This document shows, piece by piece, positions 1 through 32,000 of a stretch of 32,000 nucleotides of DNA. The translations under genes were made by a program, and so were the position numbers. This DNA is from Pirellula staleyi DSM 6068. GTDB taxonomy: Bacteria; Planctomycetota; Planctomycetia; Pirellulales; Pirellulaceae. The first letter of the stretch is position 1, and every line of letters starts with the position of its first letter. The notes beneath the pieces were generated by a model. The model was not told where the DNA came from, did no database searches, and saw nothing but the letters and a program-made list of their open reading frames with translations. The stretch is taken from positions 4,470,001 through 4,502,000 of the forward strand of contig CP001848.1 in the NCBI GenBank assembly GCA_000025185.1, written 5' to 3'.

Positions 1-12
1 AATTCATGGTCT

Positions 13-3000
13 CTACTCCAGGTATAAAAACGCGTTGCTGGTGAGCAAAACTCGCGCAAGTGCGCCCCACACAGGAGACTCGTCGCTGTTACCTGCCAGC
101 TTCTGGCGATAAGCCGCAACAAACTCCTGCGCTGCTGTTAATTCGGCATCCGCTGGCGGGCGACCCTGCGCTGTCTCAAACGCAAACCGGATGCGTGCCG
201 GGTCTTCTGTTGAGGAAGCGATGATACGGCGCGCAAACAGCGTCGCTTGCTCGTGCACGAACGGGGAGTTCATCAGGAACAGGGCTTGTGGCGGTGTCGT
301 CGTGGCATGTCGGCTGTCGACACTTTGGTTCGGATCAGCGGCGTCGAAGAGTGCGAGATAGGGATGCCGCCGATTGCGCTGCACCATCAAGTAGACGCTC
401 CGATGATTCGACGGATAGACTGCAAAAAACGGATTGTGAATACTAAAGCGCCACGATTCGACAGCGGGAAACGGGTGCGGCTGTGGCTCCGATCGATCGA
501 GGCCGCCACTCACCGCCAGCATCGAATCGCGGATCGATTCGGCATCGAGGCGGCGGCGCGAAAAACGCCATAGCCAGCGATTTCCCGGGTCTTTTTGCAA
601 GTTTTCAGCGTGGTCGGCGCTCGCGAGTTGATAGGTGCGCGACAGCATGATTTGGCGATGGAGCCACTTCATCGACCAGCCCTGCACCATGAACTCCGAC
701 GCCAAATAGTCGAGCAACTCAGGATGGCTCGGCTGCTCGCCACGGACTCCAAAATCGCTCGGCGTTGTCACCAGCCCCTGTCCAAAATGCCATTGCCAAA
801 CGCGATTCACCAGCACCCGTGCGGTGAGCGGATTCGTGGGGCGCGTGAGCCAATCGGCTAGCTCTTTTCGGCCGCTTCCAGCATTCGCAGGAACCGTTTC
901 CCCACCAAGCACTTCCAGGAATCGGCGCGGCACTTCGTCTCCCAAACGTTCGGGCTCGCCACGCTGCTGAATGCGCACATTCACGGGCGCAGCTTCGCTC
1001 ACGCCGTAAGCCACGTCATAAACGGGCTGCGACGCGAGTGCAGTGCGCCGCTCCGTTAGGGACTTGATCTGCGCGTCGAGCTGCTCGGGGTTCACCGCCG
1101 AACTGGCCACTTTGCGATCTGGTGCCACATCTCCCGGCTTACCAAACGGCGCGACTTGCAATCCAAGATTATCGAGATCACGCGCGGCAGCAGCACCAGC
1201 GACATGCCCAATCCCATCGCAAATGAAACAGTCGATCACTCCATCCCACTGAGCTCCGAGCTTCTTCCCTTCAAATGCCGTGGAGTCGCTCGCTGACGCA
1301 ATGATCCCTGCGTAAGTTTTCTTCGCCGGATCGATTGTCAGGCGCAAGGTGTACCATGTGCCGGGCTCGACGCGCCGAATCACTTCCCAGTCGGAGCCAC
1401 TGCGAATCGCAAACTCGGTGGGAGTCACACTACATTCGATCGCCAGCGATTCCACAACACCGCGCCCTAAGTAGAACCGATAGGCCCCTTTTTGCGTCGC
1501 CTCAGCGACGGTGCGGAAGTCGATCGTAAAATGCATCGAGCGATCGGGTGTCGCGCGAAGTTTTTCAGGGAAAACGTAGCGAATACCGTCGTGCGTTTGA
1601 CCACTCCCGACACGCACGCCTCGCGTTCCGGCACCATGCACATGGGTAAACGGACTTTGTGCCTCCGCGAGGATTTCAATCGGACCTGCGTGAAACCAAG
1701 GGTCCCCCGGAGGTTTGCCGATCGCTTGCGCTTCGAGATCGAGGTCGATTCCCCCCGCGAACCACTTGGGGTCGAGCATTTTGCGATTGAGCTCGAGCGT
1801 ACTGATTTCGCGATCGAGCTGAGCCAGCTGCTCGGCTTTTGTTTGATCGAGCTCGGCTGCCGTGGCGGGTGGAACCAGTGGTAAAAAATCGGCCGGCCGC
1901 TGATGCTCTTCACCTCCAGGAAAGGCCCATTTGGTGCTCTTGAAAATGCCGTAGATCGCGTAGTAATCGGCCGCGGAGATCGGATCGTACTTGTGGTTGT
2001 GGCAGCGGGCACAGCCGAGGGAAAGTCCGAGGACCGAGCGCCCCAAGGAATCGATCGCATCGGCGAAATCGAGATGCTCAAAATCGGGGGAGGGCTTATA
2101 GCCATAGCGTTTGCCGATGGCCAAAAAACCGGTCGCGGTCACCAGGCGCGCATACTCCTGCGGTGAAATCTCGGAGAGCGTTTCACGCGCCAGGATATCG
2201 CCGGCGATCTGCTCGCGCAGGAACTGGTCGTAAGGGAGGTCGGCATTCATGGCCGCAATCACCCAGTCGCGATACTTGCCAGCTTCGCGCACCGGATAAT
2301 CGGCCCCATCACCAGCAGTGTCGGCATAGCGCGCAACGTCGAGCCAATGCCGTCCCCAGCGCTCGCCATAAGCAGGGGAGGCGAGGAGCCGATCAACGAG
2401 CGCAGCAAAAGCGTTCTCGGATTGGTCAGCGACAAAAGCATCGATCTCGGCAGGTGTGGGAGGAAGTCCGGTGAGGTCGAGCGTCGCGCGGCGAGCGAGG
2501 GTGCGCCGGTCGGCATCAGCGACCGGCAAAACTCCCGTTTTCTGCTGCTGTTGCCAGACAAATGCATCGATCGGAGTGCGCGACCAGTGGTCGTCAGCCG
2601 CGCGAGGAACCGCTGGCTTTTTCACCGCTTGAAACGACCAGAACGAGCGCGCCTGGGCCAGTGTCAGCTGCTGCTGAGTGGCATCAGGGGACTCGCGACG
2701 CGGATCGACTGCGCCACGCTTGATCCAGGTTTCGAGGTCGGCAATCTCGGCGTCTGAGAGCTTTCCATCGGGTGGCATTTCGAGTTCGGAATCGGTGTGA
2801 CGCACCGCCCGGATCAGCAAACTCGCTTCTGGCTTTCCGGCGACGAGCACCGCGCCACGGTCGCCACCACGGAGCCAAGCATCGCGCGAATCGAGTCGTA
2901 AACCACCTTCGGCTTTTTTCGCGCCGTGACACTCCTCGCAATGTTTCACCAGCAGCGGGCGAACACGTGTCTCGAAGAAATCGTCGTCGTTTTCGCTCCG

Positions 3001-3114
3001 GACTTTCGGAGTTAGAACGAGCAAGCTTGCAGCGGCGAGGCAAATGGCGAGCCACGCTCGCGCGGGAAGAAAAAGGATCGCTCGCGTGCCGACCATCCTA
3101 GTGCTTGAAGACAT
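13..3114 (-). CDS. Secreted PSCyt1/DUF1549(PSCyt2)/DUF1553(PSD1) family protein with c-type heme-binding motif
   Basis: 1033-aa ORF. The N-terminus has a hydrophobic signal-like segment (AILFLPARAWLAICLAAASLLVL). FFETRVRPLLVKHCEECHG carries the CxxCH 'Planctomycete cytochrome C' motif. DUF1549-like blocks are present (TPIDAFVWQQQ..., LARRATLDLTGLPPTPAEIDAFV, RWGRHWLDVARYADT). DUF1553-like blocks are present (RRRLDAESIRDSMLAVSG, RSVYLMVQRNRRHPYLALFDAADPNQSVDSRHATTTPPQALFLMNSPF). The start could instead be the Met at codon 7. A minus-strand ATG at nt 7-5 just downstream suggests a following gene that runs off the window. Confidence 0.9.
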   Translation of the reverse strand: MSSSTRMVGTRAILFLPARAWLAICLAAASLLVLTPKVRSENDDDFFETRVRPLLVKHCEECHGAKKAEGGLRLDSRDAWLRGGDRGAVLVAGKPEASLLIRAVRHTDSELEMPPDGKLSDAEIADLETWIKRGAVDPRRESPDATQQQLTLAQARSFWSFQAVKKPAVPRAADDHWSRTPIDAFVWQQQQKTGVLPVADADRRTLARRATLDLTGLPPTPAEIDAFVADQSENAFAALVDRLLASPAYGERWGRHWLDVARYADTAGDGADYPVREAGKYRDWVIAAMNADLPYDQFLREQIAGDILARETLSEISPQEYARLVTATGFLAIGKRYGYKPSPDFEHLDFADAIDSLGRSVLGLSLGCARCHNHKYDPISAADYYAIYGIFKSTKWAFPGGEEHQRPADFLPLVPPATAAELDQTKAEQLAQLDREISTLELNRKMLDPKWFAGGIDLDLEAQAIGKPPGDPWFHAGPIEILAEAQSPFTHVHGAGTRGVRVGSGQTHDGIRYVFPEKLRATPDRSMHFTIDFRTVAEATQKGAYRFYLGRGVVESLAIECSVTPTEFAIRSGSDWEVIRRVEPGTWYTLRLTIDPAKKTYAGIIASASDSTAFEGKKLGAQWDGVIDCFICDGIGHVAGAAAARDLDNLGLQVAPFGKPGDVAPDRKVASSAVNPEQLDAQIKSLTERRTALASQPVYDVAYGVSEAAPVNVRIQQRGEPERLGDEVPRRFLEVLGGETVPANAGSGRKELADWLTRPTNPLTARVLVNRVWQWHFGQGLVTTPSDFGVRGEQPSHPELLDYLASEFMVQGWSMKWLHRQIMLSRTYQLASADHAENLQKDPGNRWLWRFSRRRLDAESIRDSMLAVSGGLDRSEPQPHPFPAVESWRFSIHNPFFAVYPSNHRSVYLMVQRNRRHPYLALFDAADPNQSVDSRHATTTPPQALFLMNSPFVHEQATLFARRIIASSTEDPARIRFAFETAQGRPPADAELTAAQEFVAAYRQKLAGNSDESPVWGALARVLLTSNAFLYLE

Positions 3115-3123
3115 TACGCTGGC

Positions 3124-3762
3124 TCATGCCGATCGGCTCTCGAGGAAGGCTTGAATTCCGCATCTACGTGCCGAACGTAGGTGCAATCGCATCTGCTGGT
3201 CCGCCTCCACCGGATCGCGCCGCTCGATCGGCTCGACCAGTTTCATGTGCGTGCAGCTCAAATCCCCGACGCGGCTGTAAACCGTCACCTGACTCACAAA
3301 CATCTGCAGCAGTTGCAGATCGGTCAGTTCCTGAACCAGCCGCCGACAGCGACTCATCTTGGCAATTTTTAAATGAAATTCCTGGTCGAGGCGAACCGAT
3401 TCCACCCCTTCATCCGCTTGCAGCTGCTTGGCCATTTCCTTGAGCTCAGCAATCTCGCGATCACTGGCGTGCAGACAGGCCTCGCGAATAGCTTGCGTTT
3501 CGATCGCCTCACGGAAGGTGTAATTTTCTTCGAGCATCTCGCGGTCGATAGTGCGAACACGCACACCGTCACCAATTGCACTCTCGACGAGCCCGGTCGC
3601 CTCGAGCCGCGAAAAAGCTGCAACCGTAAGAACTTTGCTGACACCATACTTATCGGCGATTTGCTGCTGGGGCAGCCTCGTTCCGGCGGGGAGCTCCCCT
3701 TTGATGATGTCATCGCGCAGCTTTTCGAACAGCATCGCTGGTTTAGTCATGGTCAGTTCCAT
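3124..3762 (-). CDS. GntR-family (FadR/FCD-like) transcriptional regulator
   Basis: 212-aa ORF with an N-terminal winged-HTH block (LPQQQIADKYGVSKVLTVAAFSRLEATGLVESAIGDGVRV). The C-terminus is all-helical and FCD-like (FREAIETQAIREA...EFHLKIAKMSRCRRLVQEL). It ends 9 nt upstream of the DUF1549/DUF1553 gene on the same strand, so an operon is likely. The alternative start MTKPAM is at 3750. Confidence 0.85.
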   Translation of the reverse strand: MELTMTKPAMLFEKLRDDIIKGELPAGTRLPQQQIADKYGVSKVLTVAAFSRLEATGLVESAIGDGVRVRTIDREMLEENYTFREAIETQAIREACLHASDREIAELKEMAKQLQADEGVESVRLDQEFHLKIAKMSRCRRLVQELTDLQLLQMFVSQVTVYSRVGDLSCTHMKLVEPIERRDPVEADQQMRLHLRSARRCGIQAFLESRSA

Positions 3763-3770
3763 CGGAGAGA

Positions 3771-3800
3771 GGATAGCCGCCGGATAGCCAGATACTATCC
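3771..3800. promoter_or_regulatory. Candidate operator: GGATAG direct repeat plus inverted repeat GGATAG-N7-CTATCC
   Basis: GGATAG occurs at 3771-3776 and 3782-3787, and its complement CTATCC at 3795-3800. The element lies 9-38 nt upstream of the GntR start, in the divergent GntR/ECF-sigma intergenic region. Palindromic operators are typical of GntR regulators. This is sequence symmetry only. Confidence 0.25.
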
Positions 3801-3987
3801 ACGAGCCTGCGCTGTGTCAATCAAGAGGCAGGGGAGCGGCTTATGGCTTCACTTAGAGGGAGATGAAGCGAGAATTTCTCGAAATCTTCACGCCGCAGCG
3901 ACTTTCTCCGGCGGATGTCGTCCTCTTCTCGCAACCAGTGATAGTAGCGGCATGCCAGCGTGCCGAGCGGATCTCTTTGAGGAAACT

Positions 3988-4602
3988 ATGGTCGTCGACA
4001 CGCAGCACATTCTGGAAGCCAAAGGTGGCGATCCCGTCCGACTAGCGGGGCTGCTGGAACCGTTTCGCAGCTACCTCAAATTGCTGGCCCGGATGCAAAT
4101 TGGGGCGCGGCTGCAAGGAAAAGCGGACGAATCGGACATCGTGCAAGAGACCTTTCTCTCGGCTCACGGTGCCTTTCCGGAGTTCCGCGGATCGACCGAA
4201 GCTGAACTCACCGAGTGGCTCCGCTCGATTCTGGCCGCCAAGTTGGCCGAGCTGTTTCGCCGCTACCTGGGAACCAAGCAACGCGACGTGCGACTCGAAA
4301 AACGGATCGACGACGATCTGAGTCGCTCGGCTGCCCTGTTGGGATCGACCATGGCACTCGGGCTAGTCTCGCGCGAGCCTTCGCCGAGCCAAAAAGCCGC
4401 TGGTCACGAAGATGCGCTGCATCTGTCCGAGGCGCTTGCGAACCTTCCGGCCGACTACCGAGAAGTGATCGTACTCCGCAATCTCGAGGGACTGCCGTTC
4501 AAAATGGTCGCCGAGCGCATGGAGCGCTCCGAGGATAGTGTCGAGAAACTTTGGATGCGTGCGCTGGTGAAACTTCGGGCCCATCTCGGAGCCGCACGAT
4601 GA
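3988..4602 (+). CDS. ECF (sigma-70 family) RNA polymerase sigma factor, Ser/Thr-kinase-associated type
   Basis: This is the in-frame 3' part of the 3373..4602 ORF. The ATG at 3988 is preceded by GAGGAA at 3978-3983. Region 2-like: ESDIVQETFLSAHGAFPEFRG. Region 4-like: LPADYREVIVLRNLEGLPFKMVAERMERSEDSVEKLWMRALVKLRAHL. Its stop codon overlaps the kinase start (ATGA at 4599-4602). An alternative start lies at 3952. Confidence 0.85.
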   Translation: MVVDTQHILEAKGGDPVRLAGLLEPFRSYLKLLARMQIGARLQGKADESDIVQETFLSAHGAFPEFRGSTEAELTEWLRSILAAKLAELFRRYLGTKQRDVRLEKRIDDDLSRSAALLGSTMALGLVSREPSPSQKAAGHEDALHLSEALANLPADYREVIVLRNLEGLPFKMVAERMERSEDSVEKLWMRALVKLRAHLGAAR

Positions 4603-6833
4603 CCGATCCCCACTCGCTGGTCGATAACGACGAAGATCCTCGCGTGTTCGAAGTGGTGCAGGAATATCTGCAGCAGATCGAAGCGGGGGGCTACCCAAAC
4701 CGAACCGAACTGGCCGCCAAATATCCGGAACTCACCGCGACGATCGAGCCCTATCTCGATGCCATCGAAATGCTGCATCAGGCCCGGCCTAATCTGCGCG
4801 ATAGTGGCAATCTGGCTGCCGATCGCTCGGTCGCCAAGCCGCTCGCCATCGGACAGCCGCTCGGAGATTTTCAGCTCGTTCGGCAAATCGGACGGGGCGG
4901 CATGGGGGTGGTGTATGAAGCGATTCAGCTGTCGCTGAGCCGCAAAGTCGCGGTCAAGGTGTTGCCGTTTGCAGCAGCACTCGACGCGCGGCAACTGCAG
5001 CGATTTCGCAACGAAGCGCAAGCTGCTGCAGCGCTGCATCACGCGCACATTGTGCCGGTCTATGGCATTGGCCACGAACGCGGAGTGCACTTCTACGTGA
5101 TGCAGCTGATTGCTGGGAACAATCTCGCATCGCTCATCGATCGGATGCGCCTCGAGGCATTGGGAAAATCGCACGACGGCTATAGCGATACGGAAATCCT
5201 TCCACCATCGGAGCCTGCTGCGCCGCAATCGCAAATCGAAACGGGCCCCACCGCCGGCGCTGAACTAACAACACGCCGCGTGCATCAGAAGAAGGAATAC
5301 TTTCGCAGCGCCGCAAAAATGATCGCGCAAGCTGCCGACGCGCTCGACTATGCCCATTCGCTGGGAATTGTTCATCGCGATGTGAAGCCGGCCAACATTC
5401 TGGTCGACGAAAGTGGTTCGATTTGGGTCGCCGACTTTGGTCTGGCGCAAATTCAAACCGATCATGGACTCACGCATACCGGCGATTTGCTCGGAACGTT
5501 GCGCTACATGAGTCCCGAACAAGCAGCGGGGCGGTCGGGGCAAATCGATCATCGTACCGACGTCTACTCCCTCGGCGCAACGCTCTACGAACTCCTCACG
5601 CTGCGCTCACTATTCGAGGCCGACAATCGCCAATCGCTCCTCTGCCAGATTCTCGAAAACGAGCCCCGATCGCTCCGGTCGTGCGAGCGATCGATCCCCA
5701 AAGAACTGGAAACGATTACGCTCAAAGCGCTCGCGAAATCTCCCAGCGATCGCTACGCCTCAGCGCGCGAGATGTGCGACGATTTACAGCGTTATCTCAG
5801 CGACCTGCCGATCCGAGCGCGCAAGCCAACCCTTCTCGAACGCGTTTCCAAATGGGGACGAAGGCATCGCGGCATTGTGATCGCAGCTGTCAGCACGCTC
5901 GCGCTGCTGGTCGCCGGTCTCACCATTGCTGTGGGGATGACCGCTTCGGCCTATCAGCGCGAACGTGTGAAAGCGGCTGAAGCAGCCAAACAGTTCGACC
6001 GCGCTGAACAAAATTTCCAGCAAGCGCGAGCGGCTGTCGACGAGTTCACCCGCATCGCTGAGGAGTCCCTGACCGGCCATCCCATGATGGAATCGGCCCG
6101 CATTCGGATGCTCCAGTCGGCCCTGGCCTACTATCAAACGTTCATCGAGCAGCATCGCAACGAACACAGCTTGCAGGTAGAGCTTGAAGAGAGCATGTCG
6201 AAGGTCGAGCAAATTTTAGACGAGCTCTACACCATCGCCGGCGCAGGGAAATACATTCTGCTGCTCCACCCCGAAGTCGAGCGCGAGCTCGACCTAACAC
6301 AGCCGCAAATCGCAACGATTCGCGACTTCGACATGAAATGGCGTGCACTGTTTCGCGACTTCGGTGGCAATGTCACCCGCACCGCTCGGGAACAGCAACG
6401 TTTGGTACTGGCCCGCGAGCAAGATGCGGCGATTCGTGAACTCCTCTCCGAAGCACAAGAGGCGAGATTTCAGCAGCTGGTGTGGCAAGACGAAGGTCCC
6501 CGTGCCCTCGAAGATCAAACGCTGGCCGATCAACTGCAACTCTCCACCGCACAGCGCGCCGAGATCCGTCGGCTGCTTGCGGAATACCCTTCCTTTCGAA
6601 TGGGGCCGCCGCGCCACTTGCCCCCCGGCCCCGAGCCACCTTTTGCTCCCGAAGGGGCACACTTCCCGCGCCCCAACGGTCCGCCACCCCCTGGACACGA
6701 TCGATTCTCGCAGGCTTCGAGCGAAATCTTAGAACGTGAGTTCGCCAAAATACTCACCCAAGACCAACAGACCAAGTGGAAACAATTGCTGGGGGAACCT
6801 CTGACGTTGAGAAATCGAAGCGACCTCCCTTGA
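4599..6833 (+). CDS. Membrane-anchored Hanks-type Ser/Thr protein kinase with extracytoplasmic helical/LTxxQ-motif domain
   Basis: Kinase motifs: G-loop GRGGMGVVYEA, VAVKVL lysine, catalytic loop HRDVKPANILV, DFGLA, and LGTLRYMSPEQ. There is one TM helix (IVIAAVSTLALLVAGLTIAVGMTA, about nt 5870-5950). The C-terminal ~300 aa are helical, with four L[TS]xxQ-type motifs and a Pro-rich stretch. The start ATG at 4599 overlaps the sigma factor stop. Confidence 0.9.
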   Translation: MTDPHSLVDNDEDPRVFEVVQEYLQQIEAGGYPNRTELAAKYPELTATIEPYLDAIEMLHQARPNLRDSGNLAADRSVAKPLAIGQPLGDFQLVRQIGRGGMGVVYEAIQLSLSRKVAVKVLPFAAALDARQLQRFRNEAQAAAALHHAHIVPVYGIGHERGVHFYVMQLIAGNNLASLIDRMRLEALGKSHDGYSDTEILPPSEPAAPQSQIETGPTAGAELTTRRVHQKKEYFRSAAKMIAQAADALDYAHSLGIVHRDVKPANILVDESGSIWVADFGLAQIQTDHGLTHTGDLLGTLRYMSPEQAAGRSGQIDHRTDVYSLGATLYELLTLRSLFEADNRQSLLCQILENEPRSLRSCERSIPKELETITLKALAKSPSDRYASAREMCDDLQRYLSDLPIRARKPTLLERVSKWGRRHRGIVIAAVSTLALLVAGLTIAVGMTASAYQRERVKAAEAAKQFDRAEQNFQQARAAVDEFTRIAEESLTGHPMMESARIRMLQSALAYYQTFIEQHRNEHSLQVELEESMSKVEQILDELYTIAGAGKYILLLHPEVERELDLTQPQIATIRDFDMKWRALFRDFGGNVTRTAREQQRLVLAREQDAAIRELLSEAQEARFQQLVWQDEGPRALEDQTLADQLQLSTAQRAEIRRLLAEYPSFRMGPPRHLPPGPEPPFAPEGAHFPRPNGPPPPGHDRFSQASSEILEREFAKILTQDQQTKWKQLLGEPLTLRNRSDLP

Positions 6834-6861
6834 TATCTTCTAACATCCGAAAGCTTTAAGC

Positions 6862-8772
6862 ATGAATCTCAAAGAGAATATTATTGGTATATTAATCCTC
6901 CTCGGTGGCGGGACACTGATATACTGGAGCAAACAACCAAGCTGGCCCTTAGGTGCCGATAACAGCTTACTCTTTGCCCAGGAAGCTCCTCCAGCGCGCG
7001 GCCCTGGTTCGCCTCCCGAAGGAGCTTTCCCCCCCGGTCCCGGCGGCTTTGGTCCACCCGGTTTCGGACCGGGAGGTCCCGGAGGACCTGGCGGCTTCGG
7101 CCCTCCGGGCTTTGGTGCCGATCTGGAGATCTTCAAGAAGTTTGATCGCGATCAAGACAAACTGCTGAATCGCGAAGAGCGCCAGGCAGCGCGGAAACAT
7201 CTCGCCGAGCAAGGAGCAGGGGGACGTGGTCCCGGAAGACCTGGCGGCCCGGGAGGTCGCGGTGGTTTTGGTCCGCCTGGTGGACTGGGTGGCCCCGGCG
7301 GATTTGGCCCGCCCGGAGGTGAACGAATCGCAGGAAAACCAGGGCCCAAAGTGAGCCCCGAGGATGTTCCGGCCATTATCGATCAGCCACTCTATAGCGA
7401 CGATGTGGTCCGCACTCTCTTCCTGACTTTTGAGCACGACGACTGGGAAGAAGAGCTCGCGATCTTCAAAAACACCGACGTCGATGTCCCCGCCACGCTG
7501 CAAGTCGACGGCAAGATCTACCCCGAAATCGGCGTCAGCTTTCGAGGGATGTCGTCGTTCATGATGATCCCAGCCGGGTCGAAGCGGTCGCTAAAACTGT
7601 CGCTGGACCTTAAAGATCCCGATCAAAAACTGGAAGGTTATAAGACTCTGAATCTGCTCAACAGCAACGGCGATCCTTCGATGATGAACGCCGTGCTCTT
7701 CTCCCATCTAGCGCGCACGAAGATCCCTGCCCCCAAGGTCAACTTCGTCAAAGTGGTGATCAACGGCGAGAGCTGGGGGATCTATGCCAATGCTCAGCAG
7801 TTCAATAAAGAGTTTATAGCTGAAAACTATCAAACCACCGAAGGAGCGCGCTGGAAGGTGTCGGGCAATCCTGGGGCTGATGCAGGGCTCCGTTATTTGG
7901 GTGATGATATCGCCGCTTATAAGCAGCGTTATGAGATTAAATCGAAAGACCAAGAGGCGTCGTGGAAAGCGCTCGTGAATCTCTGCCGTGTGCTTGAGCA
8001 AACACCTGCCGATCAACTCGAAGCAAAATTGTCGCCACTACTCGATATTGAAGAAGTCCTCTGGTTCCTTGCTTACGACCTGGCTTTGGTGAACGAAGAT
8101 GGCTACTGGATTCGCGCGAGTGACTACAACCTCTATCTCGATCCGCAAGGAAAGTTTCACGTTCTTCCCCACGACATGAACGAGACCTTTCATGCCTCGA
8201 CCGGGCGCGGCTTTCCCATGGGTGGCCCAATGGGGGGACCTTTTGGCGGTCCCGGCGGACCTGAAGGACGTCGCGAGCGAGCCCCTGGCGAACTGGAAGG
8301 TCCACCACCAGGATTTCCGCCAGGTGCTTTTCCACCCCCAGGAGGCCCGGGGCCGGGTGGTGCTGGTCCAGGAGGTGGACGTTTTGGCCCACCAGGTGGC
8401 GGCATGATGCGGCCGGCGGTCGATGTCAGCCCGCTCGTGGCCATGAACTCGCCGCGTATGCCGCTGCACAGCAAACTGCTCGCCGTGCCGAAATTCAAAG
8501 CCCAGTACTTGGCTAATCTGCGAGAAATCGCTGAAAAACAGCTCGACTGGAAGTATCTCGGCCCCATCGTGTCACGCTATCGCGATCTGATTGCTGAGGA
8601 AGTGAAAGCCGACACGCGGAAGCTGTCGTCGAGCGAAGCGTTTGTGATTGCAACAGCCGATCAGCCCGCCGAGAGCGCGACCGCTCGCACACTTCCACTG
8701 CGCAAATTCGCCGACGCCCGGCGAAAGTTCCTGCTGGAAGCGACCAGCGCCGCAGCAGCCGATTCCAAGTAA
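6862..8772 (+). CDS. CotH kinase-family protein with N-terminal membrane anchor/signal, EF-hand-like loop and Gly/Pro-rich low-complexity segments
   Basis: 636-aa ORF. CotH-like core: KTLNLLNSNGDPSMMNAVLFSHLARTKIPAPKVNFVKVVINGESWGIYANAQQFNKEFI, NLYLDPQGKFHVLPHDMNETF, and C-terminal PKFKAQYLANLREI. The N-terminus is hydrophobic (IIGILILLGGGTLIYW). The EF-hand-like 12-mer DRDQDKLLNREE lies at about 7144-7179. GP-rich tracts lie at about 6990-7120, 7215-7325 and 8205-8410. Confidence 0.8.
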   Translation: MNLKENIIGILILLGGGTLIYWSKQPSWPLGADNSLLFAQEAPPARGPGSPPEGAFPPGPGGFGPPGFGPGGPGGPGGFGPPGFGADLEIFKKFDRDQDKLLNREERQAARKHLAEQGAGGRGPGRPGGPGGRGGFGPPGGLGGPGGFGPPGGERIAGKPGPKVSPEDVPAIIDQPLYSDDVVRTLFLTFEHDDWEEELAIFKNTDVDVPATLQVDGKIYPEIGVSFRGMSSFMMIPAGSKRSLKLSLDLKDPDQKLEGYKTLNLLNSNGDPSMMNAVLFSHLARTKIPAPKVNFVKVVINGESWGIYANAQQFNKEFIAENYQTTEGARWKVSGNPGADAGLRYLGDDIAAYKQRYEIKSKDQEASWKALVNLCRVLEQTPADQLEAKLSPLLDIEEVLWFLAYDLALVNEDGYWIRASDYNLYLDPQGKFHVLPHDMNETFHASTGRGFPMGGPMGGPFGGPGGPEGRRERAPGELEGPPPGFPPGAFPPPGGPGPGGAGPGGGRFGPPGGGMMRPAVDVSPLVAMNSPRMPLHSKLLAVPKFKAQYLANLREIAEKQLDWKYLGPIVSRYRDLIAEEVKADTRKLSSSEAFVIATADQPAESATARTLPLRKFADARRKFLLEATSAAAADSK

Positions 8773-8788
8773 CGACCCGCGATCGAGG

Positions 8789-9589
8789 ATGACCTGTCTC
8801 GTGAATATTCCCCATCACGCGAAAGCATTTTTCGTGAAAGAGCAGCCTGCGGAGACGCATCTTGTATCTCCCTCCTTAACATCGCGGCGCGGTGGCCCAA
8901 CTGCCTTTGAAGTGAAGTTTGTGATCGACGAAGCGACGGCGCAAGAGATCGAACGTTGGTCTCTTCAGCATCTGGAGGTCGATCCGTTTTGCCTCAAGCA
9001 ACCGGATGGCACCTACTGCATCACGAGTCTCTACACCGACACGCCCGCTTTTGATGTTTATCACCGCGCGCCACTTTATCGTCGTCGCAAGTTTCGTCTG
9101 CGACGCTATGGGACCGAGGGGACGATTCATCTCGAACGAAAAGCGCGGCGCGGCGAGCGTGTAAGTAAGCATCGCACCTCGGTCCATCAGTCGGAGCTAG
9201 TTTTCCTCGGCGAGCCCGAAGCTCGCAGCGATTGGCAAGGTGCCTGGTTTCACGAGCGCCTTTTGCGCAAATCGCTCCAGCCAGCTTGCGTGCTGGTTTA
9301 TAAGCGCGCGGCCTATCTGGCAAGTTCAAGTGAAGGTCCGCTCCGCTTGACAATCGACCGCCAGATTCAAGGTCAGCTGTCGAGCCGTTGGCATGTGGGA
9401 CTGACAGCGGAACCGCAGTCGATCCTTCCAGGCCAAGCCATTCTTGAACTCAAGTTTCGTGAAGCGATGCCGTCGCTCTACAAGCAATTGGTTGCCGACT
9501 TTCAGCTGACAGCCTCCGGATTTTCGAAATATCGACGTTGTCTTGATACTTGCGGTTTGCCTTTGCCAACGGTGGTCACAAAGGAGTAG
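8789..9589 (+). CDS. VTC (polyphosphate polymerase / CYTH-like triphosphate tunnel) domain protein
   Basis: The ATG at 8789 is preceded by GAGG; the upstream part of the ORF-track entry (8648-8788) overlaps the CotH 3' end. Motifs: FEVKFVI (ExK tunnel motif), YCITSLYTDTPAFDVYHR, RRRKFRLRRYG, and IHLERKARRGERVSKHR. Confidence 0.8.
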   Translation: MTCLVNIPHHAKAFFVKEQPAETHLVSPSLTSRRGGPTAFEVKFVIDEATAQEIERWSLQHLEVDPFCLKQPDGTYCITSLYTDTPAFDVYHRAPLYRRRKFRLRRYGTEGTIHLERKARRGERVSKHRTSVHQSELVFLGEPEARSDWQGAWFHERLLRKSLQPACVLVYKRAAYLASSSEGPLRLTIDRQIQGQLSSRWHVGLTAEPQSILPGQAILELKFREAMPSLYKQLVADFQLTASGFSKYRRCLDTCGLPLPTVVTKE

Positions 9590-9591
9590 CG

Positions 9592-10269
9592 ATGCTGGAT
9601 TGGTTGACCACCGCTGTTGAAAACGATCCCCAAATGTCTCTCCCTGTGATCAGCGCGAGGCTGATACTCGGATTGATCTGTGGCATGCTGGTGGCGGGAA
9701 GCTATCGCTTAACGCAAGGACCACTCTCCACGCGTTCGATGTCGCTGATGGCGACGCTCGTGCTCCTCACGATTTTGATTGCCATGGTTGCACTCGCCGT
9801 TGGTAACAGTGCGGCACGCGCTTTTAGTTTGGTTGGCGCGCTTTCGATTGTTCGTTTTCGCACGGTTGTCGAAGATACGCGCGACACAGCGTTCGTGATC
9901 TTTGCCGTTGCGGTGGGAATGGCGGCAGGGGCGGGCTACTACCAAGTGCCACTGGTGGGAATACCCCTGACAGCCGTTGTGGCCTATCTGTTTCGCCCGA
10001 CCAGCAAAGTGATCGCCACGGAATTTCTCGAGCGCACGCTGGAAATTCGCATCGGCATCGGCCGTGATCTAGAGACGACATTACAGCCTCTCTTTCAAAG
10101 CCACTTGCAGCACTGGAAACTCACCTCGATTGCCACCGCCAAGCAAGGAGCGGCGATCCAAGTGGTATATCACGTCAAACTGCGATCAGAAAAATCTGCC
10201 ATCGCGATTGTGACTGAACTCAATCGCGTGGAAGGAGTTCAGGATATTCAGCTGCACAGTCCCAGTTAA
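9592..10269 (+). CDS. DUF4956-like polytopic membrane protein
   Basis: The ATG at 9592 has a strong RBS (AAGGAG at 9581-9586) and lies 2 nt after the VTC stop. The protein has several TM helices and the characteristic FSLVGALSIVRFRTVVEDTRDTAFVIFAVAVGMAAGAG block. The C-terminus looks soluble. Confidence 0.75.
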   Translation: MLDWLTTAVENDPQMSLPVISARLILGLICGMLVAGSYRLTQGPLSTRSMSLMATLVLLTILIAMVALAVGNSAARAFSLVGALSIVRFRTVVEDTRDTAFVIFAVAVGMAAGAGYYQVPLVGIPLTAVVAYLFRPTSKVIATEFLERTLEIRIGIGRDLETTLQPLFQSHLQHWKLTSIATAKQGAAIQVVYHVKLRSEKSAIAIVTELNRVEGVQDIQLHSPS

Positions 10270-10483
10270 TATCTGCCTACCTGAATGCTGCTTAACAATA
10301 TTCCAGTAGCAGCTTGGGTAGATTTAGGCGGTTCGCTTCACAAAATACAACCACTTTAATATCCACCTTAGATTATGATTTAATTTCTATGGGGCTAGCC
10401 AGCTGTGGTTATCTGCAGACATACTGTTGCCGCAACTGGGAATAATAATGTGATGCGCAACCTTTTAGCTGAGCTGGTATCCG

Positions 10484-11494
10484 ATGTCAGGACCGCCGAA
10501 TATCGATCCGCAGTCGGCCCTCGCATGGGAGCTGGATGTTTCCCAGCTGGGTGGCACTCTTCCGGCGGTGGGTGAGCGACAATTGATTCGCCTCAGCTTC
10601 CGGAATCAGCGGATTGAAATTGCCCCTGCAGAGACGTTCGATGCTGCGACGCATCAAATCATTCATGTGCGAGGCGAGCCATTTATCTCGCATCTTTCCG
10701 AGCGTGATGCTGTGATTTCGCGTGTGCTGCAGCACCAAGGATATTGGGAGTTTGCGGAGTCCTTGCTCCTTGCGACGCGCATGGAGCGCGGCAGTTTGGT
10801 GCTCGATCTGGGGGCCAATATCGGCTACTACACGCTCGCTGCAGCGCGGCAACTGGGCCCCACCGGGGCCGTTTTCGCGGCTGAGCCTGATCCTGCAAAC
10901 TTTGTGATTCTGCTGGCGAATGTGCTGCTCGCAGTTCAGCGCCGCGGTGAGCTGGCGCGCGTCGATCTGCAATGTGTGGCGCTCGACTCCGAGTCGGGGA
11001 CCAAAACACTCACACGATTTCAAAGAAACTTGGGGCTTCATACCCTGTTTCCCCCGACGAGTCTCCACACCTCGCAGGGAAACTTAGATCAGTCGATCTC
11101 GGTTTCCACCACTACACTCGACGATCTCCGCTTTGGAAGTCCGTCGCGTCCTGCCGCGATCGAACGCCGTATTCATCTCATCAAAGCCGACACACAAGGG
11201 GCCGAACTGGCAATTCTGAAGGGAGGTTGTCGTACGCTCGCAAGCGACCGGCCGCTATTATGCCTGGAATTCGAACCGAGCCTCTCTGGCGAGGCTCGAT
11301 CGCTCGAGCTCTTGCACTGGCTGGCCGACCATCAATATCGCGAGTGCCTTTTTTTCTATTCCACCGAGACGGACCCACTCCGCATGCTCCGGCAGTTTCA
11401 ATCGCCACTAGCAGTCCTTTCTCTTGAACCACTGGTGAGGCAAAGACGAATCGGACCTTTCGGCACGCTTTTGGCCTATCCGTGCGAGCTTTAG
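10484..11494 (+). CDS. FkbM-family SAM-dependent methyltransferase
   Basis: 336-aa ORF. VLDLGANIGYYTLAAARQLGPTGAVFAAEPDPANFVILLANV matches the FkbM GxGxG-type SAM motif followed by (F/A)EP-P-NF. A later block reads LIKADTQGAELAILKG. The gene is preceded by a 214-bp AT-rich intergenic region. Confidence 0.8.
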   Translation: MSGPPNIDPQSALAWELDVSQLGGTLPAVGERQLIRLSFRNQRIEIAPAETFDAATHQIIHVRGEPFISHLSERDAVISRVLQHQGYWEFAESLLLATRMERGSLVLDLGANIGYYTLAAARQLGPTGAVFAAEPDPANFVILLANVLLAVQRRGELARVDLQCVALDSESGTKTLTRFQRNLGLHTLFPPTSLHTSQGNLDQSISVSTTTLDDLRFGSPSRPAAIERRIHLIKADTQGAELAILKGGCRTLASDRPLLCLEFEPSLSGEARSLELLHWLADHQYRECLFFYSTETDPLRMLRQFQSPLAVLSLEPLVRQRRIGPFGTLLAYPCEL

Positions 11495-11543
11495 TTACCT
11501 TACGCGCGTGAGCTTGAAGTTGTGCACATCGCGCACCAAGCCT

Positions 11544-12731
11544 CTACGAAAGGAGCGACCCAAGATGCGCCGCAATTCGCCGCGCCAATTCTTGTGGTCG
11601 ATGATCGGCATGCAGTTGTGCAAAAGATTCCGCCTTCTCGCGGAACGATGGTTGATGCACGAGGGAATGTAGTGCACTCGCAAACGCGGTCTGATTTCCA
11701 CTCGGAATGAAAATACCCGCTCCCAGTTTTGCCACGCGCGAGGCCAGCAAAAACTGCTCCACCGAGATCGGGATTTGTAGCAGCGGCTTACCAGCCAAGA
11801 GAGCGAGGGCCGAAACGCCATGTCCGGCGTAGTTGACGACCAAATCGGACTCACTGGCAACTTGCTCGACGTTGATGGGGGATGTGGCGAGGTGGACCGA
11901 GGAACCGCGAAGCTGCTGCTGCAGCGTGCTACTCACTGGTCCCGCCACCGCGATGGTCGGAAACCCGAGTTGAGCGAGTGTTTTTAGGTAGCTTTCTCGA
12001 TCGGGAATCGCCGTGAGATAGGCATACACCTTGGGCCCCGCAGCACGCGGCCAGTGGGCGACCGTCGCAGCACCGCTGGGATAACAGCCCCAGAAGTTGC
12101 CACTCGTTCGTGGTCCGAAATGATCGAGCTCGGGGAAGGTGGTGAGGATTTCGGTCGTCACCTCCGCGAACAGATCGCTCAACATTCCTAGCACAGGTTG
12201 ATGGTTGCGCTCGAGCAGTTGATTCACCTGCTCGCACAGACGCTGCTCATGCTCGAGCCAACTCGCGTCATCCCCTTTCACCCACGGCCGAACCTTGGGA
12301 AGAGGCGAGCTCGCAGGTGGTGAGCAGAAACCCGTGCCGATCGTTACCACCGGGATGCCGCGACCTCGCAGCGCCAGCAGGGGAGTGGGGCTGTGGTCAG
12401 CCACCACCACATCGGGCTTCACCAAATCCAAAATCGTTTGCCAGCTGTGATACAGCCCCGCAAGTTCCTCAGCCTCTCCCCAGCCAATGTTATGAAGCAG
12501 GTGGGCGTAGGTCGTGGGTGGATCGATACGTGTGGAGGTCACACGATGCTTCGCGGGAGCTTGGAAATATTGCACCGGAAGATCACGCAACAAGCTTGGG
12601 GCCTGTGCAGTTTCGCGGAGCACGAGGATCACGCGATGACCAGCGCGACACAATTCACTCGCCACCAACTTCAGTGGATACAAATGCCCCAATCCACCAC
12701 CAAGCTCCCAAACTGCTAACACGGTTGCCAC
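11544..12731 (-). CDS. GT-B fold glycosyltransferase, GT1/MGT (UDP-glycosyltransferase)-like
   Basis: 395-aa ORF with a GTG start at 12731. N-terminal block: VWELGGGLGHLYPLKLVASELCRAGHRVILV. C-terminal nucleotide-sugar block: VNYAGHGVSALALLAGKPLLQIPISVEQFLLASRVAKLGAG. It is convergent with the FkbM gene and divergent from the giant gene. Confidence 0.8.
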   Translation of the reverse strand: MATVLAVWELGGGLGHLYPLKLVASELCRAGHRVILVLRETAQAPSLLRDLPVQYFQAPAKHRVTSTRIDPPTTYAHLLHNIGWGEAEELAGLYHSWQTILDLVKPDVVVADHSPTPLLALRGRGIPVVTIGTGFCSPPASSPLPKVRPWVKGDDASWLEHEQRLCEQVNQLLERNHQPVLGMLSDLFAEVTTEILTTFPELDHFGPRTSGNFWGCYPSGAATVAHWPRAAGPKVYAYLTAIPDRESYLKTLAQLGFPTIAVAGPVSSTLQQQLRGSSVHLATSPINVEQVASESDLVVNYAGHGVSALALLAGKPLLQIPISVEQFLLASRVAKLGAGIFIPSGNQTAFASALHSLVHQPSFREKAESFAQLHADHRPQELARRIAAHLGSLLS

Positions 12732-12877
12732 AATTATTTACTCTCAAACTTTGCTGTAGTAGCAACTGATCTTAATTTCGCATCTTTTAAGTAGCAGCGC
12801 AAGCAATCTAAAAACGGAAGCTTAACGAATCAGCTGCAGTCGATTATTGAATTCTTGGCAAGTTTGCAAGAATCTGG

Positions 12878-12907
12878 TTGACAAATCATCACTCGAGTTG
12901 CCATACT
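12878..12907 (+). promoter_or_regulatory. Candidate sigma-70-type promoter for the giant gene (TTGACA-N18-CATACT)
   Basis: TTGACA at 12878-12883, an 18-nt spacer, then CATACT at 12902-12907, in the 459-bp AT-rich divergent intergenic region. It would give a leader of roughly 275 nt. The giant gene's RBS, AAGGA, lies about 8 nt before the ATG at 13191. This is a pattern match only. Confidence 0.3.
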
Positions 12908-13190
12908 CCCCGCCGGATTAAAAATAGCTCGTTAGGTGGGTTATTTCAATCCATAGGAGTGCTTCTTACTCTACCTGTCTTTTCTGTTTTCCTGCTTCCT
13001 GGCAGTCGGCTCGCGATGCGCGCCGAGCGATCCACCGCCGGCCTAGCTCACGATTGCCACTAACGATCGTCTGCTAGGCCACTTGATTAGATTTCGACCG
13101 ATCGCCTTAGCATTTTTTCAAAGCCTTTTGACCAGACGCGTCAACGGGTCCGCTGATGCTGCGCCTGTACACGACTAAAGGATTTACATC

Positions 13191-16100
13191 ATGACAATCT
13201 CGCGCAAAGAGTTGGCTCGTCAAAAGAAGCGTCAAAAAGAATTGCGAGCTGCCATATTGGCTCGGCGCGAGCGCCGGTCGCTCATCGAGCAGCTCGAGCC
13301 GCGTCAAATGATGGCGGCTGAAGTCAGCAACTTTAGGCTTTGGTATGACTCAGGTTATTCGTCGACCGACAAGGTCTCGAGCGATACTCGCCTGGCTGGT
13401 GCCCTCGCTTTTGGTAGCGGAAATTCGGGGCGCATCGACTTTGATCATAACGGCGATAGCAATGTCGATGGGACTATTTCGGTCGTTAACTCAGGTGGCA
13501 GCTTTAAGTATGAGCCGCGCGACAATGGTCTCAGCGAGTCGTTTACCGGTGCGCTCGATCTGAAGTATCGCGCGGTGGAACTCGACAGCTACGGCGGTGT
13601 GCTCAATACCGGCAGCTGGACCAGTTTTCCGATCACCGTCGAATCGCGCCTCGGCGCCGATCTGCAGAACCTGCATCTCGTGAGCGATACTGGGAGCTCT
13701 TCGACCGACAAAGTGACGAGCGATTTGCGACTCGCAGGCGCTGTAACGTGGGATGGCTACGGTGGTTTTGCGCAGGTGGAGTTCGATCTGCATAACGACG
13801 GCACAGCCGATGGCTATGCCGGGCTCTGGTGGTCGGGCGAAAGTTTTGAAGTGAACCTGCGGAACATGGGGCTCTCGTCGTCCTATAGCGGCGCGCTTCC
13901 GCTGAAGTATCGCATCGTGGAATTCGATAGCTACAGCAGTCCACTCTATACCTCGGACTGGCAAAGCTTTGCGATCACCGTGGAGACTCCGCGGCTGTAT
14001 GGCAACGTCAATTCGCTGCAGCTGGTGAGCGATACCGGAAGTTCCTCGACCGATAAGGTGACCAGTGATCCGCGCGTGAGCGGCTCGATTTCTTGGGATG
14101 GCTACGGCGGCTCCGTGCAGATCGAGTTCGACCACAACAACGACGGCACTTACGACGGCTATGCCGGAACGTACTACAGCGGCGGCAGCTTCACCTACGA
14201 CCCGCGTAACTGGGGATTGTCGTCGATTTATAGCGGCGAATTGCCGCTGCGCTATCGCATTGTCGAGCGCGATGACTACTACAACACGCTCTTCACCGGA
14301 TCGTGGCAGGATTTCACGATCACCTTGGAGCCGCAGCGCATCAACGCAGTGATGAGCGGCCTCGCGCTGGTGAGCGATACCGGCACCAGCAGCACCGACA
14401 AGCTCACGACCGATCCGCGCCTCACCGGCAACGTCAGCTGGGATGGCTACGGCGGCTACGTCGACGTCCAGTTCGATCACAACAACGACAACTACTTCGA
14501 TGGCTATGCGGGCGTCTGGTCGTCGGGAAGTTCGTTCAACTACGATCCGCGCAGCTGGGGACTTTCGAGCGAGCACGCGGGCGTGGTGCCGATGCGCTAT
14601 CGGTTCGTCGAATACAACGAGAACTACACGGCGATCTACACCAGCAGCTGGACCAGTTTCGAGTACACGATGCTAGCGCCGCGGCTCAACGCCACGCTCA
14701 GCGGTCTGGCGCTCGTGAGTGATACCGGCACCAGCAGCACCGACAAAATTACCAGCGATCCGCGCGTGTCGGGAAGTGTGACTTGGGATGGCTATGGTGG
14801 CTGGGTCGATGTGCAGTTCGATCACAATTCCGACGGCTCTTACGATGGCTACGCGGGTATTTGGTCGTCGGGAGGCTCATTCACCTACGATCCACGCAAC
14901 TTTGGACTTTCGAGCAACTACTCGGGCGAATTGCCGCTGAAATATCGAACCGTCGAGTACTCTAGCGGCGGCTCTACTTTGTTCACTAGCAACTGGGCCA
15001 ACTTCCCCATTACCATCGAACAGCCGCGGCTGAATGCGACGCTCACCGGGCCGCAACTAGTGGTAGATGATGGAGCCTCTTCCTCCGATCGTGTGACCAC
15101 CGACCCGCGCGTGTCGGGAAGCGTCACTTGGGATGGCTACGGCGGCTCGGTGCAACTGCAGTTCGACCACGATGCCAACGGCTCGCTCGATGGCTATGCC
15201 GGAATTTACAGCTCGGGGAATTCGTTTACCTACGATCCGCGCAGCTTTGGGCTTTCGTCGAGCTACTCGGGAAGCTTGCCGCTGAAGTATCGCGTCGTCG
15301 AAATGGACTCCTACGGCGGAACGCTCCACACCAGCAACTGGCAAGATTTTGCGATCACGATTTCGGGAGCCGAGCCATCGGCCACCCTCGCGAACTTGCA
15401 TCTGGTGAGCGACACCGGCACCAGCAGTACCGACAAAATCACCAGCGATCCTCGTCTCGCTGGTAACGTGAACTGGGACGGCTACGGTGGCTATGTGACG
15501 GTCGAGTTCGACCACACTGGCAACGGTTCCGTCGATGGATCAACGACGCTCTACATGAGTGGCGATGCTTTTCAGTACGATCCTCGCAGTAGCGACCCAA
15601 GCCTTTCAACCTACGCAGGCACGCTCCCGCTGAAGTATCGCTTGGTCGAAAACACCTCTGGCGGAAGCACCATTGTCGGTTCGTGGCAAACGTTTACCTA
15701 CACTCTTGTGGGTCAGTCACCCGCTCCCGAAATCACCGTCGTCGATTCGAGCATCGCGCCGATAGCCGACGAAATCGGCTCCTATTCCTTTGGGACGACT
15801 GTCGCCGGTTCCTCGATCGTGCGAACCTTCACGATCGTGAATCAGGGGACCGGCACACTCACGCTCGATGCCAATAGCCTTTCATTGCCGAGCGGCTTTG
15901 CGCTCGTTTCGACGTTCGACAGCACCGTCGATCCCGATGGCGGGACCACGACGTTCAGCGTCCGGCTCGAGGCGACTACGCCCGGGGTTTACAGCGGCAC
16001 ACTCTCGTTTACCAGCAACGATGCCGATGAGAGCCCTTACAACTTCACCATCACAGGACACGTTCTGTCGGCTGAAGCTGAAATCGATGTCGAGCGCGCA

Positions 16101-19100
16101 GATGGCTCGAATCTTGCCGATGGAACTGGGACGCTCAGCTTTGGTGCGACAGCCACCGGTACTGCTGTTTCGCGCACCATCACGATTCGCAACATTGGCT
16201 ACAGCACCCTGGTGCTCGACGACGAGTCACTCTCGCTGCCGAGTGGCTATTCGCTCGTCAGTGGATTTGCCACCTCGGTTTCTCCAGGTGAATCGACCTA
16301 CCTCACCGTTCAGCTCGATGCGTCGTCCGCAGGCACCTATGGCGGACAGCTTTCGTTCACCACCAACGACACGAGCGAAGGGATCTTCAACTTCCAGCTC
16401 ACTGGCACCGTCGAAGCCCCCACTCCCGAAATCGTGGTTCGGCTGGCGAGTGAATCCAATCGCTCGCTCTACAGCGGATCGGATAGTGTCGACTTCTCCT
16501 GGGCGCAGGTCGGTGGCGCCAATGCACGCACCTTGCTGATCGAAAACACCGGGACCGGCACTCTCACGCTCGATAGCGCGTCGCTTGTTCTTCCGGTTGG
16601 ATTTCGCGTCGCCACCCCGTTTGCCGCCACGGTAGCCCCCGGCGCAAGCACTTCGCTGATTGTGGAATTTGCCCCCGGATCGGAAGGTTTTCATTCCGGA
16701 GAACTTTCGTTTGTGACAAACGATTCCGACGAAGGACTCTTTCGGTTCACACTCCACGGCGAAGGGTATGGGAGCGGTACACCGAGCGGCACGCAGCTGA
16801 TCGTTGGGCTTCGCAACGACACCGGGATTTCATCGAGCGACAAAGTCACTTCCGACTACCGGATTCAGGGAGAAGTGACGGGACTAGCTGCTGGCGAATC
16901 GGCTCGCATTGCGATCGATCTCGGGACCGATGGGATCGCGGAAACGGAAATCACCGTCACGGCCGCCAGCCCCGAGTTTGCCTTCGATCCTACGACCATC
17001 GCCAGTTCGTTTGCAGCGACACTCGGCGCTAAACTGCTCCGCTTCAAAGTGACCTATTTCGACGACCAGGACAACGAGATCGGCACCGGAAATTGGCAAA
17101 CGTTCAGCTATGCCTTGGAAGCGATTCCGGTCCAGATCACCCCGACGCTCCTCACCGATACTGGCCCGATTTACAACGACTCGATCACCTACCTTCCGAC
17201 CCTCTCCATTGCCGTGCAGAAGCATAGTGGCAGTGGCAACATCCGCTTGGAGTTTGATCACGACGCTGATGGCGATGTCGATGGCTCGGCAGCTGTTCCC
17301 TATTCCTACACGGTGCTGCAGTATGATCCGCGCGTGAGCGATTCGTCCTTTGCAGCATTGCGGGGTGAAATCCCGCTCCGCTATCGCGCGGTGATGATCG
17401 ATGGCAATGGTGAGCCGATCGCTCTGGGGGCCTGGAACAACTTCACCATCGAGCAGACAGGGGACACCCGTGCCGAGGGTTTGCTGCTATCGGAACTGGG
17501 GCTCAGTTTGGACTCCGGTGTTTCAAGCACCGATCGCATTACCTCGTCACCCGTGATTTATTTTGTCGCGAGTGGTGAGTTGGAAACGGGGAGCGGCGCG
17601 GTCGACTTCGATTTTGAAGGGAACGGTTCGGTCGACACGACGCAGCTGGTCGATCAACTCGACCAAGAATACTTATTCGACCCACGTACGCTTGGTGGAT
17701 CGGAGTATGAGACCAACGGCGCGAAAGAAATCTTTTTCCGCGTGCGTAAGCTCAATGAACTCGGTCTTACGGAGGCCACAGGGGACTGGCAGCCGTTTCG
17801 CTTCACCTTCGAGTCAGCTCCTACCTCGACAGCTTCGCTCCAAAACGTGGCGCTGCTGCACGACACCGGCGCAAGCAGCACCGATCGTGTGACGAGCGAT
17901 GGGACGATCAAGGGAATTGTGCAAAGTGGCGAGGCCTACTCAAATTTTGCGTTTGTCGAAGTCGACTGGACCGGTAATGGGACGGTGGATGATGTCATCC
18001 CAGCGGTTCATGGTCTCGCAGGATGGGAGTTCCGCGCCACTCCACGCTCACTGAGCTACGGCACCTACGATACGCTGCTGCGAGTGCGTGAATGGAGCGA
18101 TCAGTTTGGCCAGTATCGCTATTCCGCCTGGAGCGAGTTCAGTTTTGAGTTCGTCGCGATGAGTTCGCCTGCCATCGCGAGCCTGAAACTCGAAGGGATC
18201 GATGCCAGCATCAGCAGTTATGTGACTGCCCATGAAACAACGCTGCTGGGAGAAGTCGCAACACCGGTTGACCGCTCCTACATCATCTACCTCGATGCCA
18301 ACGGCGATGAGATCGCCGAAGCAACGGCCTACAGCGATGGGCAAGGGAAGTTCTCCATCGAAACACCCATCGCCGCGGCTGGAAATGTCTCCGTGCGGCT
18401 GCGCACCGCTGTTTACGATCCGATCCTGCAATCCGAGATCCTCGGACCTTGGCGATCGTTTGCCTTCAGTTACGAATCGAAAGCGCTCGCCAATGTTACC
18501 GAGCTTTCGCTGCAAACGGATACCGGCACCTCGGCGACCGATGGCATTACCAAAGACCCGACCGTGAAAGGAAAAGTGACTCCGCCGACCACAGCCACCG
18601 GCATCTCGGTGAGTGGCGTGCTGGTCGAGTTTGATGAAGATGGGGATGGCGATGCGGAGGGATTCACCAGCACCTCGACCACCGGAGAGTTCAGCTATCG
18701 TCCACTCACACTCTTGCCTGGCACCGTGACAATCCGCGCTCGATCGCGCGCATTCGACGAAAATCTACGCACCAATATCTACGGCACATGGAAAGAGTTC
18801 ACGTTCACGCTCGAGGCCACAACTTTTGAGACCGGTACGGTAAGTCTATCGCTTGCGAAACCGAGCGCGACGAACTCTGCCCAAACCACCGATCCGGCGA
18901 TCAAAGGAACGACGGTGATTGGCAGTGGTCGGCACGCGGTAGTCGAATTCGATCACAACGGCGATGGAACCCCCGAAGGTTCGGTCGCTACCGACACAAC
19001 GCATCAGTTCACCTATGTTCCTATCGGAATGGGGGTAGGGAGCCACACGATTCGTGCTCGGGTGCGCGAATGGAATCCGGTTGCGCGACAGCTTGTGATC

Positions 19101-22100
19101 GGCGACTGGATCGAAATGAACTACACCGTTGTCACCACAACGAATCAAACACCCACAGTCACCAGCCTCGCGCTGGCCAGTGATTCGGGGAGTTCTGCCA
19201 GCGATCTCATCACCGGCAATTCGCTACTCACCGGCACGATCAACAACCCCGATGGTGCGGAAGCAGGATTGCCGGTCGAGATCGATGTGAATAGCGACGG
19301 CCTAGGGGACACGATTGTGTTTGCCGATAGCCTGGGACAGTTCAGCTATCAAGTTGAAGCGATCCCCTACGGCGCGAATACCGTTCAGGCCCGCGCGATC
19401 GAATGGGACGAGCCTTCGGGTCAATATCTGATTAGCAGTTGGCAAAGCTTATCGTTCACCTATGTCGCCCCCAGTGGCGAAGCCGCCTATGTAAGCGAGC
19501 TCACCACCGTTACACCTCCCTACTATGGCCAAGTGCTCGATCCGATTCTTACCGGGCAAGTGATCAACGATGGATCGCTGAAAGACATTGTCGTCGAACT
19601 CGATTTCAACGGCGATAACACCATCGATGTCCGGACACTCACCGATAGTAATGGGCACTTTGAATATCGCCCGGTCGGACTTGCGCCAGGCAACTATGCA
19701 ATTCGGGCCCGGGCTCGCGAACTCGATACCATCACGGGCCAACTCACCACAAGCGGATGGACCACTCTCTGGTTCGAGCTTCTCGCTTCGAACAACCAGG
19801 TCGCCACACTTTCGCCACTAGCGCTTGTGGAAGATACCGGAACCGTAGGGGATGGCAAATCGGCGAATCCCTCGCTGAAGGGGACGGTCACGAACGATGG
19901 CTTGTATAGTGGCCTCGTCGTGCAAATCGATCACAACGGCGACGACATTGCCGATGGTGTTGCGGGAGTCGATAGCACAGGGAACTTCACCTACACTCCG
20001 CACGGTTTGGCCTATGGCACCTACACATTCCGAGCGCGGGTGAAGGAGCTGAATCAGCTCGGCACGCCGATGTATAGCAGCTGGCAAACCCTTGCGCTCG
20101 ACTACCAACCCGAGGCATATCAAGGGGTCAAGATCACCACACTCAATCTGGCGAGTGACACCGGTAATTCAGCCACCGATGGAGCGACGTCCAACCCATC
20201 GCTGACTGGCTCGATTAGTGGAACGACCAGTCCGATCGTGATCCGCTTTGATCACAACGGAGACGAAGTTACCGACGGCACCGCGACGACCGATGCCCAA
20301 GGGAACTTCAGCTACTCGCCAAGTGGGCTCACCGAAGGACTGGTTACGATCCGCGCTGCTGTCGAAGGAACGACAATCGCCAGTGGGCTGCGCTGGACCA
20401 CCAAGACCTTTGTCTACTCCACAACTCCCGATGGCGAAACAGCGCAAGGACTGGTCCATACCCACCTGACTTACACCGCCGCTTGGCAGCGAGCAGGAGA
20501 CGACTATAACGCCGCGATCAGCGCCGCCAACTCACTCTACACGTCGATCCGCGACCGGGCCGCTCTGACCTACGATGCCTCGGTCGCCAGTTCCACCCTC
20601 GCACGCGACGCCGCGCTCGCGCAGGCTCAAGAGGCATACAGCCTCGCCACTGCTGCCGCCGAAAGCACCTATGCCTCGCAGATGGCCGATATCCAAGGCC
20701 AATTCATGCTCGACCTAGCGGCCTATGGCGGGGACACAACGACGTTTCAGCTGCGCGAGTTTGCCTGGCCCACGTCGCCAAGCTCGATGGGACTCGAAAT
20801 TCCGAGCGATGCGTCGCAGCCCACAGCGCCGCAAATGATCAGCGAGACGAGCACCTACTACGACTGGTCGAGCGACACTGCTTATCAAGGGGCCATCGCC
20901 GCTGCGAACAACAGCTACCAGACCGAAAAACTCGAAGCCGAGAACATCTACTCGGCAGCGAAAAAGAGTGTCGACGACACCTATAACTCAGCCGTTAGTG
21001 GAGCCAATCGAACTCACTCGGAAGAGGTCGCAGCGGCCAAGAAAGCTTACGACGACGCGCTGCTGGTGCCGATCACGAATGCGGTCGACATGGTCGCCGC
21101 GACGAGTGACTACAGCAGCGCCATCGCCAATGCCACCGCGCAGCGCGATCGCGTGTTGGCCCGCATCGATACGGGCGATATCTACCAGCAGCGCAGCGCT
21201 CTCGAGAACTGGCGCGATGCCCAGATGTACGCTTGCTCGACCTGGGAGTACGAAGCTCGTATCGCGCGCGAGCGCGACATCTGGGAGGAATATCACCACC
21301 GCTATGCCGACATCGAAAAAATCGTTGCCGACCGGATGGCCAAAGCCGATTACGACTACGGCGTCGCTGTCGAGAATGCCGCCGTCGCCTTCAAGCACAA
21401 AGAAATCGACCGTGATCAGCAAGTCGAGCAGCGAAAAATCAACGCGGCTGCGGTTCGCGATAAAGCAATCAATGCCGCCGATGCCAAACGCGATAAAGCG
21501 ATTGCCACCGCGCAGTTTGAAAAGACCAAGGCACTCGCTGTGGCAGCGAAAGCCTTTGATTCAGCTGTCGAGAAAGCGCGGCTCGATTCGGTGAAAGAAC
21601 AATCCGATGCGCGCACCTCTCCGCTTGCGAGTTGGGCCGATGGGCTCGGGACACGCTGGACCACTTACTACAAAGAGATCGTTGGGCACGATGTCGATCA
21701 TGTGAGCAGCATCGTCCCCAAAGCGGAGGAGCGTTACGAAAGCGATCTTGCCACTGCCAAGACCGAGATCGAGAAGATCGCCGAAGAAAAGAAGAAACTC
21801 GCCCACGAAAAGAGTGATCTGACGCTGACGAAAAAGAATGCCGAAGTCGATTCCGACAAGGTGTTTAGTACTGCTGAGAATGTCGCAGAAATCACGCGTA
21901 AAAAGGCGAACGAAACTGCCTTTAGCGAGTTCAAAAAGAAAGATTTGGAGATCACGCGAGATTTCAAAATCGAGGATGCGACGAACCATCAGAGCTACAC
22001 GAAGGCGGCTGCCACACTCGACCGCAGTGTCGATCGGGATGCCCCGGTTTACGTCTGGAGTTCGAGCCACCAGTCGAACATTCTGAATCAAGCGCGCATC

Positions 22101-25100
22101 AACGACTACTACGAGTATTTCGTAGGCACGGGCTCGGCGGGATCGGAATCGGGCGGAGTCTACGCACTCCTCTACAGTCGGGCTCAATCGCTCGAAGCCA
22201 ACGATCTGACACGTGCCACCGCGCGAAACAATGCCTGGCACACATATCAAACAGCCGTTTATGGCCACGCGCGAACTCGCGCCGAGGCAACAGCAACGGC
22301 AGCCGAAGTGCGCGACAAGTCAAAAGCCGATGCTGCTTTCACCTTCACGACGACCTACGCAGAAAAGTACTCGGCTTATCTGAAGTCGACGTCGGAAGCC
22401 TCGAAAACAGCTGCTGACGAGGAGACCGCAAGTGACACTACGTACAACGCCCATCTGAATGAGGCTGAGGTCCAGCGTAATGATAGCGAGGCGGAAACCA
22501 CCAACGACTATCGGACCGGACTAGCTGAAGATCACAAGGATCAGGTCGGATCGTGGGGGACAGCACTCGACTCGGCCTGGGGAACGCTACAAAAAACGCT
22601 CGCCGATACCAACTTCGATCAGATCGTTGGACTAGGCGCAGCACTGGTCACCAACACCAGCACACTGGGTGGATTTGCGCTCACTCACGCCGATGAAATC
22701 GGCTCGAGCCTGCAGCAGCTTGTCGAGGGGATTGTCGCTGCCGACGACACCGAAACGCAGGCCCATTCCGATGCGATTGTCGCCTATGCCACGAAGGTTG
22801 CGACCGAGCGAAAGGCCTATGCGTACAAGCTTGCAGCGGCCAATAAAGAGCACGATTTTGCGGTGGCAGAAAAAGATGAGGCCTATCGTGTCGGAGTCTC
22901 CGAACGTCAGCGGGTGTACGAAAATGCGGTCGCTGCTCTCAAGTTCGATGCCGAAGATTCTCACCAAACCACGCCGAATGTCATTTACGTAGGCTCGGCG
23001 TCGTCGATCGATTTCCGCCTAGCAGCGCTCCATATGATCTTCTCGGCCGACGATAGCCCCATCACCGGCTATGGTATTCGGATCGGGCAAGCTGACGTCG
23101 ACTATCTCCGCGCGCTGGCAGCACTACAGAAGACTGAACTCGCTAGCCAAACGAGCAACTACACTCTCTCGGAAAACTATCACACACAAAAAACAGCCAT
23201 CGGCGATACCTGGCAAGCCGCCATGCGCTCGCAGCATGAAGGTTACGAAAAAGCCAAATTCGCCGCAGAACGAACACGCGCCGAAGGGGATGTCAACGAT
23301 CATCAAACGTGGGTCCTCGGGATTCAGAACGACCATGTCACGCTCGCCGAAGAAGCCCAATCGGCAGCCAACACTTTGGCCGATGCGCTCGCCGAAGCGA
23401 CCACCAGTCTCGCCACCGATCAGGCCGATGCGGCCCGCGCCTTCTCCGAAGAGGTTGCCGCTGCTGACAAGTCGTACACCGACGACACAACCAGTGCCGA
23501 TGTCGAGTACTCCAACGATGCTCTCGGCGCCGACAACAGCTACTCGCTCGGCTCCATCACTTCGAGCAATGCCTACGAAGAGGCGATCGTAGGGGCTCGC
23601 GGCAACTACGAAGAAACCCTGCACCAGCAGCACCTCGCGAAGCTGCAATCAGCGACAGTTCCAGCGGGGGCGATCACCAAGCTGAACATGTATCGCATCG
23701 GAGTCGCTGAGGCGAACCTCCAGTGGTCGCAAGATCTGTGGGCCGCCCGCGAGCAGCAGCAAGCGAGTGCCTCGATGCGCAACCTCGCCTCGATCCAAGG
23801 AGGAACATCATTCCTGGGCGGCAGCGGCGGTCATTCCATCACCGGTTCCTCGTCTGCGAGCGTGACTCAAACATCGAGCATTGGCGAAGCCTACCTCGCG
23901 CACACGACCGGCACGAGCAGCGCAGTCAAGTCGCTCAGTGACGATACAGCGGATGCCATTCGCGATGTGGTGGTCGGTGTTCGCACCGCCGAGTCGAGCG
24001 ATGCTGCACGGCAAGTGAAGGCCGAGAAAACCTACGACGTCGATCATGCCATCGCCGCGCGCACGTTCCATGAATCGACCGAAGCCGCTCTCCTCGCGTG
24101 GGCCAGTGATGTACTCGATGCACGTGGTGCTTACTGGGACGAGTTTCAGAGCGAAATGTACTACGACCTTCCGGCCGAGGAAGAGGCTTGGGAGGATGCC
24201 TATGGCGGGAATCTATCGCGCGCCGAAGTCCGCGATGCCGCCATTGAAGTGGCTGACGACCAGTACGATCTCGCGATCAAAACGGCGCGTAAGGATTTCG
24301 CGCTAGAAGTCGGCGACGCCCAGATCGATCGGGCACACACCGTCACACAGTCCGCCGCGACACGGGAAGACGAAGCCGGCCAGGCGGTGATCAATGGTCA
24401 GTCGAGCCTCAATTCGGCCGAAACCAGCTACATCGGCACCACCAACGGGCTCAACAATGCGAGCGCCTCAGGCTACGGCCTGGCCGACAAGATCTACGAC
24501 GAGGCCACCGCCAAGATCAACGAGTTTCTCACCGAACTCAACGGCAACTCTAGCATCGCCTATGCCACCGTCCTTGCGAATGCTCGTACCAGCCGGGCGG
24601 TTGCATTAGCGACTGCTGAGGCCGATTACCACATCGCGATGGCCACCACAACCGCCACTCGCGAGAACGCTCTCTATCAATCGATGGCCACCGCCAATCC
24701 GGCCGATCCACTCCTCACCTATCACCAATTCCTCGCCTCCCAATCCACCGCTTATGTCAGCTGGCTCTCTGGCATGAAGCCCGCCTACGCCTCCTACATC
24801 GAATCGATGAGCGAGGCGGTCAGCGCCGAATCGATTGCCTTTGCGGAAGCTCAAGCGGCAGTCGATCGCGCTCGTGCCCAGTCGCAGCGCGAACGTGCAT
24901 TTTCAGCTGCCGAGCGCTGGATGAATAGTGAAATCGCCGAGACTTCCGCTTATGGCGATTACCGCACCGCCGAAGCGACTTCGCGTCATGCTCGCGATCT
25001 CGCGCTCCCAGGCTACGAACGCACCTTGCAGATGGCATACCAGGCGCAAGACGAGTCGCAGCTGGTGGCCCACACCACCGCCGAGCGCGACTACTGGTTC

Positions 25101-28100
25101 ACCATCGTCGGGGACGACGACTACAACTACTACACGTATTCCGCTGCTGCCAACTCGGCCCTCACCGCAGCTCGTGCCGCCGCCAACACCGGCTGGGCCG
25201 AGGACTACTCCACCGCCGACCTCGCCTGGACCACCAGTGTCACCACGGCCGACACCACCTATCGCGTCGCCCTGGAGAATCACAACTACGGCTACGAACT
25301 CGGCGTCGAACAGCGCGGCGAAGTTCGGACCGTTGCCGAGGCCCAGTCCGACCACGCGAAAGCGATCGCCGACAGTGCCGCTGAACGAACATTCGATCTC
25401 GCACTCACCGCAGCCTCCAATGCCCGGCGCACTGCCGAGTTCACCGCCGCTGCTGATTTCCAAGGAGCCGACTACCAGGCTCAGGCCACCGCCATCGCCA
25501 GCATCAGCACCGCAATGAACCTCCCTTGGCTCACGTTTGAAGCGGATCTCGCAGGGGTGAAACTGAGCTGGTGGACCAGCACCGGCCGCACCGAGTGGCT
25601 CGACGCTGGCATCGATCTGAACGAAGCCGACACCACCTACGCCATCGCTGCCGCCGATGTCAACGCTGCGCATCGCGTCACCGTCGCCGGTGCCGATCGC
25701 GACCTGGCGATCTCCGAAGCCGCGCGTCAGCGCATTCGCCGCACGGGAGAACTGGCAGCCGACCGTGATTTTGCAATCACCTTCGCGGGAGTCGACCAGG
25801 CCTATCAACTGGAACTGGCCCAAACGCGTAACTACTACCGGAATGCTCAAGCAGCACTGACCGAAGACTACGCCGACGAAGCGGCTGCATCGCAGTACTT
25901 CTTCCTCAGCAGCACCCCTGAGTTCGCGGCAATCGAGTCCCAAAAATCAGCCCGATCCACCGCTGCCAACGATCGCTGGCTCGTCGGCATCACCGCCGGT
26001 GAAGGGGCCCAAATGCAAGCCCACGCCGCCGCCCTCCTCAGCTACGCCACCTCCTGGCGCAACGACAACCTCGCTTACGAAAACACATTCCTCACGAGCA
26101 TCCGCGATCGTGACCTTGCTCTTACTACGCACTCCAATATCCAAAAACTTTCCTACGCTGAACTATACCGCGACTACCAAATCGATTCTGCGACTACCTT
26201 CGCCATTACCATCGACTCCTTTGTCTCCACAAACACCACACCTTGGTCCATTCGAGTCGCTGAGGCAGGAGATGCACAATCGGATCGGACAGAAGGTGTT
26301 GCAAACGCGATATTCGAGTTTAAAGAAATTGAATTCTTAGAAGCACATGATCTCGCAATATCCAAGATTCTTTCGGCGTTCGAGCACAATCGTGATTCCC
26401 GACTCTCTGGGATCGAAGAGTCGATGGTAGAGGACATTGCTCGAGCCCTCCGCGACAATAACCTTGGTCAGGTGCTCACAAATTGGTCTACCAATGACAG
26501 TTCTAACCTGCGCACCTTCGATTCTACTACTGAAACTACTCCTAGCGCTGAAGGCCCCGCACCCTCGCGAACTACCCGTCCGGGAACAGGAACAAATTCG
26601 AAGAAGCCGAACGAAACAACGCCCGCAAAAGCAGAGCCTCTGTCGAGTAACAATGTCGCATCTGATGGTTCCGATTACAGATACTCGCCTGCAACCAGTC
26701 AAGAATCAATTAAAGACGATGTTTCTGATGAATACACTCCCCATCCGCCATTACCCCGTTTAGTTCTCGATCCTCGAATTGGCGAGTATGTCCTAGCTGA
26801 CCAGGTTAGTAGCTCTTCTGACTACTATGATGTCCCCTCGCAATCTCGCATTAACGCATCAAATCGATACAATCCATCGCCTGATTACATAGAGGTTCAG
26901 AGTCAGCTGTCGGCTCGCTATTACGCCGATGACAACAAGAAACAAGGATATGTCGGGTTCGTCTTCGACACACGACCTGAATTGAAAGAAATGGGAGTGC
27001 TAAATGTTTCTATCGAATCATTTGAACGATTAAACTATCTCTTTGCAGGCGATAGCAACACTAGCATAACGTCAATTGAACTAGCCATTGCTGCTATGGG
27101 ATTGGCTGGCTCTGAATGGAAGCGGTCGACTGAGAACTTTAAAATTGGAGAAAACGTCTATGAAATAATTGTTCTCGAAAATGAAGCAACGGAGGACACA
27201 TGGTATGCTGTTCCCGAGGTTGTGTACACATTTAAGGATGGATATGTTCCCGAGAGCCGTGGGTTGAGTGATCCATTTACGGCGGCTAAGCCCTACCTAG
27301 TTTTTTTGGCAATCCCATATCCCGGACTGGCTAAACAGGTTTACTTATGGTCCCCCAAAGAAGCAGAGCCGCTTGGGCCAAAGCTAGTGGGAGTTACATT
27401 TTATTCTTCGCGAAGTAACGTAGAATACGCCCTCTCAGGCACAAAACGTATTGAGTTGTTGAACAAACTTGCAATAAGCTATGGAGTCGGTGTAGGTGCC
27501 TTGAATATTCAGTCTGTATTCAAGTCAGCGACTGCATCCGTCAAGTCGGTCTCTAGTGTGTCATCGATCGCATCAGAGACGACAGGAGCTCTTGACAATC
27601 TCGCTCAGACAGTCACTGTTGCCGACAATGCGACACCTTCCTCCGCTGATATCTTCGCTGAAATCGCAAAATCAGGCGACAATGCCTCCCAGTCCACCGT
27701 CGACACGTTCACCGATTTAGCCAAGAGTCTTGACGAGGCACCACCTCTAGATCAATCTAATGCTCCAAACAGAACTCCTTGGGACACAATTGACCACTTC
27801 CGGTCGCACAAGCAAGGAATGGCTGAACTAGGGGATGCTATTCCTGTTAAGGGGGACAAGCTAGGAACTGTTGCCTTTGTCGAGATAGAAGGCAGCAAGG
27901 TATTTGGGGTAAATTCAACAGCGTTAGTAGACGATGCAGACAAAGCCTTGGGACGTATGTGGCGAGATCGCCTTGGCTTCAACTCCGGACAAGCTCAAGC
28001 ATTGTTTCATGGGGAGGCCCATTCGCTCATGCGTGCCTATGAGAAGTTTAGTGGTAAGCTCCCTAAAGATCTGACCCTCTATGTCGATCGACTGACGTGT

Positions 28101-28223
28101 GGGCCATGTCAGGGGGCATTACCCGATCTCATGAAGGCAATGGGGATTGAGCGTCTTAAGATTGTGACAAAGAGTGGCAGGGTTGGTGAAATCTCTGGAG
28201 GAGTGTTCAGATGGTTGGAGTAG
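13191..28223 (+). CDS. Giant (5,010 aa) modular surface/secreted polymorphic-toxin-like protein with C-terminal nucleic-acid deaminase-like domain
   Basis: A single uninterrupted ORF of 15,033 nt with an AAGGA RBS. The domain order is given in the sub-features below. The codon and GC pattern matches host genes until about 26,250. Every other long ORF in this interval is an antisense or alternate-frame artefact. Confidence 0.95.
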   Translation: MTISRKELARQKKRQKELRAAILARRERRSLIEQLEPRQMMAAEVSNFRLWYDSGYSSTDKVSSDTRLAGALAFGSGNSGRIDFDHNGDSNVDGTISVVNSGGSFKYEPRDNGLSESFTGALDLKYRAVELDSYGGVLNTGSWTSFPITVESRLGADLQNLHLVSDTGSSSTDKVTSDLRLAGAVTWDGYGGFAQVEFDLHNDGTADGYAGLWWSGESFEVNLRNMGLSSSYSGALPLKYRIVEFDSYSSPLYTSDWQSFAITVETPRLYGNVNSLQLVSDTGSSSTDKVTSDPRVSGSISWDGYGGSVQIEFDHNNDGTYDGYAGTYYSGGSFTYDPRNWGLSSIYSGELPLRYRIVERDDYYNTLFTGSWQDFTITLEPQRINAVMSGLALVSDTGTSSTDKLTTDPRLTGNVSWDGYGGYVDVQFDHNNDNYFDGYAGVWSSGSSFNYDPRSWGLSSEHAGVVPMRYRFVEYNENYTAIYTSSWTSFEYTMLAPRLNATLSGLALVSDTGTSSTDKITSDPRVSGSVTWDGYGGWVDVQFDHNSDGSYDGYAGIWSSGGSFTYDPRNFGLSSNYSGELPLKYRTVEYSSGGSTLFTSNWANFPITIEQPRLNATLTGPQLVVDDGASSSDRVTTDPRVSGSVTWDGYGGSVQLQFDHDANGSLDGYAGIYSSGNSFTYDPRSFGLSSSYSGSLPLKYRVVEMDSYGGTLHTSNWQDFAITISGAEPSATLANLHLVSDTGTSSTDKITSDPRLAGNVNWDGYGGYVTVEFDHTGNGSVDGSTTLYMSGDAFQYDPRSSDPSLSTYAGTLPLKYRLVENTSGGSTIVGSWQTFTYTLVGQSPAPEITVVDSSIAPIADEIGSYSFGTTVAGSSIVRTFTIVNQGTGTLTLDANSLSLPSGFALVSTFDSTVDPDGGTTTFSVRLEATTPGVYSGTLSFTSNDADESPYNFTITGHVLSAEAEIDVERADGSNLADGTGTLSFGATATGTAVSRTITIRNIGYSTLVLDDESLSLPSGYSLVSGFATSVSPGESTYLTVQLDASSAGTYGGQLSFTTNDTSEGIFNFQLTGTVEAPTPEIVVRLASESNRSLYSGSDSVDFSWAQVGGANARTLLIENTGTGTLTLDSASLVLPVGFRVATPFAATVAPGASTSLIVEFAPGSEGFHSGELSFVTNDSDEGLFRFTLHGEGYGSGTPSGTQLIVGLRNDTGISSSDKVTSDYRIQGEVTGLAAGESARIAIDLGTDGIAETEITVTAASPEFAFDPTTIASSFAATLGAKLLRFKVTYFDDQDNEIGTGNWQTFSYALEAIPVQITPTLLTDTGPIYNDSITYLPTLSIAVQKHSGSGNIRLEFDHDADGDVDGSAAVPYSYTVLQYDPRVSDSSFAALRGEIPLRYRAVMIDGNGEPIALGAWNNFTIEQTGDTRAEGLLLSELGLSLDSGVSSTDRITSSPVIYFVASGELETGSGAVDFDFEGNGSVDTTQLVDQLDQEYLFDPRTLGGSEYETNGAKEIFFRVRKLNELGLTEATGDWQPFRFTFESAPTSTASLQNVALLHDTGASSTDRVTSDGTIKGIVQSGEAYSNFAFVEVDWTGNGTVDDVIPAVHGLAGWEFRATPRSLSYGTYDTLLRVREWSDQFGQYRYSAWSEFSFEFVAMSSPAIASLKLEGIDASISSYVTAHETTLLGEVATPVDRSYIIYLDANGDEIAEATAYSDGQGKFSIETPIAAAGNVSVRLRTAVYDPILQSEILGPWRSFAFSYESKALANVTELSLQTDTGTSATDGITKDPTVKGKVTPPTTATGISVSGVLVEFDEDGDGDAEGFTSTSTTGEFSYRPLTLLPGTVTIRARSRAFDENLRTNIYGTWKEFTFTLEATTFETGTVSLSLAKPSATNSAQTTDPAIKGTTVIGSGRHAVVEFDHNGDGTPEGSVATDTTHQFTYVPIGMGVGSHTIRARVREWNPVARQLVIGDWIEMNYTVVTTTNQTPTVTSLALASDSGSSASDLITGNSLLTGTINNPDGAEAGLPVEIDVNSDGLGDTIVFADSLGQFSYQVEAIPYGANTVQARAIEWDEPSGQYLISSWQSLSFTYVAPSGEAAYVSELTTVTPPYYGQVLDPILTGQVINDGSLKDIVVELDFNGDNTIDVRTLTDSNGHFEYRPVGLAPGNYAIRARARELDTITGQLTTSGWTTLWFELLASNNQVATLSPLALVEDTGTVGDGKSANPSLKGTVTNDGLYSGLVVQIDHNGDDIADGVAGVDSTGNFTYTPHGLAYGTYTFRARVKELNQLGTPMYSSWQTLALDYQPEAYQGVKITTLNLASDTGNSATDGATSNPSLTGSISGTTSPIVIRFDHNGDEVTDGTATTDAQGNFSYSPSGLTEGLVTIRAAVEGTTIASGLRWTTKTFVYSTTPDGETAQGLVHTHLTYTAAWQRAGDDYNAAISAANSLYTSIRDRAALTYDASVASSTLARDAALAQAQEAYSLATAAAESTYASQMADIQGQFMLDLAAYGGDTTTFQLREFAWPTSPSSMGLEIPSDASQPTAPQMISETSTYYDWSSDTAYQGAIAAANNSYQTEKLEAENIYSAAKKSVDDTYNSAVSGANRTHSEEVAAAKKAYDDALLVPITNAVDMVAATSDYSSAIANATAQRDRVLARIDTGDIYQQRSALENWRDAQMYACSTWEYEARIARERDIWEEYHHRYADIEKIVADRMAKADYDYGVAVENAAVAFKHKEIDRDQQVEQRKINAAAVRDKAINAADAKRDKAIATAQFEKTKALAVAAKAFDSAVEKARLDSVKEQSDARTSPLASWADGLGTRWTTYYKEIVGHDVDHVSSIVPKAEERYESDLATAKTEIEKIAEEKKKLAHEKSDLTLTKKNAEVDSDKVFSTAENVAEITRKKANETAFSEFKKKDLEITRDFKIEDATNHQSYTKAAATLDRSVDRDAPVYVWSSSHQSNILNQARINDYYEYFVGTGSAGSESGGVYALLYSRAQSLEANDLTRATARNNAWHTYQTAVYGHARTRAEATATAAEVRDKSKADAAFTFTTTYAEKYSAYLKSTSEASKTAADEETASDTTYNAHLNEAEVQRNDSEAETTNDYRTGLAEDHKDQVGSWGTALDSAWGTLQKTLADTNFDQIVGLGAALVTNTSTLGGFALTHADEIGSSLQQLVEGIVAADDTETQAHSDAIVAYATKVATERKAYAYKLAAANKEHDFAVAEKDEAYRVGVSERQRVYENAVAALKFDAEDSHQTTPNVIYVGSASSIDFRLAALHMIFSADDSPITGYGIRIGQADVDYLRALAALQKTELASQTSNYTLSENYHTQKTAIGDTWQAAMRSQHEGYEKAKFAAERTRAEGDVNDHQTWVLGIQNDHVTLAEEAQSAANTLADALAEATTSLATDQADAARAFSEEVAAADKSYTDDTTSADVEYSNDALGADNSYSLGSITSSNAYEEAIVGARGNYEETLHQQHLAKLQSATVPAGAITKLNMYRIGVAEANLQWSQDLWAAREQQQASASMRNLASIQGGTSFLGGSGGHSITGSSSASVTQTSSIGEAYLAHTTGTSSAVKSLSDDTADAIRDVVVGVRTAESSDAARQVKAEKTYDVDHAIAARTFHESTEAALLAWASDVLDARGAYWDEFQSEMYYDLPAEEEAWEDAYGGNLSRAEVRDAAIEVADDQYDLAIKTARKDFALEVGDAQIDRAHTVTQSAATREDEAGQAVINGQSSLNSAETSYIGTTNGLNNASASGYGLADKIYDEATAKINEFLTELNGNSSIAYATVLANARTSRAVALATAEADYHIAMATTTATRENALYQSMATANPADPLLTYHQFLASQSTAYVSWLSGMKPAYASYIESMSEAVSAESIAFAEAQAAVDRARAQSQRERAFSAAERWMNSEIAETSAYGDYRTAEATSRHARDLALPGYERTLQMAYQAQDESQLVAHTTAERDYWFTIVGDDDYNYYTYSAAANSALTAARAAANTGWAEDYSTADLAWTTSVTTADTTYRVALENHNYGYELGVEQRGEVRTVAEAQSDHAKAIADSAAERTFDLALTAASNARRTAEFTAAADFQGADYQAQATAIASISTAMNLPWLTFEADLAGVKLSWWTSTGRTEWLDAGIDLNEADTTYAIAAADVNAAHRVTVAGADRDLAISEAARQRIRRTGELAADRDFAITFAGVDQAYQLELAQTRNYYRNAQAALTEDYADEAAASQYFFLSSTPEFAAIESQKSARSTAANDRWLVGITAGEGAQMQAHAAALLSYATSWRNDNLAYENTFLTSIRDRDLALTTHSNIQKLSYAELYRDYQIDSATTFAITIDSFVSTNTTPWSIRVAEAGDAQSDRTEGVANAIFEFKEIEFLEAHDLAISKILSAFEHNRDSRLSGIEESMVEDIARALRDNNLGQVLTNWSTNDSSNLRTFDSTTETTPSAEGPAPSRTTRPGTGTNSKKPNETTPAKAEPLSSNNVASDGSDYRYSPATSQESIKDDVSDEYTPHPPLPRLVLDPRIGEYVLADQVSSSSDYYDVPSQSRINASNRYNPSPDYIEVQSQLSARYYADDNKKQGYVGFVFDTRPELKEMGVLNVSIESFERLNYLFAGDSNTSITSIELAIAAMGLAGSEWKRSTENFKIGENVYEIIVLENEATEDTWYAVPEVVYTFKDGYVPESRGLSDPFTAAKPYLVFLAIPYPGLAKQVYLWSPKEAEPLGPKLVGVTFYSSRSNVEYALSGTKRIELLNKLAISYGVGVGALNIQSVFKSATASVKSVSSVSSIASETTGALDNLAQTVTVADNATPSSADIFAEIAKSGDNASQSTVDTFTDLAKSLDEAPPLDQSNAPNRTPWDTIDHFRSHKQGMAELGDAIPVKGDKLGTVAFVEIEGSKVFGVNSTALVDDADKALGRMWRDRLGFNSGQAQALFHGEAHSLMRAYEKFSGKLPKDLTLYVDRLTCGPCQGALPDLMKAMGIERLKIVTKSGRVGEISGGVFRWLE
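13320..15740 (+). repeat. Seven tandem Ig-like (adhesin-type 'DTGxSxxDxxTxD') repeats; units 2-7 are exactly 345 bp / 115 aa apart
   Basis: Unit starts are at 13320, 13671, 14016, 14361, 14706, 15051 and 15396. Consensus: L.LVSDTG(S/T)SSTDK(I/V)TSDPR(V/L)(S/A)G.V.WDGYGG.V.V(E/Q)FDHN.DG..DGYAG...SG.SF.YDPR..GLSS.YSG.LPLKYR.VE. Stretches such as ctggtgagcgataccggcaccagcagcaccgacaa recur at the DNA level. Confidence 0.9.
15726..16773 (+). repeat. Three tandem ~116-aa choice-of-anchor-D / ASH-like beta-sandwich modules
   Basis: Each unit reads PEI.V....(FG)....G....RT..I.N.G.G.L.LD..SLSLPSGF.LVS.F...V.PG.......V.L.....G.Y.G.LSF.(T/S)ND..E..(Y/F)NF...G. An example is SFGTTVAGSSIVRTFTIVNQGTGTLTLDANSLSLPSGFALVS...LSFTSNDADESPYNFTITG. 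Confidence 0.7.
16790..20412 (+). repeat. About 11 divergent Ig-like modules of the same adhesin type
   Basis: Module-start motifs recur: LRNDTGISSSDKVTSD, LLTDTGPIYNDSITY, LSLDSGVSSTDRITSS, LLHDTGASSTDRVTSD, LQTDTGTSATDGITKD, LASDSGSSASDLITGN, LVEDTGTVGDGKSANPSLKG and LASDTGNSATDGATSNPSLTG. Each is followed by (E/I)(F/I)D.(N/D)GDG..(D/E) and ...R(A/V)R. The module count is approximate. Confidence 0.7.
20440..26450 (+). repeat. About 2,000-aa Ala/Thr/Asp/Glu-rich, Cys-poor region, presumably alpha-helical, with an 11-residue (33-nt) aromatic periodicity
   Basis: Hand-checked registers have an aromatic residue at i, i+11, i+22, i+44 and i+55. In DDYNAAISAANSLYTSIRDRAALTYDAS...QEAYSLATAAAESTY the Tyr residues fall at 0, 11, 22, 44 and 55. 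In NSYQTEKLEAENIYSAAKKSVDDTYNS...KKAY they fall at 0, 11, 22 and 44. In KSYTDDTTSADVEYSNDALGADNSYSLGSITSSNAYEEAIVGARGNY they fall at 0, 11, 22, 33 and 44. GWAEDYSTADLAWTTSVTTADTTYRVALENHNYGY gives W0, W11, Y22 and Y33. KVFSTAE...AFSEFKKKDLEITRDFKIEDATNHQSY gives F0, F22, F33 and Y44. The boundaries are approximate. Confidence 0.75.
27800..28220 (+). other. C-terminal deaminase-like toxin domain (HxE...CxxC; DddA/SCP1.201-like by motif and element order)
   Basis: Sequence: KLGTVAFVEIEGSKVFGVNS...AQALFHGEAHSLMRAYEKFSGKLPKDLTLYVDRLTCGPCQGALPDLMKAMGIERLKIVTKSGRVGEISGGVFRWLE. H4940-G-E4942 lies at nt 28008-28016 and C4970-G-P-C4973 at nt 28098-28109, with 27 residues between the Glu and the first Cys. 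The inferred order strand-strand-(HxE helix)-strand-(CxxC helix)-strand-strand fits the cytidine-deaminase fold. Confidence 0.7.
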
Positions 28224-28675
28224 ATCAAGTGAATCGCTTTCATAGCACATTCAGATCCTTCGGAAACCAAGGGGTCGATCCAATCGAGTGGGAACGACAC
28301 TTCTTAAATTACCACGTTTCCGAATGGTTGTCCGAAGGCGATGGAGTCCTCCAGTTCTTTTCCCATGATGGCAAGCGGTACTCGCTGGTTCTTGTTCACG
28401 TGCCGAGTCGTGGGTTTGTTCTTCAATACGATTGCCGAGATTTGTCCTTGCAGAAGACTGTCTCTTGCAAGTACGCAGTGTCAGATCAATCGCAGTTGTC
28501 ATGTTTTGAAGAGGTGGCAGACGGCCTTATTTATCCGACTGGTTGTATTTTGCCCCCTTCAACAGCTTGGGTTGCCGTGAAGGGATTCCTAATCCATCCG
28601 ACTCTACCCTCAAATGATGTTGAGTGGATCGCAGATCAAGACATTCCTTGGCCAGAGTCGCAACGAGAATCATGA
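28211..28675 (+). CDS. Putative cognate immunity protein for the C-terminal deaminase toxin (family unassigned)
   Basis: 154-aa ORF whose ATG at 28211 overlaps the giant gene's last codons and TAG (28221-28223) by 13 nt, which suggests translational coupling. An alternative GTG start is at 28229. The protein is small, appears cytoplasmic, and has no signal peptide or TM helix. Trp residues lie near the C-terminus (DVEWIADQDIPWPES). It shares the reduced GC of the toxin end. The function is inferred from position only. Confidence 0.65.
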   Translation: MVGVDQVNRFHSTFRSFGNQGVDPIEWERHFLNYHVSEWLSEGDGVLQFFSHDGKRYSLVLVHVPSRGFVLQYDCRDLSLQKTVSCKYAVSDQSQLSCFEEVADGLIYPTGCILPPSTAWVAVKGFLIHPTLPSNDVEWIADQDIPWPESQRES

Positions 28676-28914
28676 AATCGTTCGCCCGTGCGTGAGTGTG
28701 ATTCACCGTCACGATGAAAAAGAAACAGGAGCATTGCCATCACGGGACAGGGGGTGACCACCTTGCCTGCCAGGGGAATCGCCTGGAATTGTTTGATTCT
28801 TATCTTTGTGGCAGCGGTTGCTTGGCGATGGCAAGGTAGTTTATCTGCCCGGCAGAGAATGGCGGCGATGGCTTGAACAAGTGATCCATCGCTTGACCCT
28901 ATTGGTTCTGAATT

Positions 28915-28933
28915 GGCGTCGCCAGACGCTTTT
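28915..28933 (+). terminator. Weak hairpin plus T-tract (GCGTC-GCCA-GACGC-TTTT)
   Basis: A 5-bp GC-rich stem with a 4-nt loop followed by TTTT, about 240 nt downstream of the immunity ORF and between convergent genes. The stem is short, so support is low. Confidence 0.2.
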
Positions 28934-29000
28934 GCCGTGGTCTTAGAAGGTTAGATCCTATGCATGTTGTTTCGTCATCTGGGGAGGTGGAGGTTGGTGG

Positions 29001-30176
29001 TTAGGGGACGAGGAGGAGGGAGTGGCCACGGGATTGGTGGTTGATGAGGGAGGTGAGGGCGGAGGTGACGATGACGACACCTTCGGCGATGTCGCGGTGG
29101 GGAATGTTTTTGCGGGCGAGGGTTTGGCCGCAGATGGTGACGTCGACTCCAGCCGCTCGTAAGGTAGCGATGAGGGGTGCGTTGGGGTTTTTCTCGACGG
29201 ATTGCTGTTTGGCGTAGGCCTCGTCGGTGAGTGCAGCGGCGGCAGCGTCGCCGTGAAGGACGATCGCGATGTGGATGTCGGAGGATTTCAGCCCTGCAGC
29301 GCCGTAGAGGTTCAGCAGACGTGCGGCACGCTCGAGCCCGGGGTTAATCTCGGTCGGCTTGGCGGCAGCGGTGACGTCGAAAACAACTCGCGCACCGGCG
29401 CGTGGTGCTGCGGGGGCACCAGTCAGCGGGGCGACTCCGCCGGTCCCTTCGATGAGGAACATTTTCAGCTCGCTCGGTTCCGTTTCGAGCTTTTGGAACT
29501 CGACGAAGTAGTTCTCTTTCAGCAGACCTTTACGCTCGCCGATTTTACGAAATCCAGCCGCTTTGATCTCGGCTTCAAACACCTCTTGGCCGGCGCGGAC
29601 GTGGTTTAAGGTCCAAGGGGTGCTTTCTCCTTCGATACGCCGGAAATCGACGAGAATCAGGCGTCCTCCTGGCTTGAGGGCTGTGTGGAGCGAGCTCATC
29701 GTTTTGCCGGGGAACTCGAAGTGATGGTAGGTATCGCAGATGAAGGCGACATCGATCGAGCTGGGTGCAAGTTCGGTGGAATCGGGTTTGCAGCGGATGG
29801 TTTCGACATTTTTTTGGTCAGCCGCTCGGCTACTTGCCTGGATGTGATCGAGAAATTCCTGGGCAATATCGACGGCGATCACGCGCCCCTCAGGACCGAC
29901 CGCTTGGGAGAAGAGCCGCGTGTAGAGTCCGGTTCCAGCGCCGATGTCGGCGACTGTTTGACCAGGCTCGATTCGGCAAGCGGCAAGAATCGCTTCGCGA
30001 TGGAGGAAGACTTCGCGGCTCTCGACCTCGAACCGCTCGACAAACGCTTCCACATCGGGCTTCTGGAAGCTGTCGTTGATCCCGGGCTTCACACTTTTTT
30101 CCTGAGCGAAGGCTGCGAGAGGGAGACTAGCGAGGAGGACGAGGAGCGCTCGGCAGAAGAACGGTTGTGACCACAT
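29001..30176 (-). CDS. Secreted fusion protein: class I SAM-dependent methyltransferase domain + C-terminal DsrE/DsrF-like domain
   Basis: I prefer the start at MWSQPFF (30176) because it yields a signal peptide (FFCRALLVLLASLPLAAFA/QE); the ORF extends to 30257. Methyltransferase motif I: VADIGAGTGLYTRLFSQAVGPEGRVIAVDI, followed later by GGRLILVDF. The C-terminal ~130 aa are DsrE-like: IAIVLHGDAAAAAL..., AAGVDVTICGQTLARKNI (conserved Cys) and VIVTSALTSLINHQSRG. Confidence 0.75.
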   Translation of the reverse strand: MWSQPFFCRALLVLLASLPLAAFAQEKSVKPGINDSFQKPDVEAFVERFEVESREVFLHREAILAACRIEPGQTVADIGAGTGLYTRLFSQAVGPEGRVIAVDIAQEFLDHIQASSRAADQKNVETIRCKPDSTELAPSSIDVAFICDTYHHFEFPGKTMSSLHTALKPGGRLILVDFRRIEGESTPWTLNHVRAGQEVFEAEIKAAGFRKIGERKGLLKENYFVEFQKLETEPSELKMFLIEGTGGVAPLTGAPAAPRAGARVVFDVTAAAKPTEINPGLERAARLLNLYGAAGLKSSDIHIAIVLHGDAAAAALTDEAYAKQQSVEKNPNAPLIATLRAAGVDVTICGQTLARKNIPHRDIAEGVVIVTSALTSLINHQSRGHSLLLVP

Positions 30177-30485
30177 GGGAGAACCTTTCGCGAAGGGGAG
30201 TGGGAGGCGCGGCTCGTGTAGGCGGGAGTCGGTCGGCTCGATCAGCGTGTAATCCATTATGTCGAAATGTTCCGATGTGTCAACATAGCAGTCGGGAGCA
30301 GGCTTTGTAGAGAAGTCAGAAACAGCCTGTTCGACGTACGAAATTGCCGTTCTGGCAGTGCGTGCTGGGGAGGGGATTTTGAAGCAAGCGAGGCGCTGGC
30401 GGAGCTGAATCTGGCTGGCCTGGTGAAGCGACTTGGGCTACGATGCAAGCTCCCGCCTAACTTCCGCTAGCCCACCTGCTTACCG

Positions 30486-32000
30486 ATGCGAAATTGCTCC
30501 CTCTGCTGGTTGCCAGCGCGCTTGCGCCCAAGCTGCCAAAGCCTCTGGATTTCACTCGTCCCGATCTTGCGCTGTGCAGTGGCTGTGGGGATGAGTGTCG
30601 CGATTGTTTTCGGAGCGAGTCCGGCGACTGCTGATGAGCTGACCCCCGCGATGCAAAAGTGGGGAGATCAGTATTCCGAGAAGATTCTTCCGATCGTGAA
30701 GTCGCGCTGCATCGAATGCCACAACGCAGAAAAATCGGAAGGTGATTTCGATTTGTCGAAGTATCCCGACGGTGGTTCAGCAGCGCGTGCAGGAGACATG
30801 TGGGAACGGGTGGCGCGGCGCATTCGTCAGAATGAAATGCCACCGCAAGGGAGCCCTGGCCTCAATGATCCGCAGAAGGGAGCCTTTAACCAATGGCTCG
30901 ATTCGCGCCCCGAACAGCAGCTCTGCAAGAATCTGGCGACCGATGAAACACAGGCCTGGTATCGCGGGCATGTGATGAGTCGACGTCTGACGCGCACCGA
31001 GTATCGCCACGCGGTGCGAGATGTGCTTGGGATCGAACTTCGAGAGAGCGATCTGCCTCCTTCCGACGGTGCCGGTGGCGAAGGGTTTGATACGGTGGGG
31101 GATTCGCTCTTCACTTCCCCGATCCATCTTGAGGCCTATTTAATGGCAGCCGATCGCGCCATCGAAGCTGCTTTGCCGACGAGCGAAGAAGGGCTCAACG
31201 CTTCAGCTGTTGCCGCGCGACGACGTTTACTCGCGGTGCTGCCGAAGTCGATCGACAGCGGCTCGGCGCTCGAAGAAGAAGCGGCTGCGAAAGAGAACCT
31301 GCAAACGTTTGGCAAGCGAGCCTGGCGGCGGCCGATGGCAGGGGATGAACTCGAGCGGCTGATGGTGATTTTCCACAAGGCGCGGCAGCGACATGGGGAG
31401 TTTATTGCTGCGCTGCGCGAACCGATGAAGGCGATGTTGGTTTCGCCCCATTTTCTGTTCGTCGTAGAGTCGGAGCCCGCAGCGGGGGGAGTGCAACGCA
31501 TTTCGCCGCATCAATTGGCCACGCGGCTGTCGCTGCTGGTGTGGTCGTCGGTGCCCGACGATGAGCTACTTGAACTCGCCGATCGGGGAGAGATCTACGA
31601 CGACAATGTTCTGCGGGCTCAGGTGCGACGCATGCTGGCCGATCCGAAGTCCCGCGCGCTTGGAGAAAATTTTGGACTGCAGTGGCTGGGACTCAAAGAG
31701 TTTGGCAACGGGCCTCAGCCCGATGCTGCTGTTTTTCCCGAGTACAACGCACAGCTCGTCGCCGCGATGCGCGAGGAAGCGATTCGAACTGTGGCAGGGG
31801 TGTTTCAGAACGATGCTCCCCTCACGCAACTGGTCGATGCCGACTATGTCTATGCCAATGCCGAGCTCGCCAAGTTCTATGGTTTAAAGAACGTGGAAGA
31901 TGCAACCTGGAAACAGGTGAAGCTCGAGAACAAAACGCGTGGCGGTGTGCTGACGATGGCGAGTGTGCTGACCACCACTTCGTATCCCCGGCGCACGAGC
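30486..32000 (+). CDS. DUF1587/DUF1595/DUF1592/DUF1588-type Planctomycete heme-motif protein (3' end outside the window)
   Basis: This gene is absent from the supplied ORF track because it runs off the window. I translated the frame from the ATG at 30486, the first ATG after an in-frame TAG at 30468, and it is open for 505 codons to nt 32000. Motifs: signal-like AVAVGMSVAIVFGASPATA; KSRCIECHNAEKSEGDFDLS (CxxCH); RRLTRTEYRHAVRDVLGI; FGKRAWRRPMAGDELERLM; MLVSPHFLFVVE; LATRLSLLVWSSVPDDELLELA; ENFGLQWLGL; and TRGGVLTMASVLTTTSYPRRTS. The start codon is uncertain, with another candidate at 30591. Confidence 0.85.
   Translation, partial: MRNCSLCWLPARLRPSCQSLWISLVPILRCAVAVGMSVAIVFGASPATADELTPAMQKWGDQYSEKILPIVKSRCIECHNAEKSEGDFDLSKYPDGGSAARAGDMWERVARRIRQNEMPPQGSPGLNDPQKGAFNQWLDSRPEQQLCKNLATDETQAWYRGHVMSRRLTRTEYRHAVRDVLGIELRESDLPPSDGAGGEGFDTVGDSLFTSPIHLEAYLMAADRAIEAALPTSEEGLNASAVAARRRLLAVLPKSIDSGSALEEEAAAKENLQTFGKRAWRRPMAGDELERLMVIFHKARQRHGEFIAALREPMKAMLVSPHFLFVVESEPAAGGVQRISPHQLATRLSLLVWSSVPDDELLELADRGEIYDDNVLRAQVRRMLADPKSRALGENFGLQWLGLKEFGNGPQPDAAVFPEYNAQLVAAMREEAIRTVAGVFQNDAPLTQLVDADYVYANAELAKFYGLKNVEDATWKQVKLENKTRGGVLTMASVLTTTSYPRRTS

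Follow-up and report, generated by a model that had tools for sequence, protein, structure and literature searches.

Since catalogues of polymorphic toxins are already extensive, the family of deaminases concerned is known and a sequence of Pirellula staleyi was already included in the 2011 deaminase alignment, a toxin-tipped filament in this planctomycete is not surprising, and the general model (a toxin borne at the end of a filament that includes Ig-type adhesion modules) can be found in Iyer et al. 2011. Several described systems partly resemble the giant gene Psta_3456 of P. staleyi DSM 6068. CdiA/CdiB (T5SS) is comparable in its very long surface filament, polymorphic C-terminal toxin, pre-toxin domain and immunity gene directly downstream, as well as in its orphan toxin/immunity modules, which here occur in relatives of Psta_3456; moreover, the same MafB19-type deaminase is borne by FHA/PT-VENN carriers (P0004, P0008). 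In Rhs/YD toxins (T6SS-, Sec- or TcdB/TcaC-associated), tip/immunity cassettes are likewise exchanged at a conserved junction, and the deaminase is also found on Rhs/SpvB carriers (P0005 and P0010 for Rhs). The MafB toxins of Neisseria, namesake of the MafB19 clade, belong to the same toxin family (PF14437) and have an immunity gene downstream, but Psta_3456 is roughly ten times their size. T1SS RTX giant adhesins (LapA, SiiE, MpIBP) share a rod built from numerous Ig-like modules in tandem. Finally, the giant proteins with a PF07595 (Planc_extracel) leader, known from Rhodopirellula baltica and Tuwongella immobilis, have in common with Psta_3456 a huge size and bacterial Ig-like repeats, and their N-terminal RRLxxExLExRxLLA-type motif has a sub-threshold counterpart in Psta_3456. 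The literature sets this motif apart as a signal specific to planctomycetes; according to PMC8567305, it is believed to represent a new kind of export signal and occurs in 8 of the ten longest proteins of T. immobilis, and several of its carriers fractionate solely with the SDS-soluble (S3) fraction.

We analysed a window of 32,000 nucleotides of the P. staleyi DSM 6068 genome (contig CP001848.1, positions 4,470,001 to 4,502,000), to which all positions below refer. Psta_3456 is a real gene, made of one uninterrupted ORF of 5,010 aa on the forward strand (13191–28223), as are all features located below; its product is an exact-sequence match to ADB18118.1 / WP_012912380.1, and an AGGA motif lies 9–12 nt 5' of the ATG. 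A promoter consensus scan returned three sites for 0.5 expected, and a weak sigma-70-like candidate (TTGACA-18-CATACT with TG, 12878–12907) is located ~280 nt 5' of the start codon. Downstream of the giant gene come a small overlapping ORF (Psta_3457), an intergenic segment (28676–29000) and a minus-strand methyltransferase gene. Neither tRNA genes nor Rfam families were found in the window, and a literature search for Psta_3456 returned no mention in papers. Altogether, we regard it as likely that Psta_3456 and Psta_3457 constitute a polymorphic toxin and its immunity partner, mounted on a chassis peculiar to planctomycetes. The assignment to polymorphic toxins itself is strongly supported by sequence comparison: the tip belongs to a recognised toxin family, the same scaffold is found with different tips, and the putative immunity gene downstream co-varies with them.

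The scaffold is composed of 21 Ig-type modules, followed by a ~1,930-aa helical stalk. Seven tandem Ig-like modules of ~115 aa (aa ~40–850, 13308–15740), recovered by self-BLAST and by Pfam (Big_13), open the series; they show 45–72% mutual identity, and a 345-bp tandem repeat (14355–15292) lies within their block. Next are three choice-of-anchor-D / HYDIN-ASH-type beta-sandwich modules (aa ~835–1195, 15693–16775), which are matched by NCBIfam NF012200 (E 1e-31 and 8.4e-34) and by the Pfam families HYDIN_VesB_CFA65-like_Ig and ASH, and whose three copies are mutually similar in self-BLAST. About eleven more divergent Ig-like modules complete the series (aa ~1197–2400, 16779–20390; self-BLAST, Big_13 at E 2.7e-12 and 6.3e-18); this last block shares 39% identity with the Ig portion of L005 and is also collinear with P0103. 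The count of seven plus ~11 Ig modules and three choice-of-anchor-D sandwiches given in the initial annotation is thus borne out by self-BLAST, Pfam and NCBIfam. Such an array of tandem Ig-like modules, as in LapA/SiiE-type adhesins, would also be expected of a T1SS-type RTX giant adhesin that had acquired a toxin domain, a reading that we find barely credible. Indeed, unlike T1SS RTX adhesins, Psta_3456 is devoid of RTX/HemolysinCabind repeats and, its C-terminus being the toxin, of a C-terminal secretion signal (the very objection raised in the initial annotation, which had also remarked on the shared Ig style), and no genes for an ABC transporter, MFP or TolC were found within 13 kb upstream, within 4 kb downstream, in the locus of a sister strain (L008) or beside related genes.

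The stalk proper (aa ~2401–4331, 20391–26183) is Ala-rich and helical, as judged from its composition and from the AlphaFold2 prediction of one segment. It is non-repetitive, displays conserved hairpin-turn motifs (ARRTAE...ADY...NLPW...WW and ...TPW...) and has no Pfam or NCBIfam match over aa ~2400–4330, while its homologues are 24–35% identical over partial stretches and 19–28% identical over the full 491-aa segment (alignment A1). The model of aa 3900–4390 is confident (pLDDT 91.5) and predicts an up-and-down bundle of long antiparallel helices of 73, 130, 115, 105 and 39 residues, for which a Foldseek search against the PDB yielded no significant fold, only generic long-helix matches (E >= 0.03). 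Concerning the ~2,000-aa hendecad region initially described, the Ala-rich stalk itself stands, but the hendecad periodicity is marginal (an 11.4-residue peak in the hydrophobicity spectrum, with a power of 85 against a shuffle maximum of 75) and the helices predicted by AlphaFold2 are 70–130 residues long. Unlike T7SS LXG/WXG toxins, to which the absence of a PDB match for the stalk also applies as a difference, Psta_3456 has no LXG or WXG100 match in Pfam; a kinship of the PW hairpin turns with WXG/LXG proteins was considered and rejected, as neither profiles nor folds supported it. Taken together, the ~21 Ig-type modules and the stalk of long antiparallel helices would form an extended fibre, an overall shape that we infer from the domains observed along the protein and from the model of a single 490-aa segment.

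Beyond the stalk, the protein ends with a linker, a pre-toxin domain and a MafB19-type deaminase, which would thereby be held at the distal end of the fibre. The toxin module (aa 4853–5010, 27747–28220), with its MafB19-like cytidine-deaminase fold and its HGE and CGPC zinc motifs, is matched by PF14437 (MafB19-deam) over aa 4867–5010 (Pfam, E 1.6e-28), in agreement with the C-terminal toxin first proposed for this protein. The MafB19 clade is recognised by a zinc-binding HxE in helix 2 and a CxxC in helix 3 (Iyer 2011, Table 1), and both are intact here, FHGEAHS and TCGPCQG aligning to HGE and PCxxC of the yeast cytosine deaminase. The module is 71% identical to the tip of P0001 (BLASTP) and 47–59% identical to Rhs- and FHA-borne tips (phmmer). 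MafB19-family enzymes, as delimited by the Iyer profile, deaminate cytosines of ssDNA and dsDNA in vitro (bioRxiv 10.1101/2023.06.29.547047); since that paper used the Iyer profile, which is not identical to the MafB19 profile of Pfam, DNA cytosine is a candidate substrate for the Psta_3456 tip.

The pre-toxin domain (aa 4587–4767, 26949–27491) has no Pfam match, bears the signature WY.VPEV...F(Y)SS..V.Y.LSG and has two moderately hydrophobic stretches nearby. P0114 shares it at 29% identity (E 1e-18), and the orphan module of L006 does so along a short segment (E 7e-5), both having different C-termini; its AlphaFold2 model, computed from a two-sequence alignment, was unusable (pLDDT 35). The candidate cognate immunity gene, Psta_3457 (28211–28675, 154 aa), starts 13 nt before the end of the toxin gene. 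In L002, the ORF that overlaps the end of the 71%-identical toxin in the same way encodes a product 57% identical to that of Psta_3457 (E 7e-64); the product of the ORF behind the MafB19 tip of L004 is 23% identical to it, and no significant Pfam family was found for Psta_3457 (Imm1 being weak, E 0.19). More generally, a small ORF directly follows the tip, and a different one follows each different tip. Judging from this position and from the co-variation with the toxin, the translationally coupled immunity protein would shield the producer.

The tip would enter neighbouring cells, probably on contact by analogy with other filament-borne toxins, and damage their nucleic acid by C-to-U deamination. 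Alternatively, the fibre might be mainly an adhesin, from which proteolysis would free the toxin as a diffusible bacteriocin, with no contact-dependent delivery. The long S/T/P- and A/S-rich linkers that flank the pre-toxin domain, the self-cleaving PT-HINT ahead of the tip in relatives and the Ig and choice-of-anchor-D modules, which are typical adhesin parts, are all consistent with this reading. However, Pfam detected neither a protease nor a HINT domain in Psta_3456, and characterised filament-borne toxins act on contact (Iyer 2011). Neither point is decisive, and we consider the diffusible bacteriocin rather unlikely.

The polymorphic-toxin reading can be followed at the DNA level through the sister strain, whose locus (L008) is syntenic and 98.2% identical up to position 26183 and from position 28687 onward (blastn), with no match within 26184–28686. 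This interval delimits an exchangeable cassette, made up of the 679 final codons of the giant gene together with Psta_3457, the 154-aa candidate immunity gene that overlaps them. With a GC content of 0.482, it lies below both the scaffold (0.584) and the remainder of the window (0.578), the drop at ~26150 being sharp, and the cassette of L008 is low in GC too. The sister protein (P0152) is 97–100% identical to Psta_3456 up to aa ~4290 and unrelated past that point, identity dropping from 97–100% to ~20% across aa 4281–4400. In L008, the corresponding block encodes an unrelated tip and a 207-aa ORF that overlaps the stop codon; it also contains an IS4/5 transposase, an orphan HINT-toxin ORF and, behind the latter, an ORF of 128 aa. 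The comparison of the two strains thus shows that tip and immunity gene form a 2.5-kb cassette, which recombination exchanges at a fixed point close to where the stalk ends, so that strains of one species bear different toxins on the same fibre. Orphan modules are present in L004 and L006 as well as in the sister strain, whereas no orphan toxin/immunity cassette was found downstream of Psta_3457 in the window. Orphan cassettes are common in the class of polymorphic toxins, without being required at every locus.

A cassette of foreign composition would also be expected if the locus were a decaying or non-functional relic, i.e., a surface protein whose acquired cassette is no longer deployed, and the related gene of the metagenome contig L001 is indeed split into three ORFs. 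In Psta_3456, however, the reading frame runs for 15 kb without a break, and both the catalytic motifs and the immunity ORF overlapping the stop codon are intact. Moreover, the scaffold is conserved between strains (96–100%) while the tips differ, which is the pattern expected of an actively used system. We hold a relic to be highly unlikely.

That the toxin is polymorphic is further indicated by distant relatives of the helical scaffold, which came from a full HMMER search of representative sequences. P0068 has an AHH tip followed by Imm11, L001 a PT-HINT plus another tip, and L004 a MafB19 tip followed by an orphan AHH/Imm11 pair, while the orphan module of L006 starts in mid-scaffold. Further relatives end in unannotated tips, and those of P0034, P0044, P0052, P0070, P0118, P0114 and P0152 had no match in Pfam. 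Read by eye, some unannotated tips have PD-(D/E)xK, GIY-YIG or ParB-like motifs. In addition, the pair of toxin (71%) and immunity protein (57%) recurs on an unrelated planctomycete giant protein, made of Calx-beta/PPC modules and headed by a Planc_extracel N-terminus. Other searches were less productive: word-sharing homologue searches (with the cassette, aa 4270–5010, and alignments A1 and A2; 8,000 candidates each) returned only one 87-aa fragment; two short-pattern scans of species-representative genome contigs retrieved no scaffold relatives, a weak negative, as the patterns of the source strain itself were also unconfirmed; and metagenome-contig pattern scans gave one 2.2-kb contig at most. 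The initial annotation had proposed a polymorphic toxin on a long surface fibre, to be checked by looking for homologous scaffolds with different tips. Both the near-identical sister scaffold, with its other tip/immunity block, and the distant ones, with their AHH, PT-HINT or other tips, agree with the toxin part, the shape of the fibre being derived from domains.

When ten overlapping segments of the protein were compared with Pfam and NCBIfam, no match at E <= 0.1 was obtained for Rhs/YD, Fil_haemagg/TPS, PAAR, LXG, PT-VENN or RTX, although the same search detects Rhs-type domains in P0005 and P0010. Similarly, none of the trafficking classes listed in Table 1 of PMC3482391 was detected (Pfam, NCBIfam), and the flanks (13 kb upstream, 4 kb downstream) are devoid of secretion-system genes. 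Unlike CdiA/CdiB, Psta_3456 has neither TPS domain, FHA repeats nor VENN motif, and no CdiB gene in its flanks; its predicted filament combines Ig-like modules with a helical bundle, and its putative leader is of the planctomycete type. Unlike Rhs/YD toxins, it lacks RHS/YD repeats, PAAR, VgrG, SpvB and the Rhs-core aspartyl-protease junction and, unlike Neisseria MafB, it has no MafB N-terminal domain (Pfam, NCBIfam) and no MafA-like neighbour. These results confirm that YD/Rhs, TPS/FHA, PAAR, LXG and VENN signatures are missing, and that no T1SS, T2SS, T5SS or T6SS component is detected in the flanks, as had been claimed from the sequence at the outset. The broader statement that the protein has no recognisable secretion-system marker holds for the classical ones, but it overlooked a sub-threshold PF07595-type motif at the N-terminus; nor did it draw on the downstream overlapping ORF (28211–28675) or on the fall in GC at ~26150.

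This leader motif (RRSLIEQLEPRQMMAA, aa 28–45, 13272–13325), preceded by a highly basic stretch, is matched by PF07595 at E 5.8e-4 and 19.9 bits, i.e., under the Pfam gathering score of 25.5. It agrees with the consensus RRLxxExLExRxLLA, taken as quoted in PMC8567305, at 7 of the 9 fixed positions, MM replacing LL. The unrelated giant protein with the same toxin (P0001) is also headed by the motif (23.6 bits). Within the helical-scaffold family, an N-terminus is available for one full-length member only (Psta_3456 and its near-identical sister), so the link between leader and scaffold rests on few examples. Unlike the PF07595 giants of PMC8567305, for which trypsin, Ig-like and integrin-beta domains are reported, the leader of Psta_3456 heads a toxin-immunity system. 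By similarity with these giants, the basic N-terminus and its leader may direct export by the route of other giant planctomycete surface proteins. The Ig-like and choice-of-anchor-D modules, together with the proteomics of other PF07595 carriers in T. immobilis, indirectly support a location at the cell surface. Alternatively, the protein might be an ordinary Sec-dependent polymorphic toxin ('T2SS' in the nomenclature of Aravind), in which the N-terminus is an atypical signal peptide and trafficking is unremarkable: Sec is the stated default pathway in Iyer 2011 and Zhang 2012, which list T2SS/Sec for toxin families with planctomycete members, including MafB19. Yet the first 80 residues have no hydrophobic signal-peptide core, being strongly basic and then continuing with LIEQLEPRQMMAAEV; the best 19-residue Kyte-Doolittle window of the whole protein reaches 1.42, and no top window is N-terminal. 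In addition, the motif matches PF07595, i.e., the signal that PMC8567305 sets apart. Hence, ordinary Sec export appears distinctly unlikely to us.

We tentatively suggest, as a possibility that falls short of our favoured expectation, that the PF07595-type leader marks a dedicated planctomycete pathway exporting and displaying megadalton fibres, used by these bacteria as their own contact-dependent inhibition system. If true, this would add a polymorphic-toxin trafficking class to T5SS, T6SS, T7SS, Sec, TcdB/TcaC, PrsW and PVC, and the new class would bring its own family of helical-bundle stalks and its own pre-toxin (perhaps entry) domain. Two parts of the protein that have no Pfam model, the helical stalk family and the pre-toxin domain common to at least three different tips, could be turned into profiles for toxin mining, and the tip joins the DNA cytosine deaminase candidates for the discovery of base-editing or sequencing tools. 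The two near-identical strains with different tips make up a natural experimental pair. Above all, the useful part is that a selectable killing/immunity phenotype would be tied to the planctomycete N-terminal motif, whose route of export has been asked about since 2004, and the locus could lead to the machinery by which giant proteins cross the unusual envelope of planctomycetes.

The unbroken reading frame at window positions 13191–28223 (+), which begins at the earliest possible start codon with AGGA ahead of it, encodes Psta_3456 of Pirellula staleyi DSM 6068, a protein of 5,010 aa identified by exact-sequence look-up as ADB18118.1/WP_012912380.1, with Psta_3457 (28211–28675, +) as its downstream neighbour; databases name it either “hypothetical” or “choice-of-anchor D domain-containing protein”. 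Pfam and NCBIfam scans of the protein, cut into ten overlapping segments of 600 aa, together with a self-comparison, recovered the module anatomy of the initial annotation: seven close Ig-like modules of ~115 aa (aa ~40–850; profile scans and self-comparison), three choice-of-anchor-D/HYDIN-ASH sandwiches (aa ~835–1195; E 1e-31 and 8e-34), about eleven divergent Ig-like modules (aa ~1197–2400; Big_13, E down to 6e-18), an Ala-rich region without Pfam or NCBIfam profile match (aa ~2400–4330) and a C-terminal MafB19-like deaminase (aa 4867–5010; E 1.6e-28), in which HGE and CGPC align with the zinc ligands of cytosine deaminases. In contrast, the hendecad periodicity initially ascribed to the stalk proved marginal only: the AlphaFold2 model of aa 3900–4390 (11-sequence alignment), which is confident (pLDDT 91.5), shows up-and-down helices of 73, 130, 115, 105 and 39 residues that turn at conserved LPW and PW motifs, and has no significant counterpart in the PDB. 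A sigma-70-like promoter match (TTGACA, 18 nt, TG-CATACT; 12878–12907, +) lies ~280 nt 5' of the start codon; its use would imply a long 5' leader, in which there is no Rfam match.

The other member of the 90%-identity cluster of Psta_3456 is P0152 (4,809 aa), from a sister strain represented by the Logan assembly SRR845265 and an NCBI contig. Synteny between the sister locus (L008) and the window is complete, and DNA identity is 98.2% both over 3194–26183 and over 28687–32000, while no DNA match to L008 exists between 26183 and 28687. The unmatched 2,503 bp (26184–28686) correspond to codons 4332–5010 of Psta_3456 plus Psta_3457, and across aa 4281–4400 identity to P0152 drops from 97–100% to 80%, 53%, 40% and ~20%. 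In their place, L008 has 4,870 bp encoding an unrelated tip, a 207-aa ORF with a 4-nt overlap with the stop codon of the tip gene, an IS4/5-family DDE transposase (25035–25853, –) and an orphan HINT module (26492–27808, +), in that order; the orphan ORF comprises half a HINT domain (its C-terminal part) and ~140 aa (toxin), and is followed by its own small ORF of 128 aa. Since the transposase lies between toxin modules, mobile elements accompany cassette turnover at this site. The window cassette has a GC content of 48.2%, lower than that of the scaffold (58.4%) and of the remaining window (57.8%), with a sharp fall at ~26150 and a return at ~28900; the L008 cassette is likewise low in GC. One scaffold with different C-terminal tips, as anticipated for a polymorphic toxin, is thus found at the strain level, and the exchange of cassettes at a fixed junction diversifies the tips. 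The reading of Psta_3456 as a polymorphic-toxin fibre is strongly supported.

A full HMMER search with aa 3900–5010 returned 210 proteins at E ≤ 1e-3. Relatives of the helical stalk (24–35% identity) have the core motif ARRTAE...ADY...NLPW.Y...WW in common, while their C-termini differ: an AHH nuclease followed by Imm11 (P0068); PT-HINT, another tip and a small ORF (P0103, on contig L001); a MafB19 tip and a small ORF, then a Y1 transposase fragment and an orphan AHH/Imm11 pair (L004); and unannotated tips (P0034, P0044, P0052/P0070, P0118 and P0144). At a further locus, L006, an 853-aa ORF downstream of the main gene and of the small ORF next to it starts mid-scaffold, is 50% identical to the stalk of the upstream gene and again ends in a different tip followed by a small ORF; it is an orphan module of the classical kind, complete with homology arm. 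The Ig and helical parts of L001 are collinear with Psta_3456 aa 1805–4207 (E 1e-140), and its N-terminal part has cadherin-like/VCBS and Calx-beta repeats, which Psta_3456 does not. On this metagenome contig, the giant gene (2–18299) is called as three ORFs (2–8023, 7944–17051 and 17121–18299), the second break falling within the HINT domain; either this split is an assembly or frameshift artefact, or the gene is decaying.

Conversely, the toxin module (from aa ~4853) is found C-terminally on very different carriers, i.e., SpvB/FG-GAP/RHS and RHS proteins (P0010, P0005), hemagglutinin-repeat and PT-VENN proteins (P0008, P0004) and P0001, a 3,625-aa Calx-beta/PPC protein with a 71% identical tip (BLASTP). 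P0001 (encoded within L002 10001–21312) is a planctomycete-type protein unrelated to Psta_3456; its leader is PF07595-like, and besides the Calx-beta/PPC repeats it has a long region rich in Ser, Thr and Asp. Its toxin gene is followed, with the same 13-nt overlap as Psta_3457, by a 148-aa ORF 57% identical to the latter (E 7e-64), and the deaminase and immunity pair shows 67% DNA identity to the window over 650 bp; the cassette hence circulates among different giant surface proteins. A third, remoter homologue of Psta_3457 (23% identity) comes after the MafB19 tip of L004; from these cases together, toxin and immunity genes move between unrelated scaffolds as a unit. In the 90% cluster of Psta_3457 there are six copies that are nearly identical (≥90%), carried by short contigs of JGI, ENA and Logan samples and not by the sister-strain contig, so that several environmental samples contain this toxin/immunity type.

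Between stalk and toxin, Psta_3456 has an S/T/P-rich linker, a globular domain of ~180 aa (aa 4587–4767; signature WY.VPEV...FYSS..V.Y.LSG) and an A/S-rich linker. No Pfam model exists for this domain, which is common to Psta_3456 and P0114 (E 1e-18), and a shorter stretch of it aligns with the orphan module of L006 (E 7e-5 to Psta_3456, 1e-5 to P0114); downstream of it, the C-termini of P0114 and of the orphan module are unrelated. Because it is modular, directly precedes the variable tip and is near two moderately hydrophobic stretches, the domain may serve toxin release or entry into the target cell, in the manner of the CdiA pre-toxin and entry domains.

The initial annotation had described a markerless protein, possibly with a distinct delivery format. 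Its observation was essentially correct but overlooked the N-terminus. No Rhs, hemagglutinin/TPS, PAAR, LXG, VENN or RTX profile matched any of the ten segments; at the N-terminus, however, aa 28–45 (RRSLIEQLEPRQMMAA), preceded by a strongly basic stretch, match Pfam PF07595 (“Planctomycete extracellular”; E 5.8e-4) at 19.9 bits, short of the 25.5 bits that form the curated cut-off, and agree with the published consensus RRLxxExLExRxLLA at seven of nine fixed positions. The N-terminus of P0001 also matches PF07595 (23.6 bits). In Tuwongella immobilis, such a motif heads eight of the ten longest proteins, and 20 of 52 carriers were detected by proteomics, eight of these solely in the SDS-soluble (S3) fraction, which also contained cell-wall marker proteins (PMC8567305). 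No part of Psta_3456 is hydrophobic enough to be taken for a membrane anchor or Sec signal (best 19-residue Kyte-Doolittle window: 1.42). Judged by this sub-threshold score, Psta_3456 thus appears to bear a recognised trafficking marker. The claim of a markerless and distinct format is only partly upheld. Such a leader has no entry in Table 1 of Zhang et al. 2012 (PMC3482391), which lists as trafficking classes of polymorphic toxins Sec/T2SS, T5SS, T6SS, T7SS, TcdB/TcaC, PrsW and PVC.

As initially noted, no secretion component is encoded among the annotated flanking genes of the window, whose starts were refined from L008. These genes encode a PSCyt/PSD protein, a GntR regulator, an ECF sigma factor, a Ser/Thr kinase, CotH, VTC and DUF4956 proteins, an FkbM methyltransferase and a glycosyltransferase, with a methyltransferase-DsrE fusion and a second PSCyt/PSD gene 3' of Psta_3456/Psta_3457. 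The sigma factor gene is probably shorter than its longest-ORF call (3373–4602, +; 409 aa), as the start annotated in the sister strain is equivalent to 3988 (204 aa); its end is overlapped by 4 nt by the start of the 744-aa kinase gene (4599–6833, +), which suggests a coupled sigma/kinase pair. The CotH kinase (6862–8772), VTC-domain (8801–9589) and DUF4956 (9592–10269) genes form a tight co-directional trio (6862–10269, +), kept in the sister strain (L008 3669–7076), and a 36-bp G/P-rich tandem repeat (7240–7313) lies within the CotH gene. The FkbM-family methyltransferase (+) and EryCIII-like glycosyltransferase (–) genes (10484–12731) lie directly 5' of Psta_3456 in both strains; that their products might modify the Ser/Thr-rich fibre is pure speculation. 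For the ORFs at 30457–31501 (–), which are probably spurious, Pfam gives no match; the sister locus has a plus-strand PSCyt1/PSD2-5/PSCyt3 gene over the equivalent of ~30592–32526, which therefore runs past the window end (32000).

On the best-supported reading, Psta_3456 would be exported via the planctomycete leader route, displayed as an elongated fibre built from Ig modules and helical bundles, and would deliver its cytosine deaminase into neighbouring cells, while Psta_3457, from its position and co-variation, would protect the producer; cassette exchange renews the tip. MafB19-family enzymes deaminate ssDNA and dsDNA in vitro (bioRxiv 10.1101/2023.06.29.547047), although the Pfam profile differs from the Iyer profile. 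The outline of this model is not new: Iyer et al. 2011 had already proposed, in general form, filaments that combine adhesive Ig modules with a terminal toxin. They list planctomycetes in the MafB19 clade, and their Figure 3 alignment contains a Pirellula staleyi sequence, while our literature search found no paper naming Psta_3456. What is new is the definition of a helical stalk family and of a pre-toxin domain, a strain-level tip swap with exact breakpoints, and the recognition, from a sub-threshold match, of a carrier using a PF07595 leader rather than a catalogued route. We tentatively consider, at somewhat less than even odds, that this leader may define a further, uncharacterised class of trafficking, used by the contact-dependent toxins of Planctomycetota.

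Follow-up and report, generated by a model that had tools for sequence, protein, structure and literature searches.

The window analysed here is a 32,000-nucleotide stretch of the Pirellula staleyi DSM 6068 genome (CP001848.1:4470001-4502000), in which the planctomycete marker genes PSCyt1, PSCyt2 and PSD1 lie on the flanks of the locus and no phage genes are present. The locus contains a single ORF for a polymorphic toxin of 5,010 residues (13191..28223), defined from the ORF list, its translation and a domain map made with Pfam and NCBIfam; all the coding features given below are on the plus strand. Near the N-terminus, residues 28-45 (LEPRQMMAAE; 13272..13325) resemble the planctomycete extracellular-type motif PF07595 (Planc_extracel), with an E-value of 0.0026 and a score of 17.8 bits, which is below the Pfam cutoff of 25.5 bits; the relative P0002 has an N-terminus of the same kind. 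From about residue 46 to 2410 (13326..20420) there follows an array of Ig-like domains with Pfam and NCBIfam matches to Big_13, choice-of-anchor D and ASH/HYDIN-like families, within which the DNA contains a 345-bp tandem repeat (14355-15292). The helical module, residues 2416-4400 (20436..26390), is in frame within the same ORF and was delimited by periodicity statistics, AlphaFold2 helices and collinear homologues; the limits drawn in the initial annotation proved accurate, at about residue 2416 and about residue 4400. On its 3′ side the translation reads as a Pro/Thr/Ser-rich linker (about residues 4440-4530; 26508..26780), which matches no Pfam family and, judging from its composition, may be disordered. 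An uncharacterised pre-toxin region (about residues 4531-4866; 26781..27788) with no significant match in Pfam, NCBIfam or PHROGs precedes the C-terminal toxin domain, a MafB19-like deaminase (residues 4867-5010; 27789..28220). This matches PF14437 with an E-value of 1.6e-28 over profile positions 1-142 of 142, has the H-x-E and C-x-x-C motifs in its translation and gives weak matches to cytosine deaminases in the PDB. The module had been placed between adhesin modules and a toxin, and it does indeed have the Ig-like array on one side and the deaminase on the other. A further ORF of 154 residues in the ORF list (28211..28675) overlaps the toxin stop codon by 13 nt; it has no Pfam match and, from its position, is likely to be the immunity protein.

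Within the module, aromatic residues recur every 11 residues. Autocorrelation of F/W/Y over residues 2417-4420 gave z = 10.1 at lag 11, 7.7 at lag 22 and 5.6 at lag 33, with lags 44, 55 and 66 also significant, and 61 aromatic i/i+11 pairs were observed against 23.6 ± 4.2 in shuffles that keep the composition. The remainder of the protein is flat, with no lag-11 signal in residues 1-2416 (z = 0.8) or 4421-5010 (z = 0.4). The i+11 recurrence of aromatics over some 6 kb described in the initial annotation is confirmed, the 11-residue peak being significant across the region, and the rhythm is real. As alanine makes up 18.8% of the region and low-complexity candidates flooded the word-indexed homology searches, the periodicity might be suspected of arising from Ala-rich composition or low complexity, with no structural meaning. 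This is effectively refuted: the composition-preserving shuffles never come near the observed signal, the flanks are flat, there is no DNA-level tandem repeat across the helical region, homologues of 22-30% identity keep the aromatic columns, and the internal similarity described below is lost with reversed-profile controls.

The short-window spectrum has peaks at 3.6-3.7 and 10.5-11 residues, while a heptad period of 3.5 was not detected (z = -0.4). The periodicity is thus 11/3 rather than heptad, in keeping with the hendecad reading originally suggested. Around the marker aromatic, which is mostly Tyr (55%), the unit consensus is Ala at -4 (in 43% of the anchored units), Ala or Thr at -1, Ala at +3 and Val, Ile or Leu at +4, much as in the A-x-x-x-(Y)-x-x-A-type context noted earlier. 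The region had also been described as having almost no Pro, Gly or Cys; this holds for Pro (1.0%) and Cys (0.0%), but Gly, at 4.3%, is lowered and not near-absent. A count of about 180 consecutive hendecads was not sustained. Instead there are 24 chains of at least three aromatics, each of 3-8 units, which cover 56% of the region (7.2 ± 2.3 chains and 16% in shuffles) and between which the register changes. Long-window Fourier coherence is weak, the phase drifts along the region and the coherence of the rhythm fades over about six units.

In AlphaFold2 models of two tiles, residues 2401-3600 and 3800-4400, the module is composed of ~17 helices of 44-160 residues, most of them 105-160 residues (16-24 nm), with turns of 2-5 residues between them, so that the changes of register would mostly fall between helices. 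The second tile, for which a 16-sequence alignment was used, has a pLDDT of 91.8 and a pTM of 0.73, with helices of 134, 130, 115, 105 and 49 residues; the first half of the module, modelled from 13 sequences, has a pLDDT of 74.9, with helices of up to 160 residues and several low-confidence stretches. In several of the predicted helices one 11/3 stripe is held along the length, the register varying from helix to helix. The aromatics fall on a single stripe in 7 of the 17 (p ≤ 0.0055), and some long helices have weak single-stripe statistics (p 0.04-0.28). From these models the module is predicted to be an all-alpha hendecad region of ~2,000 residues, the helices of which would be folded back on each other in three dimensions. 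The single continuous helix of 2,000 residues and ~300 nm first envisaged is not supported, and the caveat attached to that proposal, that helical hairpins would shorten the rod, becomes the main point. With its three-helix units end to end the module would be about 90-110 nm long, and about 20-24 nm if they were side by side.

Profile comparison revealed three homologous units of about 400-520 residues, each with three long helices, together with partial units at both ends. The N-terminal partial unit X0 (residues 2416-2806; 20436..21608), taken from the AlphaFold2 secondary structure, has helices at 2416-2459, 2465-2511, 2563-2625, 2634-2682 and 2687-2806 and contains the cleanest Tyr stripes of the module, with 6/6 aromatics of helix 2563-2625 in one register (p < 0.0005). 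It includes a Pro-rich non-helical loop (residues 2512-2558; 20724..20864; pLDDT < 50, without secondary structure), the sequence of which is present in homologues too. Unit U1 (residues 2810-3275; 21618..23015), from AlphaFold2 secondary structure and hhalign, has helices at 2822-2960, 2983-3126 and 3129-3269. Between U1 and U2 is a poorly conserved insert (residues 3262-3331; 22974..23183) with a pLDDT of about 40-57, and the homologue alignments are interrupted from about residue 3252 to 3355. Unit U2 (residues 3320-3840; 23148..24710) was defined in the same way, the modelled tiles covering it up to residue 3600 and from residue 3800; its helix 3328-3487 is the longest predicted, at 160 residues or about 24 nm, and has 10/17 aromatics in one register (p = 0.0005). 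Unit U3 (residues 3836-4240; 24696..25910), defined by hhalign and the second, more confident tile, has helices at 3841-3974, 3980-4109 and 4112-4226. It contains the most conserved hairpin of the family (residues 4073-4130; 25407..25580; AANARRTAE ... ADY ... NLPW ... WW), where Ala4086 is invariant in the A3 alignment and conservation of Ala4075, Pro4112, Trp4113 and Trp4127 is 90% or more, that of the aromatic columns being 73-100%. The C-terminal partial unit X4 (residues 4240-4400; 25908..26390), from AlphaFold2, the homologue alignment and hhalign, has helices at 4243-4347 and 4351-4399, and it is here, at about residues 4365-4385, that similarity to the relatives stops.

In hhalign, U1 matches U3 with an E-value of 8.8e-15 over 376 columns, against 0.78-0.86 for the reversed-profile controls; U1 matches U2 at 4.2e-8 and U2 matches U3 at 9.1e-9. 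X4 is related to U1 (E 3.4e-7) and to U3 (E 1.5e-6), X0 matches U1 weakly (probability 79%, E 1.7e-5), and the reversed-profile controls for the unit comparisons overall gave 0.03-0.86. These profile matches show internal duplication of the predicted three-helix units. By analogy only, the arrangement recalls spectrin-type repeats, where three antiparallel helices are likewise concatenated in one chain as a rod-like spacer. The spectrin repeat is heptad-based and about 106 residues long, whereas the unit here is built on hendecads and has four to five times that length, with no sequence or structural match to spectrin. The module shares its 11/3 periodicity, and a straight apolar stripe made up of small residues and a single large one, with right-handed or straight hendecad coiled coils, for example tetrabrachion RHCC and the dimerisation domain of the ATP synthase b-subunit. 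Those are short, parallel and homo-oligomeric; the module, in contrast, is one chain with antiparallel predicted helices of more than 100 residues, repeated many times.

Predicted helices of 16-24 nm are of the same order as the thickness of the Gram-negative envelope, and the module, which is directly 5′ of the toxin, is conserved while the toxins that accompany it are many and different. In place of a passive stalk, one could imagine a device for translocation or for spanning the envelope, in which hairpins of ~20 nm, working in the manner of the long colicin coiled coils (e.g. colicin Ia) or of alpha-helical pore-forming toxins, would bridge or cross the envelope of the target cell and bring the toxin to the inner membrane. 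We consider this unlikely. The module has a net charge of -124 and lacks a hydrophobic or amphipathic segment for membrane insertion, the maximum Kyte-Doolittle mean over 19 residues being 1.29; sequence and structure searches gave no match to colicins or pore-forming toxins, and 2,000 residues far exceeds what would be needed to span the envelope. The same acidity and want of hydrophobic segments speak against the module being a set of 3-11 amphipathic helices for binding lipids or surfaces, without order in solution and folding at a membrane. Such helices include those of perilipin as well as the apolipoprotein, LEA and synuclein types named in the initial annotation, where a membrane-interacting element was one suggestion. 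These classes do share the 11-residue period, at 3.67 residues per turn. Lys would be expected beside their apolar face, whereas here that face is made of Ala and aromatics, and the unit consensus gave no sign of an excess of Lys; given position-by-position conservation over 2,000 residues and a confident prediction, high in pTM, of long helices packed together, we regard such a role as very improbable.

Only 32 relatives were found at E ≤ 1e-3 among 1.84 billion protein representatives, all of them collinear, and the sole relative among the contigs of GTDB species-representative genomes is a Pirellulaceae MAG. At the aromatic columns of the window's protein the homologues have an aromatic residue 48% of the time, against 5.9% elsewhere; column frequencies from the homologues alone give a lag-11 z of 9.6, and the relatives P0002 and P0001 have the same lag-11 signal. 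Other domains in the relatives are Tox-REase-5, AHH, Ntox46, PT-HINT, Big_13 and dockerin, and as the first four of these are differing C-terminal toxins, the domain assignments show the family's toxins to be polymorphic. Sequence and profile searches with the helical module found no match in Pfam, NCBIfam, PHROGs or the PDB. For the PDB, A3 gave nothing at E ≤ 10 and A4 gave unrelated weak matches alone; the weak profile matches are to ATP synthase subunit b (8dbs_X, E 0.21; 1l2p_A, E 7) and are not significant. As far as these searches go, the module is rare and uncatalogued, and the earlier view, that it is not one of the named domain families, stands.

Two known families have to be weighed more closely. 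ALF repeats are the known alpha-helical module at the centre of polymorphic toxins, deaminase toxins among them (PMC3482391, PMC3239186). In UmbC of the Streptomyces umbrella toxin particles (PDB 8w20), 43-44-residue ALF repeats form a ring from two sets of four, followed by a two-domain coiled-coil stalk; UmbC has a TAT signal and UmbA and UmbB partners, and is found in Actinobacteria (PMC11062931). Like the module, UmbC is the all-alpha centre of a secreted polymorphic toxin with swappable C-terminal toxins, deaminases included, and has a stalk of long antiparallel helices, which in the module are predicted. A repeat of 43-44 residues is also near 4 x 11, and UmbC1 (8w20_A) is the best structural neighbour in the PDB, ranking first for model 1 and fourth for model 2 in Foldseek. 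A divergent ALF-repeat scaffold would dock accessory adaptor and lectin proteins that form receptor-binding spokes. The UmbC1 matches are, however, non-significant (E 0.067 and 0.17, TM 0.08-0.14) and appear among SMC, F-BAR and chemoreceptor matches of the generic long-helix kind, and neither sequence nor profile searches of the PDB, which includes UmbC1, gave a match. A 43-44-residue super-period is also absent, the signal at lag 44 falling below that at lags 11-33; the module is built on an 11-residue unit, helices of a predicted 105-160 residues and a three-helix super-repeat of about 400-520 residues. No UmbA- or UmbB-like genes occur in the window or L002, and the host is a planctomycete. 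Membership of the ALF family is accordingly improbable.

The other family is the siphophage tape-measure proteins, very long helical proteins with W/F markers at a fixed spacing of 11 residues (PMC3271669); this spacing had been correctly noted in the initial annotation. Several are also present in the weak Foldseek list from BFVD, at TM 0.1-0.2 and mixed with SMC, Rad50 and myosin. That the module is a phage-derived ruler whose aromatics have the same origin or role is nonetheless barely credible: at E ≤ 0.1 the helical region has no match among PHROGs families, Foldseek gives no homology, the window is without phage genes and the module shares its chain with Ig-like arrays and a polymorphic toxin. 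Its marker is mainly Tyr, and tight antiparallel predicted hairpins are at odds with an extended tape. The best reading is that the module is analogous to the ALF/UmbC or tape-measure families and a member of neither.

The 3′ end of the module falls in a block of low GC (26050..28800, no strand assigned; composition profile at 300-nt resolution) that comprises the last helices, the linker, the toxin and the downstream ORF. GC falls from 0.61-0.67 upstream to about 0.48 at nt 26050-26100 (about residue 4295), is about 0.42-0.52 in the block and recovers near nt 28800, past the 154-residue ORF, to 0.58-0.64. Locus L001 has a second toxin ORF (P0001) that opens with a copy of the helical tail of the upstream gene, an orphan-cassette-like arrangement shared with CdiA/RHS-type toxins. 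The shift in GC could reflect a foreign origin of the toxin cassette, with the helices not a substrate for recombination. The FHA (filamentous haemagglutinin) repeats of CdiA and the RHS/YD repeats (PMC3482391) also resemble the module in forming a large constant centre between an N-terminal export/adhesion part and a variable C-terminal toxin, the role here being presumed; they are beta-helical or beta-cage structures, whereas the module is all alpha-helical by prediction and unrelated in sequence.

We conclude that the module is probably the constant central helical stalk of a rare planctomycete polymorphic-toxin family. In each hendecad, Ala at a, Ala or Thr at d, Tyr, Trp or Phe at e, Ala at h and Val, Ile or Leu at i would lie on one face, giving an apolar surface ~130 degrees wide that runs straight along the helix without winding. 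Such a straight 11/3 face would make possible very long, nearly straight helices of the predicted length, which would turn back on one another at the short turns, three helices making one unit. It would seem likely, by analogy, that the whole forms an extracellular stalk or scaffold, rigid, acidic and soluble, distal to the ~2,350-residue Ig-like array and bearing the linker, the pre-toxin region and the deaminase at its far end; the spacer or delivery element suggested in the initial annotation would still be the best guess at its function. The last helices may in addition serve as conserved DNA homology through which cassettes of toxin and immunity genes would be exchanged.

A single giant protein of Pirellula staleyi carries, between an Ig-like array and a variable toxin, an all-helical hendecad module that is conserved, rare and hierarchically repeated. 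The gene, at 13191..28223 on the forward strand, is one unbroken ORF of 5,010 codons in the ORF list and translation of the window. In Pfam and NCBIfam searches the N-terminus gave a weak match, at aa 28–45, to a planctomycete extracellular motif; the Ig-like domains that follow span about 2,350 residues and are of the Big_13, choice-of-anchor D and ASH/HYDIN-like types. The helical module occupies the next 2,000 or so residues (aa 2416–4400, nt 20436–26390, + strand). It is followed by about 450 residues without a family match in these databases, which begin with a Pro/Thr/Ser-rich linker, and by a complete MafB19-like deaminase that forms the last 144 residues (27789–28220, + strand; PF14437, E 1.6e-28). 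Part of the N-terminal array has duplicated recently: a 345-bp DNA tandem repeat at 14355–15292 (+ strand; 2.7 copies, 73% match) specifies Ig-like modules, each about 115 aa long, with the motif SDTGTSSTDK...DPR...FDHN.DG.

The initial annotation had described Tyr, Trp and Phe recurring at i+11 over some 6 kb (nt 20440–26450, corresponding to aa 2417–4420 of the ORF). Autocorrelation of F/W/Y over this region, judged against composition-preserving shuffles, showed the recurrence to be real and highly significant, with z = 10.1 at lag 11, 7.7 at lag 22 and 5.6 at lag 33. Lags 44 (z = 4.2), 55 and 66 were likewise significant with decaying strength. There were 61 aromatic i/i+11 pairs, against 23.6 ± 4.2 expected, and a period of 11 was also seen in Ala and in the large hydrophobic residues. 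In both flanks of the protein the lag-11 signal was absent (z = 0.8 and 0.4). The short-window spectrum had peaks at 3.6–3.7 residues (z 7.4–8.1) and at 10.5–11 residues and was flat at the heptad values of 3.5 (z = −0.4) and 7 (z = −1.2), so the pattern is an 11/3 hendecad rather than a heptad. Anchoring the units on the aromatic residue gave the consensus A(−4) x x [A/T](−1) [Y>F>W>H](0) x x A(+3) [V/I/L](+4), which matches the A-x-x-x-Y-x-x-A context noted initially. The region therefore has the features of the hendecad class, which is defined by structure and not by common descent, namely the 11-residue period, the 3.67 residue-per-turn signature, an a/d/e/h/i consensus and a per-helix concentration on the 11/3 wheel. 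Ala accounts for 18.8% of the residues. The near absence of Pro (1.0%) and Cys (0.0%) was borne out, while Gly, which had been grouped with them, is reduced but still present at 4.3%.

The same residues had been read as about 180 consecutive hendecads in a single frame, and this does not hold. In sliding Fourier windows of 220 residues the power at period 11 is modest and the phase drifts, which rules out one long register. Linking aromatics at i+11 or i+22 instead gives 24 chains of 3–8 units each in many different registers; these cover 56% of the region, compared with 7.2 ± 2.3 chains and 16% coverage in the shuffles.

The structure was modelled in tiles with AlphaFold2, and the helix lengths and turns described here are predictions from the confidence values and secondary structure of these models. 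The tile covering aa 3800–4400, from a 16-sequence alignment, had a mean pLDDT of 91.8 and a pTM of 0.73 and is essentially all helix, with predicted helices at 3841–3974, 3980–4109, 4112–4226, 4243–4347 and 4351–4399. The turns between them are mostly 2–5 residues, with one loop of about 16 residues containing short helical turns (aa 4227–4242). The tile covering aa 2401–3600, from 13 sequences, had a pLDDT of 74.9 and a pTM of 0.55. Its predicted helices are at 2416–2459, 2465–2511, 2563–2625, 2634–2682, 2687–2806, 2822–2960, 2983–3126, 3129–3269, 3328–3487, 3494–3536 and 3551–3599. Low confidence is seen in a Pro-rich loop (aa 2512–2558), a Gly-rich turn (aa ~2945–2991), a Gly/Ser-rich stretch (aa 3537–3557) and a poorly conserved insert at aa 3262–3331 (nt 22974–23183, + strand). 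Homologue alignments break around this insert, between about aa 3252 and 3355. It separates two of the helical units defined below (U1 and U2) and may be a loop specific to the lineage or a small domain acquired by insertion. Most of the helices would thus be 105–160 residues long, or 16–24 nm at 0.15 nm per residue. The prediction agrees with an all-helical region but not with the single continuous helix of about 300 nm that had been envisaged; rather, long helices are joined by tight turns into three-helix units.

When the helices are drawn on an 11/3 wheel, aromatics concentrate on one stripe in 7 of 17 (p <= 0.0055). All six aromatics of helix 2563–2625 lie on the stripe, as do 10 of 17 in one register in helix 3328–3487, and in helix 4243–4347 the concentration reaches R = 0.89. 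Concentration on a 7/2 wheel was generally lower. Several helices therefore hold one register from end to end, with the register varying between helices.

A longer repeat is superimposed on the hendecads. Profile–profile comparison of the two family alignments matched aa 3845–4248 to aa 2813–3250 with a probability of 98.5% (E 3.5e-15). The module was then cut into five pieces, which were compared locally with hhalign: a partial unit at the N-terminal end (X0, 2416–2810), three successive units (U1, 2810–3275; U2, 3320–3840; U3, 3836–4240) and a partial unit at the C-terminal end (X4, 4240–4400). U1 aligned with U3 over 376 columns (E 8.8e-15) and with U2 over 417 columns (E 4.2e-8), and U2 aligned with U3 over 360 columns (E 9.1e-9). 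X4 aligned with an internal hairpin of both U1 (E 3.4e-7, 116 columns) and U3 (E 1.5e-6, 114 columns), and there was a weak match of X0 to U1 (E 1.7e-5, 229 columns). Reversed-profile controls, which retain composition and periodicity, gave E-values of 0.03–0.86, so the similarity between units is not an artefact of the periodicity. The module therefore contains three full units with partial units at both ends. The models suggest a hierarchy in which 11-residue repeats build helices of about 10–14 hendecads, three of which would make up a unit of about 400–520 aa. No DNA-level tandem repeats were found within the helical region, which rules out recent repeat expansion and indicates that the duplications are old.

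Relatives of the module are few. A word-indexed homologue search returned two proteins each time, because its 8,000-candidate prefilter was swamped by Ala-rich sequences, and an exhaustive HMMER search was needed. With aa 3021–4220 as the query against 1.84 billion representative proteins, this gave only 32 matches at E <= 1e-3, 18 of them at <= 1e-10 and two at <= 1e-30. All 32, together with the two proteins from the indexed search (P0001 and P0002), are collinear with specific parts of the module; one relative, P0004, spans aa 1915–3250 and 3360–4363. The module is thus a position-specific, conserved domain assembly rather than a set of interchangeable repeats. Where the P. staleyi protein has an aromatic, the homologues are aromatic in 48% of cases, against 5.9% elsewhere. 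A column profile built from the homologues only gave a lag-11 z of 9.6, and P0001 and P0002 each carry the signal individually. So far, the family appears restricted to a few planctomycete (Pirellulaceae-like) sequences. P0035, a 917-aa protein from a 1.1-Mb ENA contig, is Ala/Thr-rich, aromatic-poor and helical; it aligns to the family profile along about 470 residues (E 1e-23 in the local comparison, 6.6e-14 across the database) and may represent a remoter branch of the module.

The other domains found in the relatives are Tox-REase-5, AHH, Ntox46 and Big_13, with PT-HINT in P0001 and a dockerin with Ig-like domains in P0002. The collinear relatives differ at their C-termini, which carry Tox-REase-5, AHH, Ntox46, or PT-HINT with a different C-terminus. 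Different toxins on one constant region are the signature of polymorphic toxins (PMC3482391). The P. staleyi protein, which is large and multidomain with its PF14437 toxin domain at the extreme C-terminus, belongs to this kind of system, and the shared constant region includes the module. A scan of species-representative genome contigs (GTDB) found a single locus, in a Pirellulaceae MAG, and did not return P. staleyi itself. At this locus (L001, 186–11613) the first gene encodes a helical-module toxin truncated at its N-terminus. After it come a 267-aa ORF and the gene for P0001, whose N-terminus duplicates the helical tail of the upstream gene before continuing into PT-HINT and a different toxin. 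The arrangement is reminiscent of orphan toxin cassettes at CdiA and Rhs loci.

In P. staleyi the GC content falls from 0.61–0.67 to about 0.48 at nt 26050–26100 (~aa 4295), within the penultimate helix, and recovers only near nt 28800. Homology to the relatives stops at about aa 4365–4385. The resulting block of about 2.7 kb (26050–28800; GC 0.42–0.52 against 0.58–0.67 around it) holds the last helices, the linker, the pre-toxin region, the deaminase and a 154-aa ORF. The block has the appearance of a toxin–immunity cassette acquired by horizontal exchange, and the GC profile is consistent with a swap that has its junction in the terminal helices. The 154-aa ORF (28211..28675, + strand) overlaps the giant gene, beginning 13 nt ahead of that gene's stop codon, and had no Pfam match. 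Judged by its location, it may encode the immunity protein that counters the deaminase, and this protein could represent a new family. The deaminase is a complete MafB19-clade domain with H-x-E and C-x-x-C motifs. No close solved structure was found for it in the PDB, where the best matches were cytosine deaminases with E about 0.03. Together with its putative immunity partner it may be of interest in prospecting for nucleic-acid deaminases and base editors. Between the Pro/Thr/Ser-rich linker and the deaminase, the roughly 335 residues encoded at 26781–27788 (+ strand) matched no Pfam, NCBIfam or PHROGs family and may form a pre-toxin or translocation domain.

The initial view that the helical region has no named domain family was upheld, as nothing matched it in Pfam, NCBIfam or PHROGs, and one single-sequence and two profile searches of the PDB gave nothing significant. 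The only weak PDB profile matches were to ATP synthase subunit b (E 0.21 and E 7). Subunit b is a classical hendecad coiled coil, and these matches reflect the common 11/3 pattern and nothing more. Foldseek searches with two AlphaFold2 models of parts of the module, both against the PDB and model 1 also against BFVD, returned generic long-helix matches only, with TM 0.1–0.2; the one BFVD match below 1e-3 was an uncharacterised iridovirus protein (TM 0.13). No paper describing the module was found, though coverage of the literature was incomplete and this absence is no proof.

The initial annotation had drawn a parallel with an 11-residue spacing of aromatics in siphophage tape-measure proteins, and such proteins do carry W/F markers at this spacing (PMC3271669). 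The module has this feature in common with them, which does not in itself indicate homology. No PHROGs tape-measure family matched the helical region, and Pfam TMP_2 gave only an E of 0.28, outside it. Neither phage genes nor secretion-system genes were present among the window ORFs, and there is no tail-gene cluster around the toxin gene. The neighbours are instead planctomycete cytochrome-like proteins (the planctomycete markers PSCyt1, PSCyt2 and PSD1 appear in the scan of window ORFs), an ECF sigma factor, a Ser/Thr kinase, CotH, VTC and DUF4956 proteins, and transferases including methyltransferases. Without a PHROGs match, a phage context or a specific structural match, a tape-measure protein was rejected. 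Upstream of the toxin gene, at 4551–10269 (+ strand), the Ser/Thr protein kinase, CotH kinase-like, VTC-domain and DUF4956 genes form an apparent operon, preceded by the ECF-type sigma factor, which has a long N-terminal extension; this operon is probably unrelated to the toxin. Amphipathic 3–11 lipid-binding helices, also raised initially, are unlikely given the net charge of −124, the lack of a hydrophobic segment, the position-by-position conservation and the confident model. A hydropathy scan of the module likewise ruled out a transmembrane or pore-forming segment.

The module was also compared with the ALF repeat, the known helical central module of polymorphic toxins (PMC3482391). In Streptomyces UmbC, ALF repeats of 43–44 aa form a ring and two coiled-coil domains form a stalk, with UmbA and UmbB as the spokes of the umbrella toxin (PMC11062931). 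By analogy, the module may play the same kind of role, as a helical stalk of a polymorphic toxin. UmbC1 (8w20_A) was the top PDB Foldseek match of model 1, yet with E 0.067 and TM 0.14 it was not significant, nor was it as the fourth match of model 2 (E 0.17, TM 0.08); the matches around it were to SMC, F-BAR, chemoreceptor and PrgA proteins. Sequence and profile searches of the PDB did not retrieve it. The internal repeats also differ, being about 400–520 aa in the module and 43–44 aa, in two sets of four, in ALF, and a 43–44 residue super-period is absent from the module, where the lag-44 signal lies below those at lags 11–33. No UmbA-like (trypsin-like plus lectin) or UmbB-like genes were found among the window ORFs or the called genes of locus L002. 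Since repeat length, fold and partner genes all disagree, the module was not filed as ALF, a separation made on these features rather than on a direct ALF-profile comparison.

By established coiled-coil principles, an 11/3 pattern would keep the apolar stripe in line with the helix axis. Positions −4, −1, 0, +3 and +4 would cover about 130 degrees of the wheel, and such a straight stripe could allow very long helices to pack without supercoiling, with the large aromatics against Ala of neighbouring helices. From the architecture we infer that the module may act as a rigid, soluble, acidic stalk or scaffold presenting the toxin, and that its terminal helices may supply the conserved sequence for toxin cassette exchange. 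The units may pack end to end, giving about 90–110 nm, or side by side, giving about 20–24 nm. If each unit has three antiparallel helices, an odd number, the chain would enter at one end and leave at the other, thereby permitting end-to-end stacking. More tentatively, and with the odds against it, the three-helix units of ~400–520 aa and ~20 nm could be stacked into a rigid, 'giant spectrin-like' hendecad rod of ~90–110 nm. Were this so, its helices would be among the longest in any single-chain bundle. Mounted on the Ig-like array of about 2,350 residues, the rod could hold a toxin hundreds of nanometres away from the planctomycete cell; this would be an undescribed architecture and a new structural class of filament for contact-dependent toxin delivery.

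The known central modules of polymorphic toxins are beta-helical (FHA), beta-cage (RHS), tail-fibre or ALF-helical. The module is a new, uncatalogued helical part of this known kind of system and adds a second, unrelated all-helical solution. As a natural hendecad design, with predicted single-chain helices of 105–160 residues arranged as three-helix units, it is relevant to coiled-coil theory and to the design of long rigid rods. Planctomycetes are a phylum with an unusual envelope, in which interbacterial antagonism has, to our knowledge, barely been studied, and the module marks an uncharacterised toxin-delivery apparatus among them.

Follow-up and report, generated by a model that had tools for sequence, protein, structure and literature searches.

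The closest described relatives of the system reported here are the deaminase toxins of the MafB19 clade, known from Neisseria MafB, RHS and CdiA proteins. They were catalogued in 2011, and planctomycetes lie within the phyletic range of the clade (PMC3239186). The signature set listed for it consists of an N closing strand 2, HxE, a V closing strand 3, a basic-xx-CxxC motif and a G opening strand 4, and the published immunity partners are SUFU and SUKH proteins (PMC3239186, Table 1 for the signatures). For the SCP1.201 toxins, the family of DddA, the same table gives [HD]xEx[KQ] in helix 2 and an N closing strand 3. In the DddA-DddI pair of Burkholderia cenocepacia (PDB 6U08) a C-terminal deaminase tip is accompanied by an acidic immunity protein encoded next to it, which inhibits the toxin through DNA mimicry (PMC10442228). 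In the CdiA-CT/CdiI and Rhs-CT/RhsI systems a conserved carrier bears a variable tip, tip and immunity gene are swapped as a unit, the cassette has a low-GC signature, and orphan cassettes occur downstream in some strains.

The DNA analysed here is a window of 32,000 nucleotides from Pirellula staleyi DSM 6068 (GCA_000025185.1 CP001848.1:4470001-4502000), whose planctomycete origin had been recognised correctly from the sequence. It carries a giant gene, Psta_3456, and a small gene that overlaps its end, Psta_3457 (Table 1). The original prediction had seen in this arrangement a DddA/SCP1.201-like deaminase toxin tip with its immunity gene. A zinc-dependent deaminase-fold domain at the extreme C-terminus is supported by our analysis, as is a translationally coupled gene in the immunity position, but the tip is a predicted cytosine-deaminase toxin of the MafB19 class (PF14437) and not of the DddA class. 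With a probability of about 0.8, we interpret Psta_3456 and Psta_3457 as a polymorphic toxin-immunity pair with a DNA-cytosine deaminase tip on a cell-surface carrier. Psta_3456 agrees with the MafB19 toxins in its full-length match to the profile, in the five signatures, in having HxE rather than CxE, in the C-terminal hairpin, in the position of the domain as the tip of a polymorphic toxin and in the immunity gene directly downstream. It differs from them in its partner, which is weakly Imm1-like, and in its carrier, which is built of Ig-like repeats and an Ala-rich region and has no MafB_N, RHS, haemagglutinin or HINT domain. P. staleyi is named in the alignment legend of the 2011 study, and the 'Psta' entry of its Figure 3 may or may not be Psta_3456, which none of the papers searched mentions. 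Because the clade, including planctomycetes, had been catalogued by then (PMC3239186), the novelty originally attached to this locus was overstated.

Table 1. Features of the Psta_3456/Psta_3457 locus, numbered from the first nucleotide of the window
Feature	Position	Strand	Basis
Psta_3456, giant ORF, toxin carrier, 5,010 aa	13191..28223	+	ORF call and translation
'Planctomycete extracellular'-like motif, N-terminal, aa 28-45, RSLIEQLEPRQMMAAEV	13272..13325	+	Pfam PF07595 (sub-threshold)
Ig-like repeat region, aa ~47-2430	13329..20480	+	Pfam and direct repeats
Middle region, Ala-rich (19% Ala), Gly/Pro-poor	20481..26183	+	composition, helix propensity
Strain-variable low-GC cassette: final ~680 codons of Psta_3456 and the immunity gene	26184..28686	+	GC3, sister locus
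Pre-toxin region, aa ~4501-4849	26691..27737	+	no Pfam hit; not in other carriers
Toxin module, aa ~4850-5010	27738..28220	+	PF14437, carrier comparison, AF2 model
MafB19-like deaminase domain, aa 4867-5010	27789-28220	+	Pfam
H4940-G-E4942 in FHGEAHSL (aa 4939-4946)	28008..28016	+	sequence; H and E invariant in alignment A1
C4970-G-P-C4973 in TCGPC (aa 4969-4973)	28098..28109	+	sequence; both Cys invariant in alignment A1
GGAGGAG, Shine-Dalgarno-like, inside the toxin CDS	28197..28203	+	sequence; 7 nt upstream of the Psta_3457 ATG
Psta_3457, 154 aa, predicted cognate immunity protein, Imm1/DddI-like	28211..28675	+	100% sequence match

The last 144 residues of Psta_3456 match the Pfam profile PF14437 over its whole length (positions 1-142 of 142; E 3.5e-29, 102 bits, cutoff 27). 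The toxin module as a whole begins slightly upstream of nucleotide 27800, where its start had been placed, at residue ~4850 (nt ~27738). Both predicted motifs were confirmed in the translation, at the stated positions and with the Glu separated from the first Cys by 27 residues; the two Cys of TCGPC are among only three in the entire protein. From what is known of the superfamily (PMC3239186), H4940 would be a zinc ligand and E4942 the catalytic proton-shuttle Glu, and C4970 and C4973 are predicted to be the cysteine zinc ligands. The family has 420 representatives at E<=1e-3, and the domain is C-terminal in every one of them. HxE and CxxC are kept at a spacing of 26-27 residues in 120 of 132 family representatives, and the median distance from CxxC to the end of the domain is 34 residues. 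Since PF14437 is matched end to end at 3.5e-29 and the motif is so widely kept, the match is not due to chance. A reading of the tip as a housekeeping TadA or dCMP deaminase was also considered; it was rejected, since the domain is C-terminal, has spread as a module and is linked to an immunity gene, as described below. The NCBIfam scan gave no match for either the tip or the immunity ORF.

An AF2 model of the tip (mean pLDDT 83, pTM 0.82) has a deaminase fold. As a predicted structure it shows the three-layer alpha/beta/alpha arrangement with a five-strand sheet that marks the cytidine-deaminase-like superfamily, with HGE on the helix at model residues 91-102 and CGPC on that at 121-134. After helix 3 the strands at 138-143, 148-152 and 155-159 follow each other without an intervening helix. 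The modelled tip thus belongs to the C-terminal hairpin division, in which strand 5 comes after strand 4 and helix 4 is absent. The model reproduced the order of strands and helices read from the sequence; it has one further strand and, ahead of the HxE helix, an insert of two helices that follows strand 2. Among the Foldseek matches listed for the model in the PDB, the plausible ones are all deaminases, the best being DYW domains, SsdA and DddB. SsdA (BaDTF2, Pseudomonas syringae) and the plant DYW domains (E 3.6e-5 to 3e-3) resemble the tip in having HxE, in the antiparallel course of strands 4 and 5 and in the insertion that separates strand 2 from the catalytic helix. They differ from it in that TM-scores reach only 0.47-0.53 at 9-16% identity and the tip lacks SGW, the PG-box and the DYW motif. 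The immunity protein of SsdA is moreover all-helical (PMC7901873), whereas Psta_3457 is predicted to be an alpha+beta protein.

It might be thought that the resemblance to DddA is sufficient to make the tip a DddA/SCP1.201-family (BaDTF1) enzyme, with dsDNA specificity to be expected and a novel immunity partner. The features of DddA given for the comparison were accurate when held against 6u08_A (TCGFC, and 25 residues from Glu to Cys), T-C-G-x-C is common to both proteins, their Glu-Cys spacings are similar (27 vs 25), both fall into the C-terminal hairpin division and Psta_3457 is weakly like DddI. However, the tip has no match to PF14428 at E<=1 against its 102 bits to PF14437. In hhalign the family profile and DddA were related with a probability of 5.4%, over 15 columns around CxxC, and in the Foldseek comparison DddA came at rank 26 (E 0.1, TM 0.34), behind the DYW domains and SsdA. 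When the family profile was searched against the PDB with hmmsearch, only spurious metal-binding matches were returned and DddA was absent from them, as it was from the phmmer matches of the tip. The T before the first zinc Cys is a feature of the PF14437-type family itself (89 of 120). The SCP1.201 signatures are missing as well, HGEAH and LYVDR standing where DddA has HVEGQ and LVFHNN. By contrast, with the strands and helices of the AF2 model as a guide, all five MafB19 signatures can be read in the tip: KVFGVN closes strand 2, HGE lies in helix 2, LTLYV closes strand 3, R-LT-CGPC lies in helix 3 and the G of M-G-IERLKIVT opens strand 4. In alignment A1 the corresponding N58, V115 and R117 are invariant; the strand-4 G is not. 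At the level of family membership the assignment to DddA is refuted, and as a full account of the locus we regard it as highly improbable. As the tip is not of the DddA class, the dsDNA 5'-TC specificity of DddA cannot be transferred to Psta_3456.

MafB19-family enzymes deaminate single- and double-stranded DNA with a CpG preference (10.1101/2023.06.29.547047), and base-editor assays showed C-deamination of ssDNA by members of PF14437 (10.1101/2023.05.21.541555). In the NEB screen none of the enzymes had PF14437 as its best Pfam match (10.1101/2023.06.29.547047), so that the transfer of their DNA activity to the subfamily of Psta_3456 is indirect. The same architecture and immunity logic could also serve a toxin directed against RNA (cytidine in tRNA, rRNA or mRNA, or adenosine) or free nucleotides. 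Such a substrate would fit the top Foldseek match, an RNA-editing PPR-DYW domain (9kfx, E 3.6e-5), and the TadA tRNA deaminases among the further matches. A PDB sequence search with the tip found yeast cytosine (free base) deaminases alone (E ~0.004), the PF14437 profile also catches phage dCMP-deaminase-like proteins, and several toxin-family deaminases exceed APOBEC3A in RNA activity (10.1101/2023.06.29.547047). On the other hand, the TM-scores to RNA enzymes are low (0.34-0.53), and the bacterial toxin deaminase clades assayed (DddA, SsdA, BaDTF3 and MafB19 in the sense of Iyer) all mutate DNA (PMC7901873, 10.1101/2023.06.29.547047). The toxin tip is also basic and the immunity family acidic, and the partner weakly resembles DddI, itself a DNA mimic. 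We therefore consider RNA or free nucleotides an unlikely target and favour DNA cytosine.

Psta_3457 is acidic (pI 4.9). Its ORF overlaps the end of the toxin gene, as had been noted, and the overlap is 13 nt, the ATG lying 10 nt ahead of the TAG stop codon of the toxin (28221-28223), and the same 13-nt overlap is present in two metagenomic relatives (L003 and L004). An ORF of 137-163 aa follows the toxin directly in all eight genome loci, and in seven of these eight genomes, from six phyla, it is homologous to Psta_3457 (E<=3.5e-12). Orphan genes of this type exist elsewhere. From its position downstream of the toxin and its co-occurrence with it, Psta_3457 is predicted to be the immunity gene. 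The promoter and terminator scan around it gave nothing beyond shuffled expectation.

A profile search with Psta_3457 gave only a sub-threshold match to Imm1 (PF14430; 12.9 bits, cutoff 22.4), and even the top-scoring member of its family reached 19.7 bits; DddI, with 33 bits, passes as a true member of Imm1. The partner had been described as unrelated-looking, which does not hold: DddI is the best PDB match of the family profile built on alignment A4 (hmmsearch, E 0.018), and Psta_3457 is the only part of the locus with a link, though a weak one, to the DddA system. hhalign relates the A4 family to DddI with a probability of 76% (E 2e-5) over nearly the full length. With the A3 alignment the value is 39%, and with reversed DddI as a control 0.6%. 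Psta_3457 and DddI both have an aromatic residue and a Trp at the C-terminus, F126 and W139 being invariant in A3 and aligning with the FF...W of DddI. The AF2 model of Psta_3457 (pLDDT 83.5) consists of helices and a central sheet, and Foldseek found nothing significant for it in the PDB (best E 0.39). Taken together, these similarities weakly suggest that the Psta_3457 family is distantly related to DddI, at a level below the Pfam threshold.

The carrier is deposited as ADB18118.1, WP_012912380.1 and UniProt D2QYF9 (exact sequence match) under the names 'hypothetical', 'ASH domain-containing' and 'choice-of-anchor D domain-containing'. The motif at its N-terminus matches PF07595 below threshold (E 0.0027, 17.8 bits, cutoff 25.5), and on inspection of this end of the protein no classical signal peptide with a hydrophobic core was visible. 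In the Ig-like region Pfam finds Big_13, HYDIN_VesB_CFA65-like_Ig, ASH and Cep192_D4, and tandem repeats with a period of 345 nt extend from 13431 to 15651. The middle region contained no family in the Pfam scan of the giant protein; it is presumed from its composition and helix propensity to form an extended helical stalk. A Pro/Thr/Ser-rich linker (aa ~4441-4500) directly precedes the pre-toxin region, which is absent from all other carriers of the toxin module, and residues 4300-4850 matched nothing in Pfam, PDB sequences or the metagenome scan. TPS, RHS, PAAR, VENN, HINT and LXG/WXG domains were not found in the Pfam scan of the entire protein, nor were the markers of CDI delivery (TPS, haemagglutinin repeats, VENN) or of Rhs/T6SS delivery (RHS repeats with PAAR/VgrG) in it or in the products of the neighbouring genes. 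DddA is delivered by the T6SS, whereas for Psta_3456 we found no secretion-system marker.

The toxin module itself is found on unrelated carriers. PF14437 tips occur on Calx-beta proteins, on SpvB+FG-GAP+RHS proteins, on CdiA-type Fil_haemagg+PT-VENN proteins and on DUF6531+RHS proteins, and one lies in a ShlB/TPS locus of Roseobacter; in total the module is present in six phyla. In 30 other carriers the similarity to Psta_3456 begins between residues 4809 and 4892, mostly at 4830-4892.

A comparison with a sister Pirellula strain (locus L014) shows that the tip is exchanged between alleles. The two loci are 98.1% identical over positions 9194-26183 of the window and 96% identical over 28687-29252, but L014 is unrelated between 26,183 and 28,687. 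The breakpoint coincides with the 3' end of the middle region, and the variable block (26,184-28,686) with a drop in GC3 from 0.66-0.85 to 0.40-0.50 at residue ~4300, which persists through Psta_3457. In place of this block L014 carries a different tip and a 207-aa ORF, and also an orphan PT-HINT/ParB module and an IS element. The L014 tip has no Pfam match; its motif 'YDIVV...GIEIKSS' may be read as that of a PD-(D/E)xK-like nuclease. The switch point lies in a stretch of ~150 aa at the end of the stalk, in which the two alleles are 47% identical. The logic of the locus is that of the CdiA-CT and Rhs-CT systems, from which it differs in its junction: there is no VENN or PxxxxDPxGL demarcation motif, and the swapped unit takes in ~500 aa ahead of the toxin domain. 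A C-terminal tip, unrelated carriers, an allelic swap of tip and immunity gene and an adjacent downstream immunity gene are together the marks of a polymorphic toxin.

A recognised secretion or translocation domain was missing from the Pfam scan of Psta_3456, and public annotation describes an Ig-repeat surface protein. One could accordingly take the tip, whether catalytically idle or self-acting, for an adhesin appendage that is not delivered, and the downstream ORF for an unrelated small gene. This is extremely improbable, for none of the catalytic residues H, E, C and C varies, just one further Cys exists in the 5,010 residues, and RHS and CdiA toxins bear the same tip. The downstream ORF, moreover, co-varies with the tip over six phyla, is replaced jointly with it in the sister strain and recurs as orphan copies.

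The preferred reading of the locus as a toxin-immunity pair may be put as follows. The giant protein would be a cell-surface carrier, composed of an N-terminal export-type motif of planctomycetes, ~2,400 aa of Ig-like repeats, an Ala-rich stalk of ~2,000 aa, the linker and a 350-aa region, which would display the tip and allow its delivery. Inside a competitor cell the tip, with its bound zinc, would most likely deaminate cytosine in DNA (single- and/or double-stranded), and its toxicity would stem from damage driven by uracil and from C-to-T mutations. Protection of the producer would fall to Psta_3457, which is small, acidic and of predicted alpha+beta type; it would be made by translational coupling and most likely sit over the active-site cleft, in the manner of DddI on DddA. 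Tip and immunity gene move jointly as a 2.5-kb cassette, which recombination would exchange where the stalk ends. It is also possible, if rather doubtful, that the Psta_3456 tip represents a PF14437-type branch of toxin deaminases (~420 clusters) with a substrate rule of its own, for example CpG-preferring or double-strand activity. That proposal includes a DddI-like (Imm1) DNA mimic recruited as a neutraliser across deaminase clades, and a planctomycete-specific giant Ig/stalk carrier that delivers the tip by an as yet undescribed export and translocation route, with a new type of recombination junction.

With a predicted toxin tip of the known MafB19 class, followed by its antidote gene, Psta_3456 is an ordinary, though well-preserved, polymorphic toxin. 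The correction of its family from DddA-like to MafB19 is relevant to the mining of base editors. The practical value is modest, since routine Pfam annotation finds the domain and the clade with its planctomycete members was described in 2011; if the tip did have a substrate rule of its own, a CpG-preferring or double-strand activity could be put to use in base editing or in the sequencing of methylation. For the Planctomycetes, a phylum with scant work on interbacterial antagonism, the locus provides a clean and fully delimited example of a polymorphic toxin, on a carrier without any known delivery domain. For the immunity proteins it suggests that those of the Imm1/DddI type can neutralise two deaminase clades.

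The giant ORF is Psta_3456 (ADB18118.1, WP_012912380.1, UniProt D2QYF9) and the ORF behind it is Psta_3457 of Pirellula staleyi DSM 6068 (100% identity). In the source databases checked Psta_3456 is a 'hypothetical', 'ASH domain-containing' or 'choice-of-anchor D domain-containing' protein; a deaminase is absent from every public name, and no mention of the locus tag was found in the literature searched. The two catalytic motifs are present at the nucleotide coordinates originally predicted, with 27 residues between E4942 and C4970, and the predicted overlap of the downstream ORF with the giant ORF was borne out (13 nt). A GGAGGAG sequence lies 7 nt 5' of the Psta_3457 ATG. Of the 5,010 residues of Psta_3456 only three are Cys, namely C2682 and the two zinc ligands, C4970 and C4973.

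Features of the Psta_3456 locus and of two related loci
Feature	Position	Located in	Remark
PSCyt1/PSCyt2/PSD1 gene	13-3114	window	minus strand
Upstream gene row	3373-10269	window	
Psta_3456	13191-28223	window	5,010 aa
Pre-toxin region	26691-27737	window	~350 aa, linker to toxin
Psta_3457	28211-28675	window	154 aa
FHGEAHSL	aa 4939-4946	Psta_3456	translated sequence
TCGPC	aa 4969-4973	Psta_3456	translated sequence
Different C-terminal tip and extra elements	16994-21863	L014, Logan SRR845265 contig	syntenic with window
ShlB and 2,110-aa TPS (CdiA-like) locus, then cassette array	1-10744	L005, Roseobacter sp. CCS2, AAYB01000005.1	

Judged by its sequence, the C-terminal tip is a deaminase domain of the MafB19 clade. 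The last 144 aa of Psta_3456 match the whole MafB19-like profile PF14437 (102 bits, gathering score 27, E 3.5e-29), and the sole other Pfam family for the tip at E<=1 is the generic dCMP_cyt_deam_1 (E 0.26). All five signatures of the clade, namely N ending strand 2, HxE, V ending strand 3, basic-xx-CxxC and G opening strand 4 (PMC3239186), can be read in the tip at positions set by an AlphaFold2 model of its last 160 aa (mean pLDDT 83, pTM 0.82). The strands and helices of the model come in the order that had been predicted; two further helices are inserted after strand 2, ahead of the HxE helix, and there is one additional strand. A Foldseek search of the PDB with this model found deaminases, PPR-DYW first (E 3.6e-5), followed by SsdA (8.7e-4 to 3e-3), a plant cytidine deaminase and DddB (BaDTF3). 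No TM-score exceeded 0.53, so no solved structure is close to the clade; in a sequence comparison the PDB entries nearest to the tip were yeast cytosine deaminases (E~0.004). According to two preprints (10.1101/2023.06.29.547047; 10.1101/2023.05.21.541555), PF14437 of Pfam differs from the profile that Iyer originally defined as 'MafB19', the proteins that InterPro calls 'MafB19' fall into two structural clades, and PF14437 also matches phage dCMP-deaminase-like proteins; the name 'MafB19' therefore covers more than one thing.

The original prediction had assigned the tip to the DddA/SCP1.201-like class. The features of DddA on which it drew are accurate against the sequence of 6U08 chain A, but membership of that class is ruled out. 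The Pfam scan gave no match of the tip to PF14428, the family of DddA, at E<=1. Neither SCP1.201 signature, [HD]xEx[KQ] or N ending strand 3 (PMC3239186), is found in the tip, which has HGEAH and LYVDR where DddA has HVEGQ and FHNN. The toxin-subfamily profile aligned with DddA at 5.4% probability over 15 columns around CxxC (hhalign), and DddA ranked 26th in the Foldseek list (E 0.1, TM 0.34). The T preceding the first Cys, taken for a DddA-like trait, is instead typical of the tip's own family (89/120 representatives).

Catalysis would be a zinc-dependent hydrolytic deamination by H4940, C4970 and C4973 with E4942. The substrate might be RNA instead of DNA, a caveat raised by the structures nearest to the tip model in the PDB, which are RNA-editing DYW domains. 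Cytosine in DNA is nevertheless favoured at slightly better than even odds, because all bacterial toxin deaminase clades assayed to date mutate DNA (PMC7901873), PF14437 members edited ssDNA in a base-editor screen (10.1101/2023.05.21.541555), and MafB19-family enzymes in the sense of the Iyer profile prefer CpG and deaminate both ss and dsDNA (10.1101/2023.06.29.547047). As a further caveat, that NEB preprint states that for none of its enzymes was Pfam PF14437 the best-matching profile.

The tip is also, as far as sequence can tell, a polymorphic toxin module. Among 1.84 billion cluster representatives, a search by profile gave 420 relatives at E<=1e-3, and in all relatives found the domain forms the very C-terminus of host proteins of up to 4,079 aa. 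The carriers are mutually unrelated and include Calx-beta repeats, SpvB with FG-GAP and RHS, haemagglutinin repeats with PT-VENN (CdiA type), and DUF6531 with RHS. Catalytic H, E, C and C are retained in 120 of 132 representatives at a spacing of 26-27 residues. In BLASTP with 30 carrier proteins, similarity to Psta_3456 starts at aa 4809-4892, in most cases within 4830-4892 and in none before that range, which places the module boundary at nt ~27,738. The cassette array of Roseobacter sp. CCS2 comprises a 151-aa ORF, a stand-alone 232-aa MafB19-type deaminase module with a 146-aa immunity homologue, and a further pair of 256-aa and 252-aa ORFs.

The extent of the cassette is revealed by a sister Pirellula strain. 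The 90%-identity cluster of Psta_3456 includes a 4,809-aa protein (assembly SRR845265) encoded in a syntenic locus, with C2682 as its only Cys. DNA identity is 98.1% over window 9194-26183 and returns at 28687 (96%), 12 nt past the immunity stop; between the breakpoints lie 2,503 bp of the window and 4,870 bp of the sister locus. At the protein level, identity drops from ~100% to 47% over aa ~4290-4480, with none beyond. The breakpoints (26183/26184 and 28686/28687) coincide with a sharp compositional break within window 26090-28800: GC3 of the giant ORF is 0.66-0.85 to aa ~4250 and 0.40-0.50 from aa ~4300 to the stop, that of the immunity ORF is 0.48, and GC rises again past nt ~28,900. The unit of exchange thus extends well beyond the deaminase and consists of the stalk end, a Pro/Thr/Ser linker, a region of ~350 aa, the toxin and the immunity gene. 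For the ~350-aa region no relative was detected in Pfam or the PDB, by the metagenome scan or among the other toxin carriers; translocation, processing and receptor binding are candidate roles. The sister insert carries a different tip with an overlapping 207-aa ORF at its end. Next come a minus-strand DDE transposase and, as an orphan, a PT-HINT/ParB_N module of 300 aa accompanied by an ORF of 128 aa. The tip of the insert has no Pfam match; 'YDIVV...GIEIKSS' may be read as PD-(D/E)xK-like.

In eight genome loci from the toxin-profile search (Fuerstiella, Gimesia, Methylophaga, Chryseobacterium, Roseobacter, Geopsychrobacter, Ruminiclostridium and Aquimarina) an ORF of 137-163 aa begins between 49 nt before and 22 nt after the toxin stop. 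Seven match the HMM of Psta_3457 homologues (E<=3.5e-12); the eighth is marginal and was recovered by a wider profile (P0162). Metagenomic relatives likewise keep the 13-nt overlap. Family members are also found as orphans. In two metagenomic loci (L001 339-919 and L002; ENA ERZ3430525 / ERZ3430528) a gene 82% identical to Psta_3457 is flanked 5' only by the last ~42 toxin codons, from just past CxxC, joined to a transposase-like ORF, which looks like a disrupted toxin with a retained immunity gene. Distant Bacteroidetes members (Chitinophaga arvensicola, a Sphingobacterium MAG and an ENA contig; L015-L017) are stand-alone genes with no deaminase toxin or remnant nearby, and could be immunity genes that were either orphaned or acquired. 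Strict co-occurrence, joint replacement with the tip and the existence of orphan copies form the pattern of an immunity gene, and Psta_3457 is the putative one of this tip. Its 3' half is ~97% identical in DNA between P. staleyi and metagenomic relatives (28211-28675 against L001 and L003), its 5' half and the toxin 3' end ~80%; this contrast may reflect a recombination mosaic.

The immunity partner had been described as unrelated-looking, yet searching all PDB sequences with the family profile gave DddI (6u08_B) as top match (E 0.018). Aligning the family with a DddI sequence 100% identical to 6u08_B, hhalign gave 76% probability (E 2e-5) over nearly the full length, 39% with a smaller alignment and 0.6% with reversed DddI. 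The proposed comparison with immunity families did yield Imm1 (PF14430), of which DddI is a true member (33 bits), but below threshold: no family member reaches 22.4 bits (Psta_3457 12.9, best member 19.7). These sub-threshold matches recur, each of them collinear with the profile's C-terminal half, and one distant member bears the UniRef name 'Immunity protein Imm1'. The Imm1 hallmarks, an alpha+beta fold and an aromatic residue and Trp near the C-terminus (PMC3482391), are seen in the family (F126 and W139 invariant; model pLDDT 83.5). A relationship to Imm1/DddI is therefore likely, though unproven. The family is uniformly acidic (pI 4.1-5.3; DddI 4.2) and its toxin domains are mostly basic, which fits the mode of DddI, described as a DNA mimic (PMC10442228). 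Self-protection would come from stoichiometric binding of Psta_3457 to the toxin.

The tip would be delivered into competitors by its giant carrier. The N-terminus (window 13191-13330) is strongly basic and lacks the hydrophobic core of a signal peptide; a 'Planctomycete extracellular' motif (LIEQLEPRQMMAA) at aa 28-45 is sub-threshold in Pfam. Ig-like domains (Big_13, ASH/HYDIN-type), including 345-nt tandem repeats, extend to aa ~2,400, and there is no Pfam match from there to the deaminase. The middle 2,000 aa are Ala-rich (19%) and low in Gly and Pro, a composition that suggests an extended helical stalk. No TPS, RHS, PAAR, VENN, HINT, LXG or WXG element is present in Psta_3456, and the adjoining genes (ECF sigma factor, Ser/Thr kinase, CotH, VTC, methyltransferases, glycosyltransferase) are unrelated to secretion; export of the protein and its entry into a target cell are therefore presumed. 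Upstream lie the genes of a sigma factor of ECF type, which has a long N-terminal extension, and of a Ser/Thr protein kinase, then a row of CotH kinase, VTC domain and DUF4956 genes; a PSCyt1/PSCyt2/PSD1 planctomycete protein is encoded further upstream. The synteny with the sister strain includes the VTC and DUF4956 genes; no link between these upstream genes and the toxin was seen.

The MafB19 clade was described in 2011-2012 with its role as a toxin and its occurrence in planctomycetes, as were the Imm families (PMC3239186; PMC3482391). P. staleyi is among the species in Figure 3 of Iyer et al., where the listed sequence may or may not be Psta_3456 (PMC3239186), and the deaminase domain of Psta_3456 is found by routine Pfam annotation. 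What is new is the exact delimitation of the cassette through allelic comparison, the carrier without any known delivery module, and the association, conserved in six phyla, between this toxin subfamily and a partner of Imm1/DddI-like type. The published partners of MafB19-clade toxins are SUFU and SUKH (PMC3239186), and Imm1 has been tied to SCP1.201 toxins (PMC3482391). A MafB19-type toxin with a probable Imm1/DddI-like partner would thus be a small addition to the published picture of immunity partners.
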